64,000 nt of DNA from positions 1,408,001 through 1,472,000 of the forward strand of contig CAVQNG010000003.1 in NCBI GenBank assembly GCA_963713825.1, read 5' to 3'. The stretch comes from an uncultured Acidobacteriota bacterium. GTDB taxonomy: Bacteria > Acidobacteriota > Thermoanaerobaculia > Multivoradales > JAHEKO01. Below the pieces are notes generated by a model. The model worked only from the letters and a program-made list of their open reading frames with translations, had not been told where the DNA came from and did no database searches. Below are positions 1 to 64,000 of this stretch, in pieces (within the stretch, counting starts at the first letter, position 1; each line of letters starts with the position of its first letter). The position numbers were made by a program, and so were the translations under genes.

Positions 1-1155
1 ATAAGCCAGATCGTAGAGCTTCTTCATGTAGACCGGGTCGAAGACCTCGGAGGGGACCTCCTCGAAATCCCTGGGTATGTAAGCCAGGTTGAACTCCAAC
101 CCGTCCCTCTCTGCCAGGGCATAGATCCGGTACAGATCACCGATGCCCTGCGTCCGGATCAATGACGAAATGCTCCGCTCGGCGATTGGGAGGAGCTTCC
201 GATTGACCACGACCGCCTCTGCGTCGAGCCGGGAGTTTCGGATGATGTAGGCTTTGGGGGTTCCCGGCACTTCGAATTTCTCGAGCACTTGGGCCCATTG
301 GATTCCGGCTGGATAGAGGAAGACCTGTGAAGCGGTGCCTCCATCGACGTGGAGCTCCTGGTAGCGGCGGCCCTGTGCCTCGACGTCGATGGCCACGGGG
401 GGAAAGGCTGCAGGAATCGAGGCGGACGCCAGCAAGATCTGTCGGATCAGATCGAGGGCAAACGGCTCGCCGCTTGCCGCAATCCGGCCGATGTTCCAGA
501 TCACCGGCCGGCCGGCGTCGATGTTAGTCGTTCCGATGAACACCTGCCGGCCCTGGAGACACTTGTCAGCCAGTTTCTGCATGACGTCTTCGGTGACGTA
601 TTTCGCGATGAGATCCTCCAGTCCCTTGGTGCCATACATCGCGTCACTGGTCAGGGAATTGACTACTTTGCGCTTGTGGATCAAGTCCTTGGTGCTGTAG
701 GTGGTATAGAACTCTTCGAGAAGAGGGTCATATTCCGGACCGAGCATCGCGAACGGCGCGACCAGAGCACCGGTACTGATCCCCGTTACGATGGTGAACT
801 CGGGACGTGTTCCCGCCGCTGTCCAACCTTTGAGAAGACCAGCTGCAAAGGCGCCGTTGGCGCCCCCTCCGGAAATCGCCAGGTAGCTGTGGTCTCTTCC
901 AAAAACGTCGGGGAACTCGACCTTCACCTCCTCAGGGCTTTTTTCTTGCCAGGTATCGGCCCAGGGAGGAGTCGCGTCGCCCCAGAAGCGAGCTTTTTGA
1001 ATTCCAGGCACTGTGGCGGAATCGTAGATTGCATCGGGCACCGGTTCGCGTTTGGGTACCGAGACGCAACCCTGGAGAAAGGTGGCCAGCAGAACAGCGG
1101 CCAGTAGAGGTGTCCACGAATGGCGGCTCGCGATGAGTTTCTTGGGCTGGATCAC
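1..1155 (-). CDS. Patatin-like phospholipase, lipoprotein (3' end runs off the window)
   Basis: Not in the ORF track. Manual minus-strand translation from GTG at 1155 (GGAGGG RBS at 1161-1166) gives lipobox LQGC, LAISGGGANGAF, GISTG nucleophile elbow, HVDGG and ...FDPVYMKKLYDLAY at the window edge. Confidence 0.88.
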   Translation of the reverse strand, partial: MIQPKKLIASRHSWTPLLAAVLLATFLQGCVSVPKREPVPDAIYDSATVPGIQKARFWGDATPPWADTWQEKSPEEVKVEFPDVFGRDHSYLAISGGGANGAFAAGLLKGWTAAGTRPEFTIVTGISTGALVAPFAMLGPEYDPLLEEFYTTYSTKDLIHKRKVVNSLTSDAMYGTKGLEDLIAKYVTEDVMQKLADKCLQGRQVFIGTTNIDAGRPVIWNIGRIAASGEPFALDLIRQILLASASIPAAFPPVAIDVEAQGRRYQELHVDGGTASQVFLYPAGIQWAQVLEKFEVPGTPKAYIIRNSRLDAEAVVVNRKLLPIAERSISSLIRTQGIGDLYRIYALAERDGLEFNLAYIPRDFEEVPSEVFDPVYMKKLYDLAY

Positions 1156-1451
1156 TTGGGCCCTCCTTCAGCAGGTCTTGAAATCCCTGGACATTCTATC
1201 CGGTTGGATTCTCGATGCGCCTCCATGGGAGAGACTCCTGCCGGACCAGCCTCAGCTTCGTTGCACTGCATGTGTGTGGCGATAGGCGCGTGGTGAAACG
1301 CCCGACATGCGGACGAAGGCTCGCGAGAAATTGGATTGGTGCTTGTACCCGAGTCCCCGCGCGATCTTCTGGTTCGGCAGGTCCGACTCGGCGAGGAGCT
1401 GGCGGGCCCAGCGATATCTGCGTTTCTCGACGACGCGCTATGTCGTTGTCA

Positions 1452-1493
1452 TTGCTCCAGAATAACCAAACATGTACAATAATCCTGTACAGG
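1452..1493 (+). promoter_or_regulatory. sigma70 promoter with paired TGTACA operator of the yefM-yoeB-type operon
   Basis: TTGCTC (1452-1457), 17 bp spacer, TACAAT (1475-1480). TGTACA hexamers at 1473-1478 and 1486-1491, the second inside the palindrome CCTGTACAGG. Confidence 0.8.
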
Positions 1494-1500
1494 TTAATCG

Positions 1501-1794
1501 ATGTCAAGCCGAACCACCTACACCCAGGCCCGCGCGCACCTCGCCAGTCTTTGTGACGAGGTGGCCGAGAGTCGAGAGCCCTATGTGATCGAGCGCCGAG
1601 GCCACGAGAACGTTGCACTCATCGCCGAGGCGGAGCTCGAGTCACTTCTCGAAACTGCCCACCTGCTGCGCTCGCCGCGAAACGCCAGTCGATTGGCCGC
1701 TGCCCTCGAGAAGGCTCTCAGCGGACAGATTCCACCGGCCTCTCTCGACGAGCTGAAGCGCGACCTCGGTCTTGCGGACGACGAGCCGGCGTGA
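1501..1794 (+). CDS. yefM: Phd/YefM family antitoxin
   Basis: TYTQARAHLASLCDEV..REPYVIERRG..ESLLETAHLLRSPRNA..L; overlaps the toxin start. Confidence 0.9.
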   Translation: MSSRTTYTQARAHLASLCDEVAESREPYVIERRGHENVALIAEAELESLLETAHLLRSPRNASRLAAALEKALSGQIPPASLDELKRDLGLADDEPA

Positions 1795-2075
1795 CGAAGA
1801 GGACGCCTGAGTCCTCGGATCGGGTTGCTGTCTTTCATAGCGAGTTCCGACAGGATTTGCGTTACTGGGTGCGGGCTGATCGGAAGATCGCCGTGCGGGT
1901 GCTGGATCTCGTAGAGGCCATCATGCGCGACCCGGTCCGAGGTACGGGCAAACCCGAGCCCCTGAAGTTCTACCTCCGTGGTTGTTGGTCACGGAGAATC
2001 ACCCAGGAACATCGACTCGTCTACCTCGTCAGGGAGTCGAGGGTCGATTTCCTCCAGGCGCGATACCACTACTGA
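1791..2075 (+). CDS. yoeB: Txe/YoeB family toxin (ribosome-dependent RNase)
   Basis: GTGKPEPLK..GCWSRRITQEHRLVY..FLQARYHY C-terminus. Confidence 0.93.
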   Translation: MTKRTPESSDRVAVFHSEFRQDLRYWVRADRKIAVRVLDLVEAIMRDPVRGTGKPEPLKFYLRGCWSRRITQEHRLVYLVRESRVDFLQARYHY

Positions 2076-2146
2076 CAGGCGACGCTGTTCGCTGTGACGT
2101 CGTGTTTTGTAGGAACCACTATCGAAAGTGGGCACGGACGAACAGC

Positions 2147-3184
2147 CTAGTCAGAGGCTCGAGCATGAAGGGTCTCCCGAAATCGGCCGGGCGTCGTACC
2201 GGTCCACCGCCGGAAGGCACGGGTGAAGATCGCCGGATCGCGGTAGCCGAGCTCGTTGCTGACCTCCGCGGCCTGCCGACCGGGATCCCTCAAGAGGAAG
2301 ATCGCCAGATCGTGGCGAAGGTCATCGAGCAGCTGGGAGTAGGTGATGCCCTGGGCCCCGAGGCGGCGCTGGAGCGTCCTGACGGAGGTGCCGGCCAGCC
2401 GTGCCGCCTGTTGGAGGGTTGGCGAACCGTCGGGCAGATAGGCGGGAAGAATAACGCGAAGAGAGGCGGCGAGATCCTGTCCCCCGGCTGTATCCCTCAA
2501 CGAGCTACGGTGGCGCCTCCAGATGGCAGAGCCCTTTTTCGGCAGGTCCTCCATCGGTCCCAGGAACGGCTGAGCAGGAAAGACGATCGAGGTCACGCCC
2601 TGGGCGCACCGAATATCGGCATCGCCGACGAGGGCTCGCAGGGTCGTGAGCGGTATCGAACCAGCGCGCACGTTGACCCGCGCCGGGTTCCACTGCGGAC
2701 TCGCGCCGTACCGGGTCCATCGGACCATCAATGCCACCATGAACTGCTCGACGGCTGCGAAGGCCGGGTGGTCGGGGCCGAAGGTGCCGAGATAGAAGAA
2801 CTCCGTCATCGGATTGGAGCCAGGATTCGTCTCGATCCACATGTCGACATTCGAGCTGCTTTCGAGAGCAACATCGATGAAGTTCGTGATGGACCGGAAG
2901 ACGCCGGGTCGGGTCCAGGACCGCTCTGCGTCTGGCAGAAGCGAGTCGAGGTCGATTCGGGCACCGGCTCGGAGACCGAGATCGGGCAACGCAGCTTCTC
3001 CGGCCGCGAGTTCCACGAAGCGGTAGATCTTCGCGGTCGGTACCAGGGTCGATGGGTCGTCCAGGCTGAGCGAAGGAAGCTCCGCCTGTTCGATGACTTC
3101 ATCGTAGGGAACACCCACCTCCTCGAGGATCTCGAGAAAGGGATGGATCCAACCGATGTTGACTCGTGGGATCGACGGCATCAC
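2147..3184 (-). CDS. AraC family transcriptional regulator with N-terminal ligand-binding domain
   Basis: C-terminal double HTH: AARLAGTSVRTLQRRL...LGYRDPAIFTRAFRRWTGTTPGRFR. Confidence 0.9.
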   Translation of the reverse strand: MMPSIPRVNIGWIHPFLEILEEVGVPYDEVIEQAELPSLSLDDPSTLVPTAKIYRFVELAAGEAALPDLGLRAGARIDLDSLLPDAERSWTRPGVFRSITNFIDVALESSSNVDMWIETNPGSNPMTEFFYLGTFGPDHPAFAAVEQFMVALMVRWTRYGASPQWNPARVNVRAGSIPLTTLRALVGDADIRCAQGVTSIVFPAQPFLGPMEDLPKKGSAIWRRHRSSLRDTAGGQDLAASLRVILPAYLPDGSPTLQQAARLAGTSVRTLQRRLGAQGITYSQLLDDLRHDLAIFLLRDPGRQAAEVSNELGYRDPAIFTRAFRRWTGTTPGRFRETLHARASD

Positions 3185-3221
3185 AGGCCCAGTTAGTTCG
3201 ATACGGGCATGATTTCACCCG

Positions 3222-3259
3222 ATTGTGGCACGAAAAGTCAATTGTGGCACGAAAAGTCA
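3222..3259. promoter_or_regulatory. Perfect 19-bp tandem direct repeat (ATTGTGGCACGAAAAGTCA x2), probable AraC-family binding site
   Basis: Exact repeat at 3222-3240 and 3241-3259, between the divergent araC and the BNR operon. Confidence 0.7.
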
Positions 3260-3365
3260 AACAAGGCAATTCGCAACCGTCATAGGTTCCGGGAGCTTTG
3301 TCTCGTCAGTGAGATTGAAGTTGGTGCGTACCTGCAATCCGGATGATTTGAAGGAGGTGGTAGCC

Positions 3366-6300
3366 ATGAAGAAAACAGTCCTCGGAACTCTGATTGTTCT
3401 CACGTGTGCGTGTCTTGGCCACTCGAGTCAAGCGATGGCTCAAGGCGGTGACTTTGAGTCCCAGATCCAAGCCTTGGAATGGCGCAACATCGGGCCCTTC
3501 AACGGCGGCCGCGGTACCACCGTCGTCGGTCATCCGACCGAAAGAAACGTCTTCTACTTTGGCCACGGCTCGGGCGGCCTCTGGAAGACCGAAGATGCCG
3601 GAACCTATTGGATTCCTGTAGGAGAGGGACAGTTCAACTACGCCTCCGTCGGGGCTATGGCCCTCTACGAGAAGAACCCGGACATCATGTATGTGGGTCT
3701 GGGCGAGCCGCAGCTGCGCCAGAGCGTTTCCTGGGGCGACGGTATGTACAAGTCGGTTGACGGCGGCGAGACCTGGGCGCATATCGGTCTCGAGGACTCG
3801 CTGCATATCGCCAGAGTGCGGATTCATCCGGACAATCCTGACGTCGTCTTCGTGGCCTCGATGGGCCACGCCTTCGGTCCCACAAAGGAGCGGGGCGTCT
3901 TTCGAACCCGGGACGGCGGCAAGACTTGGGATCACGTGCTCTTTCAGAACGAGAGCACAGGAGCCATCGACCTGGTGATGAGTCCGGGCGATCCGAATGT
4001 CCTATTCGCCGCACTGTGGACCTTCGAGCGCAAAGCCTGGGGCTCGTTCTTCGGTGGCCCGGACGGCGGCATCTGGCGCTCGCGCGACGGTGGCGACAAC
4101 TGGGAGGAGATCACTGCCAAGCCGGGTCTCCCGGAAGGCGATACGGGCCGCATCGGGCTCACAATGTCGGCCGCCGACCCCGACCGCGTCTACGCCTTGA
4201 TCGACTCGGCAACGCAGTCGGGTCTGTATCGGTCTAATGACGCCGGCGACACATGGAGCTTCATCTCCGACGACGCCAACATCACGGCTCGCCCCTTCTA
4301 CTTCACCCATATCTACGCGGACCCGAGCGACGCGGACAAGCTCTGGTCGCCCGGCAACAAGCTGTGGCGTTCTGTCGATGGCGGCAAGACCTGGATCCTC
4401 GAGCCCAGTGCCAAGGACGACTTCCAGGACATTTGGATCGATCCTGAGGATTCGAACCGCATGATCGTCACCTGCGACGGGGGTACCGCGGTGAGTCTGA
4501 CCGGGGGCAAGTCCTGGTCGAGCTTCGCCAATCAGAGCGGGGTGCAGTTCTATCGCGTCGACACCGACGACCAGTTCCCGTACAACGTCTACGGCAACGC
4601 GCAGGATCTGCTGGTCTACGGTGTGCCCAGCAGGTCCCGCTGGGGCGGTATCCCTCTCCACATGACCCAGTACATCGGCAACGGAGAGACGGGGCGAGCT
4701 TTTCCAAAACCCGGCGACCCCAACATCGTCTACAGCCTGTCAACAGGCGCTGCCTACGGCGCTGCCGCTCATTTCACCATCAATAATCTGAACACCGGGC
4801 AGAACGAGACCCGCTCGGTGTGGCCCGAGGTGCTGTTCGGAACACCAGCCTCGGAATTCAAGTATCGCTTCAACTGGCAGGCGCCCTTCGTCGTCTCGCC
4901 CCACGACCCGGGCACGATCTACTTTGCGGGCAACGTGGTATTCCGCACCCGGGACGAGGGCATGACCTGGGAGCGGATCTCGGACGACCTGACCCACAAC
5001 ATGACCGACAAGATGGAGGTCGCCGGGGCGACCTGGCTGCCGGAGTATTTCGGTCAGGAGATCTTTTCCACCATCCATCGTCTGGTCGAGTCCCCGCACG
5101 AGAAGGGTGTCTTATGGGCGGGTAGCGACGACGGTCTGCTTCACCTGACCCGCGACGGCGGTGGGAACTGGGAGAACGTTACCCCGCCGGGTCTGCCGGA
5201 GCTTTCGGGCATCTACGAGATCGAGGTCTCACCGCACGACCCAGCGACGACCTATATCGCCATCACACGCTACCGCAAGGCAGACGACTACGAGCCCTAC
5301 CTGCTCAAGACTTCGGACTATGGCAAGACCTGGAAGCGCCTCGACGGCAACTTCCCTGAGGGGCAGGTCACGAAGACGATCCGCGAGGATACGGTCCGCC
5401 AGGGTCTGCTCTTCGTCGGCACCGAGACCGGTATCTACGCCTCGATCGACGACGGCCAGAGCTGGAGGAACGTGAATCTCAATATGCCGCCGCTGCCGGT
5501 CTTCGACATCGAGGTCAAGAACGCGGACCTGATCGTTGCAACCCACGGTATGGGCTTCTGGATCCTGGACGACATCAGTCCGCTTCGCCAGTACACGGCC
5601 GATCTCGACGCGAAGAACGCCCATCTCTTCGAGCCCGAAGATCACACCCGATTCGGGTACAACTGGTGGCTCGACTACGGTGGCGGCCCGCCTTCGGACG
5701 AGAAGTACTTCTTCGTTCGCAACGCCGAACCAGGCTATACGTTCTATGAGCGAGGCGTGGTCAACGGCGAACGCCAGCGCGACTACATCGATGCCGGCGA
5801 CGCCCGCCCGCGGGGAGCAATCCTCTACTACCTGCTCAGCGACCAGGTCAAAGATGTCAGTCTTTCGATCCTCGACGAACAGGGAAACGAGGTTCGCACC
5901 TTCGGTTCAGACGAGATCCCCAAGGAGACATTCAGTGAGATCGCGGGCCGTGAGTACGCCGGAGGTTCGGACGCCGGGCAACCCAGGGCAAGTGTCGGCA
6001 AAGGCCTGAATCGCTTCATGTGGGACATGCGCTACCCCATGGTCTCCGCCATTCCAGGGCTGCCGCCTGTCGTGATCAATCCGATCGCCAAGCCCGGCAC
6101 CTACCAGGTGCGGCTGACGGTGGACGGCGAGTCCCAGACGCAGAGCTTCGAGATGAAGCTCAACCCGAACGAGAGCTACACCCGGGCCGAGACCGACGCC
6201 AAAGCCGAGGCCTGGATGACGCTCTACGAGAAGTCCGAGGAAGGGGTGCAGGCCGTGCTCCGGGCCCAGGCGGCCCGCGAGAAGGTCTCGGGCGCTCTGG

Positions 6301-6596
6301 AAGGTGGGTCGGGTGACTTGGCTGTTCAAGCGAAGAGAATCACCGAGCTTTGCACCGACCTCGAGGGCAGCATGGTTGCGACAGGAACGACCCTGGTGCA
6401 GATCATCAGCGAGCCCTCCAAGCCCCTGGCGATCTTGACGATGCTGCACAACATCATGGAGACCACCGAAGGTCCGCCGAATCAGCCCTGGTTCGAGGTC
6501 TACGAAAAGGTGTCCGGCGAAATGGACGCCGCAATCGCGGAGTTCGACGCGGCCCTGGAGAAGGAGATGGCGAAATTCGATGGGTTGAGCCGCTAG
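3366..6596 (+). CDS. Secreted BNR/Asp-box repeat (VPS10/sortilin-like) beta-propeller protein, putative glycosyl hydrolase
   Basis: RBS GGAGG and ATG 3366, signal peptide, WRNIGP..GGR motif, many S/T-x-D-G-G-x-T-W Asp boxes, helical C-terminus. Confidence 0.88.
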   Translation: MKKTVLGTLIVLTCACLGHSSQAMAQGGDFESQIQALEWRNIGPFNGGRGTTVVGHPTERNVFYFGHGSGGLWKTEDAGTYWIPVGEGQFNYASVGAMALYEKNPDIMYVGLGEPQLRQSVSWGDGMYKSVDGGETWAHIGLEDSLHIARVRIHPDNPDVVFVASMGHAFGPTKERGVFRTRDGGKTWDHVLFQNESTGAIDLVMSPGDPNVLFAALWTFERKAWGSFFGGPDGGIWRSRDGGDNWEEITAKPGLPEGDTGRIGLTMSAADPDRVYALIDSATQSGLYRSNDAGDTWSFISDDANITARPFYFTHIYADPSDADKLWSPGNKLWRSVDGGKTWILEPSAKDDFQDIWIDPEDSNRMIVTCDGGTAVSLTGGKSWSSFANQSGVQFYRVDTDDQFPYNVYGNAQDLLVYGVPSRSRWGGIPLHMTQYIGNGETGRAFPKPGDPNIVYSLSTGAAYGAAAHFTINNLNTGQNETRSVWPEVLFGTPASEFKYRFNWQAPFVVSPHDPGTIYFAGNVVFRTRDEGMTWERISDDLTHNMTDKMEVAGATWLPEYFGQEIFSTIHRLVESPHEKGVLWAGSDDGLLHLTRDGGGNWENVTPPGLPELSGIYEIEVSPHDPATTYIAITRYRKADDYEPYLLKTSDYGKTWKRLDGNFPEGQVTKTIREDTVRQGLLFVGTETGIYASIDDGQSWRNVNLNMPPLPVFDIEVKNADLIVATHGMGFWILDDISPLRQYTADLDAKNAHLFEPEDHTRFGYNWWLDYGGGPPSDEKYFFVRNAEPGYTFYERGVVNGERQRDYIDAGDARPRGAILYYLLSDQVKDVSLSILDEQGNEVRTFGSDEIPKETFSEIAGREYAGGSDAGQPRASVGKGLNRFMWDMRYPMVSAIPGLPPVVINPIAKPGTYQVRLTVDGESQTQSFEMKLNPNESYTRAETDAKAEAWMTLYEKSEEGVQAVLRAQAAREKVSGALEGGSGDLAVQAKRITELCTDLEGSMVATGTTLVQIISEPSKPLAILTMLHNIMETTEGPPNQPWFEVYEKVSGEMDAAIAEFDAALEKEMAKFDGLSR

Positions 6597-6665
6597 CTCT
6601 GGTCACAAGAGATCGAATATCAATCTATGAGAGCGAGATGTGGGGTCGCCTGGATTGAAGCCAGA

Positions 6666-6687
6666 GAGGGGCGCTTCGGCGCCCCTC
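6666..6687 (+). terminator. GC-rich UUCG stem-loop (terminator or mRNA-stabilising element)
   Basis: GAGGGGCGC-TTCG-GCGCCCCTC, a perfect 9-bp stem; no real U tract follows. Confidence 0.5.
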
Positions 6688-6767
6688 GTTGCTCAGGCCC
6701 AGGTTCCCGCCAGGGCTTTCACCCGTACGGATTACAAAGGACCGACCGAGCCGCAGAACGCAAGACG

Positions 6768-7877
6768 ATGAAGTGGAGCTCTTTTCTTCTTTCGTTGGCC
6801 GTCATCGCGATCGGCTGTGCACCCGAAACAAGGGTGTTGATCGAGTCTGATGAGGGTCCAGTAGCTCCGGACCTCGCGCCGCCGATCACCCGCATCGCCT
6901 TCGGCTCCTGCGCTTTTCAATGGGTCGAGCAGCCGATCTTTCGGGCGGTAGTGGCGGCAGAGCCGGATCTCTATCTGTCCCTGGGTGACGCCATCTACGG
7001 CGATTTCGACGGCGAGAACACCTTCGACGTGACCCCTGAATCGCTGCGCGAGGAGTGGCAGGAGTTGGCCGATAACCCGGACTGGCAGCATCTGACAGCC
7101 AACGTCCCGGTGATGGCGGTCTGGGACAACCACGACTACGGCAAGGCCGAGGGTGGCGCCGAGTTCGAGCTCAAGGCCCAAGCGCAGGAGATCTTTCTCG
7201 ACTTCTTCGGTGAGCCGGCGGATTCCGAGCGTCGGCTCTCAAGAGGTGTCTACCAGGCGGAGACGTTTGGACCTCCCGGGAGGGCCGTGCAGATCATCCT
7301 GCTCGACACCCGCTTCTTCAAAGGCCCCTTCGCCCTGGCGGACCGCCCAGAGGGAGCAGGCGGCAGTCTGGGGAAGTTTGCGCCCAATGAGGCTCCGGAC
7401 GTCACGCTCCTGGGGTCGGCCCAATGGGCTTGGCTGGAAGAGCAGCTCCGCCAGCCCGCTGACATTCGTTTCATCGCCTCGAGCACCCAGATTGTCCCCG
7501 ACCAGAAGGGGATGGACGAATGGGGCAACTACCCACTCGAGCGCCAGAAGCTCTTCGAGTTGATCGAGACCACAGGAGCCGAGGGTGTCGTTTTCCTGAC
7601 CGGAAATGTGCACTTCTCAGAGCTGTCGGCCACCGATGACGGTCCGTACCGGCTCTTCGACTTCACATCGAGTGGTTTGACGCATGTCAACGAAGAGTAC
7701 CCGCAGGCTGCCAACGCCTACCGTGTCGCCGGGCCTGTCGTCGAGATCAATTTCGGACTTGTCGAGATCGATTGGGAGGCGACACCATCTCCTCGGATCA
7801 TCCTTCAGATCATCGATGTCGAAGGTGGTGTTCAACTGGAACACGAAGTTCGTCTGAACGAACTGCGGGAGGAATGA
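6768..7877 (+). CDS. PhoD-like alkaline phosphatase D family lipoprotein
   Basis: Lipobox IAIGC; RIAFGSC, LGDAIYGD, WDNHDY, LLDTR, LLGSAQWAWLE and GNVH motifs. Confidence 0.87.
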   Translation: MKWSSFLLSLAVIAIGCAPETRVLIESDEGPVAPDLAPPITRIAFGSCAFQWVEQPIFRAVVAAEPDLYLSLGDAIYGDFDGENTFDVTPESLREEWQELADNPDWQHLTANVPVMAVWDNHDYGKAEGGAEFELKAQAQEIFLDFFGEPADSERRLSRGVYQAETFGPPGRAVQIILLDTRFFKGPFALADRPEGAGGSLGKFAPNEAPDVTLLGSAQWAWLEEQLRQPADIRFIASSTQIVPDQKGMDEWGNYPLERQKLFELIETTGAEGVVFLTGNVHFSELSATDDGPYRLFDFTSSGLTHVNEEYPQAANAYRVAGPVVEINFGLVEIDWEATPSPRIILQIIDVEGGVQLEHEVRLNELREE

Positions 7878-9133
7878 TAGTGATGCTGCCAACCTCATCT
7901 GGGGCTCGAATCCGTTCGAGGGTCCGCAGCCACGTCGTGATTCTGCTGGCAACAATGGTCCTCATTGCTCCTGCGATCCGAGCCGCCGAGTGGGAGCCAG
8001 TCTCCGGCGCCGAGAGCCTGCGTCAGTTCATGAGCGGTCTGTCGACAGAAAGAGATCTTGCCGGCAAAGAAGTGGCGCGAGGGGAGTATCACGCCGACGG
8101 TACAGGTGTGCTCCATGAGTGGGGTGCGTCGTTTTCCAGAACTTGGGAGGTCGTGGGCGAGGAGCAGGTTTGCATCACCGTGGGCCTACAGACCAAGTGT
8201 TATCAGTTCCAACGCAACACAGCCGAGGCGGATCTGTACCTGGCGCGGGACGTGGCGACGGACCAGACCTTCGAGTTCCGGGTCACCGCCGGTGGAGCCG
8301 TGGCAACGGGGCCTCGGAGCGAAGTGGGTTCGGGTGGTGGAGCCGCAACGGCTTCTGCCGAAGAGATTGCCGCCGAATTGGCCAACCCCAACACCCCGAT
8401 GGGGTCCTTGAACACCAATTTCGACTACACCGCTTTCGGCGGAGATCTACCCGACGCGGGGGATCAATCGGCCTTGAAGATGATCTTCCAGCCCAGCCTG
8501 CCCTACCCGCTGGGCGGTGGCACGAATTTCTTCGTCCGACCCGCCATCCCCGTCATTTTCGATCAGTCCGTGCCGAGCCCAAGCGGTGGCTTTGACTCGA
8601 CAGGCGTGAACCTTGGCGACATCGCTTTTGATGCCGCTTTCGGCTTCAGCTTCAAGAAGAAAGCCGGAGCCAACGTGCTGATCGCGGGTCTGACGGGTAC
8701 GATACCGACAGCCACCGATGAAGCCCTCGGTCTGGACCAGTGGCTACTCGGTCCCGAGCTCGCCGTCGCCATGGTCAGGAAGTGGGGCGCCATCGGAGTG
8801 CTGGTGACCCACCAATGGGATGTAGCGGGTGAGAGCGGCTACAGCACCAGCCTCACCGGTGGTCAGTATTTCTACACCTTCAATCTGAAAGGCGGCTGGC
8901 AGTTCTCGGCCAGTCCCAATTGGTCCTACAACCATAAGTCCGAGAGCGGGGATGCGTGGACCTTGCCCCTGGGAGTCGGGCTCGCGAAGACCTCGGTTCT
9001 GGGAGGACGGCCGTGGAAGAAGAGTCTTCAATATTGGAACTTCATCAAGTCACCGGAGGCCTTCGGTCCTGAGCACCAGATCCGCTTTGTCGTCGGACCG
9101 GTGGTCAAGTTGCCGTGGAAGGGTCGTGGGTAG
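7874..9133 (+). CDS. Outer-membrane beta-barrel transporter-like protein with extra N-terminal soluble domain
   Basis: ATGA overlap with the PhoD gene; signal peptide; ELANPNTP..QPSLPY..RPAIP..LGDI amphipathic beta-strand pattern; exact start uncertain. Confidence 0.6.
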   Translation: MIVMLPTSSGARIRSRVRSHVVILLATMVLIAPAIRAAEWEPVSGAESLRQFMSGLSTERDLAGKEVARGEYHADGTGVLHEWGASFSRTWEVVGEEQVCITVGLQTKCYQFQRNTAEADLYLARDVATDQTFEFRVTAGGAVATGPRSEVGSGGGAATASAEEIAAELANPNTPMGSLNTNFDYTAFGGDLPDAGDQSALKMIFQPSLPYPLGGGTNFFVRPAIPVIFDQSVPSPSGGFDSTGVNLGDIAFDAAFGFSFKKKAGANVLIAGLTGTIPTATDEALGLDQWLLGPELAVAMVRKWGAIGVLVTHQWDVAGESGYSTSLTGGQYFYTFNLKGGWQFSASPNWSYNHKSESGDAWTLPLGVGLAKTSVLGGRPWKKSLQYWNFIKSPEAFGPEHQIRFVVGPVVKLPWKGRG

Positions 9134-9144
9134 GGAGTCGACGA

Positions 9145-10482
9145 ATGAAAGCGAATGAGTTCAACAAGAGGTGGCCAGTTGTAGGTCTCGGATTGGTGGG
9201 TCTGGCCTGCCTTTGGATCCCTTCTGGAGTGGCCGCCGCTCAGAGCGAATCGGAGCTGACCGAGGAGGTCGGGACGACGGAATCGGAATCGACAGAATCG
9301 GAATCGACGGCGGGACAGCAGCCCAGGTTCGGGGGTCCGGATCAGGTCGACAATCAGATCGCCAACGACGAGGCTTCGACCAGCCGGATCGTTACGGACC
9401 GTCTCCTCGATCTCTATTTCGCATGGAAGAAGAACTTGCAGGAGAAGCGCGGCATCTCACTCTCGGTGGATTACTCCGCCGCCTACCTGAGTGGAAACAA
9501 CCGTGTCGGCGACGATAGCGCCGGTGGGGGCATCGCCCGCTTCTATGGCTCGTGGGATCTCGTCGGTCGGGAGTCGGGCAACACCGGGGCCTTCGTTTGG
9601 AAGGTCGAGCATCGGCACGCCTACACTGATGTCGCTCCCAGCGGTTTCGGGTTCAACATCGGCTATGTCGGGCTCATAGAGCCACCGTTCAGCGGTCAGG
9701 GCTGGAGATGGACGAACTTCTACTGGCGCCAGCGCTGGAAGGACGGGAAGATCGCCCTGTTCGGGGGCTTTCTGGATGCCACCGACTACGTCGATGTCTA
9801 TGCCATGGCCAGTCCATGGACGGGCTTCTTGAATTTCGCATTCAGTACAGGCACGTTGACCATGGCAGTACCCAACGATGCCACGCTGGGTGCCGCCGCG
9901 GGTGGGATGATCACGAAGAACCTGTTCCTCATCGGCGGTCTGGTGGACCGAAACTCTGACCCGACCGAGTTCTGGGAGGGCTTCAACACCTTCTTCAGTG
10001 ACAACGAGTACTTCAAGTCGATCGAGATCGGCTGGACACCATCGCATGACGAGATCTACCTCAACAACACCCATCTCACTCTCTGGCAGGCCGACGAGCG
10101 GGAAGAGGCAGGGGAGGCGAGCGGATGGGGAGCCAACTTTTCGTGGAGCCGGTACTGGGCCGAGAAGTGGCTGCCCTTTGTGCGGGCGGGTTATGCCGAT
10201 GACGGTGGCAGCCTGATGCAGAAAGCGGTCAGCTTCGGCTTTGGCTACCAACCCGATCCCGGAGGCAACGTCCTGGGATTCGGCTTCAACTGGGGTGAGG
10301 TCAACGAGGATACCTGGGGTTCGGGTCTGAGCGACCAGCTGACCGCGGAGCTCTATTACCGCTGGAACATCTCGCCGCAGTTTGCCCTCACTCCCGATGT
10401 CCAGTACCTAAAGGATCCGTCACTCAACCCCGAAGAGGACTCGATCTGGGTCATCGGGCTGCGGGCGCGATTGGCTCTCTGA
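9145..10482 (+). CDS. OprB-like carbohydrate-selective porin
   Basis: Signal peptide; C-terminal ELYYR..LTPDVQYLKDP..GLRARLAL typical of the OprB family. Confidence 0.75.
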   Translation: MKANEFNKRWPVVGLGLVGLACLWIPSGVAAAQSESELTEEVGTTESESTESESTAGQQPRFGGPDQVDNQIANDEASTSRIVTDRLLDLYFAWKKNLQEKRGISLSVDYSAAYLSGNNRVGDDSAGGGIARFYGSWDLVGRESGNTGAFVWKVEHRHAYTDVAPSGFGFNIGYVGLIEPPFSGQGWRWTNFYWRQRWKDGKIALFGGFLDATDYVDVYAMASPWTGFLNFAFSTGTLTMAVPNDATLGAAAGGMITKNLFLIGGLVDRNSDPTEFWEGFNTFFSDNEYFKSIEIGWTPSHDEIYLNNTHLTLWQADEREEAGEASGWGANFSWSRYWAEKWLPFVRAGYADDGGSLMQKAVSFGFGYQPDPGGNVLGFGFNWGEVNEDTWGSGLSDQLTAELYYRWNISPQFALTPDVQYLKDPSLNPEEDSIWVIGLRARLAL

Positions 10483-10538
10483 CGAGAGATCTCGTTGGGC
10501 CTGTCGCTCGTATTGGTAGTCTTGAAGGAGAGGTCCAA

Positions 10539-11351
10539 ATGTCGAGCGAGCTCAACGCCATCGTCGTGCAGCGAATCGAGGTTTCGCCGGGCCTGGTGAT
10601 CCTGAGGGTCGTTCCCGAGGGCTGGGAGTTGCCCGAATTCGAGCCCGGCCAGTTCGCCGTTTTGGCACTGCCTGGATCGGCGGCGCGAACCACCATCTCA
10701 GACCCCGAGACCAAGCCGAGCGCTCCGGACAAGCTGATCAAACGAGCCTACTCGATTGCCTCGTCCTCGAGAGCCAAGGAGTTCATGGAGTTCTACGTCT
10801 CTTTGGTGCCGTCGGGTCAGCTCACACCGCGGCTGTTCAAGCTGAGGAGCGGTGATGGAGTCTGGCTCTCGCCGAAGGCGAAGGGCCTGTTCACCCTCGA
10901 CAACGTCGAGAAGGGCCGTCACGTCGCCTTTCTCGCGACCGGCACGGGACTCGCGCCCTACATGAGCATGCTGCGTACAGAGTTGACTTGTGGCACGCCG
11001 ACGCACTTCGGCGTACTTCACGGCGCTCGCCATTCCTGGGATCTGGGGTATCGCTCGGAGCTCATGACGCTGCGCCAGCTCTGTTCGAATTTCTCCTATC
11101 TGCCGACGATCAGCCGGCCTCAAGCCGAGGCTGTCGAGTGGGCCGGACACTCGGGGTATCTGCAGGACCTCTGGCGCTCCCGTGCTCTGGCCGATGAATG
11201 GGGCTTCGAGCCTTCACCAGAGACTACGGACATCTTCATCTGCGGAAATCCTGCAATGGTCGATGACATGGTGGCCATCCTCGGCGATGAGGGCTATGTC
11301 GAGCACAACCGCCGCCAGCAGGGTCAGGTTCACGTAGAGCGCTACTGGTAG
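10539..11351 (+). CDS. fpr: Ferredoxin--NADP(+) reductase (bacterial type)
   Basis: RAYSIAS, G.LTP.L, ATGTGLAPY, CGNPAM, terminal ERYW. Confidence 0.88.
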   Translation: MSSELNAIVVQRIEVSPGLVILRVVPEGWELPEFEPGQFAVLALPGSAARTTISDPETKPSAPDKLIKRAYSIASSSRAKEFMEFYVSLVPSGQLTPRLFKLRSGDGVWLSPKAKGLFTLDNVEKGRHVAFLATGTGLAPYMSMLRTELTCGTPTHFGVLHGARHSWDLGYRSELMTLRQLCSNFSYLPTISRPQAEAVEWAGHSGYLQDLWRSRALADEWGFEPSPETTDIFICGNPAMVDDMVAILGDEGYVEHNRRQQGQVHVERYW

Positions 11352-11439
11352 CCGCTGCGGAGGGCGTGCGGTGGGTGTGGGCACGGAGAAGCTCTTTCAA
11401 CCACCGGAGCCAGCCGAGGTTGGGTCGAATTGAGGACAG

Positions 11440-11859
11440 CTAGGTTTCGAAAGGGTTGACGAGCTCGAGACCGCATTCTTCGAAATCGCGAATATTTCGA
11501 GTGGCGACTGCCAGACCGCGGGCCCAGGCTATGGAGGCAATCTGACCGTCGAGGATTCCAAGGGGGCGGCCGAGTCTCTTTCGGTGCCCCATGATCTCGC
11601 CATACTGCAGAGCCGCCTTCGCGTCGAATGACAGGACTCTCTGCTCGAATCCTTGGGCAACGAACTTCGCGAAGCGATTCTCCAGATCTCGGCGCCGCCT
11701 GCCTGCGGGAAGCACGCTCAAGCCATAGCCGATCTCGGCGAGAGTGACCGACGACAGGTACAGTCTCATACTCTCCTGAGCATTCAGCCATCGCACCACC
11801 GTCTGCGAGGGTGCCTTCATCATGACAGCGGAAATCACGTTGGTGTCGAGGAGGATCAT
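11440..11859 (-). CDS. vapC: VapC/FitB PIN-domain toxin
   Basis: ILLDTNVIS..AEI..DGQIA..TRN..DF..LVNPF. Confidence 0.93.
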   Translation of the reverse strand: MILLDTNVISAVMMKAPSQTVVRWLNAQESMRLYLSSVTLAEIGYGLSVLPAGRRRRDLENRFAKFVAQGFEQRVLSFDAKAALQYGEIMGHRKRLGRPLGILDGQIASIAWARGLAVATRNIRDFEECGLELVNPFET

Positions 11860-12089
11860 GAGTCCACTTCCAGAGGCTCATGGGGTGTTCGAGGGGGAAT
11901 CTCCAGTTCCACGCCGTGGTCGGGACCGAACTGCTGTAGCGCCAGATCACCCAGCCTCTCGGGTGACGAGACCGCTCGTCTGAGGATCTGGCGGACCTCT
12001 TCCTCCATGGATACGCCATGTTTGGCGGCGCGAACCCGTAGTTGCTCGTAAGTCATGTCATCGATCTTCCGCACGCTCAGGTTGGCCAT
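11856..12089 (-). CDS. FitA-like ribbon-helix-helix antitoxin
   Basis: MANLSVRKIDD..LRVRAAKHGVSMEEEVRQIL; overlaps the toxin start. Confidence 0.88.
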   Translation of the reverse strand: MANLSVRKIDDMTYEQLRVRAAKHGVSMEEEVRQILRRAVSSPERLGDLALQQFGPDHGVELEIPPRTPHEPLEVDS

Positions 12090-12096
12090 GAGTGAC

Positions 12097-12134
12097 ATGC
12101 TAGCGTACGCTAGCAATGCTGTCAATTGCTAGCA
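12097..12134 (-). promoter_or_regulatory. sigma70 promoter and palindromic operator of the fitAB-like operon
   Basis: Minus-strand TTGACA (12125-12120), 17 bp, TAGCAT (12102-12097). Perfect palindrome TGCTAGCGTACGCTAGCA (12098-12115), plus TGCTGTCA and TGCTAGCA (12127-12134). Confidence 0.8.
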
Positions 12135-12292
12135 TTTGTCTAGTGATCGCCTCTAAAGAAGTGAAGGACGGTTCAAGGCTCCAGGATCTTGCAGATTGAG
12201 CCGGCCTGGCCTCGCCCCCCCCTGGGTACCTCCCGTTTTCACCTGGTTCAGCTGAGCAGACATAGTATGGTTGGACGAGACTGGGAGATGCG

Positions 12293-13792
12293 ATGAGTGG
12301 ACAACATTTGAGCCAGAGAATTCCTGGAGGGTCGGTCGGTCTTCTCACCGACCTCTACCAGCTGACCATGGCCTATGGCTACTGGAAGACGGGAGAGCTC
12401 GAGACGGAGTCGGCGTTCAACCTCTATTTTCGCTCCAGCCCGTTCGAAGGCGGCTACACCATTGCCTGCGGCCTCGGCTATCTCGTCGATTTTGTGCAGT
12501 CCTACGGCTTTTCCAGCGAAGACCTCACCTACCTGTCCGGCCTGACGGGAAATGACGGCCAGCCTCTGTTCGAGGCGGCCTTTCTGGACTATCTGCAACA
12601 GGTGGAGCTGAGCTGCGATATCGACGCTGTTCCTGAAGGCACGGTGGTCTTCCCGAATGAACCTCTGGTACGCCTCCGCGGCCCGCTGATCCAGTGCCAG
12701 CTCCTGGAGACCCCCCTGGTCAACATCCTCAACTTTCAGAGCTTGATTGCCACCAAGGCCTCGCGAGTCTGCGAAGCGGCACAAGGCGATCGTGTCATCG
12801 AGTTCGGTCTGCGTCGGGCGCAAGGCTTCGACGGTGCCCTGGCCGCCAGTCGCGCCGCCTACATCGGTGGCTGCGAATCGACCTCCAATGTACTGGCAGG
12901 AAAGCTCTTCGGTATTCCACCGCGGGGGACCCACGCACACAGTTGGGTGATGATCTTCGACTCCGAGATCGAGGCTTTCAAGGCCTATGCCGAAGCCATG
13001 CCGAACAACTGCATCCTGCTCGTCGATACCTATGACACGCTCCAGGGGGTCAGAAATGCGGTCGAGATCGGCGAGTGGCTGCGTCAGCGGGGCAGTGAGC
13101 TAGCGGGCATCCGCCTCGACTCCGGCGATCTGGCCTACCTGAGCATCGAAGCCCGGAAGATCCTGGACGAGGCTGGTTTCCCAGACGCTGCGATCGTCGC
13201 CAGCAACGAGCTCGACGAGCACGTCATCACGAGCCTCAAGGACCAGGGAGCCCGTATCAATGTTTGGGGCGTCGGCACGAAGCTGATCACCGCCTGGGAT
13301 CAGCCGGCTCTCGGTGCCGTCTACAAGCTGGCGGCGGTCCGACGCTCTGGTGGCGAGTGGGAGCCGCGGGTCAAGCTCTCGGAGCATTCGGCCAAGGTCA
13401 ACATTCCCGGCTTCAGTCAGGTGCGCCGCTTTCAGCGCGACGGGGAGTTCATCGCCGACATGATCTACGACGAGTTGGACCCGCCGGCTGGCATTGCCGA
13501 GATCGTCGATCCCATGGACAGCACCCGCTGGAAGAAGCTACCTCCCAGCGCGGCGCACGAAGATTTGCTGCAGCCGGTTTATCGAGCTGGCCAGCTCGAG
13601 GCTGTGGTACCGACGCCGCAGGAAGCTCGGGGTCGAACGCTGGAGCAGATGACGTCGTTTCACCCTGGGATCCGTCGGTTCTTGAATCCCCACCAATACC
13701 CTGTGGGTCTCGAGCGCGGACTTCACGACACCCGGATGCGACTGATTCTCGAGGCGAGAACAGAAGCTGCTAGCCGCAATCAGTGGGAGTGA
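12293..13792 (+). CDS. pncB: Nicotinate phosphoribosyltransferase
   Basis: LLTDLYQLTM, EFGLRRAQG, GTHAHSW, LVDTYD, GIRLDSGDL, GVGT motifs. Confidence 0.95.
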   Translation: MSGQHLSQRIPGGSVGLLTDLYQLTMAYGYWKTGELETESAFNLYFRSSPFEGGYTIACGLGYLVDFVQSYGFSSEDLTYLSGLTGNDGQPLFEAAFLDYLQQVELSCDIDAVPEGTVVFPNEPLVRLRGPLIQCQLLETPLVNILNFQSLIATKASRVCEAAQGDRVIEFGLRRAQGFDGALAASRAAYIGGCESTSNVLAGKLFGIPPRGTHAHSWVMIFDSEIEAFKAYAEAMPNNCILLVDTYDTLQGVRNAVEIGEWLRQRGSELAGIRLDSGDLAYLSIEARKILDEAGFPDAAIVASNELDEHVITSLKDQGARINVWGVGTKLITAWDQPALGAVYKLAAVRRSGGEWEPRVKLSEHSAKVNIPGFSQVRRFQRDGEFIADMIYDELDPPAGIAEIVDPMDSTRWKKLPPSAAHEDLLQPVYRAGQLEAVVPTPQEARGRTLEQMTSFHPGIRRFLNPHQYPVGLERGLHDTRMRLILEARTEAASRNQWE

Positions 13793-13866
13793 TCAGCCGG
13801 GCGTCGAATTCTGACCGTGGTAGATTGGCTTCAATCTACTACTGATCGCCGGAGGTACTACATCGA

Positions 13867-14715
13867 ATGGCAATGCAATCGAGAACTCGCGGAGAGAGTC
13901 GTCTCTTCTCTGCAATGGCCCTGGTCCTGACCGTTGGACTGTTGGGGGTAGCGATCCCCGTCCAGGCTGCGGCTCCAGGGCAGGTCGTCTGGGTCGATCT
14001 GTTGACCGAAGACGCGGCGACTGCGATCGACTTCTACCGGCAGCTTCTGGGCTGGAAGATCGAACCGTACTCCGGTGGCAACTTCGTGGTGAGCAATGAC
14101 GGTCATCCGATCGCTGGGATCAGTGAAATCAAGGACGCTGATCCCGAGGGAGAGGAAGCGCTCTGGCTCGTGGGGATGGCGGTGCCCGACCTTGCCGACT
14201 CCGTGGCCACGGCACGCAAGCTCGGCGCCAAGGTGCATCGGGATGTCGGGCGTGTCGAGGGCTTTGCCAGCTTCGCCATCTTGGAGGATCCTCAGGGAGC
14301 GGCTTTTATGTTGCTGGCCCCGGAGCGCCCTTTTGATGAGCCAAAGACCGTTGGTTCCTGGGTTTGGACCGAGCTGTGGACGCACGATACAGATGCAGCG
14401 TCGAAGTTCTATGGCAAGGTGATCGGCTATGAACAAGCCGAGATCGATCGCTCCGACGACTCTTATCTGCTGTTTCAAACGGGGGGTGAGCATCGGGCCG
14501 GTCTTGTAGAGATCGAGAACAAACAGGTCGATCCCATATGGGCTCCGTATCTAGGTGTTGCCGACTTGGCAGCTACCGTGGCGCAAACCAAGGGGCTCGG
14601 AGGTCGGGTCCTTCTGGCGCCCGATCCGAAGCTCGGCGAGGGGAGGGTAGCGCTGTTGGCCGATCCCACCGGAGGAGCCTTCTTCATCTATGAGCTCGAG
14701 GAGGAAACACCATGA
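13867..14715 (+). CDS. Two-domain VOC/glyoxalase family protein with signal peptide
   Basis: Duplicated W.DL.T.D...A..FY and DP.GA.F motifs; hydrophobic N-terminus ending VQA. Confidence 0.85.
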   Translation: MAMQSRTRGESRLFSAMALVLTVGLLGVAIPVQAAAPGQVVWVDLLTEDAATAIDFYRQLLGWKIEPYSGGNFVVSNDGHPIAGISEIKDADPEGEEALWLVGMAVPDLADSVATARKLGAKVHRDVGRVEGFASFAILEDPQGAAFMLLAPERPFDEPKTVGSWVWTELWTHDTDAASKFYGKVIGYEQAEIDRSDDSYLLFQTGGEHRAGLVEIENKQVDPIWAPYLGVADLAATVAQTKGLGGRVLLAPDPKLGEGRVALLADPTGGAFFIYELEEETP

Positions 14716-14966
14716 AGCGCTCGGTTCGATTCTTTGCCCTCCTCCTGTTTGTGGCCGCGCTCGTACTTGGCCTCGAGGCATGTTCATCCTCTGGGTATGA
14801 CTCTACCTACTCCAACTCCAGCGTCCGCTACGGTGTGAGCCACGGCTATGGCTATGGCTACGGATGGGGTCGTGGCTATGGTGGTGGTGGCTGGTATGGA
14901 GGTGGTTACTACCCGGGAACGCCGGTAGGACCCCCACCGGGCCGACCGATCGCAACACCGTATTGA
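14712..14966 (+). CDS. Small Gly/Tyr-rich lipoprotein
   Basis: RBS GGAGG, ATGA overlap with the VOC gene, lipobox LEAC, GYGYGYGWG low-complexity segment, Pro-rich tail. Confidence 0.75.
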   Translation: MKRSVRFFALLLFVAALVLGLEACSSSGYDSTYSNSSVRYGVSHGYGYGYGWGRGYGGGGWYGGGYYPGTPVGPPPGRPIATPY

Positions 14967-15012
14967 GACAGAAAGCTCTCGGCGGAACCAGGAAGCCTCC
15001 GGGTTTCCGAGG

Positions 15013-15618
15013 CTAGTCGTCCTGTTCCATCTGGTGTTTGCGAATCGCCTGGACTTTGGCGCCGTACATCTCGTCCCAGCGCTTCATGATCTTCTCGAGC
15101 GCACGATCGAGCTTCTGCTCGTTCTTCTCGGGCTTCTTCTTGGCCATGGCTGCCGTGCCTATGCCGCGCCAAATCAATTTCTTCTCCTTCGCATCCCAAG
15201 CGTCGATGATGAGGGTGCCCTCATTGAAAGAGAAGTTCTCGAGGTTGCGCGTGCCGACGCCGCCGTCCCAATAGGAGCCCAGCGAGAAATCGGGGCCGTA
15301 GGTGTACTCGAGATCACTCAGGACGAGACGCAGGTTGCTCTGATCGGCGGTGTAGTAGGCGATATAGATGTCGGGATCGGCATCGACCTCTTCCATGCCT
15401 CCCTCTTTGATGTAGTTTCTGAGCCCGTTCACCACGCGCCGGTGCAGGGTCTCTGAGAAGTTCCGCAGATCCTCTCGAGTCTCCTTGAACTGGAAAGTCC
15501 TGTACTGGCTGAAAGCGGTAGCCCGGTCGTAGTCGACGTAGACCTTCTGGGCCAGGGCCGGCGTGGCCGTGATGACGGTGAAAACGACGAGCAGAATGAA
15601 CAGCCGATGAATCTTCAT
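15013..15618 (-). CDS. DUF4136 domain secreted protein
   Basis: Signal peptide; V.VDYD...FSQYRTF and EGTLIID..D...KLIWRG motifs. Confidence 0.8.
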   Translation of the reverse strand: MKIHRLFILLVVFTVITATPALAQKVYVDYDRATAFSQYRTFQFKETREDLRNFSETLHRRVVNGLRNYIKEGGMEEVDADPDIYIAYYTADQSNLRLVLSDLEYTYGPDFSLGSYWDGGVGTRNLENFSFNEGTLIIDAWDAKEKKLIWRGIGTAAMAKKKPEKNEQKLDRALEKIMKRWDEMYGAKVQAIRKHQMEQDD

Positions 15619-15774
15619 CGGCCGATTCTAGTGCATCCTGGGTGTGTCCCCTGCCATGAACCAATCCTTGGCTGACGACACCCTGGATTGGGCCATCCTG
15701 GAGTAGGACTCCCGGCCGGAATAGAGCCAAGATAGGATTCGAAATGGACCCGGAGGAACAGACCGGAGGCGAGC

Positions 15775-17163
15775 ATGCGAAAGATCCTGGTTCCCCTGAC
15801 ACGTAACCCCATCAGTCTTGCCGGCTCGGCCCTGATGCTGATCAGCGCCATCCTGTTCGTGAGCCTGATGCTGATCGAGTTCCTGGGGGCCAAGGGCAAC
15901 CCCTATCTGGGCATCATTACCTATTTGATCCTGCCAGCCGGTGGCCTGATCGGCTTCATCCTCGTCTTCTGGGGCATCCGACGGGAGCGGCGCCTTGCAC
16001 CGGAGGCGGCCTTCCCGGTCATCGATCTCAACAGCGAAGCGACTCGAAGACGCTTGATGATCCTGGTGCTGGTCGTGACCGTCGGGGCGGTGGTCCTCAC
16101 GGCCGCGATGTCTCAGGGCGTCCACGTCATGGAGAGCACCTCGTTCTGTGGCGAAACCTGCCACAGCGTCATGTCCCCCGAGTACATCGCTTACCAGCGC
16201 TCTCCACATGCGCGAGTCGCATGTGTTGAATGCCATGTCGGCGAGGGAACCAGCTGGTTCGTCCGCTCCAAGCTCAGTGGTGCGTGGCAGCTCGTCTCCA
16301 CCGCCCTGGACCTCTACGAGCGTCCTATTCCGACACCGGTGCATCATTTGCGACCCTCCGAAGGAACCTGCGAGGAATGCCACTGGCCGGAGAAGTTCTA
16401 TGGTGTCAGCCCCAAGATGATCACGAAGTTCTCCGACGACGAGGCCAATTCCGAGGTCAAGACGATTCTCCTGCTCAAAGTCGGTGGTGACGACTTCGGT
16501 GGAACCCAGGGTATTCACTGGCACATGGACCCCGACGTCGAGATCCGCTACCGGTCGGACGAGAAACGACGGACGATGTACGAAGTCGAGCTGCAAGTTG
16601 GTGACGATCCGGTGAAGCGATTCTTCAAGCAGACGGTGAAAGAAGACAACCCCGAGCTGATGGATTGGCGGGTCATGGATTGCGTCGACTGCCACAACCG
16701 TCCGACGCATGTCTACTACACCGCCGAAGAGGCGGTCGATCTGGCGCTCGAGCGGAAGTTCATCGCCAAGGATCTGCCGTTCGTCAGGCGCGAGGGGCTG
16801 AAGGCTGTCCGCGCCGAGTACGCCTCACACGAAGAAGCAGAACCAGGGATCTCAGCAGCGATCACCAGCTTCTACGAGTCCGAGTACCCGAGTCTGGCTT
16901 CGAGGCGCGCTGACGACATCCAAGAGGCCGGACGTGTCCTGGGCCGGCTCTACGCCAACAACGTCTTCCCGACCATGAAGATCGAGTGGGACACCTACCC
17001 GGACTTCAGTGGTCACTACAACTCGTTGGGCTGCAACCGCTGTCACGCCGGTGACCACGCCACGGAAGAGGGTGACGTGATCGATTCCGACTGCTCGATC
17101 TGCCACACCATCGTCGCCTGGGACGAAGCCAGCCCAGAGATTCTCGAGCTGATCCCGAAGTAG
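15775..17163 (+). CDS. Membrane-anchored multiheme cytochrome c, NapC/NirT-type (ImcH-like)
   Basis: Three N-terminal TM helices; heme motifs CGETCH, CVECH, CEECH, CVDCH, CNRCH, CSICH; GIHWH motif. Confidence 0.88.
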   Translation: MRKILVPLTRNPISLAGSALMLISAILFVSLMLIEFLGAKGNPYLGIITYLILPAGGLIGFILVFWGIRRERRLAPEAAFPVIDLNSEATRRRLMILVLVVTVGAVVLTAAMSQGVHVMESTSFCGETCHSVMSPEYIAYQRSPHARVACVECHVGEGTSWFVRSKLSGAWQLVSTALDLYERPIPTPVHHLRPSEGTCEECHWPEKFYGVSPKMITKFSDDEANSEVKTILLLKVGGDDFGGTQGIHWHMDPDVEIRYRSDEKRRTMYEVELQVGDDPVKRFFKQTVKEDNPELMDWRVMDCVDCHNRPTHVYYTAEEAVDLALERKFIAKDLPFVRREGLKAVRAEYASHEEAEPGISAAITSFYESEYPSLASRRADDIQEAGRVLGRLYANNVFPTMKIEWDTYPDFSGHYNSLGCNRCHAGDHATEEGDVIDSDCSICHTIVAWDEASPEILELIPK

Positions 17164-17291
17164 TCACTCCTGAAGCGGTTGTTGTCTTGGGGCCGAGGCC
17201 GGTCACGAAGCCCGAATGTGCGATCTTTGATAGATCGGGATGGCCGAGTCAGGCTATCCTCTGGCCGACAAGAAGAGAGGAACTTCCGAAG

Positions 17292-18356
17292 ATGAGAGTT
17301 GTCACCACCTCGGCAATGGCGGCGCTGATTGTGCTGGTGGGGTGCGTTTCCTATACGAGCTCTCCTGCGGCGCCTGCCCCAGATGCCGCCTTCGACGCTG
17401 TGGAGTTGCCCTCCCACCCTTCTGCCGAGTACGAGAAGCACGAAGTCGTCTTCAAGAATCGGATGGTGGACGAGGAAGAGAGCTCACTCTATCGAGTTCG
17501 CTACATTCGCTTTCCCTCCTATGGTGAAAACGGCCAGGAAGACAACCTGGTCACGGGCCGGTACTACGAGAGCAAGCGGCCGGGGAAGAAGCCTCTCGTC
17601 ATCATCGTACCGATCCCGGCGGGCCACACCTACCCGGCAGAGAAGATGACTGCCTACCTGAAGTCCCACAGCATGGGCGAGATCAACATCTTCAACATGA
17701 AGATCGAGAGGGACGTGATCGATTGGAACGGTTTGTCTGCTTCCGTTGACGAGGCAGCGTTCATGGAGCGACTGGAGAAGAGCGCCGAGCGGGAATGGAC
17801 GACCGTCATCGATATTCGCCGAACCCTCGACTGGGCGGAAGCCCGACCAGAGATCGACGCCCAGAGAATCGGCTTGATGGGCTTCAGCCATGGGGGAATC
17901 GTCGCGGCTGGAGTGGCAGTCCAGGAACCTCGACTAGCGGCCACTGTGCTGGTGATGGCCGGAGCGCTGCTTCATCAGCCCATGGTTCGTTGCCCTCTTG
18001 GACGAAGCGAGGGGATGAGATCGAAGGCGCTGTCGGAATTCGGCTGGACGGAAGAGGAGCTCGAAGCCCGGATCGAGGCCGAATTCAGCTATTTCGAGCC
18101 GGCGAACTTTCCGGGCAGGGTCGACCCTTCGAAGGTGTTGATCGTCGAAGCGGCGAAGGACGACTGCATTCCCGAGAGTGGGCGACAGGCGCTCTGGGAG
18201 ACCATGGGCCGCCCAGAGAGGATCCAGCTGAATTACAGGCACAAACAGGCCTTCCTCTCGATGACTCCGCTACGCCTCCTTTGGCTGCGACACCGAATCT
18301 GGGAGTTTCTGCAGCGCTCCCTCGAGATCGGGCCCCAGGCTGTGGCAGCCCTATAG
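17292..18356 (+). CDS. Alpha/beta hydrolase family lipoprotein
   Basis: Lipobox LVGC; RIGLMGFSHGG nucleophile elbow; ATG 17292 after GAGG. Confidence 0.75.
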   Translation: MRVVTTSAMAALIVLVGCVSYTSSPAAPAPDAAFDAVELPSHPSAEYEKHEVVFKNRMVDEEESSLYRVRYIRFPSYGENGQEDNLVTGRYYESKRPGKKPLVIIVPIPAGHTYPAEKMTAYLKSHSMGEINIFNMKIERDVIDWNGLSASVDEAAFMERLEKSAEREWTTVIDIRRTLDWAEARPEIDAQRIGLMGFSHGGIVAAGVAVQEPRLAATVLVMAGALLHQPMVRCPLGRSEGMRSKALSEFGWTEEELEARIEAEFSYFEPANFPGRVDPSKVLIVEAAKDDCIPESGRQALWETMGRPERIQLNYRHKQAFLSMTPLRLLWLRHRIWEFLQRSLEIGPQAVAAL

Positions 18357-18378
18357 AAGAAACTCGAGAGCGCGATCT

Positions 18379-19185
18379 CTATAGAGTCTCCCGAAGGGCT
18401 TCGAATTGGAACTGATGACGCCTGGTGAAAAGGCGCAAATAGCTGAGTAGAACCGCTCCCACGGTGCCGAGGGCAGTCGCCGAGGCAATCAGGAACATGA
18501 TGACGATCTGGTACTTGACGGCCTGGACGGGGGAGACCCCGGCGAGGAGTTGACCGGTCATCATCCCGGGCAGGCTGACGATCCCAACCACCGTCATGGA
18601 ATTGAGGATGGGGATCATCCCCGTGCGGGCGGCCTGACGGATCGCTGGAAGGGCGGCTTCCCACCGAGTGCCGCCAAGCGAGAGAAGCAACTCGACCTGA
18701 TCTCTGCCCTGGGTCAGCGTGTCGGTGAAACGCTCGAGCCCCAGGGAGATTCCTGTCAGAGTGTTGCCGAGGATCATTCCCAGCAACGGAATGGCGTATT
18801 GAGGCAGGTACCAGGGCTCGACGCGCAAGATCGCCCCCAGGGCAAGTCCAGCGATCACCCACGAGCTCACCAGAATCGAGAGAGTCGTGTCCACCCAGAT
18901 GCCCGGATAGCGGTGTGTCGTGCGCCGAACGGCGGCGATACCGGCGATGACTACCATAGCGAAGGCCAGCGCCAGAACGGGTGCCCAGTGGCGCAGTGAG
19001 AACACCTTCTGGAGCACCAGCCCGACAAGCAGAAGCTGCACAGTTGTTCTGAGCGACGCCACCAAGAGGCGCTTACCCAGGCCAAGGCGCAGCGCTACCG
19101 ACAGCATTCCGTTGAAGAGAATCAACAGGGTCGCAAGACCGACCTGGAGGTAGGAAAGCTCGAGGTACGAAGCGGCTTGACTCAT
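18379..19185 (-). CDS. fetB: Iron export ABC transporter permease FetB (YbbM/UPF0014)
   Basis: R..VQL..VG, IP..GM.LGN, GIVSLPGMMTGQLLAG.SP..AV.YQI. Confidence 0.9.
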   Translation of the reverse strand: MSQAASYLELSYLQVGLATLLILFNGMLSVALRLGLGKRLLVASLRTTVQLLLVGLVLQKVFSLRHWAPVLALAFAMVVIAGIAAVRRTTHRYPGIWVDTTLSILVSSWVIAGLALGAILRVEPWYLPQYAIPLLGMILGNTLTGISLGLERFTDTLTQGRDQVELLLSLGGTRWEAALPAIRQAARTGMIPILNSMTVVGIVSLPGMMTGQLLAGVSPVQAVKYQIVIMFLIASATALGTVGAVLLSYLRLFTRRHQFQFEALRETL

Positions 19186-19877
19186 GAGCTCTCCTCGAGT
19201 CGTCCGCGCGCGAGTTTCAGGGTCCGGGCGGCAACGCGCACGACTTGCTCGGGATCGTGGCTCACCCAGAGATAGGTTCGCCTGTCTGACGATGCCGCCT
19301 GCCAGGCCAGAACCAAGTCTTCGACGTTGGCGGCGGAGTCGCGGTCGAGTGCAGCGGTGGGCTCGTCCAGAAGCAGCACGGTCGGTTGTGCAAGGAAGGC
19401 TCTCAGCAAACCGACGATCTGTCGTTCTCCCCCTGAGAGATTGGCACCTTTCTTGGCGAGAAATTCCTCGCCGGCACCAAACGTCTCGAAGAGGTGGAGA
19501 GCTTCATCGCGAGGGAAGGGAACTTTGCTTCGAACCTGCAGGTCGAAGGGAATGCGAAGATTCTCCTCGACCGTTCCTGGCACCAGTGGGGACCCTTGCT
19601 GCAGGTAGGTTACCTGGCTCCGATAGCTCGGAATCTCAGTATCCGCAATGGGGTTCCCTCTCCAGAGAACCTCACCGCTATCGACCGGGTCCAGAAGCGC
19701 CAGGGCACGAAGGATCAAGCTCTTCCCTGACCCAGTGGGACCCACAAGCGCCAACCGATCTCCGGATTCCAGGTCCAGATTGAAGTCCTGGAAGAGCCAG
19801 CTGTCGCCACCAGGGTGACGCCGTCCCAGGTTTTTGGCGCTCAAGAGTGAGTCTCGAAGAATCATGGTGCCTGCCAC
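19182..19877 (-). CDS. fetA: ABC transporter ATP-binding protein (FetA/YbbL-like)
   Basis: GPTGSGKS, LSGGE, LLLDEPT, SHD; coupled to fetB. Confidence 0.82.
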   Translation of the reverse strand: MAGTMILRDSLLSAKNLGRRHPGGDSWLFQDFNLDLESGDRLALVGPTGSGKSLILRALALLDPVDSGEVLWRGNPIADTEIPSYRSQVTYLQQGSPLVPGTVEENLRIPFDLQVRSKVPFPRDEALHLFETFGAGEEFLAKKGANLSGGERQIVGLLRAFLAQPTVLLLDEPTAALDRDSAANVEDLVLAWQAASSDRRTYLWVSHDPEQVVRVAARTLKLARGRLEESS

Positions 19878-20047
19878 GCCACGAACAGTGAGAGTTCAGT
19901 CTCTCATGCCAGGAGCGGTAACCGGCACCATCGCGCCTTCAGTCGATGGGCCGCGGTAAGAGGCTTTCTCGCCATGAGTTGGACGGGTTGATCTGAAAAG
20001 GGGTGAGGTGCCCCCAGCGCGAGAAAGGAGATTTTGGACAGAGGGTG

Positions 20048-22135
20048 CTAGAGCTTTCGCAATAGGTCGACATGTGATCTCTGGCCCATGATCACGAGGT
20101 GATCGCCACGTTGGACAGTCTCGCTAGGGCCGGGCACGAGTTCGACCTGATCGGCCGAGCCTGAATCATGAGAAGGTCGCCGGATCAAGAGAATCTGGAC
20201 GTGATACCGGTTTCGAACATCCAGCTCACCAATCGTTCTGCCGACGAATTCTCCGGGTGCTTCTATCTCCGCGATGAGATGTCCCCCGTCCAGAACTACC
20301 TCCTCCGTTGCTGAAGCAGCAACTCCACTGCTGAGACTCGTCACCATGTCCCGCTTCATGAGTTCTCGACTGTAAGCATCGATGAGGTGCCGGCGATTGA
20401 CGACACCGACAAGGTGGCTCCGATCGGCGGAGTCGACGACGGGTAGTTCCTCGCGATCCTTGCCACCGAAAATACGCATGACCCTGTCGAGGTCCTGGTC
20501 TGGAGTCACCCTTGGAACATCCGCCCGAGCCAGGTCACCAACAACGGAGATCTCTGAGAAGGTATCTGCGTTGAGGAGAGCGTGCCGGAGCTCCGAAAAG
20601 GCAATTACACCCTGAAGGTTCCCGCTGCTGTCCGTGGTGTAGTAATACGAACGAGGGCTATCTGCGAATTGTTCAAGAAGCTCCGGTATGGGAGTGTCGG
20701 CTGGGAGCGTTGCCAAGTCGTCATCCATGACCTCTTGGACGCGCAGCGACCGTAAGACATTGACCTCCCGCCCGCGAAACAGATCGGCTCCCCGCCGATA
20801 TAGCTTCATGGTGTAGATCGACTCTCTCTTGAGGCGACTCGACACCAGGCTGGCGATAATGCACGAAGCCATCAATGGAACTATGAGTTTGTAGTCTGAT
20901 GTCAACTCGAAGATGATCAGAATCGCGGTGATCGGAGCGTGAGTGGTGCCCGCCACGACGGCACCCATCCCAACCAGGGCATAGGCCCCAGAGCTTGCAG
21001 TCGCGCCCGGATACAACTGGTGAGCAAGATTGCCGAGGAAACCTCCTGACATCGCACCCAGGAACAGGGATGGGGCGAAAATCCCTCCCGAGCCACCAGA
21101 TCCCAGCGTGACACTGGTGGCGAACAGCTTTGCTACAACTAGAACCGCCAGAAGACCGAGCGTCAGCTCTCCGGTGAGCGCCTGATTGATGGTTTCGTAG
21201 CCTACGCCGAGGACCTGGGGGAATAGAAGGCCGATGGCGCCCACCATCAATCCACCGAAGGCTGGCAGTAGCCAGGGCTTTACAGGCAAGGACTCCATGA
21301 GATCCTCGACGCCATAGAGAACCCGAATGAACACTTGCGCCGCGACGGCTGCCAGCAACCCCAGGAGCAAGTAGAGGGGGAGTTCCCAGGCACTTTCCAT
21401 TCTGTAGGTGGGCACAACGAAGGCCGGGAAGTCGCCCAAGAAATGCCGCGAGACGACCGTTGCCATCACCGATGAGATGACAATGGGGCTGAACTGCGAG
21501 ACACCGAAGTCTCCGAGGATGATCTCGACAGCAAAAAGGGCGCCGGCCACCGGAGCGTTGAAGGTAGCGGCGATTCCAGCAGCTGCGCCGCAGCCCGCAA
21601 GAGTCCTGAGCCGCCGTCCTGAGATGCGGAGCCACTGGCCGATCGTCGACCCCAGGGCGGCACCGATTTGGACGATCGGACCCTCACGACCAACCGATCC
21701 ACCAGTGCCGATACAAATAGCGGACGCCACGCTCTTGACCGCGACTAGGCGCGCCCGGATAAATCCCGATCGCAGGGCCACCGCCTCCATGACCTCAGGA
21801 ACACCATGTCCCTTGGCCTCGCGGGCGAGAAAGTAGACAAGCGGCCCAACGATCAACCCCCCAACTGCTGGGGTGAGCAACCTCCACAACCATGGGTGGG
21901 CCTCAACGAGCGCCAGATCGTATGACCAACTACCCCAGGCCCCTCTCTGAACTACTTTGATGAGAAAGCGAAAGGCTACTGCGCCTAGGCCTCCCAAGGC
22001 GCCAATGATGACAGCGAGCACCACCATGAACGTGTGCTCGGCCATCTTGGCCCTGTTCAGAAGGTAACCGAGGAGGAGCCCGGCACCACGCGGTTGGCTT
22101 CTCGACTCGATGTCGGGCCGGAGGGTGCCGGTCAC
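20048..22135 (-). CDS. ClC chloride channel/transporter with CBS pair and C-terminal TrkA-C (RCK_C) domain
   Basis: GHGVPE, GREGP and GIFAP signatures; CBS repeats; FVGRTIGELDVR..GD.L C-terminus. Confidence 0.92.
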   Translation of the reverse strand: MTGTLRPDIESRSQPRGAGLLLGYLLNRAKMAEHTFMVVLAVIIGALGGLGAVAFRFLIKVVQRGAWGSWSYDLALVEAHPWLWRLLTPAVGGLIVGPLVYFLAREAKGHGVPEVMEAVALRSGFIRARLVAVKSVASAICIGTGGSVGREGPIVQIGAALGSTIGQWLRISGRRLRTLAGCGAAAGIAATFNAPVAGALFAVEIILGDFGVSQFSPIVISSVMATVVSRHFLGDFPAFVVPTYRMESAWELPLYLLLGLLAAVAAQVFIRVLYGVEDLMESLPVKPWLLPAFGGLMVGAIGLLFPQVLGVGYETINQALTGELTLGLLAVLVVAKLFATSVTLGSGGSGGIFAPSLFLGAMSGGFLGNLAHQLYPGATASSGAYALVGMGAVVAGTTHAPITAILIIFELTSDYKLIVPLMASCIIASLVSSRLKRESIYTMKLYRRGADLFRGREVNVLRSLRVQEVMDDDLATLPADTPIPELLEQFADSPRSYYYTTDSSGNLQGVIAFSELRHALLNADTFSEISVVGDLARADVPRVTPDQDLDRVMRIFGGKDREELPVVDSADRSHLVGVVNRRHLIDAYSRELMKRDMVTSLSSGVAASATEEVVLDGGHLIAEIEAPGEFVGRTIGELDVRNRYHVQILLIRRPSHDSGSADQVELVPGPSETVQRGDHLVIMGQRSHVDLLRKL

Positions 22136-22168
22136 TCGGTCTGCCCTCTCCTCCCTCCGTGAAGGCGC

Positions 22169-22708
22169 TCAATCCACAATGAGGCCGCCTTTTACGACCA
22201 TGTTGTTGAGCCGGGTCGTCAGACTTTGTAGGAGCTCGTGGGCGATGACGGGATCTGCGCGGACCGCGGCTCGCGCATCCTCGAGGTCCTCTAAAGGGGG
22301 TTCCATCTCGCGGAGAAGCTTGCCGTGGTCGACTCGAGCGATGGCCGTCAGGCGGCTCTCGGCGAGGTCCAATTCCTCTTCGGCTCTGTCGAGTTTGTCG
22401 AGATTGAAGAACAGAAGGGCGTTGTAGGAGTGCTCCCGCGCTTCCAGCAAGGGAAGGTAGAAATCGAGGAGATGTCGCAACGATCGGTCGGCACCCCTCA
22501 AGAGCACGGCAGCCTCCTCGGGGTTTGATCCCAAAACCGGGACGGCTGCTTCAACAGCAGATGCCGCCCTTTCCACTTCCTCTCGCAGCGCGTGCCCCGC
22601 CGATCGCTCCAAGATCGGCTGCCAGTCGACGTCGGGTTGATCACATGCGCCAGCCACCCAAAGCACCATCAAGGGAAGGTACTTCCACCAACTTGTTGAG
22701 GCTTTCAT
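22169..22708 (-). CDS. Hypothetical helical lipoprotein
   Basis: ATG 22708 after GGAG; lipobox AGAC; amphipathic helices; lies between kup and clc in one orientation. Confidence 0.65.
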   Translation of the reverse strand: MKASTSWWKYLPLMVLWVAGACDQPDVDWQPILERSAGHALREEVERAASAVEAAVPVLGSNPEEAAVLLRGADRSLRHLLDFYLPLLEAREHSYNALLFFNLDKLDRAEEELDLAESRLTAIARVDHGKLLREMEPPLEDLEDARAAVRADPVIAHELLQSLTTRLNNMVVKGGLIVD

Positions 22709-22727
22709 CTCGGGTCTCCCTTCGTCC

Positions 22728-24704
22728 TCAGATCTCGACTTGCAACCCCAGTTCCACGACCTGTCCTGGAGAGATACCAAAGTGGAGCGTCGGCCCTTGC
22801 GCGTTTCTCGAAACCAGAGCAAAGAAGTGCTTTCGCCACTGGGACATACCAGGCTTCTTGGTCACGATCAACGTCTCTCGACCGAGGTAGACGGAAATCC
22901 TGCCGGTTCTTTCGAGGATCCCCTCTGTCCGAAGTAGGGTGAGGACCTCAGTGAGATTCGGGTGTTCCATGTAGCCCCAATGAGATGCGACACGGAGAAA
23001 TCCGGCTTGCAGCTCGGTGACTTCGAGTCGCTCGGCCGGGAGCAACCGCGGTACCTCGTCGGTCAGCATGGTGACGATCAGCACCTGGTTGTGGAGGACC
23101 TGATTGTGTTTGATGTTGTGCAGAAGAGATCTCGGGACACCTTTGGTATTGGAGTCCATGAAAACGGCGGTTCCTTGAACCCGACAAATCGAATGATGAG
23201 CCAGGCTCTCGAGGAACTGTTCAGCGGAGACACGGGCCGTGGTGAGCCGTTCAGCGAGCAGGGTGCGTCCTCGTTTCCAGGTCGTCATCAGCACGTAGAC
23301 GATGACCGCAACCACCAGTGGAAACCATCCTCCTTGTGGGATCTTGACGAGATTGGCGCCAAAGAACCCAAGGTCGACGACGAGCAGCAGCGCCGTCAAG
23401 GAGGTGGCGCTGACCAGGCCCCAGCCCCAGACCCGCCGTGAGCAGACGAATGCCAGGAGTGTTGTTACCACCATCGTGGTGGTCACGGCGACTCCATATG
23501 CGCCGGCGAGATTGCTGGAGGATCGGAAGCCGAGGACCAGCCCAACGGTAGCGATCAGCAGTACCCAGTTAACCAGAGGAACGTAGACCTGGCCGATCTG
23601 GTGCGGCGAAGAGTGGCGGACCTCGATACGCGGTAGAAACCCGAGGCGCAACGCTTGCTTGGTGAGCGAAAAGGCACCGGATATCACGGCCTGCGATGCG
23701 ATCACAGTCGCAGCCGTGGCAAGTATCAGGAGCGGATAAAGCAACCACTCCGGAGCCAGCAAGTAGAACGGGTTGCTTACGGCATCTGGATTTCTCAGCA
23801 GCAATGCTCCCTGTCCGAAGTAGTTCAGCATCAAGGCTGGGAAGACGACCCAAAACCAGGCGAGGCGGATAGGCTCGAGACCGAAGTGCCCCATGTCAGC
23901 GTAGAGCGCCTCGCCACCCGTGACGACGAGGAACACCGCTCCAAGTACCAGAAAACCGGCCAGGCCATTGGCCATGAAGAAATGAGCGGCGTGAATTGGA
24001 TTGATCGCGAGAAGCACCCGCGGCGTTTCGATCAGAGAGACTGCACCGAGGGTGGCGATGCAGAGGAACCATAGGAGGGTCACCGGCCCGAAGAGCGCGC
24101 CAACGGCCCCGGTGCCCTTGCGCTGCAGCAGAAACAACCCAATCAAGATCCCGATCGCGAGTGGAATCACGACATGGCTTAGCGCTGGTGTGGCGACCTC
24201 GAGTCCCTCAACGGCGCTCAGAACCGAGATTGCCGGAGTGATCATGCCGTCGCCGTAGAGCAGGGCAGAGCCGAAGAGTCCCAGCCCCACGAGGACTGTC
24301 CGACTACGGGACGGGGAAACGAGGCGGGGTGCGACCAGGGTCAGGAGCGCGAGAATCCCTCCCTCACCGCGATTGTCCGCCCGCATCACGTACAGCAGGT
24401 ACTTGAGGGAGATGACGAGTACAAGCGACCATGCAATCAGCGAGAGAACGCCGAAGATGTTCGCTTCGGTGGCAGCCATTCGCCAACTACCAGAGAAGCA
24501 CTCGCGGAGAGCATAGAGAGGGCTGGTCCCGATGTCGCCATAGACCACTCCAAGTGCTCCCAGGGCCAGAACCCACCGCCTGTCCCGCTTGCCAGGTCGC
24601 TGCTCCGACTCTGGCGGTCTCGGTGCAACTCCCTGAGGTTCTGATTCGGGCGAACCACCGCGGTCTGGCTCATGCTGTTCTGGTTGGCTGGGCTCCGCAC
24701 TCAT
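22728..24704 (-). CDS. kup: KUP family potassium uptake transporter
   Basis: ALGVVYGDIGTSPLY, NRGEGG, GDGMITPAISVLSAVEG, TGGEALYADMGHFG. Confidence 0.96.
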   Translation of the reverse strand: MSAEPSQPEQHEPDRGGSPESEPQGVAPRPPESEQRPGKRDRRWVLALGALGVVYGDIGTSPLYALRECFSGSWRMAATEANIFGVLSLIAWSLVLVISLKYLLYVMRADNRGEGGILALLTLVAPRLVSPSRSRTVLVGLGLFGSALLYGDGMITPAISVLSAVEGLEVATPALSHVVIPLAIGILIGLFLLQRKGTGAVGALFGPVTLLWFLCIATLGAVSLIETPRVLLAINPIHAAHFFMANGLAGFLVLGAVFLVVTGGEALYADMGHFGLEPIRLAWFWVVFPALMLNYFGQGALLLRNPDAVSNPFYLLAPEWLLYPLLILATAATVIASQAVISGAFSLTKQALRLGFLPRIEVRHSSPHQIGQVYVPLVNWVLLIATVGLVLGFRSSSNLAGAYGVAVTTTMVVTTLLAFVCSRRVWGWGLVSATSLTALLLVVDLGFFGANLVKIPQGGWFPLVVAVIVYVLMTTWKRGRTLLAERLTTARVSAEQFLESLAHHSICRVQGTAVFMDSNTKGVPRSLLHNIKHNQVLHNQVLIVTMLTDEVPRLLPAERLEVTELQAGFLRVASHWGYMEHPNLTEVLTLLRTEGILERTGRISVYLGRETLIVTKKPGMSQWRKHFFALVSRNAQGPTLHFGISPGQVVELGLQVEI

Positions 24705-24758
24705 AGTGGCGATCGCTGAGCTGATGGTCTTCAGGGACTCGACTGGGAGGGGAAGCGC

Positions 24759-25196
24759 TCAATGTCTCTCGGGGAGTGTCGCCACTCGATGAGAGAGGGT
24801 CTCCTCGACGGTCTCCATCAGGTCGACCAACTCAAAGGGTTTGTCGATGACTACGGCACCAAGCTCTGCGGCTCTCCGGTGGATCTGATCGTCCCCAAAG
24901 GCCGTGATGAGAATCGTGGGAGGGAGGAGGCGACTTACCCGCTGCAGTCCCTGCATGACCTCCAGGCCCGTCATGTGGGGCATCCGAACGTCGGACACGA
25001 GCAAGTCGTATTTACTTCCCGGGCCGGACTGCGTCGAAAGCTGGTACAAGAGATCAGGCCCGTTGCAGGCCTCTGCCACTTGAAAACCTCTCTTTTTCAG
25101 TGCCCAGACCAAGAGACGTCTCATCTCCTTGTTGTCTTCGGCGACTAGAACTCTCAAGGTCTCTCCGGGGTATCTCTCTGCTCGTGCTTCTGTCAC
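24759..25196 (-). CDS. Single-domain response regulator (receiver only)
   Basis: VLVAED, LVSDVRMP, ITAF, KPF. Start placed at GTG 25196 behind a GGGAGG RBS and downstream of the sigma54 promoter. Confidence 0.85.
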   Translation of the reverse strand: MTEARAERYPGETLRVLVAEDNKEMRRLLVWALKKRGFQVAEACNGPDLLYQLSTQSGPGSKYDLLVSDVRMPHMTGLEVMQGLQRVSRLLPPTILITAFGDDQIHRRAAELGAVVIDKPFELVDLMETVEETLSHRVATLPERH

Positions 25197-25238
25197 GGTG
25201 ATCCTCCCAAGGTTCGTAGGTCGAACAGAGGTGATCAG

Positions 25239-25254
25239 AGCAGGATCGATGCCA
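25239..25254 (-). promoter_or_regulatory. sigma54 (-24/-12) promoter of the receiver-kup-clc operon
   Basis: TGGCATCGATCCTGCT (GG-N10-GC), about 40 nt upstream of the GTG start. Confidence 0.7.
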
Positions 25255-25378
25255 TGTCCGAGATGCGTTCGTTCACGCGCCAACAGTCATCTCGTGGAGG
25301 GCCGCACAAGCTGCTGCGACGGGTTCCTATCGTCGATACTCGCTTCCCGACAATCGGCGTTGTTCTTATCCCCCGTCT

Positions 25379-25412
25379 GGGTCAAAATGCCACAGTGGGG
25401 CAGATATCCTCG
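25379..25412. promoter_or_regulatory. Putative enhancer (UAS) for the adjacent sigma54 activator
   Basis: GGGTCAAAATGCCAC and GGGGCAGATATCCTC, two pseudo-palindromes with an 18-bp period; matches 28448-28481. Confidence 0.6.
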
Positions 25413-25423
25413 GGGTTGAATGG

Positions 25424-26863
25424 ATGAGACTCGCGACGAAATTCGTTGTGGTCTTCGTCGCTGGGACAGTGACGGTTCTGCTGGTCTTCGGACTCTTTGC
25501 AGTTGACCGAGAGCGCACTCTCTTCGAGAAGGATGTTGAGCGAGACACTCGGATAGTTGGCCGATCTATCGGGGTCGCGATAGCCGATGTTTGGAGCGAT
25601 CAGGGTGAGGAGACGGCGCAGAAGCTGATTGAGGACCTCAATGAAGAAGAGCCGGATGTTGTTGTGCGGTGGGTCCCACCGAGGGAGATCCCCGAGGTTC
25701 TTGGCGCTTTGGCATCACCGGTCGACTTCAGAGAACGATTGTCACGCGGCGAAGTGATCTCGCTCAGGCGCCCGGAGGGTGCGAAGCAAGCGGTCTTGGC
25801 CTTTGTTCCAGTCGAGAAGGATGGCCAGCTAATAGGTGTACTCGAAGTCAGTGAGTCACTTCATTCGGCTGATGCTTACACCAGCGCGACGATAGTGAGA
25901 TTCGTATCATTGGCCGCTGCTATCTCCCTGTTGGCTGCCTGTTTGGCAATACCGATTGGCATCAGGTTCGTGGGCTCGCCCCTCAACAAGCTGGTCGCAA
26001 AGACTCGACGTGCCGGTCGAGGAGACTTCTCAGGTGAACTCGAGATTGGCGCCAAGGATGAGCTTGGTGAGCTCGCCGAGGCGGTGAACTCCATGTGTTC
26101 GGACCTGACGCGTTCCCAGCGACGAATCGGCGAAGAGTCCGAGGCTCGAATCGCGGCCCTTGAGCAACTTCGCCACGAAGATCGTCTGAAGACAGTCGGC
26201 AGGCTGGCATCGGGAGTTGCACACGAACTGGGAACGCCGTTGAACGTGATCGGTGGGCGAGCCGGCTTGATTGAAGAGGGCGAGCTCGACGACACTGAGA
26301 TCGCCGACGCGGCGCGAATCATCAAGCAGCAAGCGGACACCATGACAGCGATCGTGCGCCAGCTCCTGGATTTCGCACGACGACGAGCTCCTGAGAAATC
26401 ACGGGTGGATCTCGCACCCGTCGTGGAACAGTCACTCGAATTGCTTCGGCCCATGGCCAGGAAACAGGGTGTCGGCCTCGCCTTTGAAGCGGGGCATGAG
26501 TCTCTGGAGGCGGATGTCGATGCCGGCCAGCTGCAGCAGGTGATGACGAATCTGGTATTGAACGCGATCCAGGCGAGCTCTTCTGGCGACGAAGTTGTGG
26601 TCACGCTCGAAGCAACCGGAGGTGGCCCCGCGAGGTCTACCTGCCTGGTGGTGCAAGACCAGGGACAGGGAATCTCGCCAGAGGATTTTCCCCACATCTT
26701 CGAGCCCTTCTTTACTACAAAGGAGACCGGAGAGGGCACAGGGCTCGGTTTGTCGCTGGTGTACGGCATAGTGCAAGAACACGGCGGAAGGGTGGAGGTG
26801 ATCAGTAGTCTCGCCAAAGGAACGCGATTCGAGGTCTATTTGCCAAGAGAGGGAGAGCCATGA
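25424..26863 (+). CDS. Membrane sensor histidine kinase (HAMP-HisKA-HATPase)
   Basis: Two TM helices, DELGELA HAMP, AHELGTPL H-box, N-box NLVLNAIQA, DQGQGI, FFTTK, GTGLGL. Confidence 0.95.
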   Translation: MRLATKFVVVFVAGTVTVLLVFGLFAVDRERTLFEKDVERDTRIVGRSIGVAIADVWSDQGEETAQKLIEDLNEEEPDVVVRWVPPREIPEVLGALASPVDFRERLSRGEVISLRRPEGAKQAVLAFVPVEKDGQLIGVLEVSESLHSADAYTSATIVRFVSLAAAISLLAACLAIPIGIRFVGSPLNKLVAKTRRAGRGDFSGELEIGAKDELGELAEAVNSMCSDLTRSQRRIGEESEARIAALEQLRHEDRLKTVGRLASGVAHELGTPLNVIGGRAGLIEEGELDDTEIADAARIIKQQADTMTAIVRQLLDFARRRAPEKSRVDLAPVVEQSLELLRPMARKQGVGLAFEAGHESLEADVDAGQLQQVMTNLVLNAIQASSSGDEVVVTLEATGGGPARSTCLVVQDQGQGISPEDFPHIFEPFFTTKETGEGTGLGLSLVYGIVQEHGGRVEVISSLAKGTRFEVYLPREGEP

Positions 26864-28239
26864 AACGGCTGGTGCTCGTAGTCGACGACGAAGAGTCGAT
26901 GTGTTCGTTGATTCAAGACGACCTCCAGAGGCGGGGACTCGATGTCATCGTGGCAACCGAGCCAGAGACTGCGATTCAGCGACTGGAAAGCATGGACATT
27001 GACACGGTCATTACAGACCTGATCATGCCCTCCATGAGTGGCATAGAACTGTGCAGGAGCGTAGTTGACAGTCATCCCGATGTGCCGGTCATTGTCCTGA
27101 CTGCCTTTGGAAGTCTCGAGACTGCCACCGAGGCCATCCGCGCTGGTGCCTTCGACTTCGTCACCAAGCCTGTCGAAAGGGACCTTCTAGCGATCGCTGT
27201 CGAGAGGGCGTTGCGCCATCGGGAGCTTCAGGAGAAGCTGCTGCAGCTGAGTGAAGAGGTTGAACGTTCACGCCGACTGGGTGATCTCCTGGGCGAGAGC
27301 GAACCCATGCGCAAGCTGTTCGATCAGATCGGTCGAGTCGCCGACTCTGAGGCAACGATTCTCGTTTCCGGGGAGAGCGGAACTGGCAAGGAGCTGGTGG
27401 CGAGAGCTCTGCATGAGGGCAGCCGGAGGGAGAGAGGTTCGCTGGTGTCAGTGAATTGCGCTGCCCTCCCGGAGAACCTGCTGGAGAGTGAGCTCTTCGG
27501 CCATACGCGCGGAGCGTTCAGTGGTGCCGAGACTGCGCGAAAGGGCCTGTTTCTGAAAGCAGACGGAGGCACCCTTTACCTGGACGAGATCAGCGAGCTC
27601 CCATTGTCCTTGCAGCCGAAACTACTACGGGCCCTCGAAGAGAGGCGAGTTCGGCCCGTCGGAAGCGACCGTGAGGTGTCTTTTGATGCGAGGGTCATCG
27701 CCGCAACGAATCGGAACCTGGAGGGGCTGGTAGAAGAGGGCGAGTTTCGAAAGGACCTTTACTATCGGATCAATGTGATCGAGCTTGAAGTGCCGCGACT
27801 TCGGGCACGGGGAAACGACGTCCTGTTGCTGGCACAGCACTTTGTTGGAGAACTCGCTGAGAAGACCGGGAAGGACGTCGTCGGCCTATCTGAACGAGTG
27901 GCCGAGCTCCTCTTGTCCTACGACTGGCCTGGAAATGTCCGAGAGCTGCGTAATGCCATGGAAAGAGCTGTAGCCCTTACGCGAACCGAACAGATTTCAC
28001 TTGACGAGCTTCCCGAGAGCATTCGCCAACATCGGTCCAAGAGGCTCATTCTGGACCAAGGAGAGGGAGAGGAACTGCTGCCGCTCGAGGAGGTCGAAAA
28101 ACGCTACATTCTCCACGCACTGCAGGCGCTGGGCGGGAACAAGACGCTCACAGCTCAAGCTCTCGGTTGCGATCGGAAGACGCTCTACCGAAAACTGGGT
28201 TCTTATGGGATATTGCTCGGCTCCGATTCAGGCAAGTAG
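26860..28239 (+). CDS. sigma54-dependent response regulator (NtrC/ZraR-type enhancer-binding protein)
   Basis: Receiver domain, GESGTGKE, ESELFGH..GAFSGA, LDEI, WPGNVREL, Fis-type HTH (TLYRKL). Confidence 0.95.
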   Translation: MKRLVLVVDDEESMCSLIQDDLQRRGLDVIVATEPETAIQRLESMDIDTVITDLIMPSMSGIELCRSVVDSHPDVPVIVLTAFGSLETATEAIRAGAFDFVTKPVERDLLAIAVERALRHRELQEKLLQLSEEVERSRRLGDLLGESEPMRKLFDQIGRVADSEATILVSGESGTGKELVARALHEGSRRERGSLVSVNCAALPENLLESELFGHTRGAFSGAETARKGLFLKADGGTLYLDEISELPLSLQPKLLRALEERRVRPVGSDREVSFDARVIAATNRNLEGLVEEGEFRKDLYYRINVIELEVPRLRARGNDVLLLAQHFVGELAEKTGKDVVGLSERVAELLLSYDWPGNVRELRNAMERAVALTRTEQISLDELPESIRQHRSKRLILDQGEGEELLPLEEVEKRYILHALQALGGNKTLTAQALGCDRKTLYRKLGSYGILLGSDSGK

Positions 28240-28345
28240 TAGACCTTCTTGCCTGTATGCGGAGTCTCGTTTGAAGGAGGGCCCCAGAACGGGAGAAGCC
28301 CAAGGGGAGGTACAGCGTCACCCGTCCCGCGGGCCCTCAGTCTCG
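28229..28345 (-). ncRNA. Candidate sigma54-dependent small RNA (~115 nt)
   Basis: Lies directly downstream of a consensus sigma54 promoter. Long stem GAGGGCCC/GGGCCCTC plus GGACGGG/CCCGUUC encloses CCUCCCC; 3' hairpin CAGGCAAG/CUUGCCUG; no credible ORF. Confidence 0.5.
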
Positions 28346-28355
28346 TCTTCGGTAG

Positions 28356-28371
28356 AGCAAATCCAGTGCCA
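28356..28371 (-). promoter_or_regulatory. Consensus sigma54 promoter
   Basis: TGGCACTGGATTTGCT, a perfect TGGCAC-N5-TTGCW. Confidence 0.8.
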
Positions 28372-28447
28372 TTTGTCGTTTGCTCTAAACGGCCGGTTCT
28401 CCTTGGTTGAGCAGGCCCGGTTTCAGCATCCCTGAGGTCCCTACTCT

Positions 28448-28481
28448 CGAGGCAGAACGCCCCGCTGTTGCCTTCTGCCCC
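28448..28481. promoter_or_regulatory. Second putative enhancer (UAS)
   Basis: Minus-strand GGGGCAGAAGGCAAC and GGGGCGTTCTGCCTC, 18-bp period; 23/34 identical to 25379-25412 by manual alignment. Confidence 0.6.
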
Positions 28482-28664
28482 GTCCAGTAGTGCCGAGGGA
28501 CATCACCTCAGCTGCTTGAACAGGTCCTCAGAGCGGTTGGAACCGCTGGTGCTCTCTTGCCACCTAGCACCTGCACAGCAGCTAGGTTCAAGACCTGCAG
28601 GGACTACTGCCGGACAGCAGTGCTGGAGACCCGCGTATCTATCTGAAAATAAAGGAGATGAAGA

Positions 28665-28741
28665 TGGCGCACCCGTAGGGATTCGAACCCCAAACCTCCT
28701 GATCCGTAGTCAGGTGCTCTATCCAGTTGAGCTACGGGTGC
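28665..28741 (-). tRNA. tRNA-Arg(ACG)
   Basis: GCACCCGTAGCTCAACTGGATAGAGCACCTGACTACGGATCAGG...GGTTCGAATCC..CGGGTGCGCCA; 77 nt, encoded CCA. Confidence 0.97.
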
Positions 28742-28833
28742 GCAAAGAACTGCGAGAGAGGGATTCTAGGGCAACCACCGAGCCGGGGCAAGCCGCCGAC
28801 GTACCCCAGGACCCCAAGACCTCGGGACCCGAG

Positions 28834-30996
28834 CTATTCAGCCATCTGCATTTCCAACGCCCAGCTCAGGAACGCCCACTGGTCGGCGATCTCCTCGATC
28901 TGCATCCAGGTAGGTTTGCCGGCACCGTGACCGGCGCGGGTCTCCACCCGGATGAGCAGAGGATTCTCGCAACCCTGGTCGTGCTGCAGGGCTGCGGCGT
29001 ACTTGAAGCTGTGCCAGGGCACCACCCGATTGTCGTGATCCGCGGTCGTCACCAGCGTCGGCGGATAGCAGGTGCCCTCTTGCGTGTTGTGGTAGGGCGA
29101 GTAGGCCAGTAGAGCCTCGAATTCCTCTTCGTTCTCGCTCAACCCGTAGTCGCTGGACCACTGCCGGGCGTTGGCGCTCGCGGTGTGGTAGCGCAGCATA
29201 TCCATGACTCCGACTGCCGGCAGCGCGGCACCGAAGAGATCGGGCCTCTGGTTCATGACGGCTCCGACGAGGAGTCCGCCGTTCGAGCCACCGCGAATCG
29301 CCAGCTTGTCCTTCGAGGTGTAGCCGTTGTCGATCAACCACTCGGCAGCGGCGATGAAGTCGTCGAAGACGTTCTGCTTTTGCAGCTTGGTGCCAGCCTG
29401 GTGCCACTCTTCGCCGTACTCACCTCCACCGCGCAGGTTGGCGACGGCCAGCACGCCACCCATCTCCATCCAGACGATCCGCCGTGGGCTGTAGTAAGGG
29501 GTGCGAGAGACGTTGAAGCCTCCATAGCCGTAGAGCAGCGTCGGATTGGTGCCGTCGAGCTCGAGGTCCTCGCGGTGAACGATGAACATCGGCACGCGGG
29601 TCCCGTCCTTACTCGCGTAGAAGACCTGGGTGGTGACGAAAGGACTCAAGTCCACGTTCACCTTGGCCTCGCGGAACAGCGTGCTCTCACCGCTCTCGAT
29701 ATCGTAGTGGTAGATGCGATCCGGAGTCGTGTAGCCGGTGAAGGTGTAAAACGTCTCGGGGTCGTCGAGCTTGCCACCAAAGCCGCCGACACTTCCGATA
29801 CCGGGCAGCTCGACCTCACGGGTCGGTTGGCCCTCCAGATCGAAGACCTTCACCACCGACTTGGCATCCTGGAGGTACTGAACGATCAGATGACCGCCGG
29901 CCAGTGAGGCTCCCTCGATGGTCTCCTCGGCCTCCGGTACGATCTCCTGCCAGTTCTCGGGTGACGGGTTTGTGAGGTCCACGCCGACGATTCGGTACTT
30001 GGGAGCGTCGTGGGTTGTGGAGAAGTAGAAGATGTCGTCCTTGTTGCCGAGAAGGTCGTAAAGAGCGTCCCACTCGTCGAGTAGCTTGACCACCGGCGCG
30101 TCGGGCTTGCCGAGCTCCTGGTAGTAGACGCCATTGGAGTCGTAGCCGTCGAAGACGCCGACAATCAAGTAGCGGCCGTCGTCCGTCACCTCTGCATAGG
30201 GATTGCGAGTCTCGTGGTCGGTGATGGAGTAGACGCTTACGTCCTCGGCCTGCGGCGTTCCAATCCGGTGGTAGTAGACCGAGACCTGCTGCGAATCGTC
30301 CGCTTCGCCACTGTCATTCTCGGGATAGCGGCTGTAGTAGAGGCCTGCACCATCCGCTGACCATGAGGCGCCTGAGAACTTGATGCCGTCGAGGCGGTCC
30401 TCGAGATCTTCGCCAGTCTCGACGTCGCGGACCTTCCAGTGGCGCCAATCGGAGCCCGCTTCCGAGATGCTGTAGGCGATCCGACTGCCGTCGGGGCTCA
30501 CTTCGAAGCTGGTCATCGAGGCAGTCCGATCGTCACTGAAGGTGTTGGGGTCGATCAGAGCTCGGGGCTCAGCTTCCAGGGTGTCGATGACGTACAAGAC
30601 ATCCTGATCCTGCAAGCCGTCGTTGCGCCGATAGAAGTAGCTTCCTCCCTGTTTGACCGGGGTTGTGAAGCGCTCGTAGTTCCAGACTTCGGTCAGACGT
30701 TGGTTGATCGTGTCCCGGGCCGGAATGGCCTCGAGGAAGGGTTGGGTAACTTCGTTCTCCGCTGCCACCCACTGCGCCGTCTGATCCCCGTCCACATCCT
30801 CGAGCCAGCGATACGGATCGGCAACTTCTACCCCATGATAGTTGTCGATGTGGTCGACGCGCTCGGTTTCGGGGTAGGTCACTGGAATCGTGGGGCCTTT
30901 GGCAGATTCGGGCTCGGACTTGGCGCATCCCGACAGGGCGATGACAAAGAGAAGGCCGGTCAGAAGCAGGGAACGCTGTAAACGGGCAAGCATCAT
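28834..30996 (-). CDS. Prolyl oligopeptidase (S9A), lipoprotein
   Basis: Lipobox LSGC; VADPYRWLE, GGSNGGLL, DHDNRV, AGHG catalytic triad. Confidence 0.95.
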   Translation of the reverse strand: MMLARLQRSLLLTGLLFVIALSGCAKSEPESAKGPTIPVTYPETERVDHIDNYHGVEVADPYRWLEDVDGDQTAQWVAAENEVTQPFLEAIPARDTINQRLTEVWNYERFTTPVKQGGSYFYRRNDGLQDQDVLYVIDTLEAEPRALIDPNTFSDDRTASMTSFEVSPDGSRIAYSISEAGSDWRHWKVRDVETGEDLEDRLDGIKFSGASWSADGAGLYYSRYPENDSGEADDSQQVSVYYHRIGTPQAEDVSVYSITDHETRNPYAEVTDDGRYLIVGVFDGYDSNGVYYQELGKPDAPVVKLLDEWDALYDLLGNKDDIFYFSTTHDAPKYRIVGVDLTNPSPENWQEIVPEAEETIEGASLAGGHLIVQYLQDAKSVVKVFDLEGQPTREVELPGIGSVGGFGGKLDDPETFYTFTGYTTPDRIYHYDIESGESTLFREAKVNVDLSPFVTTQVFYASKDGTRVPMFIVHREDLELDGTNPTLLYGYGGFNVSRTPYYSPRRIVWMEMGGVLAVANLRGGGEYGEEWHQAGTKLQKQNVFDDFIAAAEWLIDNGYTSKDKLAIRGGSNGGLLVGAVMNQRPDLFGAALPAVGVMDMLRYHTASANARQWSSDYGLSENEEEFEALLAYSPYHNTQEGTCYPPTLVTTADHDNRVVPWHSFKYAAALQHDQGCENPLLIRVETRAGHGAGKPTWMQIEEIADQWAFLSWALEMQMAE

Positions 30997-31102
30997 GGAT
31001 AACTCCTTGGAGTTTCGTGGCAGTGGCTGTTTCTAAGGAAGGGGACGAGCTCGGTGAAACTGTCCGGCCGAACTGGCCAACCGAGACTACCATCCGATTC
31101 CC

Positions 31103-31471
31103 TCAGGCTACAGCTACGGCTTTTCGCTGTATTTTGTTGCAGCTGTCGACGTGGACGAGCTTCGGCTCGTGGCCCCGAGCCTCCTCTTCGGTGTACTCCG
31201 CATAGCTGCAGATGATCACCAGATCACCGGGACCGGCCTTGTGGGCAGCGGCGCCATTGAGCGTGATCTCGCCGGCGCCCTCCTCTCCTTCGATGAAGTA
31301 GGTGGCGAACCGCTCCCCGTTGGTGATGTTGTAGATCTCGACCCGCTCGAACGGCACGAAATCAGCGGCCCGCGCCAGAGCAGGGTCGATGCTGATGGAG
31401 CCCTCGTATTCGAGGTCCGCATCGGTCACCGTGGCGCGGTGGATCTTGGACTTGAGAAGAGTGCGATTCAT
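31103..31471 (-). CDS. panD: Aspartate 1-decarboxylase
   Basis: [18 protein letters not shown] (G-S cleavage site), [13 protein letters not shown]. Confidence 0.97.
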
Positions 31472-32319
31472 CCATCAACCTCCATGGAGATGTTGTCGAT
31501 CAATCTTGTTGTGCCTATGCGGACCGCGACTGGCATGACGATGCCGCCGCGAATTCGCCGGACTGGTTCGAAGCTGTCGGCCTCGACGACCTCCGCGTAC
31601 TCGACGTCGACGAGGACCTCTTGTTCCAGTACTTCACGAAGCACTCGACGGACGGCGTCGGCCGAGCGCTCGCCTTGCTCGATTCTCTGTCGGGCTGTGC
31701 TCAGTGAGCGATAGATCGCGGCAGCAGCGATGCGCTCCACGGGTGACAGGTAGGCATTGCGCGACGACATGGCGAGACCGTCGGGCTCTCGGACGGTTGG
31801 GAGGCTGGCGATCTCGACCGGTAGGTGCAGGTCCCGAACCAGGCGCCTGACGACCGCCAGCTGCTGCGCGTCTTTTTCTCCAAACACCGCGACCCCGGGG
31901 CGCACGAGGTTCAGGAGCTGTGTCACGACCGTGGCGACGCCGCGGAAGTGACCTGGCCGGAACTCGCCTTCGAGTCGGTCGGAGAGCGTCTCCACCTCGA
32001 CGTAGGTGCTGTGACCGGCCGGGTAGATGGTCGCAACCTCGGGTCGGAAGAGGAGGTGGCAGCCACTCTCCTGAAGCTGCTCGGCGTCCTGCTCCTCGCT
32101 TCTCGGGTAGCGCTCGAAATCCTCTCCGGGCCCGAACTGTGTCGGGTTGACGAAGATGGACACGATCACTCGATCAGCCAGCTGCGAGGCGCGGCGAACC
32201 AAAGCGAGGTGCCCTGCATGGAGAGCTCCCATCGTGGGCACGAAGCCCACCGAGCGATTCTCGAGTCGCCAGGACTCCACCCAATAGCGAATCTCGTCAG
32301 CTGAGCGGACGGTTTCCAC
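31468..32319 (-). CDS. panC: Pantoate--beta-alanine ligase
   Basis: [48 protein letters not shown]. Confidence 0.97.
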
Positions 32320-32372
32320 AGCTGTACCTCGCGTCGTTCATAGTTCTTGGTCCCATCGAGGCCTGATCGACT

Positions 32373-33239
32373 TCAGCCGTAGATCTTCCTGATCGGCTCA
32401 GCGCTGGGAAGCGTCGGGTCGTCGTAGCTCTCCTCAGCAGAAGGGAAGTTGCCCTCACGGACGTCGGTGGCAAAAGCGCTCAACGCTTGGCGCGCTGCCG
32501 AGCCGAGCTCAGCGTAGCGCCGGACGAATTTTGGAGAGAGTCGTTCCTCCAACCCCAGAAGGTCGTGGAAGACGAGGACCTGGCCGTCGCAATTGGGGCC
32601 AGCACCGATGCCGATGGTCGGGATCTCGACCGCCGCGGTTACTTCCGACGCCAGATCTGCGGGTACACACTCCAGCACCAGGGAGAAGGCTCCGGCCGCT
32701 TCGAGCTCCAGGGCCGCATCCTTAAGCGCCCGGCGCGGCCCGTCACCGCGACCCTGAACGCGAAAGCCGCCCAGCTTGTGGATCGATTGCGGCGTCAGGC
32801 CAAGGTGGGCCATGACAGGAATCTCGGCCTCGACCAGGGCGGCCACGGTCTCCGGTCGCCGGCCTTCGATCTTTACGGCTTGGGCACCACCCTCTTTGAT
32901 GAAACGAACGGCCTCGGCTACGGTCTGCTGAGGACCCAGGTGGAAAGAGCCATAGGGCATGTCAGCTACCAGAAGGGGAGTCTCGACGCCTCTCCTGACG
33001 GCTTTGACGTGGTGCAGCATCTCGTCCACGGTTACCGCCAGGGTGTCCTGATGTCCCAGGACGACCATCGCCAGGGAATCTCCCACCAGCACGATGTCGG
33101 CACCGGCCTGCTCTACCAGTCGAGCCTGGGAAAAGTCGTAGGCCGTCATCATGACCAGGCGCTGGCCGCGGGCGGGAGCTTGCTCGACCCAGGGAACGCT
33201 GATCGGTCGGTTCGGTTGCTGGTTTCGGTTTTCGTCCAT
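32373..33239 (-). CDS. panB: 3-methyl-2-oxobutanoate hydroxymethyltransferase
   Basis: TAYD, LVGDSL, ADMPYGS, VKIEG, HLGLTPQS, TIGIGAG..DGQVLV; ATG 33239 after AGGAGG. Confidence 0.97.
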   Translation of the reverse strand: MDENRNQQPNRPISVPWVEQAPARGQRLVMMTAYDFSQARLVEQAGADIVLVGDSLAMVVLGHQDTLAVTVDEMLHHVKAVRRGVETPLLVADMPYGSFHLGPQQTVAEAVRFIKEGGAQAVKIEGRRPETVAALVEAEIPVMAHLGLTPQSIHKLGGFRVQGRGDGPRRALKDAALELEAAGAFSLVLECVPADLASEVTAAVEIPTIGIGAGPNCDGQVLVFHDLLGLEERLSPKFVRRYAELGSAARQALSAFATDVREGNFPSAEESYDDPTLPSAEPIRKIYG

Positions 33240-33281
33240 CGAGTGCCTCCTTCTCTGCGCCGGCTCTTGCGAGTCGACATC

Positions 33282-33317
33282 AAAAAGCCCCTCTGTCCGC
33301 GATGAGACAGAAGGGCT
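33282..33317 (-). terminator. Intrinsic terminator (attenuator) upstream of panB
   Basis: AGCCCUUCUGUC-loop-GACAGAGGGGCU followed by UUUU, about 40 nt before the panB start. Confidence 0.8.
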
Positions 33318-33446
33318 CGGAGAGCCGTAGTACCCTCGACCGCACGATTCGGTCACCCCACTTCGAGGTGCCTGTCCCTGGTTTGAGATCAGGCCCGTGT
33401 GACCGCACTCGTCAGGCGACGGTGCTGGTTTCTTCCGTCTCGGTCC
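33282..33446 (-). ncRNA. Cis-regulatory leader of panBCD (possible pan RNA motif)
   Basis: Structured leader; GAGACGGAAG can pair either locally with CCGUC or with the terminator 5' arm CUUCUGUCUC. Confidence 0.6.
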
Positions 33447-34097
33447 CTACTGGGATCCAAGCGGTACGTAATACTGCGTGCCCTTGATGGGCCTCTGGAG
33501 CTGGCGTACCAACTCCTCGAAATCCTCTGACCGATCGACGAAGTTCAAATTGCGCGTATCGACTACCAGGAGCGGAGACCGGTTGTAGTAATGGTAGTAG
33601 TGATGGTACGCGTCGATCAACTCCGTCAGGTACTCCTCGGACATGTCCCGCTCGAAGCTCCTCTCCCGCTTGTTAATACGCTTCATGCAGGTGTCCAGAT
33701 CTGCCACGAGGTAGAGAACTAGATCCGGAACTGGAATCTGGGGCTCGAGCAGGGTGTAGAGCTTGTCGAACAGCAGCAGCTCGTCGTCCGACAGATTGAG
33801 ATAGGCAAAAATCCGATTCTTCGGAAACGTGTAGTCACTCAAGAGCAGGCGATCGAAGAGCTCTCTCTGCGCGATGTCCTGTTGTTGCTTGAAGCGCGAC
33901 AGCAGGAAGTAGAGCTCGGTCTGGAACGCCGCCCCTGGCCGGTCGCGGTAGAAGTCGGGCAGAAACGGATTGTCGACGTCTTCGAGGATCTTGACGCCTT
34001 CGAAGCGTCGGGCCAGCTTCTCGACAAGAGAGGTTTTGCCCACGCCGATGGGGCCATCGACGGCCAGGTAGTGGAAGGGAAGCGATTCGTTGCTCAT
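33447..34097 (-). CDS. Deoxynucleoside kinase
   Basis: VDGPIGVGKT, NPFL.DFY, FLLSR, PDLVLYL, R.FE; ATG 34097. Confidence 0.92.
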   Translation of the reverse strand: MSNESLPFHYLAVDGPIGVGKTSLVEKLARRFEGVKILEDVDNPFLPDFYRDRPGAAFQTELYFLLSRFKQQQDIAQRELFDRLLLSDYTFPKNRIFAYLNLSDDELLLFDKLYTLLEPQIPVPDLVLYLVADLDTCMKRINKRERSFERDMSEEYLTELIDAYHHYYHYYNRSPLLVVDTRNLNFVDRSEDFEELVRQLQRPIKGTQYYVPLGSQ

Positions 34098-34099
34098 GA

Positions 34100-35224
34100 T
34101 CAGGTTGCCGTCGGCGACTCCTGCCGCGGGTTGTAGAGCGTATCGCGTTCTACCGGCACGAAACCCGCTTCCTTGACGACGCGTTCCAACTCCGAGCGCG
34201 ACAGTGACTGGTCGGTCTGGGCACCAGCCATGTGGTAGATCGTCTCTTCTACGACAGTGCCGTCGATGTCGTCGGCGCCGAAGCTCAGGGCCACTTGCGC
34301 CAGCTTGGGTGTGAGCATAATCCAATAGGCCTTGATGTGGGGAACATTGTCCAAGACCAGTCGCGAGGTGGCGAGATGTCGCAAGTCCTCACTGCCGGTT
34401 GTGTGGTAAGTCAGCCCCATGTAGTTGTTCTCGGGATGGTAGGCCAGCGGAATGAAGGCATTGAAACCGCCGGTGTCGTCCTGGAGGTCTCTCAGTTTCA
34501 GGAAATGATCCACCTTGTGCTCGGCCTTTTCGACGTGCCCATAGAGCATCGTGCAATTGCTGCGTATTCCAAGGCCATGGGCGATGCGGTGGACTTCCAA
34601 CCACTCGTCAGCATCGAGCTTGCCGTCGCAGATGATCTCCCGTACCTCGGAGTGGAAGATCTCGGCGCCCCCTCCCGGCAGCGAGCCGAGGCCGGCTTCT
34701 CTGAGGCGTAACAAGACTTCCTCGAGGCTCATTCCCTCGCGCTTGGCGAACCATCCGATCTCGATCGCGGTGAAGGCCTTGAGGTGCACCTCGGGGAAAC
34801 GTTCCTTCAAACCCCGTAGCATCTCGAGGTACCAGTCCAGGGACAGATCGGGGTGGAGTCCGCCAACGATGTGGAACTCGGTGACCTGATTGCCGCCCTG
34901 CGTCGCCGCGTGCTCGTAGACCTCATCGTGCGACATGGCCCAGGCGTGATCTTCGCCAGGCAGTGCCGCAAAGCTGCAGAATTTGCAGTTGTAGGTATAG
35001 ACGCAGATGTTGGTGGGGTTGATGTGCCGGTTGACGTTGAAAAACGCCGTTTCGCCGTGTTTCTGCATCCGCACGGCGTTCGCCAGCTGGCCGAGGTGGA
35101 GGAGGTGAGGCGTCTCCAGACAGAGCAGGGCATCCTCTTCGTCGAGCCTTCGTCCAGCGCGCACCTTCGCCGCGAGATCACGCAGGGATTCGGGGAAAAT
35201 CTCGGGCCTGATTTGAGCAGTCAT
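34100..35224 (-). CDS. mqnE: Aminofutalosine synthase MqnE (CofH-family radical SAM)
   Basis: FNVNRHINPTN.C, HIVGGLHP, HLKAFTA.EI, PGGGAEIF, IPLAYHPEN, HIKAYW, GTVVEE.IYHMAG; next to mqnP. Confidence 0.88.
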   Translation of the reverse strand: MTAQIRPEIFPESLRDLAAKVRAGRRLDEEDALLCLETPHLLHLGQLANAVRMQKHGETAFFNVNRHINPTNICVYTYNCKFCSFAALPGEDHAWAMSHDEVYEHAATQGGNQVTEFHIVGGLHPDLSLDWYLEMLRGLKERFPEVHLKAFTAIEIGWFAKREGMSLEEVLLRLREAGLGSLPGGGAEIFHSEVREIICDGKLDADEWLEVHRIAHGLGIRSNCTMLYGHVEKAEHKVDHFLKLRDLQDDTGGFNAFIPLAYHPENNYMGLTYHTTGSEDLRHLATSRLVLDNVPHIKAYWIMLTPKLAQVALSFGADDIDGTVVEETIYHMAGAQTDQSLSRSELERVVKEAGFVPVERDTLYNPRQESPTAT

Positions 35225-35306
35225 CGGGGGTGGGTCCGGTCGAAGGGTCGGCAGTATATCAAGGTGAACCAGGCGGCAGTGGGGTCACCACGGACTGCTT
35301 CGCCCT

Positions 35307-36176
35307 CTAGCCTCGAAGCAGGAAATCGACCCCGGTCGAGAGGAACAACCAACTGGCGAGTAGGCCGTTGGCCTGGAAAAAGGCCGCGTCGAGCCGCGAC
35401 AGATCGCCCGGCCGCACGATCCGATGCTGATAGGTGAGGAGGATCACGCAGCCGGCGACTCCAACCCAATAGCCCAAGCCGAGTCCAGGCGGGTAGATGC
35501 CGGGCAGGAGCGCCAACAACAACAGCATTCCCAGATGCAGAAGGCCGGAGATCCAGAGAGCAGCAACTTCGCCGAATCGGACTGGCACCGAGTGGAGGCC
35601 GGCCCCAAGGTCGAACTCCCGATCCTGCAGTGCGTAGAGGACATCGAATCCTGCGACCCAGAGAAGCACGGCGCCGGCCAGGACCAGGGGTGTTGGTGTG
35701 ACGTCGCCACGAACTGCCACCCATGCTCCCACTGGGGCGCCAGCCAAAGCGAGGCCGAGAACCAGGTGGGACCAGTGCGTGAACCTCTTCGAGTAGGAAT
35801 AGCCGAGCAGGATGAACAGAGCCAACGGAGTCAGGGCCAGGGCCAGGGGATTGAGCCTGGAGGCGGCAAAGACGAGCACCAGACAGTTGGCCAACACGAA
35901 CAGGCCTACGAACGCTGGAGTGACCTGCTGCGCTGGAAGAGCTCGACGCGAGGTGCGGGGATTGGCCGCATCGATCGTGCGATCGACCAGCCTGTTGAAG
36001 CCCATGGCGGCACTGCGCGCCCCGACCATCGCCAGGACAATCCAGCCGACCACCGACCACTCGGGCCAGCCCTCGGCTGCCAGCAACATGCCGAGGAAGG
36101 CGAACGGCAGGGCGAACAGGGTGTGCTCGAATTTGATCATCTCGAGCACGGTCTGGAGGCTTTTGAAACTGCTCAT
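35307..36176 (-). CDS. mqnP: UbiA-family menaquinone prenyltransferase (MqnP-like)
   Basis: IKFEHTLFALPFA, ARSAAMGFNR..D..ID..NPRT..R, YSYSKRF, GFD..YA.QD..FD. Confidence 0.88.
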   Translation of the reverse strand: MSSFKSLQTVLEMIKFEHTLFALPFAFLGMLLAAEGWPEWSVVGWIVLAMVGARSAAMGFNRLVDRTIDAANPRTSRRALPAQQVTPAFVGLFVLANCLVLVFAASRLNPLALALTPLALFILLGYSYSKRFTHWSHLVLGLALAGAPVGAWVAVRGDVTPTPLVLAGAVLLWVAGFDVLYALQDREFDLGAGLHSVPVRFGEVAALWISGLLHLGMLLLLALLPGIYPPGLGLGYWVGVAGCVILLTYQHRIVRPGDLSRLDAAFFQANGLLASWLFLSTGVDFLLRG

Positions 36177-36273
36177 AGCGAGTGCCGTAGCTTACCGTGA
36201 TCGTTCGATCGCCGCCGGGTTATCCAGCAGAGGTCGGGTAGCGTAGACTACAACGCCAGACCTCGCTGAAGAG

Positions 36274-38274
36274 ATGCCGAGACGAACCCTTCGCACCACC
36301 TGCCCGTTGGACTGTCCGGACGCCTGCGCCCTGGAAGTAGTGGTCCAGGAAGGTCGAGTCCAGAAGATCGGCGGTGGACGCAATCATCCGGATACAGCTG
36401 GGTTCATCTGCAGCAAAGTGGCCGGATTTCACCGACGCCTGGAGCATGAAGACCGGTTGCTGCACCCGATGCGTCGTGTGGGCGCGAAGGGAGAGGCCAA
36501 TTTCGAGCCCATTTCCTGGCCCGACGCGATTGCCGAGATCACCCAGCGTTTCCAAGCGATTCGGCAGGATTGGGGTGGCGAGGCGATCGTTCCTTTTCAC
36601 TACGGTGGCTCCAACGGTCTCCTGACGGATGACCTGTTGGATGATTTCTATTTCCGCAAGTTGGGCGCCTCGCGCTTGGAGAAGACAATCTGTGCTGCTC
36701 CGACCACCGAGGTCGCCAAGGGCATGTACGGCAAGATGCCGACGACCGCCTTTCAGGACTTTCCGCTGGCCCGTTGCATCGTGATCTGGGGAGCCAACCC
36801 GAAGGCCTCCAATATCCACCTCGTTCCCTATCTGCGTGAAGCCAAGAGTCGGGGCACATTCATTGCCGTCGTCGATCCGAGGCGCAACTTCTCGGAGGCG
36901 GAGGTAGACCTGCATTTGCCCATCCTGCCGGGTACCGACCTGCCGGTAGCCTTGGCGATGATCGACCATTTTGTGAGGATCGGGCTTGTGGACGAGACCT
37001 TCGTGGAGCACAACGTGGTCGAGCTCGAGCCGCTGTTCGAACAGGCCCAGACATGGTCACTGGAACAGGCGGCCGAGGTCTCAGGTGTCCCGGCCCAGTC
37101 AATCCAGCAGTTAGCCGAGATCTATGCCAAGTCGGAGCCGGCCCTGATCCGGTGTGGCTGGGGCCTGGAGCGCAATCGCAATGGTGGCCAGGCTGTCGCC
37201 GCTGTGCTGGCCCTACCAGCGCTGCTGGGCAAATTCGGGGTTCGAGGCGGTGGCTACACGATGAGCAACTCCGGCGCCTACTCGTTCGATCGCCAACAGC
37301 TGCTGGGCGACATGGACGAGGAGACCCGTAGCTTGAACATGACGCAGCTCGGTCGCTGGCTCAACGACCCCCTGGAGCCCCCGGTCAAGGGCCTCTTCGT
37401 CTACAACGCCAACCCAGTGGCGACGGTGCCGGACCAGAACGCTGTCCTACGGGGCCTCAGCCGTACCGATCTGTTCACCGTCGTCTTTGACCAGGTGGTC
37501 ACCGATACGGCAGCTTTCGCAGATCTTCTGCTTCCGGCAGTGACGTTCCTGGAAGGCAACGATCTGCGGGCCGGGTACGGAAGCTATGCGTTCGGCGGGA
37601 TCAAGCCGGTGATCCAGGCCCACGGCGAAGCAAAGAGCAACCAGGTAGTGTTCGCAGAGCTGGGCCGCTCGATGGGTTGGGACGACCCGCCCTTCCTATG
37701 GAGCGAGGAGGAGCTGCTACTGAGGGCACTCGAGGCTATCGAGCTCGCCGGCCAGCCACCACGCATGCTGGATCTGGCGGAAGGCCGAACCACTCCAGTC
37801 GAGTTCGAAGGCGGCGCTCCGGTTCAGTTTTCGACCGTGTTTCCGCGCACTCCAGACGGCAAGGTCCATCTGGCGCCGGAGGTCCTGGGCAAGACTCCCT
37901 ATCGTTTCCTGGAGAACCCGGTCTCCGACTTCCCGCTGGCCCTCATCACGCCAGCCTCTTCGCGGCGCACGAACAGCACCTTTGGCGAGCTCGAAACGGA
38001 ACCTGTCCGGGCCAAGCTCCACCCTGACGATGCTCTGCGACGCGACATCGAGCCCGGCGATCGCGTACGGATTCACAACGACCTGGGTGAAGTCGTTTGT
38101 CTGGCGGAGGTCGGGTCGGCAGTGCGCCCAGGGGTCGTGGTGATACCAAAAGGGGCCTGGAGGAAGGCCTCCTTCAACGGCTACACAGCCAATGCCCTTT
38201 GCCCCGACCACATCAACGACGTCGCCAACGCCGCCTGCTTCAACGACGCGAGGGTGGAGGTTGAGAAGGCCTGA
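36274..38274 (+). CDS. Molybdopterin-dependent oxidoreductase (uncharacterised DMSO-reductase-family subgroup)
   Basis: CPLDCPDAC...C.K Fe-S motif, IWGANP, DTA.FAD..LPA, C-terminal dinucleotide-binding domain. Confidence 0.9.
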   Translation: MPRRTLRTTCPLDCPDACALEVVVQEGRVQKIGGGRNHPDTAGFICSKVAGFHRRLEHEDRLLHPMRRVGAKGEANFEPISWPDAIAEITQRFQAIRQDWGGEAIVPFHYGGSNGLLTDDLLDDFYFRKLGASRLEKTICAAPTTEVAKGMYGKMPTTAFQDFPLARCIVIWGANPKASNIHLVPYLREAKSRGTFIAVVDPRRNFSEAEVDLHLPILPGTDLPVALAMIDHFVRIGLVDETFVEHNVVELEPLFEQAQTWSLEQAAEVSGVPAQSIQQLAEIYAKSEPALIRCGWGLERNRNGGQAVAAVLALPALLGKFGVRGGGYTMSNSGAYSFDRQQLLGDMDEETRSLNMTQLGRWLNDPLEPPVKGLFVYNANPVATVPDQNAVLRGLSRTDLFTVVFDQVVTDTAAFADLLLPAVTFLEGNDLRAGYGSYAFGGIKPVIQAHGEAKSNQVVFAELGRSMGWDDPPFLWSEEELLLRALEAIELAGQPPRMLDLAEGRTTPVEFEGGAPVQFSTVFPRTPDGKVHLAPEVLGKTPYRFLENPVSDFPLALITPASSRRTNSTFGELETEPVRAKLHPDDALRRDIEPGDRVRIHNDLGEVVCLAEVGSAVRPGVVVIPKGAWRKASFNGYTANALCPDHINDVANAACFNDARVEVEKA

Positions 38275-38292
38275 CCCTCCCACCTCCCCGGG

Positions 38293-38518
38293 GGTTGAGG
38301 CAGCCGGCGTTCCTTCGGCTGGTCTTTGAGGGCTTGGGGGTTAAGGAGTCCGTCGTACCTCCGGCCTGCCTTTGAGGCCTAGGGCAGTAGGGGCTTAGGG
38401 GCTTGGGGATACTGCAGTCTTGAGCCTTTGTTCCCCCAAGCCCTCGAAGACCGCTCGGCGAAGTCGCCGAGCGCCTCAACCTCAAGCCCTTAAGGAACGC
38501 CCGGCGGAGAGCCGGGCG
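38293..38518. repeat. Intergenic cluster of inverted repeats and GGGGCTT-type short repeats (REP/MITE-like)
   Basis: 19/20 IR at 38321-38340 / 38433-38452; hairpins at 38452-38473 and 38498-38518. Confidence 0.6.
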
Positions 38519-38520
38519 CC

Positions 38521-39141
38521 TCACTCCTGCTGAGGGTCTCCCCAGCGCAGACCCTCAGCACCGGCCTCGTGGATCCCGAAGCGGTCGAGCACCCGCAGGA
38601 CGTAGTGATCGAGGAAGCGGTCGAAGTCCTCGCCGCCGACATAGAACGCGGGAACCGGGGGAAGGATCACGGCTCGCAGGTAGGCGAGTCTTCTCAGGTT
38701 CTCGAGGTGGATCGTCGTCAGGGGAGTCTCGCGAAAGCCGAGCACGAACGGCCACTGCTCCTTGAGGGCCACGGCTCCGGCCCTATGGATGAGGGTCGAT
38801 GCGGAGCCGGTAGCAAGCGCCCCGAGACTACCGGCGCTGCACGGGATCACCGCCGTACCGGTCAGACGATAGGAGCCCGACGAGATGGGAGCGTCGAGCT
38901 CGTTGTCACGGTGAACGAGAACCTTGCCGCTTTCAGCCTCTGTCAACTCCGCTGCATCGATGAGATCGCCCGCCCCGGTGGTGCTGCGAGAGAGCTCGTG
39001 CTGCAGTACTTGACTCGCACCACGGGAAACCACGAGATGGACTCTCTCCACCTCGGAGCTCCGTGCCATGGCTGCGAGAACAGCCTTTGGCAGAGCCATG
39101 CCGGACGCTCCGGTCACCAACAGGGCTAAGCGATGCTTCAC
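38521..39141 (-). CDS. ubiX: Flavin prenyltransferase UbiX
   Basis: TGASG, SSGS, IPCS, LI.RAG.V.LKE, RETP, PP.PAFY. Confidence 0.9.
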   Translation of the reverse strand: MKHRLALLVTGASGMALPKAVLAAMARSSEVERVHLVVSRGASQVLQHELSRSTTGAGDLIDAAELTEAESGKVLVHRDNELDAPISSGSYRLTGTAVIPCSAGSLGALATGSASTLIHRAGAVALKEQWPFVLGFRETPLTTIHLENLRRLAYLRAVILPPVPAFYVGGEDFDRFLDHYVLRVLDRFGIHEAGAEGLRWGDPQQE

Positions 39142-39148
39142 ACGTTCC

Positions 39149-40609
39149 TCATCTCGCGAAGGCGAGGTCCTTTAGGGTGGCCGCCAGCAATTTGAAGAAC
39201 CTGTCGACCGATGCGACGTGCACGCGCTCGTCTGGGGAGTGCGGGAACTCGATCTGGGGTCCGAAGGAGATCATGTCCATGCCCGGAATCATCTCGCCAA
39301 TCAGGCCACACTCCAGGCCCGCATGGATGGCCTCGATCTTCGGGTCCGTTCCCAGCTCTCGCTCATGTACCTTTCGCACCACCTGTAGGAGCTCGGATTG
39401 GAGGTCGGGCTTCCAGCCGGGATAGCCGCCACCCTCTTCGACAGTAGCGCCTGCCAGGCTGGCGGCTGACCGAATTCGCTGACGGAGCGCCTCGAGAGCC
39501 GATGCAACAGAGCTACGGCTCGAGAGTCCGATCTCCACGGTCCCATTTTGCGGCTTGACCGTTGCGAGGTTCGTGCTGGTTTCGACCAGGCCCGCAATGT
39601 CGTAGCTCATGGAGATGACGCCGTGGGGTAGCGCTACGACCAGCGCCATGACCTTGCCTGTCGAATCATGGTCCCAGACTTCGCCGGGCACATCGACCTG
39701 CGAAATCGAGAACTGAGCACCGGGCTCGGCAGGTCGGAACTCGTCTTGGATGGCTTCGAGCGTGCCTGTAATCGCTGCTTCGAAGGCCGCTCGATCTTGA
39801 TCGGCGAGCACCACCACAGCCGAGGCTTCACGGGGTACGGCATTGTGCTTGTTGCCGCCTTCGAGCCTCGCCAGGTGGAAGGCTGTGTCCTGCCCGACGG
39901 CCCACAGGGCGCGGGTCAGAAGCTGCGTCGCGTTGCCGCGCTGCAGATGGATATCGATGCCCGAGTGTCCCCCTTTCAAACCTTTGAGCTCGACCTTCAG
40001 GGCAACCGAGCCTTCGGGAGCAGGCATCTTCGAGATGGGCAATGACAAGGCGCTGTCGGCACCGCCGGCGCAGCCGACGCAAAGGCTGCCCTCTTCCTCG
40101 GAGTCGAGATTGATGAGTCGCCGGCCTTGCAGCATCTCTGGGTCCAGGTTCGAGGCGCCAGTGAGCCCTGTTTCTTCGTCGACGGTGAAGAGCAGCTCGA
40201 GGGGGCCATGAACCATATCGTCGGCCTCCATGATGGCTAGCATGGCTGACAGGCCAATGCCGTTGTCCGAGCCCAGCGTGGTGCCAGAGGCCGTCAGATA
40301 GTCGCCGTCCTCTCGAGGTTGGATCGGATCCTGGTCGAAGTCGTGATCGACATCCGAGTTCTTCTCGTTGACCATGTCGAGATGGCTCTGCAGGATGATG
40401 ACCGGACTGTCCTCGCAGCCTTCTGTAGCCGGCTTGCTGACCACGACATTGCCGGTTCCGTCCACCTGGAACGGCAACTCCAATTTCTCTGCATGATCCA
40501 CGACGTAGGCTCGAATGCGGTCCTCCTCTTTGGAGCCGCGGGGGATGGTGAGAATCTGATCGAAGTGCCGCCAAAGGGACTTGGGTTCCAGATCTGATAC
40601 GAAAGTCAT
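39149..40609 (-). CDS. pepD: Aminoacyl-histidine dipeptidase (M20C)
   Basis: IPRGS, LQSHLDMV, TTLGSDNG, DEETG, NLDSEE, GGHSG, HAGLECG, HSPDE; ATG 40609 after GGAG. Confidence 0.93.
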   Translation of the reverse strand: MTFVSDLEPKSLWRHFDQILTIPRGSKEEDRIRAYVVDHAEKLELPFQVDGTGNVVVSKPATEGCEDSPVIILQSHLDMVNEKNSDVDHDFDQDPIQPREDGDYLTASGTTLGSDNGIGLSAMLAIMEADDMVHGPLELLFTVDEETGLTGASNLDPEMLQGRRLINLDSEEEGSLCVGCAGGADSALSLPISKMPAPEGSVALKVELKGLKGGHSGIDIHLQRGNATQLLTRALWAVGQDTAFHLARLEGGNKHNAVPREASAVVVLADQDRAAFEAAITGTLEAIQDEFRPAEPGAQFSISQVDVPGEVWDHDSTGKVMALVVALPHGVISMSYDIAGLVETSTNLATVKPQNGTVEIGLSSRSSVASALEALRQRIRSAASLAGATVEEGGGYPGWKPDLQSELLQVVRKVHERELGTDPKIEAIHAGLECGLIGEMIPGMDMISFGPQIEFPHSPDERVHVASVDRFFKLLAATLKDLAFAR

Positions 40610-40725
40610 TCGTTGCTCCTCCTGTTCAACGGCATTGTATCGTCTGCAGGCTGGCGGCCGGTCGGTTATTCGGGTCTTTTTTCCGATACAATCCTCAGGA
40701 TTTTCGACTTTCTTCGGAGGGTTCA

Positions 40726-42696
40726 ATGGCCAAGAACACGGATAAGCCGTTCGTTCCTGCTTCAACCCAGATGGCGGAGCTGACGGTCAAAGCGGTGCTG
40801 CTGGGTGTGCTGATGGCAATCGGCCTCGGAGCGGCGAACGCGTACCTGGGAATGAAGGCAGGACTCACAGTTGCAGCGACCTTCCCGGCTGCAGTGGTGG
40901 CGATGGCGGCGCTGCGTCTACTCGGAGGCACGGTCCTCGAAGAGAACGTAGCCCGAACGACCGCCTCGGTCGGAGAAGCCCTGGTGGCAGGCGCCATCTT
41001 CACCATCCCGGCGTTCGTCATCAGTGGAGCCTGGGAGAGCCTGCACTACTGGGAGGCCACCGCGATCATGATGATCGGAGGCATCCTCGGAGTTCTTTTC
41101 GTCATCGTGCTGCGTCGCACGCTGGTGGTAGAGGCCGATCTTCCGTTTCCAGAAAGCGTCGCGGCAGCGGAGATAGTCAAGGCTGGGCAGGGTGGCCAGA
41201 CAGGCGCAGCGTACGTCTTCGGCGCCATGGGTCTGGCAGCTTTGTGGGAGCTCTTCAAGAACTCCAACGGCATCCACCTGGTGCTTTCGAGCGTCCAGAA
41301 GTTCTTCGCTTTCGGCAAGTCCAACATCGAGATCTTGGGTAACAAGATCCAGTATGGCGGCGGCATGTTGCTGGAGACTCCCTCGGCCTCGCCGGCCTTG
41401 GTCGGGGTCGGTTTCATCGTCGGCATGCGGGTCTCAGCGGTGCTGTTCGCCGGCGCCGTGATGGGTTGGTGGTTTCTCGTTCCTCTGGCGATGTTCCTCA
41501 ATCCTTCATTGGCCGAGGGGGTGGACGCCGGCTCCATGCAGGCCTTGGCGACCGATATCTGGTCCAAACAGGTTCGACCTTTGGCGGTGGGAACGATGAT
41601 CGTGGCCGCGTTCTACACCTTGTGGAATTTGCGCGGCTCTTTGATCGCCGGTATCGGCAAGGCGCTGAGAGACCTCAATGTCAAGGGCGGCGGCGAAGAG
41701 ACTCTTCGTACGGAGAAGGACCTGGACTTCAAGAAGGTCTTCATGGCGATCGGTGTCATGGCCGTTGCAACGTTCTTCCTTTACTACTATTTCGCGAAGA
41801 GCGTTCCCGGCGCCCTGGTTCTGACCGTGGTGATGGTCGTTCTCGGTTTCCTGTTCGCAGCCGTGGCCGGTTACCTGGTGGCGCTGATTGGTAGCTCAAA
41901 CAACCCGATCTCAGGCCTGACGCTGAGCGCCCTGTTGATCTCGGCGGTGCTCATGGTTTTGATGGGCCTGACCGGTATCAAAGGCGTCGCCGCGGTGCTG
42001 GGTGTTGCAGGGGTGGTCTGCTGCGCGGCCGGAATCGCCGGCGACATGATGCAGGATCTGAAGGTCGGGCATATTCTCGGTGGTACACCGTGGCGCATGG
42101 AGATCGGCGAGATCATCGGTGTCATCGCGGCTGCGGCGGTCCTCGCGTTTCCCCTGATGGCTCTCGACAAGGTCTACGAGATCGGCTCGGCAGAGCTGCC
42201 AGCGCCCCAGGCAGGGCTCATGGCGCTCATGGCCAACGGCATCGTGGGTGGTGAGATGGCCTGGCCGTTGGTCATCGCCGGCATGTTCCTGGCGGTCGGT
42301 CTGATCCTGATCGGCTCACCCTCACCGATGTTGGTCGCCGTAGGCATGTACCTACCGTTCTACTCCACCGCAGCGATCTTCGTCGGTGGTCTTCTGAAGT
42401 CGGGGTTCGAGTGGTGGGCAGCACGGAAAGAAGCTACCGAAGAGGAACGAACCAGAGCAGAAAACACAGGGATCCTGCTCTCGTCCGGCTTTATCGCTGG
42501 CGAGGCGCTGATGGCTGTAGCGTTGGCCTTTCTGGTCCTTGGTGGGGACTTCTATCCGCCGCTGATCGCGATCCACGACAAGATGGCGGCCAGCCTGACG
42601 GAGATGGGATTTCCAGTGTTCTGGCTCAGCCTCATCATGTACCCGGCTCTGGCCTATCTGCTGGTGTATCTGCCGGTGAAGAAGATGCGCGAGTGA
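40726..42696 (+). CDS. OPT family oligopeptide transporter
   Basis: ANAYLGMKAG, ENVA.T.AS.GE, L.FPE..A.AE, SNNPISG, QDLK.GH..G.TP, APQA. Confidence 0.93.
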   Translation: MAKNTDKPFVPASTQMAELTVKAVLLGVLMAIGLGAANAYLGMKAGLTVAATFPAAVVAMAALRLLGGTVLEENVARTTASVGEALVAGAIFTIPAFVISGAWESLHYWEATAIMMIGGILGVLFVIVLRRTLVVEADLPFPESVAAAEIVKAGQGGQTGAAYVFGAMGLAALWELFKNSNGIHLVLSSVQKFFAFGKSNIEILGNKIQYGGGMLLETPSASPALVGVGFIVGMRVSAVLFAGAVMGWWFLVPLAMFLNPSLAEGVDAGSMQALATDIWSKQVRPLAVGTMIVAAFYTLWNLRGSLIAGIGKALRDLNVKGGGEETLRTEKDLDFKKVFMAIGVMAVATFFLYYYFAKSVPGALVLTVVMVVLGFLFAAVAGYLVALIGSSNNPISGLTLSALLISAVLMVLMGLTGIKGVAAVLGVAGVVCCAAGIAGDMMQDLKVGHILGGTPWRMEIGEIIGVIAAAAVLAFPLMALDKVYEIGSAELPAPQAGLMALMANGIVGGEMAWPLVIAGMFLAVGLILIGSPSPMLVAVGMYLPFYSTAAIFVGGLLKSGFEWWAARKEATEEERTRAENTGILLSSGFIAGEALMAVALAFLVLGGDFYPPLIAIHDKMAASLTEMGFPVFWLSLIMYPALAYLLVYLPVKKMRE

Positions 42697-42720
42697 GGCA
42701 AGCCGGCTTCTAGCCGAGCC

Positions 42721-43128
42721 ATGAATCTGCCGACTCGCAAATCGATCCGAGAAGAGGCTCTCGCCGGCGAGAACCTCCTGGAGATGGTTCCTCAACGGGT
42801 TGCAGACTGGGAGGAAGTGGAAGACCGGGTAGTGGTCGAGCGACCTCGGCCGAGCAAGCAAGGGCTGCCGGGTGTCGGCGAGAGGCTGAGCTATTTCCTT
42901 TCCATGCGTAAGATCCGGCTCGACGAACGAGGCAGCTTCCTGTGGCATCTGATCGATGGTGAGCGCAGCGTTGCGGAGGTCGTTGAGGCCATGCGCAGTG
43001 AATTTGGTGAGGAGGTCGAACCGGCCGAGGAGCGCGTCGGTCAGCTGATCCGGCTCTTGCGTCGGGAGTATCTTCTGGCTTACGCAGGCTGGGATCCTGT
43101 CTTCCCGCCGTCGGCGACGGAAAGGTGA
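42721..43128 (+). CDS. PqqD family (RRE-like) protein
   Basis: IRLDERGSFLWHLIDGERSVAEVV...F.E.VE.A..R.... Confidence 0.8.
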   Translation: MNLPTRKSIREEALAGENLLEMVPQRVADWEEVEDRVVVERPRPSKQGLPGVGERLSYFLSMRKIRLDERGSFLWHLIDGERSVAEVVEAMRSEFGEEVEPAEERVGQLIRLLRREYLLAYAGWDPVFPPSATER

Positions 43129-43214
43129 CGGAGGCGCGGGTGTTAGGATCGTTTCCTCGACGTGAAGTCTCCGAAATTCGAGCTTGAACGATCGATGATC
43201 GAAGGAGTGGAATT

Positions 43215-44354
43215 GTGAGTCCTTGGTGGCTGCGTCCACCGGCCGACGAGCCGGTGAACGATGAAAATCAGGTAGATCCGGTCAGGAAAGAGAAGGCTGG
43301 ATTTGACAGTGCTGCGGACGGGGCGGCCGTAGATTCGCCAGGCAAAGAGACGGCGCCGTCCGAGCCGGCTGTTCGGGGCAGTCAGAGGACCTCCCGTCGT
43401 CGGCCTCAGCGGGGTGGGCAGGCAGGGCGAAATCGTCGCCCGGACGGAGAAGCAGATGCGTCACCAACCCCTTCTCGGCCCAGGAGGCGTGGCAGGAGAG
43501 GCTCCCCGGCCAATAAGAATAGGGGCACCGCGCCTAATGCCGCCGCTGGTGGTGGGGCCAGGGAAGAAGCTAACGGCGCCAGCAAGTCGCCGGAGCGGCC
43601 GCCCCTCGAGGACCGCAGGCTGGCCGTTATCTGTGATCTGGAAAGCGCCACACTGGGAGCCAGAGAGAGCGGTGCAGGGCGCTTCGATATCAACCTGATC
43701 CAAGCACGATTGCTCGACAAAGGCAAAATCGTCGTCAAACGGGCCTATGCGGATTGGGATCGACACCGGGACGATAAACGGAGCTTTCACGAGGCAGGAG
43801 TGGAGCTCATCGATATCCCACAAATGCAACCCTCGGGCAAAGGCGGGGCGGGAATACGAATCGCCGTCGATGCCATGGAGCTTTGCTACTCGAAGCAGCA
43901 CCTGGACACGTTTGTCCTCATCTCAGGTGACGGCGACTTGATACCTCTGGTCTCCAAGCTCAAGGCGAACGACAAGCATGTCATTGGCGTTGGCTCTTCG
44001 GAATCGGCCGCTCCAAGCCTCATCGACAACTGCGACGAGTATCTCTTGTACGAAGATGTTCGCCGGCTAGCCGAGGTGACGCCGCAGTTGGGAAACGTCG
44101 AAGAAAGCCGGGTCGAGGTCTACACGCTTCTGGTCGAGGCCATCGAGGCGTTGATGCGGGAGAATCAACAGACTTTGTGGGGATCTGTGGTCAAGCAGAC
44201 GATCCAGCGCAAGCACCCGTCCTTCAACGAGAGCCAGCATGGGTTTTCTTCGTTTTCGAAGATGCTCGAGGAGGCAGAGGCAGCCGGGGTCATCAAGATC
44301 CGCCGAGACCAGAAATCGGGTAGCTATGTGGTGACAGGGTTTGGTCCGAGTTGA
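43215..44354 (+). CDS. NYN/LabA-DUF88 domain protein with C-terminal OST-HTH (LOTUS) and disordered N-terminus
   Basis: KRAYADW, VDAMELCY, ISGDGD..PLVSKL, VIGVG, K.PSFNE..GFSSFS.MLE; start uncertain. Confidence 0.85.
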   Translation: MSPWWLRPPADEPVNDENQVDPVRKEKAGFDSAADGAAVDSPGKETAPSEPAVRGSQRTSRRRPQRGGQAGRNRRPDGEADASPTPSRPRRRGRRGSPANKNRGTAPNAAAGGGAREEANGASKSPERPPLEDRRLAVICDLESATLGARESGAGRFDINLIQARLLDKGKIVVKRAYADWDRHRDDKRSFHEAGVELIDIPQMQPSGKGGAGIRIAVDAMELCYSKQHLDTFVLISGDGDLIPLVSKLKANDKHVIGVGSSESAAPSLIDNCDEYLLYEDVRRLAEVTPQLGNVEESRVEVYTLLVEAIEALMRENQQTLWGSVVKQTIQRKHPSFNESQHGFSSFSKMLEEAEAAGVIKIRRDQKSGSYVVTGFGPS

Positions 44355-44462
44355 GGTGGGATCTATGGACTTTTTCCTTGACAGAAAATCGCCTTGAATC
44401 AATGATTTGAAGGCTCAAGGCAGCTATGTGATAGTTTCGCGCTGCTCCCGGAGAGACGAGTT

Positions 44463-44957
44463 ATGCCGACAGCTTACGTCGAGGTCTACGAGGAGGAATT
44501 CGAGCGACTGGAACAGGCGTTGCGACGCCTGCGATACGACTCGAATGCCAAAGCCGTATTCCTGATCGACAAGAATGGTCAACAGATTGCGGCGGTAGGA
44601 GATGTGGACGAGTTCGACACCACGTCTCTGGCATCGCTGACCGCCGGTAACGTGGCGGCAACCGACGGCCTCGCCAAGTTGATCGGCGAGCGCGAGTTCT
44701 CGGTGCTGTTTCACGAAGGCCAGCGCGATCATATTCACATCTCCATTGTCGCCCGCCGAGCTATCCTGCTAGTCATTTTCGACGAGCGCTCCTCGCTCGG
44801 CTTGGTTCGGCTGCGAGTCAAGAGGGCAAGCGCCGAGATGGATGAGATCTTCGAAGACATGAACCGGAAGGAGAGTCGGGGCCCCGGAGGGCAGGTCGAG
44901 ACGAGCCCCTTTTCCGAAATCACGGACGAGGACATCGATTCCCTGTTCGGTGACTGA
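44463..44957 (+). CDS. mglB: Roadblock/LC7 protein MglB
   Basis: FLIDKNGQ, DTTSLASLTAGNVAAT.GLAKLIGE.EF..LFHEG, SSLGLVRLRVK, ITDEDID.LF tail. Confidence 0.93.
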   Translation: MPTAYVEVYEEEFERLEQALRRLRYDSNAKAVFLIDKNGQQIAAVGDVDEFDTTSLASLTAGNVAATDGLAKLIGEREFSVLFHEGQRDHIHISIVARRAILLVIFDERSSLGLVRLRVKRASAEMDEIFEDMNRKESRGPGGQVETSPFSEITDEDIDSLFGD

Positions 44958-45087
44958 GCCGAGATTGGGGCGGCGACAAAGGCTCGACCTCAAATTTCCC
45001 AACGTCGGCTTTGCGGGCTGGGACCGAGAACATCGGGAGGTTCGCTGCAAGAGTCGGCCAAGACATCTTGATGCGGATTGAAGCGAA

Positions 45088-45672
45088 ATGACCTTCATCA
45101 ACTACGCTGCGAAGGAGATCAACTGCAAGATCGTCTACTATGGCCCGGGACTCGGCGGTAAGACGACGAACCTGCAGCACATCTACAACAAGACGGCTCC
45201 GGACCGACGCGGCAAGATGATTTCACTGGCCACCGAGGCCGATCGCACGCTGTTCTTCGATTTCTTACCTCTAGATCTGGGATCGATTCGTGGCTTCACG
45301 ACGCGATTCCATCTCTACACGGTCCCTGGTCAGGTCTTCTACGACGCGAGCAGGAAGCTGATTCTCAAAGGTGTGGACGGGGTCGTCTTCGTGGCTGACA
45401 GCCAGACCGACCGGATGGAGGCCAATGTCGAGTCGATTCGGAATCTCGAGTTGAACCTGGACGAGCACGGATTCGATCTGCAAGGCATCCCCTATGCACT
45501 TCAGTTCAACAAACGGGATCTGCCCAACATCATGCCGGTCGACGAGATGTATCGGATGCTGAACTTCAAACGCGAACCCACCTTTGCCGGTATCGCTCCA
45601 CAGGGTGTGGGTGTCTTCGAGACGCTCAAGTCAGTCGCCAAGCAGATACTGGTCGAGTTGCGGAAGAAGTAA
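45088..45672 (+). CDS. mglA: Ras-like GTPase MglA
   Basis: [37 protein letters not shown]. Confidence 0.96.
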
Positions 45673-45697
45673 GAGCGCACAACCACTAGGGAGACAG

Positions 45698-46324
45698 ATG
45701 GCGAAGCGGTGGAAGAAACAGGAGATCACCTACCTCAAGCGGTACGCCGAGAAGAAACACGTAGCCGAATTGGCAGAGCGGTTTCGGACCAACAACGACG
45801 AAGTTTCCCGCAAGCTGACCGAGCTCGGCCTCGAGGCCAAAGACAGTGCCTCGATTCGGGCACTTCCACCAGATCCGCAGATCGGGATCTTCGAGAAGGG
45901 TCTCAAAGCTCTCCATCAGAACAAGTGGCGAGAAGCCAGCAAGTACTTCGAGAAGATCCTGGAAGAGACTGGCGAGAGTGACCTCGCTCAGCGCTCTCGA
46001 CGGTATCTGGGTATCTGTCAAAAGAACCTGGCGAAGTCGGGCACGAAGAACAGAGACCCATTTCTGCAGGCGGTCTACGAAAGCAACCGTGGTAACTACG
46101 AAGAGGCTCTGGCGCTCTGCAGCCGGGGTGGTCGGCAGAGCAAGGACGAGCGCTTTGCCTACCTGGCTGCTGCCGTCTACAGCCTGATGGGAGAGCTCGA
46201 GAAGGCGTCGAAGTTCCTCACGGTGGCGATCGAGCTCAATCCAAAGAACCGCATCCATGCCTACCACGACACGGACTTCGAAACGCTCCGAGACAGCTCA
46301 GAGTACCGACATCTCTTCGACTGA
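45698..46324 (+). CDS. TPR-repeat protein with N-terminal HTH-like segment
   Basis: ATG 45698 after GGAG; W...E..YLK..LA.RF N-terminus; TPR helices ending AIELNP..R..A..D.DF..LR. Confidence 0.75.
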   Translation: MAKRWKKQEITYLKRYAEKKHVAELAERFRTNNDEVSRKLTELGLEAKDSASIRALPPDPQIGIFEKGLKALHQNKWREASKYFEKILEETGESDLAQRSRRYLGICQKNLAKSGTKNRDPFLQAVYESNRGNYEEALALCSRGGRQSKDERFAYLAAAVYSLMGELEKASKFLTVAIELNPKNRIHAYHDTDFETLRDSSEYRHLFD

Positions 46325-47330
46325 TCCAACGGCCTCTCGAGCTCCGGCGAGCGCCCTGGTCACCATTGGCGGTGGCAGCGGCCTGTCGGTTCTGCTGCGT
46401 GGCCTCAAGCACTCGGTCGGTGGTCCTATCGGGGATCTCACGGCGGTGGTGACGGTCAGTGACGATGGTGGTTCGTCTGGACGCCTGCGCCGCCAGTTCG
46501 GCGTCCTTCCCCCAGGTGACATTCGTAGCTGTATTGTGGCCTTGGCCGACGACGAGGACCTGTTGGCGCGACTATTCCAATATCGCTTCGACGAGGGTGA
46601 GGGACTTTCGGGTCACTCATTCGGCAACCTCTTCCTCACCGCTTTGGCTGGTATCACCGGGGACTTCTATCAGGCGATCCTCACGGCGGAAGCCGTGCTA
46701 TCCGTGCGGGGCCGGATCCTGCCCGCGACCCTGAGCGATTTGCGCCTGGATGCCCGAGGCCTGTCCGGTCGGACCTACAAAGGTGAGTCTGCAGTAGGAG
46801 TCTCAGGAGAACCGTTGCAGGAGGTGTTGCTCGAGCCAGAGGCCCCCCCTGGGTTTGGCCCCGCAGTCGAGGCAATTCGGCAGGCTGATCTGGTGATTCT
46901 GGGCCCCGGCTCGTTGTACACCTCGGTCATCGCGAATCTCCTGATCCCTGACATCGATGCCGCGATCCGGGAGAGCCAAGGCAAGGTGGTTCTGCCGTTG
47001 AATCTCATGACCCAGCCCGGAGAGACCGACGGCATGAACGCGCTCGACCATCTGGACGCCATCGAGCGATACCTGGGCACCGGTGCCATCGATATCGTGG
47101 TGGTCAACACCGCGCCTTTGCCAGCCGACCGTCTGCCGGCCTACAGTGAGGAAGGCTCAGAGCCGGTGATCCTCGATGAGGCCGCCTTTCGGATGCGGGG
47201 AATCGACATTTTTGGCGATGACCTGCTGGCGCCGGGCCCCCTGATCCGCCACGACAAGTTCAAGCTCGCCCGCACCATCCTGTCGGTTCTGGAGAGCGAC
47301 AGGGAATCGGAAGGTGCCTCGGCCGATTGA
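46257..47330 (+). CDS. yvcK: YvcK/GlmR (CofD-related) UDP-GlcNAc-binding protein
   Basis: IGGGSGLS, VSDDGGSSG, PPGDIR, GHSFGN, GPGSLYTS, NLMTQPGET, RHD; start uncertain. Confidence 0.9.
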   Translation: MPTTTRTSKRSETAQSTDISSTDPTASRAPASALVTIGGGSGLSVLLRGLKHSVGGPIGDLTAVVTVSDDGGSSGRLRRQFGVLPPGDIRSCIVALADDEDLLARLFQYRFDEGEGLSGHSFGNLFLTALAGITGDFYQAILTAEAVLSVRGRILPATLSDLRLDARGLSGRTYKGESAVGVSGEPLQEVLLEPEAPPGFGPAVEAIRQADLVILGPGSLYTSVIANLLIPDIDAAIRESQGKVVLPLNLMTQPGETDGMNALDHLDAIERYLGTGAIDIVVVNTAPLPADRLPAYSEEGSEPVILDEAAFRMRGIDIFGDDLLAPGPLIRHDKFKLARTILSVLESDRESEGASAD

Positions 47331-47412
47331 GCGCTTGGCAGGCGCAGTGCGCGGCGAGAACTGGACCACGATGACCCGCGGACAGGATAGTCAGTATGAG
47401 AGAGGAGTGCAG

Positions 47413-48801
47413 GTGACGAAACCACAACCCCTATCGGCGGTAATTCTGGCGGCAGGCAAGGGCACTCGGTTGCGATCAGCCTTGCCCAAGGTTCTGCATC
47501 CTGTTGCGGGTAGACCGATGTTGGAATGGGTGCTGAACGCAGCACGGGCCGCAGGCTGTGAGCACATCTATGTAGTGGTGGGGCATGGCGCGGATGCGGT
47601 GCAGAGCGAGATCGAGGCCGACGATGTGACCTGGGTGTTGCAGGAGGAGCAGCTCGGAACGGGCCATGCTCTTCTGCAGGTGGAGAGCCATTTGGAAGCG
47701 CCGGCAACCCTGCTCGTGCTCTCAGGTGATGTACCGCTCGTGGCCCCGGAGACCCTGGATCGGTTGGCGGCCGCCGCGCGTGCGGGTTGGGGCGCCATGG
47801 TCGTGGCGGAGATGGAGGAGCCCGGCTCCCTGGGGCGCGTCGTGGCAACGGCAAGCGGCACTCTCGAGCGCATTGTGGAGGTTGCAGACGCCACTCCTGA
47901 AGAGTTGGAGAATCCCTGGATCAACGCCGGGATCTACGCTCTGCCAGCTCCCGAGATCTTCGATTTCCTGAAGCAGCTGAAGCCCAACAATGCCAAACAG
48001 GAGCTCTACCTGACCGACGCCCTCACCGCGGCAGCCGATCAGTCCCTCGCCCTGGTCTCGCTGGCCGAGGCGGCAGAGGCCTTCGGAGTCAACGATCGGC
48101 TGGACCTGGCTCGCGTCCACGGTGTACTACTGCGACGCAAGGCAGATGCGTTGATGAGAGAAGGCGTGACGATTCTGGACCCGGACCATGTGGTCATCGA
48201 GGCGGGTGTCGAAGTTGGTAGGGACTCGGTGATCCATCCAGGGGTCTCCCTGACGGGCAGGACCCGATTGGGAGAGGGTTGTACCGTTCACCAGGGGGCG
48301 TGGCTGCGGGATGCTTGGCTCGGTGATCGGGTCACGGTGGAGCCCTATAGCGTTCTTGAAGAAGTGGAAGTTGGTGACGCCTGTCAGATCGGGCCTTTCG
48401 CTCGCATGCGACCCGGCGCGGTCATGAAGGAGCGAGCCAAGATCGGCAACTTCGTCGAGATCAAGAACTCGGAGCTCGGCGCCGGCGTGAAGGCGAACCA
48501 CCTGGCCTACGTGGGTGATGCGACGGTGGGGGAGAACGCGAACCTGGGGGCAGGGACGATTACATGCAATTACGACGGCGTCTCGAAGCATCGCACGGAG
48601 ATTGGCAAAGGTGCGTTTATCGGCAGCGACACGATGTTTGTCGCCCCGGTCAGTGTGGGCGATGGCGCCATGACGGCGGCCGGGTCCGTGATCTCCAAGG
48701 ACGTGCCCCCCGGAGCACTGGCGATCGAGCGGTGCGAGCAGAAGACCGTGCCAGGTTTCGCCAAACGAAAGCTCGAGCGGCGAAAGGCCAGAAAGCAGTA
48801 A
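47413..48801 (+). CDS. glmU: Bifunctional UDP-GlcNAc pyrophosphorylase/glucosamine-1-phosphate N-acetyltransferase
   Basis: LAAGKGTR...PKVLH, QLGTGHA, hexapeptide repeats, GNFVEIK, CNYDG; GTG 47413 after GAGGAG. Confidence 0.96.
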   Translation: MTKPQPLSAVILAAGKGTRLRSALPKVLHPVAGRPMLEWVLNAARAAGCEHIYVVVGHGADAVQSEIEADDVTWVLQEEQLGTGHALLQVESHLEAPATLLVLSGDVPLVAPETLDRLAAAARAGWGAMVVAEMEEPGSLGRVVATASGTLERIVEVADATPEELENPWINAGIYALPAPEIFDFLKQLKPNNAKQELYLTDALTAAADQSLALVSLAEAAEAFGVNDRLDLARVHGVLLRRKADALMREGVTILDPDHVVIEAGVEVGRDSVIHPGVSLTGRTRLGEGCTVHQGAWLRDAWLGDRVTVEPYSVLEEVEVGDACQIGPFARMRPGAVMKERAKIGNFVEIKNSELGAGVKANHLAYVGDATVGENANLGAGTITCNYDGVSKHRTEIGKGAFIGSDTMFVAPVSVGDGAMTAAGSVISKDVPPGALAIERCEQKTVPGFAKRKLERRKARKQ

Positions 48802-48813
48802 ACTTCATTTCTT

Positions 48814-50637
48814 ATGTGCGGAATCGTCGGCTATATAGGGCAGCGTGAGGTTGTTCCCGTGCTCCTTTCGGGACTCGAGAGTCTCGCCTATCGGGGCTAT
48901 GACTCGGCAGGTGTCGTCGTTGTTCGTGAGAGCGAACTGGAGGCCGTCAAGGCCGAGGGCAAGCTGGAGCGCTTGGTCGAGAAGCTGGAGGGCGAGTCCC
49001 TCGTAGGCACCTATGGCCTGGGTCATACGCGCTGGGCGACTCACGGCGAGCCCTCCGAGCGCAATGCCCATCCGGTGATGGACGCGAAGGGCCGATTGGC
49101 CCTCATCCACAACGGCATCATCGAAAATTTCCTGACTCTCAAGAAGAGCCTCATCAGTGAAGGTTGGGAGTTCACTTCCGACACCGATACGGAGGTCGTC
49201 GCCAACCTCATCAGCTTGCACCTGCAGGACGACCTGTTGGCGGCGACGAGACTGGCGCTGCAAGAGCTCGAAGGCATGTACGCGTTTGCCGCCGTCTCGA
49301 CGGTGTCGGGGCAAGCCGAGATCGTTGTCGCCCGACAAGGTCCTCCACTGGTCATCGGGCTGGGTGATGACGAGTACTTCCTGGCTTCGGACCCGGCGGC
49401 TCTGCTGGCTTACACGAAGAACGTGATCTTCCTGGAGAACGGGGACCTGTGTCGGTTGACCGCTGCCGGCCCCGAGATATGGGACGAGGCTGGCGACAGC
49501 GTCGAGCGGCAGACGGTAAGGCTTACCTGGGACCCGATCCAGTCCGAAAAGGGTGGCTTCAAGCACTTCATGCTCAAGGAGATCCACGAGCAGTCCCAGG
49601 CGATCCAGGACACGTTTGCGGGTCGCGTGGACTTCGAGAGCAACAGGGTCAGGTTCGACAACTTCTCGCTGACACCGGAGAAGGCGGCGCAGATTCAGCG
49701 GGTCCAGATTCTGGCTTGCGGGACCTCGTGGCACTCGGGTCTGGTGGGCAAGTTCATGATTGAAGAGTTGGCACGGATACCGGTCGAGGTGGACTACGGT
49801 TCCGAGTATCGATATCGGGATCCAGTGGTCGGAGAGGGTGTCCTGGCGGTGGGTATCTCCCAGTCGGGGGAGACTGCCGATACGCTGTCAGCCATGGAGG
49901 CGGCCAGCGATCGAGGTGCCGAGCTGCTGGCGATCTGCAATGTGCCTGGCAGCCAGGCGACCCGAATCAGCGGCGGCGTGATCTACACCCATGCCGGGCC
50001 AGAGATCGGAGTCGCCTCGACGAAAGCCTTCACGACTCAGCTCACCGCCCTCTATCTTCTGGCTCTCTATCTGCGGCAGCAGCGTGGATTGGCGATCGAG
50101 CCAGAAATGCTCACGGAGCTTGCGAAGCTACCTCACGCTGTGGCGGAGATCATGGATTCCGAAGCGGAGCTCGAAGAGTTGGCTCGGCATTATGCCCGCC
50201 TCGAGGACTTCCTATACCTGGGAAGAGGTATCAACTATCCGATCGCGCTCGAAGGAGCCCTGAAGCTGAAGGAGATCTCCTACAGCCATGCCGAGGGCTA
50301 CCCGGCTGGGGAAATGAAGCATGGTCCGATCGCCCTGATCGACGAAGATTTTCCGGTCGTGGCGATTGCTACCGGCAGCCGCGTGTTCGACAAGGTGTGC
50401 AGCAACATGCAGGAGGTCAAGGCACGGGACGGCGTGGTCATCGCCGTCACGGATCGCCCGGCCGAAGAGCTCGCCGAGATCGCCGACGAGGTCATTCATG
50501 TGCCCCATTCATCCGATTTGCTGCAGCCTCTGATCAATGTCATACCTTTGCAGCTGTTCGCCTATTTTGTTGCCGTTCGCCGGGGTGCCGACGTGGATCA
50601 GCCGCGGAACCTGGCCAAGAGCGTGACGGTCGAGTAG
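48814..50637 (+). CDS. glmS: Glutamine--fructose-6-phosphate aminotransferase
   Basis: MCGIVG, GHTRWATHG, SQSGETADT, PRNLAKSVTVE. Confidence 0.98.
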   Translation: MCGIVGYIGQREVVPVLLSGLESLAYRGYDSAGVVVVRESELEAVKAEGKLERLVEKLEGESLVGTYGLGHTRWATHGEPSERNAHPVMDAKGRLALIHNGIIENFLTLKKSLISEGWEFTSDTDTEVVANLISLHLQDDLLAATRLALQELEGMYAFAAVSTVSGQAEIVVARQGPPLVIGLGDDEYFLASDPAALLAYTKNVIFLENGDLCRLTAAGPEIWDEAGDSVERQTVRLTWDPIQSEKGGFKHFMLKEIHEQSQAIQDTFAGRVDFESNRVRFDNFSLTPEKAAQIQRVQILACGTSWHSGLVGKFMIEELARIPVEVDYGSEYRYRDPVVGEGVLAVGISQSGETADTLSAMEAASDRGAELLAICNVPGSQATRISGGVIYTHAGPEIGVASTKAFTTQLTALYLLALYLRQQRGLAIEPEMLTELAKLPHAVAEIMDSEAELEELARHYARLEDFLYLGRGINYPIALEGALKLKEISYSHAEGYPAGEMKHGPIALIDEDFPVVAIATGSRVFDKVCSNMQEVKARDGVVIAVTDRPAEELAEIADEVIHVPHSSDLLQPLINVIPLQLFAYFVAVRRGADVDQPRNLAKSVTVE

Positions 50638-50659
50638 AAAGCCAGCCGGACCGTCGCCG

Positions 50660-52855
50660 ATGCCGTCGAATTCCGCCCTCGATCTCGAGCGCGCCCTGAA
50701 CCCTGAGCAGGCTGCCGCCGTCACTCACGGTGACGGGCCCCAGTTGGTACTGGCGGGGGCGGGTTCCGGCAAGACTCGGGTCATCACCTATCGAGTCGCC
50801 TGGCTGGTCCAGGAGCGCCACGTCGATCCTTCGCAGATCGTCGCGATGACCTTTACGAACAAGGCTGCGGGCGAGATGCGGGACCGAGTCCAAGATCTCC
50901 TCGGCCTACATCCATTACCGACGTTCGTCGGCACGTTTCATCGATTCGCTCTCGGCCTGTTGCGACGTCACGGCAAGCACGTCGGCGTCGACCCGAGCTT
51001 CGCGATTTTCGACAGCTCCGATCAGCTGTCCCTGGTGAAGAAGGCCCTGGCTGAAGAGAACCTCTCGGAGTCGGCCTTTCCGCCGCGCTCGATGTTGGGC
51101 ACCATCAGCGCGGCGAAGAATCGACTGCTCGACGCGGAGACCTACGCGGCGGCGGCCGAGAACTTCTACGAGAAGCAGGCGGCCAAAGTGTATCGGCAGT
51201 ACCAACGCCTCTTGATCCAATCGTCGGGGGTGGACTTCGACGACATGCTGCGGTTGGCCGTCAAGTTGTTGACGACCGAGGAGGGTATCCGAGACCGTCT
51301 GCGGCAGCGAATCCGGTACCTACTGGTCGATGAGTTCCAGGACACGAACCATGCCCAGATGCGGATGGTGCAGGAGATCGTCGCCGCGGCCGGGAACCTG
51401 ACCGCGGTCGGTGATGAAGATCAGGGAATCTACCGCTGGCGCGGTGCCGATCTCGACAACGTGCTCAACTTCGAGCAGGCGTTCCCGGGCGCCGTGGTCC
51501 GAGCGCTGGAGCAGAATTATCGGTCGACACAGAACATCCTCGACACCGCTGGCGAGCTGGTGGCGCACAACCAGCGCCGACGCGGTAAGCGGCTCTGGAC
51601 GGAGGCGGGCGAAGGCAGCAAAGTGGAGCTCTATCGTGCGCGCGACGACCAGGACGAAGCACGCTGGATCCTGAACACGTTCGAGGGGCTGCGAGGCCAG
51701 ATTCCGCTGCGCGAGATGGGAATCCTGGTGCGGACCAACGCCCAGACCCGAGCTTTCGAGGAAGAGCTTCTGAAGAGGCAGATTCCCTACGAGCTGGTCG
51801 GTGGTGTGCGTTTCTACGAGCGCGCCGAGATCAAGGATGTCGTGGCCTATCTGCGAGTCCTGCGCAACCCGAGAGACAACTTCTCGTTGACCCGGATCCT
51901 GAACCGACCAGCGAGGGGTATCGGCAAGGCAACACAAGACATGCTGATCCAGATGTCGGCGGAGCATGGGAACTCGCTGTGGGAGACGCTCCGACACGCA
52001 GAGCTGGCGAGTCTGCCAGCTCGAAGCGGCAAGGCGCTGGGTCGATTCCGTGATCTGCTCCAGTCGCTACGCGACGGCCTGGATGAGACGCCCCTACCCG
52101 TGGTGCTGGAGCGTCTTCTCGACCAGACTGGCTACCTGGATCACTATGACAAGGACGACCCTGAGCTTCGCGCCAAGCTGGAGAATCTGGAAGAGCTGGT
52201 GACGGCGGCACAGGAGTTCACCGAAGAAACCGACTGGAGCGACGAGGCCGATCTGCTGAGTGCCTTTCTCGACCACATCTCACTGGTCAGCGACATCGAT
52301 GAGTGGCGCCGAGAGCAGGGCATCTCGCTGATGACGTTGCACAGCGCGAAGGGCCTGGAGTTCGAAGCCGTCTGCGTTGCCGGGCTCGAAGATGGGCTGC
52401 TACCTCACTTCAACAGTGGTGGCACTCAGGACGAGATCGAGGAGGAGAGGCGGTTGCTCTATGTTGGCATGACGCGCGCCAAGCAGCGCCTCTTCTTGAC
52501 CGGGTGCCGGCGTCGCCGCATCGCGGGTCGGTACCAGGATCAGCAGGAGTCTCCCTTCCTACTTGAGATTCCCGGGAAAGATCTGGTAATCAGCGAGAGC
52601 CCCGAGTTGTTCTACGACAGTCGAACGCGGGGTGCGTACGGTTTCTTCGGCCGGCGCGAGCCCGTTGAGATCGAGCCGGAAGTCGTAACTGGCGACGCCC
52701 TGCGACGTGGCCGACGAGTACGCCATCCGACACTCGGCGAAGGCGTCCTCATGGAGCTCGAAGGCGAGGGAGACAACGCCAAATTGACCGTCTTCTTCGA
52801 CCGCTCGGGCAAGAGGAAATTGGTGGCCAAGTACGCCAATCTGGAGCTGTTGTAG
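50660..52855 (+). CDS. pcrA: UvrD/PcrA family DNA helicase
   Basis: AGAGSGKT, DEFQDTN, NYRS, HSAKGLEF, EERRLLYVGMTRA, C-terminal Tudor-like domain. Confidence 0.95.
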   Translation: MPSNSALDLERALNPEQAAAVTHGDGPQLVLAGAGSGKTRVITYRVAWLVQERHVDPSQIVAMTFTNKAAGEMRDRVQDLLGLHPLPTFVGTFHRFALGLLRRHGKHVGVDPSFAIFDSSDQLSLVKKALAEENLSESAFPPRSMLGTISAAKNRLLDAETYAAAAENFYEKQAAKVYRQYQRLLIQSSGVDFDDMLRLAVKLLTTEEGIRDRLRQRIRYLLVDEFQDTNHAQMRMVQEIVAAAGNLTAVGDEDQGIYRWRGADLDNVLNFEQAFPGAVVRALEQNYRSTQNILDTAGELVAHNQRRRGKRLWTEAGEGSKVELYRARDDQDEARWILNTFEGLRGQIPLREMGILVRTNAQTRAFEEELLKRQIPYELVGGVRFYERAEIKDVVAYLRVLRNPRDNFSLTRILNRPARGIGKATQDMLIQMSAEHGNSLWETLRHAELASLPARSGKALGRFRDLLQSLRDGLDETPLPVVLERLLDQTGYLDHYDKDDPELRAKLENLEELVTAAQEFTEETDWSDEADLLSAFLDHISLVSDIDEWRREQGISLMTLHSAKGLEFEAVCVAGLEDGLLPHFNSGGTQDEIEEERRLLYVGMTRAKQRLFLTGCRRRRIAGRYQDQQESPFLLEIPGKDLVISESPELFYDSRTRGAYGFFGRREPVEIEPEVVTGDALRRGRRVRHPTLGEGVLMELEGEGDNAKLTVFFDRSGKRKLVAKYANLELL

Positions 52856-52875
52856 GGAGTGCTCGCGTCCCGGGA

Positions 52876-53466
52876 CTATTCTGCCGGCAGGTGGTCGCTG
52901 CGCAGGATCGCATAGAGGTAGTTGTCGATCCTGTCACCGTCCATCACGAAGTAACCTCTGAGGCGACCCTCCTGGCGAAAGCCTAGCTTCTCGAGCACCC
53001 TTTGTGACCCATAGTTTCGGGTATCGCAGCGGGCCTCGATTCGCTCCAGGGGAGAGTTGAGGAAGAGGTCTGCCAGAAGAAGTTGAAGCGCCAGCGCCAT
53101 GATGCCGCGTTTCTGGAAGGGCGTCGAAAGTGCATAGCCGATCTCGGCCAATCCATGGTCCCAATTGGTGATCACGAGCGTCAGCCAGCCAGCCGGCTGT
53201 TCATCGCACCGAATGATCCACTGAAACTTATCCCCTTGCCCGTGGTAGAGGTCACTGATCCTCTGCCGCACGAGCTCGGCGCTCAGCTGTCCGAGTGAGG
53301 CTTCGCCGAGGGGCTGGAATCGTCGCACAGTGGGCTGCCGACGCCAATCGCGGAGCAGACTGGCATCGCCCGGGACCGCAGGTCTGAGTGAGACGCGCGG
53401 GGCCTGGGCTTCGGCCTGGGGATGCAGGACCGATCTGGGCGCGTCTGTCGAATGGGCAGTCGTCAT
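52876..53466 (-). CDS. RimJ/RimL-like GNAT acetyltransferase
   Basis: AEIGY, N.GSQRVLEKLGF..EG.LR. Confidence 0.88.
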   Translation of the reverse strand: MTTAHSTDAPRSVLHPQAEAQAPRVSLRPAVPGDASLLRDWRRQPTVRRFQPLGEASLGQLSAELVRQRISDLYHGQGDKFQWIIRCDEQPAGWLTLVITNWDHGLAEIGYALSTPFQKRGIMALALQLLLADLFLNSPLERIEARCDTRNYGSQRVLEKLGFRQEGRLRGYFVMDGDRIDNYLYAILRSDHLPAE

Positions 53467-55010
53467 ATCCCGAGCTCCGCTGCGGCCTCGTCGGTACTGG
53501 TGGCCAGACGCGCCGGCGGTGCTTCCGGGTCGTCGAACCTACGGGTTACTCGCTCGTGTTGGAGAGTCAGATAGGTCATATAGCAGTAGCCGTGCAGGAA
53601 GAGGTAGAGAAACGGCAGGGAAAACCACATCCCCAGGCTACAGGCCACAGTAAAACACAAGATCATGTATCCCGCGAGGAGCAATTCGAAGATTGCGGTC
53701 TTCGTACGGCAGGATTGATATCGCTTGCCGAGCCAACGATCGGCACGACCTTCGATGCAGTATTTGGGAGTGCGCTGGAAAACCCCGCCATCATGCAGCA
53801 AGCCAGAGAAGACAGCGTGGGTGTTGTTGACTGCCAGGCCGACGCCCAGCCCCATCAGAAGCGGAATGGTGCCGAGGCTGCGCCACCGGTTGGCTCCGAC
53901 GACCTGCTGACTGATGACATAGAACAAGACGATGGCGCCCGTCGCGCCGAGAAAGATGGGCAGATCGAGCAGCACCAGCATCCTGGGGTCGGCGTCCCGT
54001 CTCAGGTACATGGCGGGGAACATGAGTAGCGAGAGCAGGATCATCAGCGGATAGCAGGCGTTGCTGGTTAGATGAATCAACGCCTCGACTTTGATGGGTG
54101 TGGCGATCGAGGAGCGCAGAATCCTATCGAGGAGCTTCCGGGCAGTTTGAATCGAGCCCTTCGCCCATCGAAACTGCTGGCTCTTGAAGGCGTGAATGTC
54201 GACGGGCAGCTCGGCTGGAGCGGTGACGGCAGGTAGGAAGAGGAAGTGCCAGCCGCGAAGTTGAGCGCGAAAGGAGAGATCCAGATCTTCGGTGAGGGTG
54301 TCGTGCTGCCAGCCTCCCGCATCGACGATCGCCTCTTTCCTCCAAAGGCCAGCGGTGCCGTTGAAGTTGAAGAACCGGCCCGAGGCATGCCTCGCCGCGT
54401 GCTCGATGGCGAAGTGTCCATCGAGGAGAATCGCTTGAATTCTCGTCAGCAGTGAGAAGCGTCGATTGATGTGCTCCCATCGTGCCTGGACCATACCGAT
54501 GCCGGGATCGGCAAAGTATGGAACCGTTCGTTTGAGGAAATCCGGGCGCGGCGAGAAATCCGCATCGAAGACCGCCAAGAGGTTGCCTCGAGACCTGGCC
54601 AGCCCGTTCTCCAGCGCTCCGGCCTTGAATCCGTGCCGGTGGGTGCGGTGCAGATGGTGGATGTGAAAACCGTTGGCCAAATAGTGCTGCACTCGTTCGG
54701 CAACGATGTCCGCGGTCTCGTCGGTCGAGTCGTCGAGGACCTGGATCTCGAGACGATCTCTGGGGTAGTCCAGGCGGCAGACCGAGTCGATAAGCCTCGA
54801 CGCAACGTACATTTCATTGAAGAGTGGCAGCTGAATCGTCACCATGGGCCAGTGCGTCGGTTCAGCAGTCGGTGGATTCAACCGATGGCGATTTCGGTAG
54901 TAAAGTGCCAGCAACAACAGGCGATGGGAGCCGTAGATCGCCAGACTTCCCAAGGTCAGGTAATAGATTGCCAGCAGAACTTTCTCGAAAAGAATCTCCA
55001 TCCCCGTCAT
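53463..55010 (-). CDS. GT2 processive glycosyltransferase (cellulose-synthase-like, CslA-type)
   Basis: VTIQLPLFNE, DDSTD, GFKAGAL, DADF, TEDLDLS, QQFRW; multiple TM helices. Confidence 0.92.
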   Translation of the reverse strand: MTGMEILFEKVLLAIYYLTLGSLAIYGSHRLLLLALYYRNRHRLNPPTAEPTHWPMVTIQLPLFNEMYVASRLIDSVCRLDYPRDRLEIQVLDDSTDETADIVAERVQHYLANGFHIHHLHRTHRHGFKAGALENGLARSRGNLLAVFDADFSPRPDFLKRTVPYFADPGIGMVQARWEHINRRFSLLTRIQAILLDGHFAIEHAARHASGRFFNFNGTAGLWRKEAIVDAGGWQHDTLTEDLDLSFRAQLRGWHFLFLPAVTAPAELPVDIHAFKSQQFRWAKGSIQTARKLLDRILRSSIATPIKVEALIHLTSNACYPLMILLSLLMFPAMYLRRDADPRMLVLLDLPIFLGATGAIVLFYVISQQVVGANRWRSLGTIPLLMGLGVGLAVNNTHAVFSGLLHDGGVFQRTPKYCIEGRADRWLGKRYQSCRTKTAIFELLLAGYMILCFTVACSLGMWFSLPFLYLFLHGYCYMTYLTLQHERVTRRFDDPEAPPARLATSTDEAAAELGI

Positions 55011-55057
55011 CTCTGTTCGGTACGCTCGATCTCCGGTCTCTTGTACGAATCGGCTGG

Positions 55058-56359
55058 GTGCCCATCCTAGCCCATGCCGGCCTGCTGCTGACGTGGGATC
55101 TCGCGGCGCATCTCGGGGCTGCCCTGTGCTGGTTGGCGGTCGGCTTTCTCGGATTGGCCCTGGGGAGTCGGCACCTTGCCAAGATGAAAGCGCCGAGCGG
55201 TGCGCTGGTCCTGGCGGTGGCCATCGTGGTTCGTTTGCTGATGCTGCCGTTGCCGTCGACGCTTTCCGATGACATCCAGCGCTACCTGTGGGATGGCAAG
55301 GTCGCCACCGCCGGCATCAGTCCGTACCTCTACGAGCCGAATGCGCCCGAGGTGAGCGGGCTGCGGGACGAGGCCTGGGAGCAGCTCCCGCATCGGCATG
55401 TGCCGACGGTCTATCCGCCACTTGCCTTGGCTCTGTTCAGCGTGGCAGCCAACCTTCCAGCACCGGTCTTCGCCCTCAAGCTGCTGCTGACCCTGTTCGA
55501 TCTGGTGACCTGTGTGCTGTTGCTGATTCTGGCTCGGATAGTAGGTCTGCCCACCCACCGGGTTGTCTGGTACGCCTGGAATCCGTTGGTTTCGCTGGAA
55601 GTCGCAGGCATGGGGCATGTCGATGCCCTGGGTGTGACCTGCATGGTGTTGTTGGTAGTTTGCCTGAGCCACTACCCCAAGCGGGTTGCCGGGGCGGCGT
55701 TGGCAGCGGCGGCAGGGGTACTGGCGAAGCTGATTCCGGTTGTGGGTTTCCCGGTCTGGGCCCGCCAAAGTGGACGGCCACTCCTCTTCCTGTCGCTCGC
55801 TATCGGGGTTTCGCTGATGGCCCTGGTGCCGGTCGTCGTTTCCACGGGTGGGGTACCGACGGGTGTCGTCACCTTCGGCATTCGTTGGGAATTCAATGGC
55901 CCTCTCTTCGAGCCTCTGTGGCGACTTGCCGCCAGCCTCGATGTTCCCTCGGCTGCGAGCAGGCTGCTCGATTGGCTCAAGATCCAGACCGGTGAGCACG
56001 ACTTCTTCAATCACTTCTATCCTCTCAACTACCCGCAACTCTGGGCCAAATTGGTCCTGGGAATCGCGTTGCTGGCGGCAATCGCCGTTGCTGTCGTGCG
56101 ACAACCGCGTCTCGCAGGCATGCAATGGATCTTCGGCAGCATCATCCTGTGCTCGGCAACCGTCTATCCGTGGTACCTGCTTTGGATCCTGCCCTGGGCT
56201 GCCCTGCTTGGGAATCGGGCCTGGTTGCTCGCCTCCGCCACCGTGATCCTGTCGTATATTCCCCAGTTCACGGATGTAGCGCTCTTTCCGTGGATCTATC
56301 TGGCGGTTTGGCTGCCTCCCTTTGCGGTTTGGATCCGACAACGATGGTTTTCCGACTGA
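55058..56359 (+). CDS. GT-C/GT87 (DUF2029-like) membrane glycosyltransferase
   Basis: LSDD..RYLWDG, TVYPP, YAWNPL..LE..G.GH.D, YPWY..W; start uncertain (GTG 55058 chosen to avoid overlap with the GT2 gene). Confidence 0.8.
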   Translation: MPILAHAGLLLTWDLAAHLGAALCWLAVGFLGLALGSRHLAKMKAPSGALVLAVAIVVRLLMLPLPSTLSDDIQRYLWDGKVATAGISPYLYEPNAPEVSGLRDEAWEQLPHRHVPTVYPPLALALFSVAANLPAPVFALKLLLTLFDLVTCVLLLILARIVGLPTHRVVWYAWNPLVSLEVAGMGHVDALGVTCMVLLVVCLSHYPKRVAGAALAAAAGVLAKLIPVVGFPVWARQSGRPLLFLSLAIGVSLMALVPVVVSTGGVPTGVVTFGIRWEFNGPLFEPLWRLAASLDVPSAASRLLDWLKIQTGEHDFFNHFYPLNYPQLWAKLVLGIALLAAIAVAVVRQPRLAGMQWIFGSIILCSATVYPWYLLWILPWAALLGNRAWLLASATVILSYIPQFTDVALFPWIYLAVWLPPFAVWIRQRWFSD

Positions 56360-57132
56360 CGCTCTCGTATCGCGGTACTTCATACGCCGGCTGGCAGCGG
56401 CAGAACAACGCCACCACGGTCCAGCAGGTCGTGGAGGAAGCGTTGAGCAACTTATTGGCTCAGCCCGTCCCGATTGTCGGGGCCAGCCGAACCGACGCCG
56501 GCGTGCATGCTCGAGGACAGGTCGTCCATTTGGAGCTACCCATCGACTTTTCGACACGAGGTCTGATTCACGGCGCCAATCAGCGCCTTCCCGAGGACAT
56601 ACGGATCATGGCAGCGGAGCGGATGCCTGAGGGCTTTCACGCCCGCAAGCACGCCGCGAGCAAGTTGTATTGCTACCGGTATGTCCAGACTCCGATCCTC
56701 GCACCACTGGACAGCCTGTTCGCTGTTCATCTACCCCATGAGGTCGACCTGGACGCGATGGTGCGAGCATCCGAGCACCTGCTCGGTGAGCACGACTTCA
56801 CCGCCTTTGCACTCTCCGGGGGGAGCCACACCCAGCCAGTACGCCGCATTGACGAGGCGAACTGGCAGACTGCTAACTGGCAGACCGGCGGTGCAAGCGT
56901 GATGGAGTTTCGAGTTGTCGGTAGTGGCTTCTTGCGAGGAATGGTGCGCTCCATGGTCGGCACTCTGCTGGAGGTGGGTAAGGGGCAGCGTCGAGTCGAT
57001 GACATTCCCCGTCTCCTTCAAGGACGCCCGCGATCCGAGGCGGGCCCGACCGCACCGGCGCGCGGCCTGACCCTGGAAGAGGTCCGCTATCCCCAGGATT
57101 GGAGCCCGCTCGAGGAGCAGGAGAACCACTGA
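56344..57132 (+). CDS. truA: tRNA pseudouridine(38-40) synthase
   Basis: Y.G..Y.GWQ.Q, SRTDAGVHA.GQV, G.HDF.AF, FLRGMVR, TAP..GL.L. Confidence 0.95.
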   Translation: MVFRLTLSYRGTSYAGWQRQNNATTVQQVVEEALSNLLAQPVPIVGASRTDAGVHARGQVVHLELPIDFSTRGLIHGANQRLPEDIRIMAAERMPEGFHARKHAASKLYCYRYVQTPILAPLDSLFAVHLPHEVDLDAMVRASEHLLGEHDFTAFALSGGSHTQPVRRIDEANWQTANWQTGGASVMEFRVVGSGFLRGMVRSMVGTLLEVGKGQRRVDDIPRLLQGRPRSEAGPTAPARGLTLEEVRYPQDWSPLEEQENH

Positions 57133-57192
57133 TCTGACTGTCGGCCGGACTCCGGGGTCGCCGCACGGTGTGCTAGATTACTGCCGCACGAA

Positions 57193-57996
57193 ATGCCTGA
57201 TTTTTCGAAGGTAGCGCCAGCTGGCTCGCCTGAAGAGCACCTCCTGCGTCGACTGGATCGATCGCGGCTGCCGCGCCATGTGGCCATCATCATGGATGGA
57301 AACGGTCGCTGGGCGAAGAGTCGTGGCCTGCCGAGAGTAGAGGGCCACAGGGCAGGAGTGGCGGCTGTGCGGGACGTCATCGAGGCCGCGGCCCAGCTCG
57401 GGATCGAAGTCCTTACCCTCTATGCCTTCTCGGTCGAGAATTGGAAGCGACCACGCTACGAGGTCTGGGCTCTCATGAATCTACTCAAGGACTACCTGCG
57501 GCGGGAGTTGTCGAACCTGGTGGAAAACGGCATTCGACTGCACCTCCTGGGCCGCTGGCGTGAGCTGGACCCCTCGGTCGTTGGCGAGTTGGAGCGGGCC
57601 TTGGAGGCCACCGCCGATTGTCAGGGCATGCAGCTCAACATCGCCCTCAACTACTCGGGTCGGTGCGAGATCGTCGACGCCTGCCGTGACATCGTGGCCG
57701 ACTGGGCTGGCGGCGAGAGCGTCGAGATCGACGAAGAAACGATAGGGCGCTACCTGTACACCTCCGGTCTTCCCGACCCCGATCTGCTGATTCGAAGCTC
57801 TGGAGAGCAGCGTGTGAGCAACTTCCTGCTCTGGCAGATTGCCTACGCAGAGATCTGGATGACCGAAACTCTATGGCCTGACTTTCGTAGGCGACATCTA
57901 CTGGAGGCTGTACTCGACTTCCAATCCCGGGATCGTCGATTTGGTGCAGTTGTCGAGGCCGACGAGGAGCCGAAGGCAGATCGGACTTCGGCCTGA
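57193..57996 (+). CDS. uppS: Undecaprenyl diphosphate synthase
   Basis: HVAIIMDGNGRWA, AFSVENWKRP, PDLLIR.SGE.R.SNFLLWQ. Confidence 0.97.
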   Translation: MPDFSKVAPAGSPEEHLLRRLDRSRLPRHVAIIMDGNGRWAKSRGLPRVEGHRAGVAAVRDVIEAAAQLGIEVLTLYAFSVENWKRPRYEVWALMNLLKDYLRRELSNLVENGIRLHLLGRWRELDPSVVGELERALEATADCQGMQLNIALNYSGRCEIVDACRDIVADWAGGESVEIDEETIGRYLYTSGLPDPDLLIRSSGEQRVSNFLLWQIAYAEIWMTETLWPDFRRRHLLEAVLDFQSRDRRFGAVVEADEEPKADRTSA

Positions 57997-58041
57997 TCGG
58001 CTGACAGAGCCGTAACCTATCTACCTGGAGCAGGTTCGATC

Positions 58042-58869
58042 ATGCAGCGTCTACTAACTGCCCTGGTCTGCATTCCCATTGCCCTGCTGGCGGTATTCCG
58101 CCTGCCCGGAGGCTGGTTCCTGCTCGGCGTTGTGGCACTGATCGAGCTCGCCGTCCTCGAGTACATCAAGATTGGAGAGCATTGGGCACCCGGTGGTGTT
58201 CTCCGGTCCCTGCTCGTGCTGGTGCCCGTAACGACCTTTCTGTTGGCCGGTAGCCTCCTGCCGTCGGACCTTGGCGGTCTCGAGTCTGCACTCGTGTGGT
58301 TGGCGTTGCTTCTGATGACGGTAGGCTCGGGAACCCTGGCAATCTCGGCCCGAGCCCCGATCGAACAGGGCGCCGCTTCTGTGGGCTTGCTCGCTTTTGG
58401 GATGCTGTACTTCGCGCTACCTGCGGCCAGCTTGTACGGGCTCCAGGCCTTCGATCCCTGGGTCCTCGTGCTGCTGCTCGCTATTGTCTGGCTGGGCGAC
58501 AGCGGTGCGTACTACATCGGCAAGACTTGGGGTCGGCACAAGCTGGCGCCGAGAGTCAGTCCGAACAAGACCTGGGAAGGGGCGATCGCCAACATCGCTG
58601 CCGGAATGCTGGCCGCCACCGCCTGGAGCTATTGGCGCCTGGGAGAAGTCGATGGCTGGATTCTCCTCTTGGCTGCTCTAGTCTCGACTGCGGCGCAGAT
58701 CGGTGATCTCGCGGAGTCGCTGCTGAAACGCGGTGCTGGTGTCAAAGACTCGGGCCAGATCCTGCCGGGACACGGTGGAATGCTGGACAGGATGGACGCT
58801 CTTCTCTTTGCGGCGCCGGTGATGTGGGTCGGCGTCGAGCTGTTGGGTGCCGGCAGGATGCTGCCTTGA
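58042..58869 (+). CDS. cdsA: Phosphatidate cytidylyltransferase
   Basis: DSGAY..G, SPNKTWEG, GDL.ES..KR..GVKDSG..LPGHGG.LDR.D. Confidence 0.96.
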   Translation: MQRLLTALVCIPIALLAVFRLPGGWFLLGVVALIELAVLEYIKIGEHWAPGGVLRSLLVLVPVTTFLLAGSLLPSDLGGLESALVWLALLLMTVGSGTLAISARAPIEQGAASVGLLAFGMLYFALPAASLYGLQAFDPWVLVLLLAIVWLGDSGAYYIGKTWGRHKLAPRVSPNKTWEGAIANIAAGMLAATAWSYWRLGEVDGWILLLAALVSTAAQIGDLAESLLKRGAGVKDSGQILPGHGGMLDRMDALLFAAPVMWVGVELLGAGRMLP

Positions 58870-60020
58870 GTCGACGAATCGCGCTTCTGGGCTCGACCGG
58901 GTCCATCGGTGAGAGCACACTGCAGGTCATCCTCCATCATCCGGACCGACTCTGTGTCGAGGCGCTGGCCGCTCATGGGAGCAAGCTGGACCGCCTCGAA
59001 GAGCAAGTCCGAGAGTTTCGCCCCAGCCTAGTGGCTGTGCATGATCCGCAGAAAGCGGCTGAGCTCCAAGATCGGGTTGGTGCCACGGCAAAGGTGGTCT
59101 CCGGAGAGGCGGGGCTTGTCGAGGTTGCTCGCTTGGAAGGGGTGGATCTGGTTGTGGCGGCCGTAGTGGGTGCCGCCGGGTTGCCTGCCACCTACGCAGC
59201 CCTGGAGGCCGGGAAGGACGTTGCGCTGGCCAACAAGGAGTCCCTTGTCGTCGCCGGCAAACTGCTCAAGGAGGTAGCCCGGGCCTCAGGGGCCCAGCTC
59301 CTGCCGATCGACAGCGAGCACGTGGCGCTGCATCAGTCGCTGCGCTCGGGTCGCTCGAGCGAGGTCCACCGACTCATGCTGACCGCCTCCGGGGGCCCCT
59401 TTCGAACGCGGGACTTTGCGACCTGGAATGAGATCAGGCCTGAAGAGGCCCTTCGTCACCCGACCTGGCGGATGGGGGCGAAGATCAGCATCGACTCGGC
59501 CACGCTGATGAACAAGGGGCTGGAGCTGATCGAGGCTCACCACCTCTTCGACGTACCTCCGGACAGGATCGAAGTCGTGGTCCACCCGCAATCCATCGTG
59601 CATTCGCTGGTGGAGTATCGGGACGGCAGCTGGCTGGCGCAGATGTCGGTCAACGACATGATCTTCCCCATTCAGTACGCCCTCTCCTATCCCGATCGCT
59701 GGGAGAACGAGTTCGAGCGCCTGGAGCCGCACCAATTGGGCCGTCTAGAGTTCGAGCCGGTCGATGCCCAGCGCTTCCCGAGTGTCGACTTGGCTCGTGC
59801 AACCCTGTCGATGGGTGACTCCGCTCCAGCGGTGCTGAATGCTGCCAACGAGGTGGCTGTCCGCGGCTTTCTGGAAGGCCGGATTCCGTTCCCGGCAATC
59901 GTCGCAACGGCAGAGCGGGTTCTGGAGTCGTGCGAGCCTGGACCGATCACCAGCTTGGACGATGCCCTACAGTACGACGCCTGGGGTAGGGCCCGGGCAC
60001 GAGAGCTCCTCGAGCTCTAG
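58866..60020 (+). CDS. dxr: 1-deoxy-D-xylulose 5-phosphate reductoisomerase
   Basis: LLGSTGSIG, LANKE, PIDSEH, TASGGPF, DSATLMNKGLE; TTG start overlapping the cdsA stop. Confidence 0.97.
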   Translation: MSRRIALLGSTGSIGESTLQVILHHPDRLCVEALAAHGSKLDRLEEQVREFRPSLVAVHDPQKAAELQDRVGATAKVVSGEAGLVEVARLEGVDLVVAAVVGAAGLPATYAALEAGKDVALANKESLVVAGKLLKEVARASGAQLLPIDSEHVALHQSLRSGRSSEVHRLMLTASGGPFRTRDFATWNEIRPEEALRHPTWRMGAKISIDSATLMNKGLELIEAHHLFDVPPDRIEVVVHPQSIVHSLVEYRDGSWLAQMSVNDMIFPIQYALSYPDRWENEFERLEPHQLGRLEFEPVDAQRFPSVDLARATLSMGDSAPAVLNAANEVAVRGFLEGRIPFPAIVATAERVLESCEPGPITSLDDALQYDAWGRARARELLEL

Positions 60021-60050
60021 GCCCTGGGGAAGAGCCGCGACTCTCGGGAC

Positions 60051-60578
60051 TCACATGGCCCACAGGTGCCCGGTGTTGACCGGTTTGCCTTGCAGCTTGA
60101 GGTAGTAAAAGAGCTGCCCTTTGTGTTGCAGCGAGTGACGAAGCGAGTGCAGGAGGTGCCTGCCCAGTGCGAACGTCTCGGCTGGATTCCAGGGCGCCGC
60201 AATCTCTCGCTGCGCCAGGTCTGCTTCGTCTACGCTTCGCAGCACCGCGAGAGCCTGCTCTCTGTCCTTGGCGAGCAGCTCCCGGGCGTGCGCCACGCTC
60301 TCCACGGTCGCCATTTTCTCTGCCGGTGGCAGCATCTCTTCAGGCTCCATGTCGTCCAAGCTCATGCCATCAGGCATGCCCCAGTCACCGGTGACGAAGC
60401 CATGGAATCCTGGACCATTGGAGGTGGCGGTGTGCATCATGACTTGCCCCATGGTCATCCAGTTCTCACCGGTGGCCGGCTTCCAGTCGAGTGCTGCATC
60501 GTCGGCGACCGCGAACAGCGCGTCGGTGCCGCGGTAGAGGTACTCCAGTTCTGCGGTCAGTAAATCGGTCCAGTTCAT
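60051..60578 (-). CDS. DinB family protein
   Basis: LDWKP..M..GQ...H and H...HKGQLFYYLK..G motifs. Confidence 0.82.
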   Translation of the reverse strand: MNWTDLLTAELEYLYRGTDALFAVADDAALDWKPATGENWMTMGQVMMHTATSNGPGFHGFVTGDWGMPDGMSLDDMEPEEMLPPAEKMATVESVAHARELLAKDREQALAVLRSVDEADLAQREIAAPWNPAETFALGRHLLHSLRHSLQHKGQLFYYLKLQGKPVNTGHLWAM

Positions 60579-60625
60579 GGCGTCCCCTTTCTGTTGAGTT
60601 CCAAGAAGATTCTACTGGCCTCAAA

Positions 60626-62962
60626 CTACTCGATCATCGGAATGGGCTCGTCCTGCTTGAGAAGCCGTCTCTTTGGCGGTGTGGCTCCCTTTCGAAAGAG
60701 GTCGAGCTCGGCCCCATCGCGATCCCGAGGCACCAGCAAACCGGTCTCGGTCTCGATCCAGAGCTCGACGATCTTGGTTGGGCGGCCGTGGTCCATGGCC
60801 GGTCGCAGTGGAGCGGCTCGTTCCATGAAGGCCTTCCAGATCGGTGCTGCCGCGGCGGAACCCCGCAGCCCCAGTGTCCGATTGTCGTCGAGTCCTACCC
60901 ATACCACTGCCACGATCGACCCAGCCCCACCGGCGAACCACGCGTCGCGCGAGCTGGAGGAAGTTCCCGTCTTGCCGAATGCGGTCGGGTCTGAAATCGC
61001 AGCAGCGGCGGCGGTACCCTGACGAAGTGAGCCCTCGAGCAGGTCTCGAATCAGGTAGGCGGTGGCCGGCTCGACAATCTTGGACGAGGTGGGGCGGCGT
61101 TTCACGAGCAGCCGACCACCGGGCAGGGAGATCCTCTCGTAGGGTCGTGGCCGAGCAGCTCTTCCGAGCGAGCCGAAGACCGTGTAGGCGCGCGCCAGAG
61201 CCAGCGGCGTTGTTTCCATCGCACCGAGCACGAAGGCGGGTGGTGGGTCCTGCGGCAGATCCAAGCCGCTGCGGCGAAGACGTTCGGCCGTCTCGTGAAA
61301 GCCGCACCAGCGTGTTATTCGCACGAACGGCAGATTGAGAGAACGCAGGGTCGCCTGACGCACCGAGACGGAGGACCGGAACCGTCGATCGGGGTTCTCG
61401 GGACTCCAGGGCCCTGATGGCAGCTCTAGTGTCAGAGGCTGATCGGAGACGCGTCGGGCTGGAAACAGTGGGTCCCGGCTGCCGCAGCTCTGAAAAGCCT
61501 CCAAGAGCACGAGCGGCTTGACCGCTGACCCCGGCTGACGCTCGGCCCATCGCACCCGATCGAAGCTGTCCGATCGCAGTCTTGGATCGCCTCCGACATA
61601 GGCGAGCACATCGCCCGTGCGGGTATCGAGCGCCACCAAGGCTGCGGAAAGGGGCAGTCCATTGAATCGCGGATGACCCGACCGCAGCCCGTGCAGGCCG
61701 TCGCGGACGGCAGCGTTGGCTGCTTCCTGCAATAGCGGATCGAGCGTTGATGCAACGATTGCACCGCGGCCGTCCTCAGCGCGTTTGGGGGCGTTGGAGT
61801 CGACCTCGTCTTCGAGCCAGCCCAGGAAATGCGGTGCTTCGGGCGGGGGAGGAGGGGAGAGGTTGAGCTTAGGAAGGCCTGCGCGGCGGGCGGCGTGCAA
61901 CTCTGACGGCGTCAACCAGTCGAGCTCCACGAGGCGTGTGAGGACCCATCTGTAGCGTTCCAGAACGGCTTCGGGATTGCGCACGGGGCTGAGCCGGTTC
62001 GGGCCCTGGATCATGGCCGCAAGCAGCGCTGATTCGCCGCTGTCGAGCTGGCTGGCTGGCTTTGAAAAGTAGGCCCGAGCCGCGGTATCGAAACCGAAGA
62101 TGTGAATCCCGTCCAGGTGCCCGAAATAGACCGTATCGAGGTACGCCTCCAGGATCTCGGTCTTGTCGTATTCGGCCTCGAGAGCCAAAGCGCGAACCGC
62201 CTCTGAGGCTTTGCGCCCCATGGATCGTTTGGGGCTCATGTCGCGAAGCTTGACGAGTTGTTGAGTGATTGTGCTGCCCCCTTGAACGACCCTGCCCGCT
62301 TCGATGTTGCTTAGTGTGGCGCGAGCCAGCGCCTTGGCATCGACCCCTGAGTGCTCGAAGAATCGGGCGTCTTCCGCCGCCAATACTGGTTGCCAGACAT
62401 GCTCCGGTAGCTCTTCAAAGCTCACCCGCGAACGGCGCCCCCGGTTGGTGTCAAAGGACTCCGCCAGCAACTCGGGCTCCAGCCAGAGATGCTTGGTGCG
62501 GAGCGCGACCTCGTTCTCGTCGATGCCCTCGAGGATCATCGCGTCACTGCGACGCAGTTTGAGGCCTATCAGCCGTGCCGGGTACTGTTTCGTGCCGATT
62601 CGAACGGGCCGCCTGTAGAACCAGAACTTCTCGAACCCGAAGAAGAACTCGCCGGGGCGCCGCGGTCGTTCGCCCCGCCGTCGTTTGTAGCCCAAGCGTT
62701 CCAGTCTGCGCGGTAGCTCGAGCTGAGTGATGGTCCGCCCCGGCTCGACCCAGAAGCGACTCGCGTACACTCGGACCTCGTTGCGCCCGAGGTTGTCGGC
62801 CAAGCCGTCAGCTATGACAGATCCCGGCAAGAGCCAGCCGAGGAGCCAGAGGACTGAAAGACCACAGCGAGATCGGACCGAGGCGCCCACCTGTCTTCGT
62901 TCGGGCTGCTCTGAATCGGGAACCGTCTGGTGCCGGGCCTTCGAGGAGGATTTTCTCCGCAT
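60626..62962 (-). CDS. Class A penicillin-binding protein, PBP1b-like (UB2H + transglycosylase + transpeptidase)
   Basis: AEDARF, GGSTITQQ, RK..E, SAVK, SLN, KTG; start uncertain. Confidence 0.9.
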   Translation of the reverse strand: MRRKSSSKARHQTVPDSEQPERRQVGASVRSRCGLSVLWLLGWLLPGSVIADGLADNLGRNEVRVYASRFWVEPGRTITQLELPRRLERLGYKRRRGERPRRPGEFFFGFEKFWFYRRPVRIGTKQYPARLIGLKLRRSDAMILEGIDENEVALRTKHLWLEPELLAESFDTNRGRRSRVSFEELPEHVWQPVLAAEDARFFEHSGVDAKALARATLSNIEAGRVVQGGSTITQQLVKLRDMSPKRSMGRKASEAVRALALEAEYDKTEILEAYLDTVYFGHLDGIHIFGFDTAARAYFSKPASQLDSGESALLAAMIQGPNRLSPVRNPEAVLERYRWVLTRLVELDWLTPSELHAARRAGLPKLNLSPPPPPEAPHFLGWLEDEVDSNAPKRAEDGRGAIVASTLDPLLQEAANAAVRDGLHGLRSGHPRFNGLPLSAALVALDTRTGDVLAYVGGDPRLRSDSFDRVRWAERQPGSAVKPLVLLEAFQSCGSRDPLFPARRVSDQPLTLELPSGPWSPENPDRRFRSSVSVRQATLRSLNLPFVRITRWCGFHETAERLRRSGLDLPQDPPPAFVLGAMETTPLALARAYTVFGSLGRAARPRPYERISLPGGRLLVKRRPTSSKIVEPATAYLIRDLLEGSLRQGTAAAAAISDPTAFGKTGTSSSSRDAWFAGGAGSIVAVVWVGLDDNRTLGLRGSAAAAPIWKAFMERAAPLRPAMDHGRPTKIVELWIETETGLLVPRDRDGAELDLFRKGATPPKRRLLKQDEPIPMIE

Positions 62963-63163
62963 CTCGCATCCAAGGATACAAGCCATTGGAAGCTCCGGTT
63001 CCGGCATTGGTGAGTCGATTGGGCATGAGAGTTGCTTAGGTGGAAGAGGTTGAGGCAGAGCCAGTTCGCGTAGGCCTATTCGACCGTTCAGCGGAGGCGC
63101 TGAACCCCTGGACTTGATCCTGATGCGTGTTGAGGGGAGAATCACCCCTTATCGAGGCGAGAA

Positions 63164-64000
63164 ATGTCGAATGTTCTGAGTAATTTAGCTGCGTTTATTG
63201 TCGCCCTGGGCGTGATCATCTTCGTGCACGAGGCCGGCCATCTACTGATGGCCAAGGCCTTCGGTATGCGTGTCTTGACCTTTTCTCTCGGGTTCGGAAA
63301 GCGCATCTGGGGTTTCACCCGCAACGAGACCGAGTACAAGGTCTCTCTTATCCCGCTGGGCGGTTATGTGCGGCTGGGTGGTGAGGATCCGGGTGAGGCC
63401 AGTGACGACCCCCGAGATTTCATGAACACGCCACGTTGGCAGCGGATCCTGGTCTATTTGGCCGGTCCCGCCATGAATGTGCTCCTGGCGATCCTCCTCA
63501 TTGCGGGGGTGCTGATGGTGGGGATCCAGGTGCCGACGTTGCCCGAGATCCCTCCGATCATCGGCAGCGTGGCTGCAGAATCTCCCGCCGAGGCTGCTGG
63601 ACTCCTACCTGGTGACGAAGTGCTGACGGCGAACGGCAAGGCAGCCGAGGATTGGGAAGATGTCCATTTCGCTTTCATCACGTCTCCAGAGCGGCAAGTC
63701 GATCTGACCGTCTTGCGACAGGGACAAGAGCGTCAGGTGTCCCTCGTCCCCGCCAAGGTACCCAAGTACGAGTTTGGGTATGCCGGCGCGTTTCCGACCG
63801 TCCTGCCCAGGATCGCGCAGGTCCTGGCAGACAGCCCGGCCGAGGCGGCGGGCTTCCAACCGGGAGACGAGATCCGCAGTGTGGATGGGCAGGCAATCGC
63901 GCAATGGCAGGAGTTCGTCGACTACATCGAGGCCCATGCCGACCAGGGCGTGGCGGTAGAGGTCTTGCGCGAACGGCAGCCGGCGTTGCTTCATGTCGTG
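63164..64000 (+). CDS. rseP: RIP metalloprotease RseP (3' end runs off the window)
   Basis: Not in the ORF track. Manual translation: MSNVLSNL..FVHEAGH (HExxH), FSLGFG, IPLGGYV, AGP..N, PDZ domains. Confidence 0.95.
   Translation, partial: MSNVLSNLAAFIVALGVIIFVHEAGHLLMAKAFGMRVLTFSLGFGKRIWGFTRNETEYKVSLIPLGGYVRLGGEDPGEASDDPRDFMNTPRWQRILVYLAGPAMNVLLAILLIAGVLMVGIQVPTLPEIPPIIGSVAAESPAEAAGLLPGDEVLTANGKAAEDWEDVHFAFITSPERQVDLTVLRQGQERQVSLVPAKVPKYEFGYAGAFPTVLPRIAQVLADSPAEAAGFQPGDEIRSVDGQAIAQWQEFVDYIEAHADQGVAVEVLRERQPALLHVV

Follow-up and report, generated by a model that had tools for sequence, protein, structure and literature searches.

A consensus sigma-54 promoter convergent with an enhancer-binding protein gene, and the short RNA it may produce

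Introduction

What does a consensus sigma-54 promoter produce when it points at the 3' end of the neighbouring activator gene and has no evident protein gene to drive? The question is raised by a spacer between the gene of an NtrC-type enhancer-binding protein and a tRNA gene in an uncultured Acidobacteriota bacterium, within a contiguous stretch of 64,000 nucleotides that was analysed as a whole (hereafter the window). A preliminary description of this DNA had proposed that the promoter yields an unannotated small RNA, as an output of the two-component system encoded beside it.

The overall design, an activator gene with an adjacent sigma-54 RNA gene, is already known from Pxr, NrsZ and the ncRNAs of Desulfovibrio, and it is the orientation that is unusual here. 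CrcZ lies behind cbrB, both NrsZ and CrcZ run in the same direction as their activator gene, and pxr is co-oriented with nla19. Published work describes pxr as lying 3' of nla19, which encodes a sigma-54 regulator, under a sigma-54 promoter of its own (PMC5568312), NrsZ as lying behind ntrBC (PMC4253122), and ncRNAs of Desulfovibrio vulgaris as following the activator genes DVU0653 and DVU0679 (PMC4641369).

Results

A consensus sigma-54 promoter converges on the activator gene

The module beside the spacer begins on the plus strand with a histidine kinase gene (25424-26863; HAMP, HisKA and HATPase_c domains), which overlaps by 4 nt the gene of the NtrC-type sigma-54 activator (26860-28239, plus strand). 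Pfam assigns the latter a receiver, an AAA+ sigma-54 interaction domain and a Fis-type HTH; it carries a GAFSGA loop, and its nearest named relatives are found in Myxococcota. On the far side of this operon a single-domain response regulator, the module's conserved sigma-54 target, is encoded on the minus strand (24759-25196), and a Kup K+ transporter gene (22728-24704) comes after it. The response-regulator gene is preceded by a sigma-54-type promoter, TGGCATCGATCCTGCT (25239-25254, minus strand), followed by the Shine-Dalgarno sequence GGGAGGA and a GTG start at 25196, and tandem binding sites are predicted upstream of this promoter at 25379-25411 (in reverse complement GGGTCAAAATGCCAC, 3 nt, GGGGCAGATATCCTC). 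Sigma-54-type motifs are also present upstream of the response-regulator genes at the loci L045 and L150, and in genome G017 one lies ~600 nt upstream of that gene with a 148-aa ORF in between.

The module's other sigma-54 promoter, TGGCACTGGATTTGCT, occupies 28356-28371 on the minus strand, in the intergenic spacer adjoining the activator gene, and agrees with TGGCAC-N5-TTGCT at 11 of 11 consensus positions, with GG at -24, GC at -12 and exact spacing. It was the sole zero-mismatch match to TGGCAC-N5-TTGCW returned by a motif scan of the 64-kb window, where 0.03 such matches are expected and at least one occurred in 3 of 100 shuffles; the perfect minus-strand promoter reported in the preliminary description is thereby upheld. 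With C28357 set as -12, the predicted +1 falls near 28345, which is 106 nt from the activator's TAG stop codon (28237-28239) on the opposite strand, in agreement with the earlier figure of about 105 nt. The genome carries rpoN (Sigma54_DBD, 217 bits, G000:C1:402783-403259) and encodes both Rho and Hfq.

Tandem sites matching the activator's motif lie upstream

Two 15-bp sites at a tandem spacing of 18 bp are predicted at 28449-28481, from -136 to -104 relative to +1, reading on the minus strand GGGGCAGAAGGCAAC (28481-28467), a 3-nt spacer and GGGGCGTTCTGCCTC (28463-28449). They lie inside the range expected of activator sites, roughly 80-200 bp upstream of a sigma-54 promoter, and correspond to the tandem enhancer previously noted about 105-135 bp upstream of +1. 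Both match GGGGCR-N3-TGMCYC, a motif found upstream of sigma-54 promoters at the activator's orthologous loci, and their 18-bp spacing recurs ahead of the response-regulator gene both in the window and in G017.

This motif is derivable without the 28449-28481 region, being the best word shared by L150 and L045 and by two regions of G017, and in its strict form it occurs seven times in the 5.4-Mb genome. A leave-out matrix built from seven sites, none of them from the region in question, scored the tandem sites at 16.9 bits (P ~0.0003; 6 of 20,000 random 190-nt genome windows reach this score), a probability that is somewhat optimistic because we picked the seven training sites after pairwise comparisons that included this region. 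The other 14 perfect sigma-54 promoters of the genome scored at most 10.4 bits. In its tandem form with 18-bp spacing, the motif can be used for an uncharacterised activator family. Members of this family are linked to Kup in the present genome and in G017, while L045 and L150 showed a downstream response-regulator gene only.

The predicted RNA lacks a plausible ORF and is structured on the transcribed strand

No ORF of at least 60 aa starts within 350 nt downstream of the promoter. The sole ORF found there, of 57 aa with a GTG start (28321-28148, minus strand), has a GC content by codon position of 0.53/0.55/0.57, vs ~0.65/0.42/0.66 in real genes nearby, and is non-coding-like, in line with the earlier view that no plausible protein gene follows the promoter. 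With no protein-coding target, the promoter seems most likely to make a short, structured regulatory RNA.

An RNA running from 28345 to 28200 is predicted to fold at -66.2 kcal/mol (z -5.2), a value matched by none of 200 shuffles. Its 5' hairpin (28277-28338, minus strand) is built on a main stem in which 28338-28322 pairs with 28277-28293, and the 13-nt loop (28301-28313) contains CCUCCCC at 28310-28304, as expected from the long GC stem described earlier around this sequence. Folded as minus-strand RNA, the hairpin reaches -41.2 kcal/mol (z -3.96), which none of 200 shuffles equalled. Its plus-strand version is ~9 kcal/mol less stable, at -32.1 kcal/mol (z -1.45), and 18 of 200 shuffles did as well, so that structure above background is seen on the strand that the promoter would transcribe. 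A second hairpin (28222-28263, minus strand), an inverted repeat with an 8-bp core, covers the activator stop codon, again as previously described; it folds at -14.8 kcal/mol (z -3.7) on the minus strand and at -12.9 kcal/mol (z -2.7) on the plus strand, where it could serve as the 3' hairpin of the kinase-activator mRNA.

A terminator-defined 3' end was not found: a search of the minus strand between 27800 and 28900 returned no intrinsic terminator, and the tails of both hairpins are not U-rich, which extends to both the missing U-tract already pointed out for the 3' hairpin. An Rfam scan, suggested as a check in the preliminary description, matched no family at E values up to 10, yielding the tRNA and chance matches only, with mir-326 the best on the hairpin (23.7 bits vs a gathering threshold of 66). 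RNAduplex energies between the loop and the start regions of six local genes ranged from -19.9 to -29.9 kcal/mol and are uninformative because all lie within background (-21.8 kcal/mol, sd 4.5). The stretch is contained in 20 public runs from 13 studies, one of which is RNA, at 5% of words; this run gave a clean 182-nt contig in an oligopeptidase gene and none over 28018-28578, and provides no evidence either way.

The convergent unit has been seen in one species

A DNA search of 40 relatives returned no homologue of the spacer region, the matches consisting of the tRNA and, in G017 only, the activator 3' end. None was found in 299 other genomes of the order either, seven of which gave matches of 25-42 nt at chance level (E 7e-4 to 1e-2). 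No conservation of the predicted RNA was found across these two sets, most members of which lack the whole module; only G017 has it. A blastn search against the organism's own genome returned no second copy, and the spacer sequence is unique there. No alignment above shuffles was obtained with the response-regulator promoter region or with the G017 regions except for the 17-nt binding site, and the idea that the unit is a duplicate of one of these was rejected.

Activator loci were collected from 45 family genomes, genome contigs and metagenome contigs. Activator identity reaches 72% in G017, then 62%, 58% and at most 55%, and G017 (Kup 73% identical) provides the sole close orthologous locus among the 44 other family genomes. 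There, a binding site lies 26 nt past the activator stop codon and is followed by a weak plus-strand motif (8 of 11 positions) and an ECF sigma/anti-sigma operon; a minus-strand sigma-54 promoter behind the activator gene is absent and the stem is not kept. Loss of promoter and stem at orthologous loci, named in the preliminary description as counting against its proposal, is thus partly borne out, by this single close locus. The comparison is low-powered, because even the truly orthologous regulatory DNA ahead of the response-regulator gene cannot be aligned any more between the two genomes.

Among 190 activator loci examined, 144 were usable. At 21 of these the activator gene is followed within 450 nt by a promoter on its own strand, and at only three is the downstream promoter convergent: the present locus, L048 and L078. 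The L048 motif is equally far from the stop codon but was rejected as a homologue, as it lies within a 702-aa ORF. The convergent unit has so far been seen in one species only.

The unit lies at the border of a variable segment of 8.8 kb (19855-28659; ClC, Kup, response regulator, kinase and activator) that is absent from the same-genus genomes G003 and G004 and whose right-hand edge is marked by a tRNA-Arg (ACG) gene (28665-28741, minus strand). No direct repeat of at least 10 nt linking the tRNA 3' end with the other segment border, of the att-like kind, was found, and no integrase gene was seen among the segment's Pfam-annotated ORFs.

The proposal of an unannotated small RNA output of the two-component system thus stands in part: the promoter, rpoN, the upstream motif, the lack of an ORF and the minus-strand stem speak for it, while for a discrete, stable RNA of ~110-120 nt a terminator, an Rfam match and a homologue among the 40 relatives and 299 order genomes are missing.

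Discussion

We tentatively read the promoter at 28356-28371 as genuine and controlled by the activator, and as probably making a non-coding or antisense RNA. Once phosphorylated by the kinase, the activator would turn on two promoters: that of the response-regulator and Kup genes, beyond the other end of the operon, and the one in the spacer, which would fire toward the 3' end of the activator's own gene. The spacer promoter would yield an untranslated RNA whose first ~75 nt would fold into a hairpin of high stability, with CCUCCCC exposed in its loop. On read-through, this RNA would be complementary to the 3' hairpin of the kinase-activator mRNA and to its final codons. Such an RNA could act in trans as a small anti-Shine-Dalgarno regulator, or in cis as antisense negative feedback on the activator operon. 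Given that no U-tract is present, its 3' end may be fixed by the hairpins, by processing or by Rho; the GC skew of the activator gene is positive on the plus strand, and antisense RNA would therefore be C-rich.

For a cis-antisense RNA the orientation of the promoter and the distance of its +1 from the activator stop codon are suitable, and any overlap of the two transcripts would depend on where each of them ends. A stronger form of the proposal, in which this activator-driven promoter is a built-in antisense brake on its own kinase-activator mRNA, seems to us doubtful. Here the induced RNA would pair with the 3' end of that mRNA, or its transcription would collide there, thereby limiting the response, and the CCUCCCC loop might add trans control of ribosome-binding sites. 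To our knowledge, there is no earlier case of such an RNA gene convergent with the activator gene, and among the papers listed by a literature search on this point, no title or opening of an abstract describes an antisense RNA that depends on sigma-54 and regulates the enhancer-binding protein driving it. Should the RNA be made, this would be a further two-component sigma-54 system whose outputs include both protein (response regulator and Kup) and RNA, and the locus would be a simple setting in which to study antisense feedback on such an activator.

The main rival to a functional RNA is that the promoter is a stranded relic, an explanation that we regard as unlikely on present evidence, if well short of negligible. 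On this view the activator gene was once followed by the binding site, the sigma-54 promoter and a target gene, and this ancestral unit was inverted or cut at the edge of the segment; the promoter and sites would survive and may still fire, giving a transcript without selected function in which the anti-Shine-Dalgarno hairpin is a leftover 5' leader. Such an origin is suggested by the position of the unit at the border of a segment missing from same-genus genomes, by the lack of anything similar elsewhere and by the excess of same-strand over convergent downstream promoters. It is also suggested by the more distant loci L045, L150 and L047, at which the post-activator site faces away from the activator gene and toward a response-regulator gene, and by G017, where the binding site and weak outward promoter stand ahead of an ECF sigma operon whose sigma factor has no orthologue in the present genome (best 31% identity). 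However, the promoter still has every consensus position, which is better than the module's response-regulator promoter, both tandem sites are intact, and hairpin stability is specific to the strand that would be transcribed. A remnant of a lost protein gene was sought in the spacer by low-stringency tblastn with six neighbouring proteins, which gave noise only, and beyond the 17-nt binding site there is no alignable homology to the downstream region of G017. Near-identical strains from two other studies retain the region, with 2 differences in 415 positions and 0 in 213, approximately as in adjacent coding DNA, counts that are too small to weigh. If it is only a relic, the unit would be an ordinary by-product of rearrangement beside a tRNA gene.

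It is rather improbable that the hairpins do no more than terminate transcription of the kinase-activator operon and that holoenzyme occupies the sigma-54 site unproductively, whether as a roadblock in the form of a closed complex, for instance, or to no effect at all. Both hairpins do fold on the plus strand, directly 3' of the stop codon, and could therefore act as an operon terminator; non-productive sites also have a precedent in E. coli, where a published report lists intergenic sigma-54 binding sites without a suitably oriented gene nearby and eight 'outside antisense' sites (PMC4591121). Yet on the plus strand the main hairpin is no better than shuffles, unlike on the minus strand, and a non-productive site would not be expected to have matching tandem sites placed as an enhancer would be.

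Two further readings are very improbable. A functionless chance match to the consensus is conceivable in that ~5 of the 15 perfect sigma-54 motifs observed genome-wide are expected from base composition alone, but this one is intergenic and adjoins an activator gene, with a matching tandem binding site suitably spaced from it. A small protein gene would require the 57-aa ORF, which starts 24 nt past the predicted +1 and overlaps the activator 3' end, but which lacks the codon-position GC pattern of genes and a clear Shine-Dalgarno sequence, has its start codon within the strongest stem and is antisense to coding region over two-thirds of its length.

Taking the promoter as the source of a regulatory RNA, a close counterpart in layout is Pxr of Myxococcus and relatives. 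Its gene, too, lies in the spacer that immediately follows the gene of an NtrC-type regulator and is served by a dedicated sigma-54 promoter with an enhancer site, and the RNA is C-rich, multi-stem and ~100 nt long, the published probe implying a CCCCCCACCCC stretch (PMC5568312). The Myxococcota affinity of the present activator is a further likeness. Unlike Pxr, which is conserved across a suborder, the present unit has been found in one species only, is convergent with its activator gene and lacks a terminator; no sequence or covariance relation was found, the blank Rfam result counting here only if Rfam includes Pxr. The DVU0653 and DVU0679 ncRNAs, NrsZ and CrcZ resemble the unit as read here in that one activator is paired with an ORF-less sigma-54 promoter next to it and the output is post-transcriptional, but they are conserved and experimentally detected, whereas the present RNA is a prediction; in contrast to them it would be convergent, and would overlap the activator 3' end if longer than ~110 nt. 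Excludon-type and cis-antisense RNAs of Listeria, and the sigma-54 transcripts antisense to neighbouring genes that have been discussed for E. coli, resemble it in that a promoter reads into a convergent operon, which could lower that operon's expression (PMC4591121). In the present case the antisense promoter would be driven by the very activator that it opposes.

Three of the genome's 15 perfect sigma-54 promoters are ORF-less, the present one included, and one of the other two (C25:926072) heads a conserved small-RNA family (model R1, G000:C25:925953-926087). This RNA is kept in four of five same-genus genomes and in one other genus; its promoter does not vary, it has a CCUCCC hairpin, and a compensatory change is seen at one base pair. 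It resembles the present unit in its perfect promoter with a near-identical spacer (GGGAT vs TGGAT here), in GGUGACG followed by ACCUCCC at the hairpin and in the lack of an ORF, and differs from it in having a U-rich tail and no adjoining activator gene. Paralogy between the two is unsupported (local alignment P 0.067), and no membership of the present unit in the family could be detected, its best scores against the covariance model being E 0.68 and 1.3 at no more than 2.4 bits; the model finds one significant copy in the genome. ORF-less consensus sigma-54 promoters thus recur in this sediment lineage.

A perfect sigma-54 promoter with candidate activator sites faces the activator gene

The orphan promoter, TGGCACTGGATTTGCT (minus strand, 28356-28371), matches TGGCAC-N5-TTGCW with zero mismatches and is the sole such match in the window, where 0.03 were expected and 3 of 100 shuffles gave one. 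It sits behind a histidine kinase gene (25424-26863; HAMP/HisKA/HATPase) and an NtrC-type activator gene (26860-28239; receiver, sigma-54 interaction and Fis-type HTH domains, GAFSGA loop), both on the plus strand and thus opposite to it. To its right lie tRNA-Arg(ACG) (28665-28741, minus) and, further on, a prolyl oligopeptidase gene. Taking C28357 as -12, we place the start near 28345, 106 nt from the activator stop codon. The preliminary description had reported a perfect minus-strand promoter, the opposing stop codon about 105 nt away and a tandem enhancer upstream of +1, all of which we recovered. Sigma-54 is encoded in the genome, and the named relatives closest to the activator are Myxococcota.

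Two inverted repeats touch the promoter. A perfect 9-nt repeat (28353-28361 / 28379-28387) has one arm overlapping the -12 element and the other just upstream of -24, while a 14-nt repeat (28182-28195 / 28345-28358; 13/14 complementary) pairs the HTH-coding region of the activator with the promoter start region and, as modelled, would close a large 3' structure on the operon mRNA.

When six regulatory regions from four genomes were compared in pairs, a single 15-mer recurred, GGGGCR-N3-TGMCYC. This was the best shared word both for two collected activator loci, L150 and L045, and for the two regions of genome G017, comparisons in which the orphan region had no part. Two such 15-mers stand in tandem on the minus strand ahead of the orphan promoter, 18 bp apart (28481-28467 and 28463-28449), a spacing shared with the tandem sites that precede the response-regulator promoters of G017 and of the window (25379-25411). 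A matrix built from 7 sites, all outside the orphan region, scored 16.9 bits there, a value reached by 6 of 20,000 random 190-nt genome windows, although this P value is somewhat optimistic because the training sites were picked after the comparisons were seen. The other 14 perfect promoters of the genome scored at most 10.4 bits, and the strict pattern occurs 7 times genome-wide. On the far side of the same sites, toward the tRNA gene, a 9/11 sigma-54-like motif (TGGAACCGCTGGTGCT, 28538-28553, plus) is followed by no ORF and is probably due to chance.

Judged from sequence, the tandem sites are the main new evidence that the neighbouring activator may genuinely target the orphan promoter. We tentatively favour an activator-opened promoter giving an untranslated RNA that begins with a stable CCUCCCC hairpin: the phosphorylated activator would bind 28449-28481 and open the promoter, and the first hairpin of the product would expose CCUCCCC.

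The locus lies at the edge of a variable segment

The flanks of the locus are also present in G003 and G004, two genomes of the same genus (83-85% identity over 15012-19854, and from 28660 on), which hold ~1.4 kb between these flanks versus 8.8 kb in the window. The extra segment (19855-28659), absent from both, abuts the tRNA-Arg 3' end and carries a ClC channel gene (20048-22135), the Kup gene (22728-24704), the single-domain response regulator, the kinase, the activator and the orphan promoter; GC3 of its genes is 0.64-0.70, against 0.80 for the oligopeptidase gene. No att-like repeat links its two borders and no integrase was seen among its annotated ORFs. The segment has the appearance of a sigma-54-controlled module for ion homeostasis that was acquired. 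The main rival to an active RNA promoter, possible but on balance unlikely, is that rearrangement at the edge of this segment left the promoter stranded.

Comparison across genomes bears on both readings. Among 45 family genomes, this one counted, G017 is alone in having a clear orthologue (72% for the activator, 48% for the kinase); the best activator matches in the remainder reach at most 48%. The G017 order is Kup (73%), response regulator (49%), sigma-54 promoter, then kinase and activator on the other strand, the promoter (TGGCACTGAAGCTGCA) being on the response-regulator strand and upstream of that gene at a distance of ~600 nt that takes in a 148-aa ORF. The window likewise has a sigma-54-type promoter before its response-regulator gene (TGGCATCGATCCTGCT, 25254-25239, minus), followed by the Shine-Dalgarno sequence GGGAGGA (25208-25202) and by GTG 25196, which is a likelier start for the gene than TTG 25283 and the most likely one. 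The tandem sites at 25379-25411 also precede this gene and, being 13-45 nt from the kinase start codon, may autoregulate the kinase-activator operon too. At L045 (58%), L150 (62%) and L047 (52%), a sigma-54-type motif ~100-115 nt past the activator stop codon points away from the activator gene and toward a response-regulator gene, which in L045 is 48% identical to that of the window. These promoters identify the response-regulator gene, then Kup in this genome and G017, as the conserved output of the system. In G017 (contig C77, 8575-9574), a binding-site motif 26 nt past the activator stop codon is followed only by a weak 8/11 plus-strand sigma-54 motif (8712-8727, outward) and an ECF sigma/anti-sigma pair that has no orthologue in this genome, which suggests that the system has a second output of another kind there.

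The spacer around the orphan promoter has no homologue in 40 relatives (matches were only to the tRNA and, in G017, the activator 3' end) or in 299 other genomes of the order, 7 of which gave 25-42-nt matches (E 7e-4 to 1e-2), and no second copy in its own genome. We collected 190 activator loci and could use 144, one from the unpublished genome G006; the other 46 matched on the wrong strand, did not reach the C-terminus or had <300 nt downstream. Within 450 nt downstream of the activator, a same-strand sigma-54 motif (>=10/11) occurs at 21 of the 144 loci and a convergent one at 3 (this locus, L048, where it lies inside a 702-aa ORF, and L078), a comparison of little power because not even the regulatory regions of the response-regulator genes, orthologous between the window and G017, can be aligned with scores above those of shuffles.

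A total of 20 public runs, drawn from 13 studies of sediment and salt marsh, contain the stretch; one of them is RNA. Over 25400-31000 the RNA run yielded a clean contig of 182 nt within the oligopeptidase gene and none across 28018-28578, which carries no weight for or against expression. DNA contigs from two further studies differ in the spacer at 2/415 and 0/213 positions, versus 11/1868 in adjacent coding DNA, rates that are about equal on counts too small to weigh.

Predicted structure and coding potential of the transcript

The RNA from 28345 to 28200 folds at -66.2 kcal/mol (z -5.2; 0/200 shuffles as good). The long GC stem, the second hairpin overlapping the activator stop and the lack of a U-tract after that hairpin had all been described earlier, and stand: the loop of the main hairpin (28338-28277) is 13 nt long, GUACCUCCCCUUG, the second hairpin (28263-28222) spans the stop codon, and no U-tract follows either of them. 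The absence of a plausible protein gene downstream was upheld as well. The hairpins could alternatively be the operon terminator, beside a non-productive sigma-54 site. We consider this improbable: the main hairpin reaches -41.2 kcal/mol as minus-strand RNA (z -3.96; 0/200 shuffles as good) versus -32.1 as plus-strand RNA (z -1.45; 18/200), so that G-U pairs favour the strand predicted to be read from the orphan promoter. Canonical terminators are barely enriched in the region (18 versus 12.8 +/- 4.1 in shuffles), and a scan of the minus strand over 27800-28900 found no terminator-like site.

A small protein gene is highly improbable, since no ORF >=60 aa starts within 350 nt of the promoter and the lone 57-aa ORF (28321-28148) has GC by codon position of 0.53/0.55/0.57, against ~0.65/0.42/0.66 in neighbouring genes. 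The genome's 15 perfect sigma-54 motifs fall into three groups: 8 have an ORF >=146 aa beginning 30-141 nt downstream, its start in most cases preceded by purine-rich sequence resembling a Shine-Dalgarno site; 4 lie at or inside the start of a long ORF; and 3, the orphan promoter included, lack a coding-like ORF. With ~5 of these motifs expected from base composition, a chance match is conceivable but, given the 16.9-bit score upstream, just as remote.

Returning to the untranslated RNA, a product ending past the first hairpin would be a small RNA of ~75 nt, while a longer one would run antisense to both the final codons and the 3' hairpin of the operon. The positive GC skew of the activator gene's plus strand makes such antisense RNA C-rich, and Rho, encoded in the genome as is Hfq, would probably end the transcript. 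We cannot decide between a trans anti-Shine-Dalgarno action and cis-antisense feedback, on which target prediction was uninformative; an antisense brake is the bolder possibility. In the accounts cited here, an ORF-less sigma-54 promoter adjoining an activator gene is an established design, as with pxr behind nla19 (PMC5568312), the ncRNAs behind DVU0653 and DVU0679 (PMC4641369) and NrsZ, induced by NtrB/C (PMC4253122). The orphan unit would be an unverified addition to it that, unlike these, is convergent and without conservation.

Other ORF-less sigma-54 units in the same genome

Contig C25 carries both of the remaining perfect promoters that lack a coding-like ORF, and neither unit matches Rfam. 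The unit with its promoter at 926072 (925953-926087, ~120 nt) is kept in one genome of another genus (G009) as well as in 4 of 5 same-genus genomes. Its promoter and its CCUACCGAGCA box are invariant, its hairpin carries CCUCCC and has one pair changed on both sides in G009 (compensatory), and its tail is U-rich. A single significant copy was found in this genome, and the unit appears a good small-RNA candidate itself. Membership of the orphan unit in this family was not detectable (covariance model E >=0.68; local alignment P 0.067). The antisense of the activator 3' end (28198-28222, minus, within the last codons) resembles the family's 5' box (CCGAGCAA..CCCAUA.GAACCC), a likeness that may be chance given a covariance-model E of 1.3. 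In the 945335 unit (945239-945350), kept in 2 of 5 same-genus genomes, a very C-rich stretch past the promoter leads to a GC hairpin whose loop is UUCG, after which come ~46-nt tandem repeats. The conservation of these units points to sigma-54-driven non-coding RNAs with C-rich motifs as a feature of the lineage, which raises the prior for the orphan unit.
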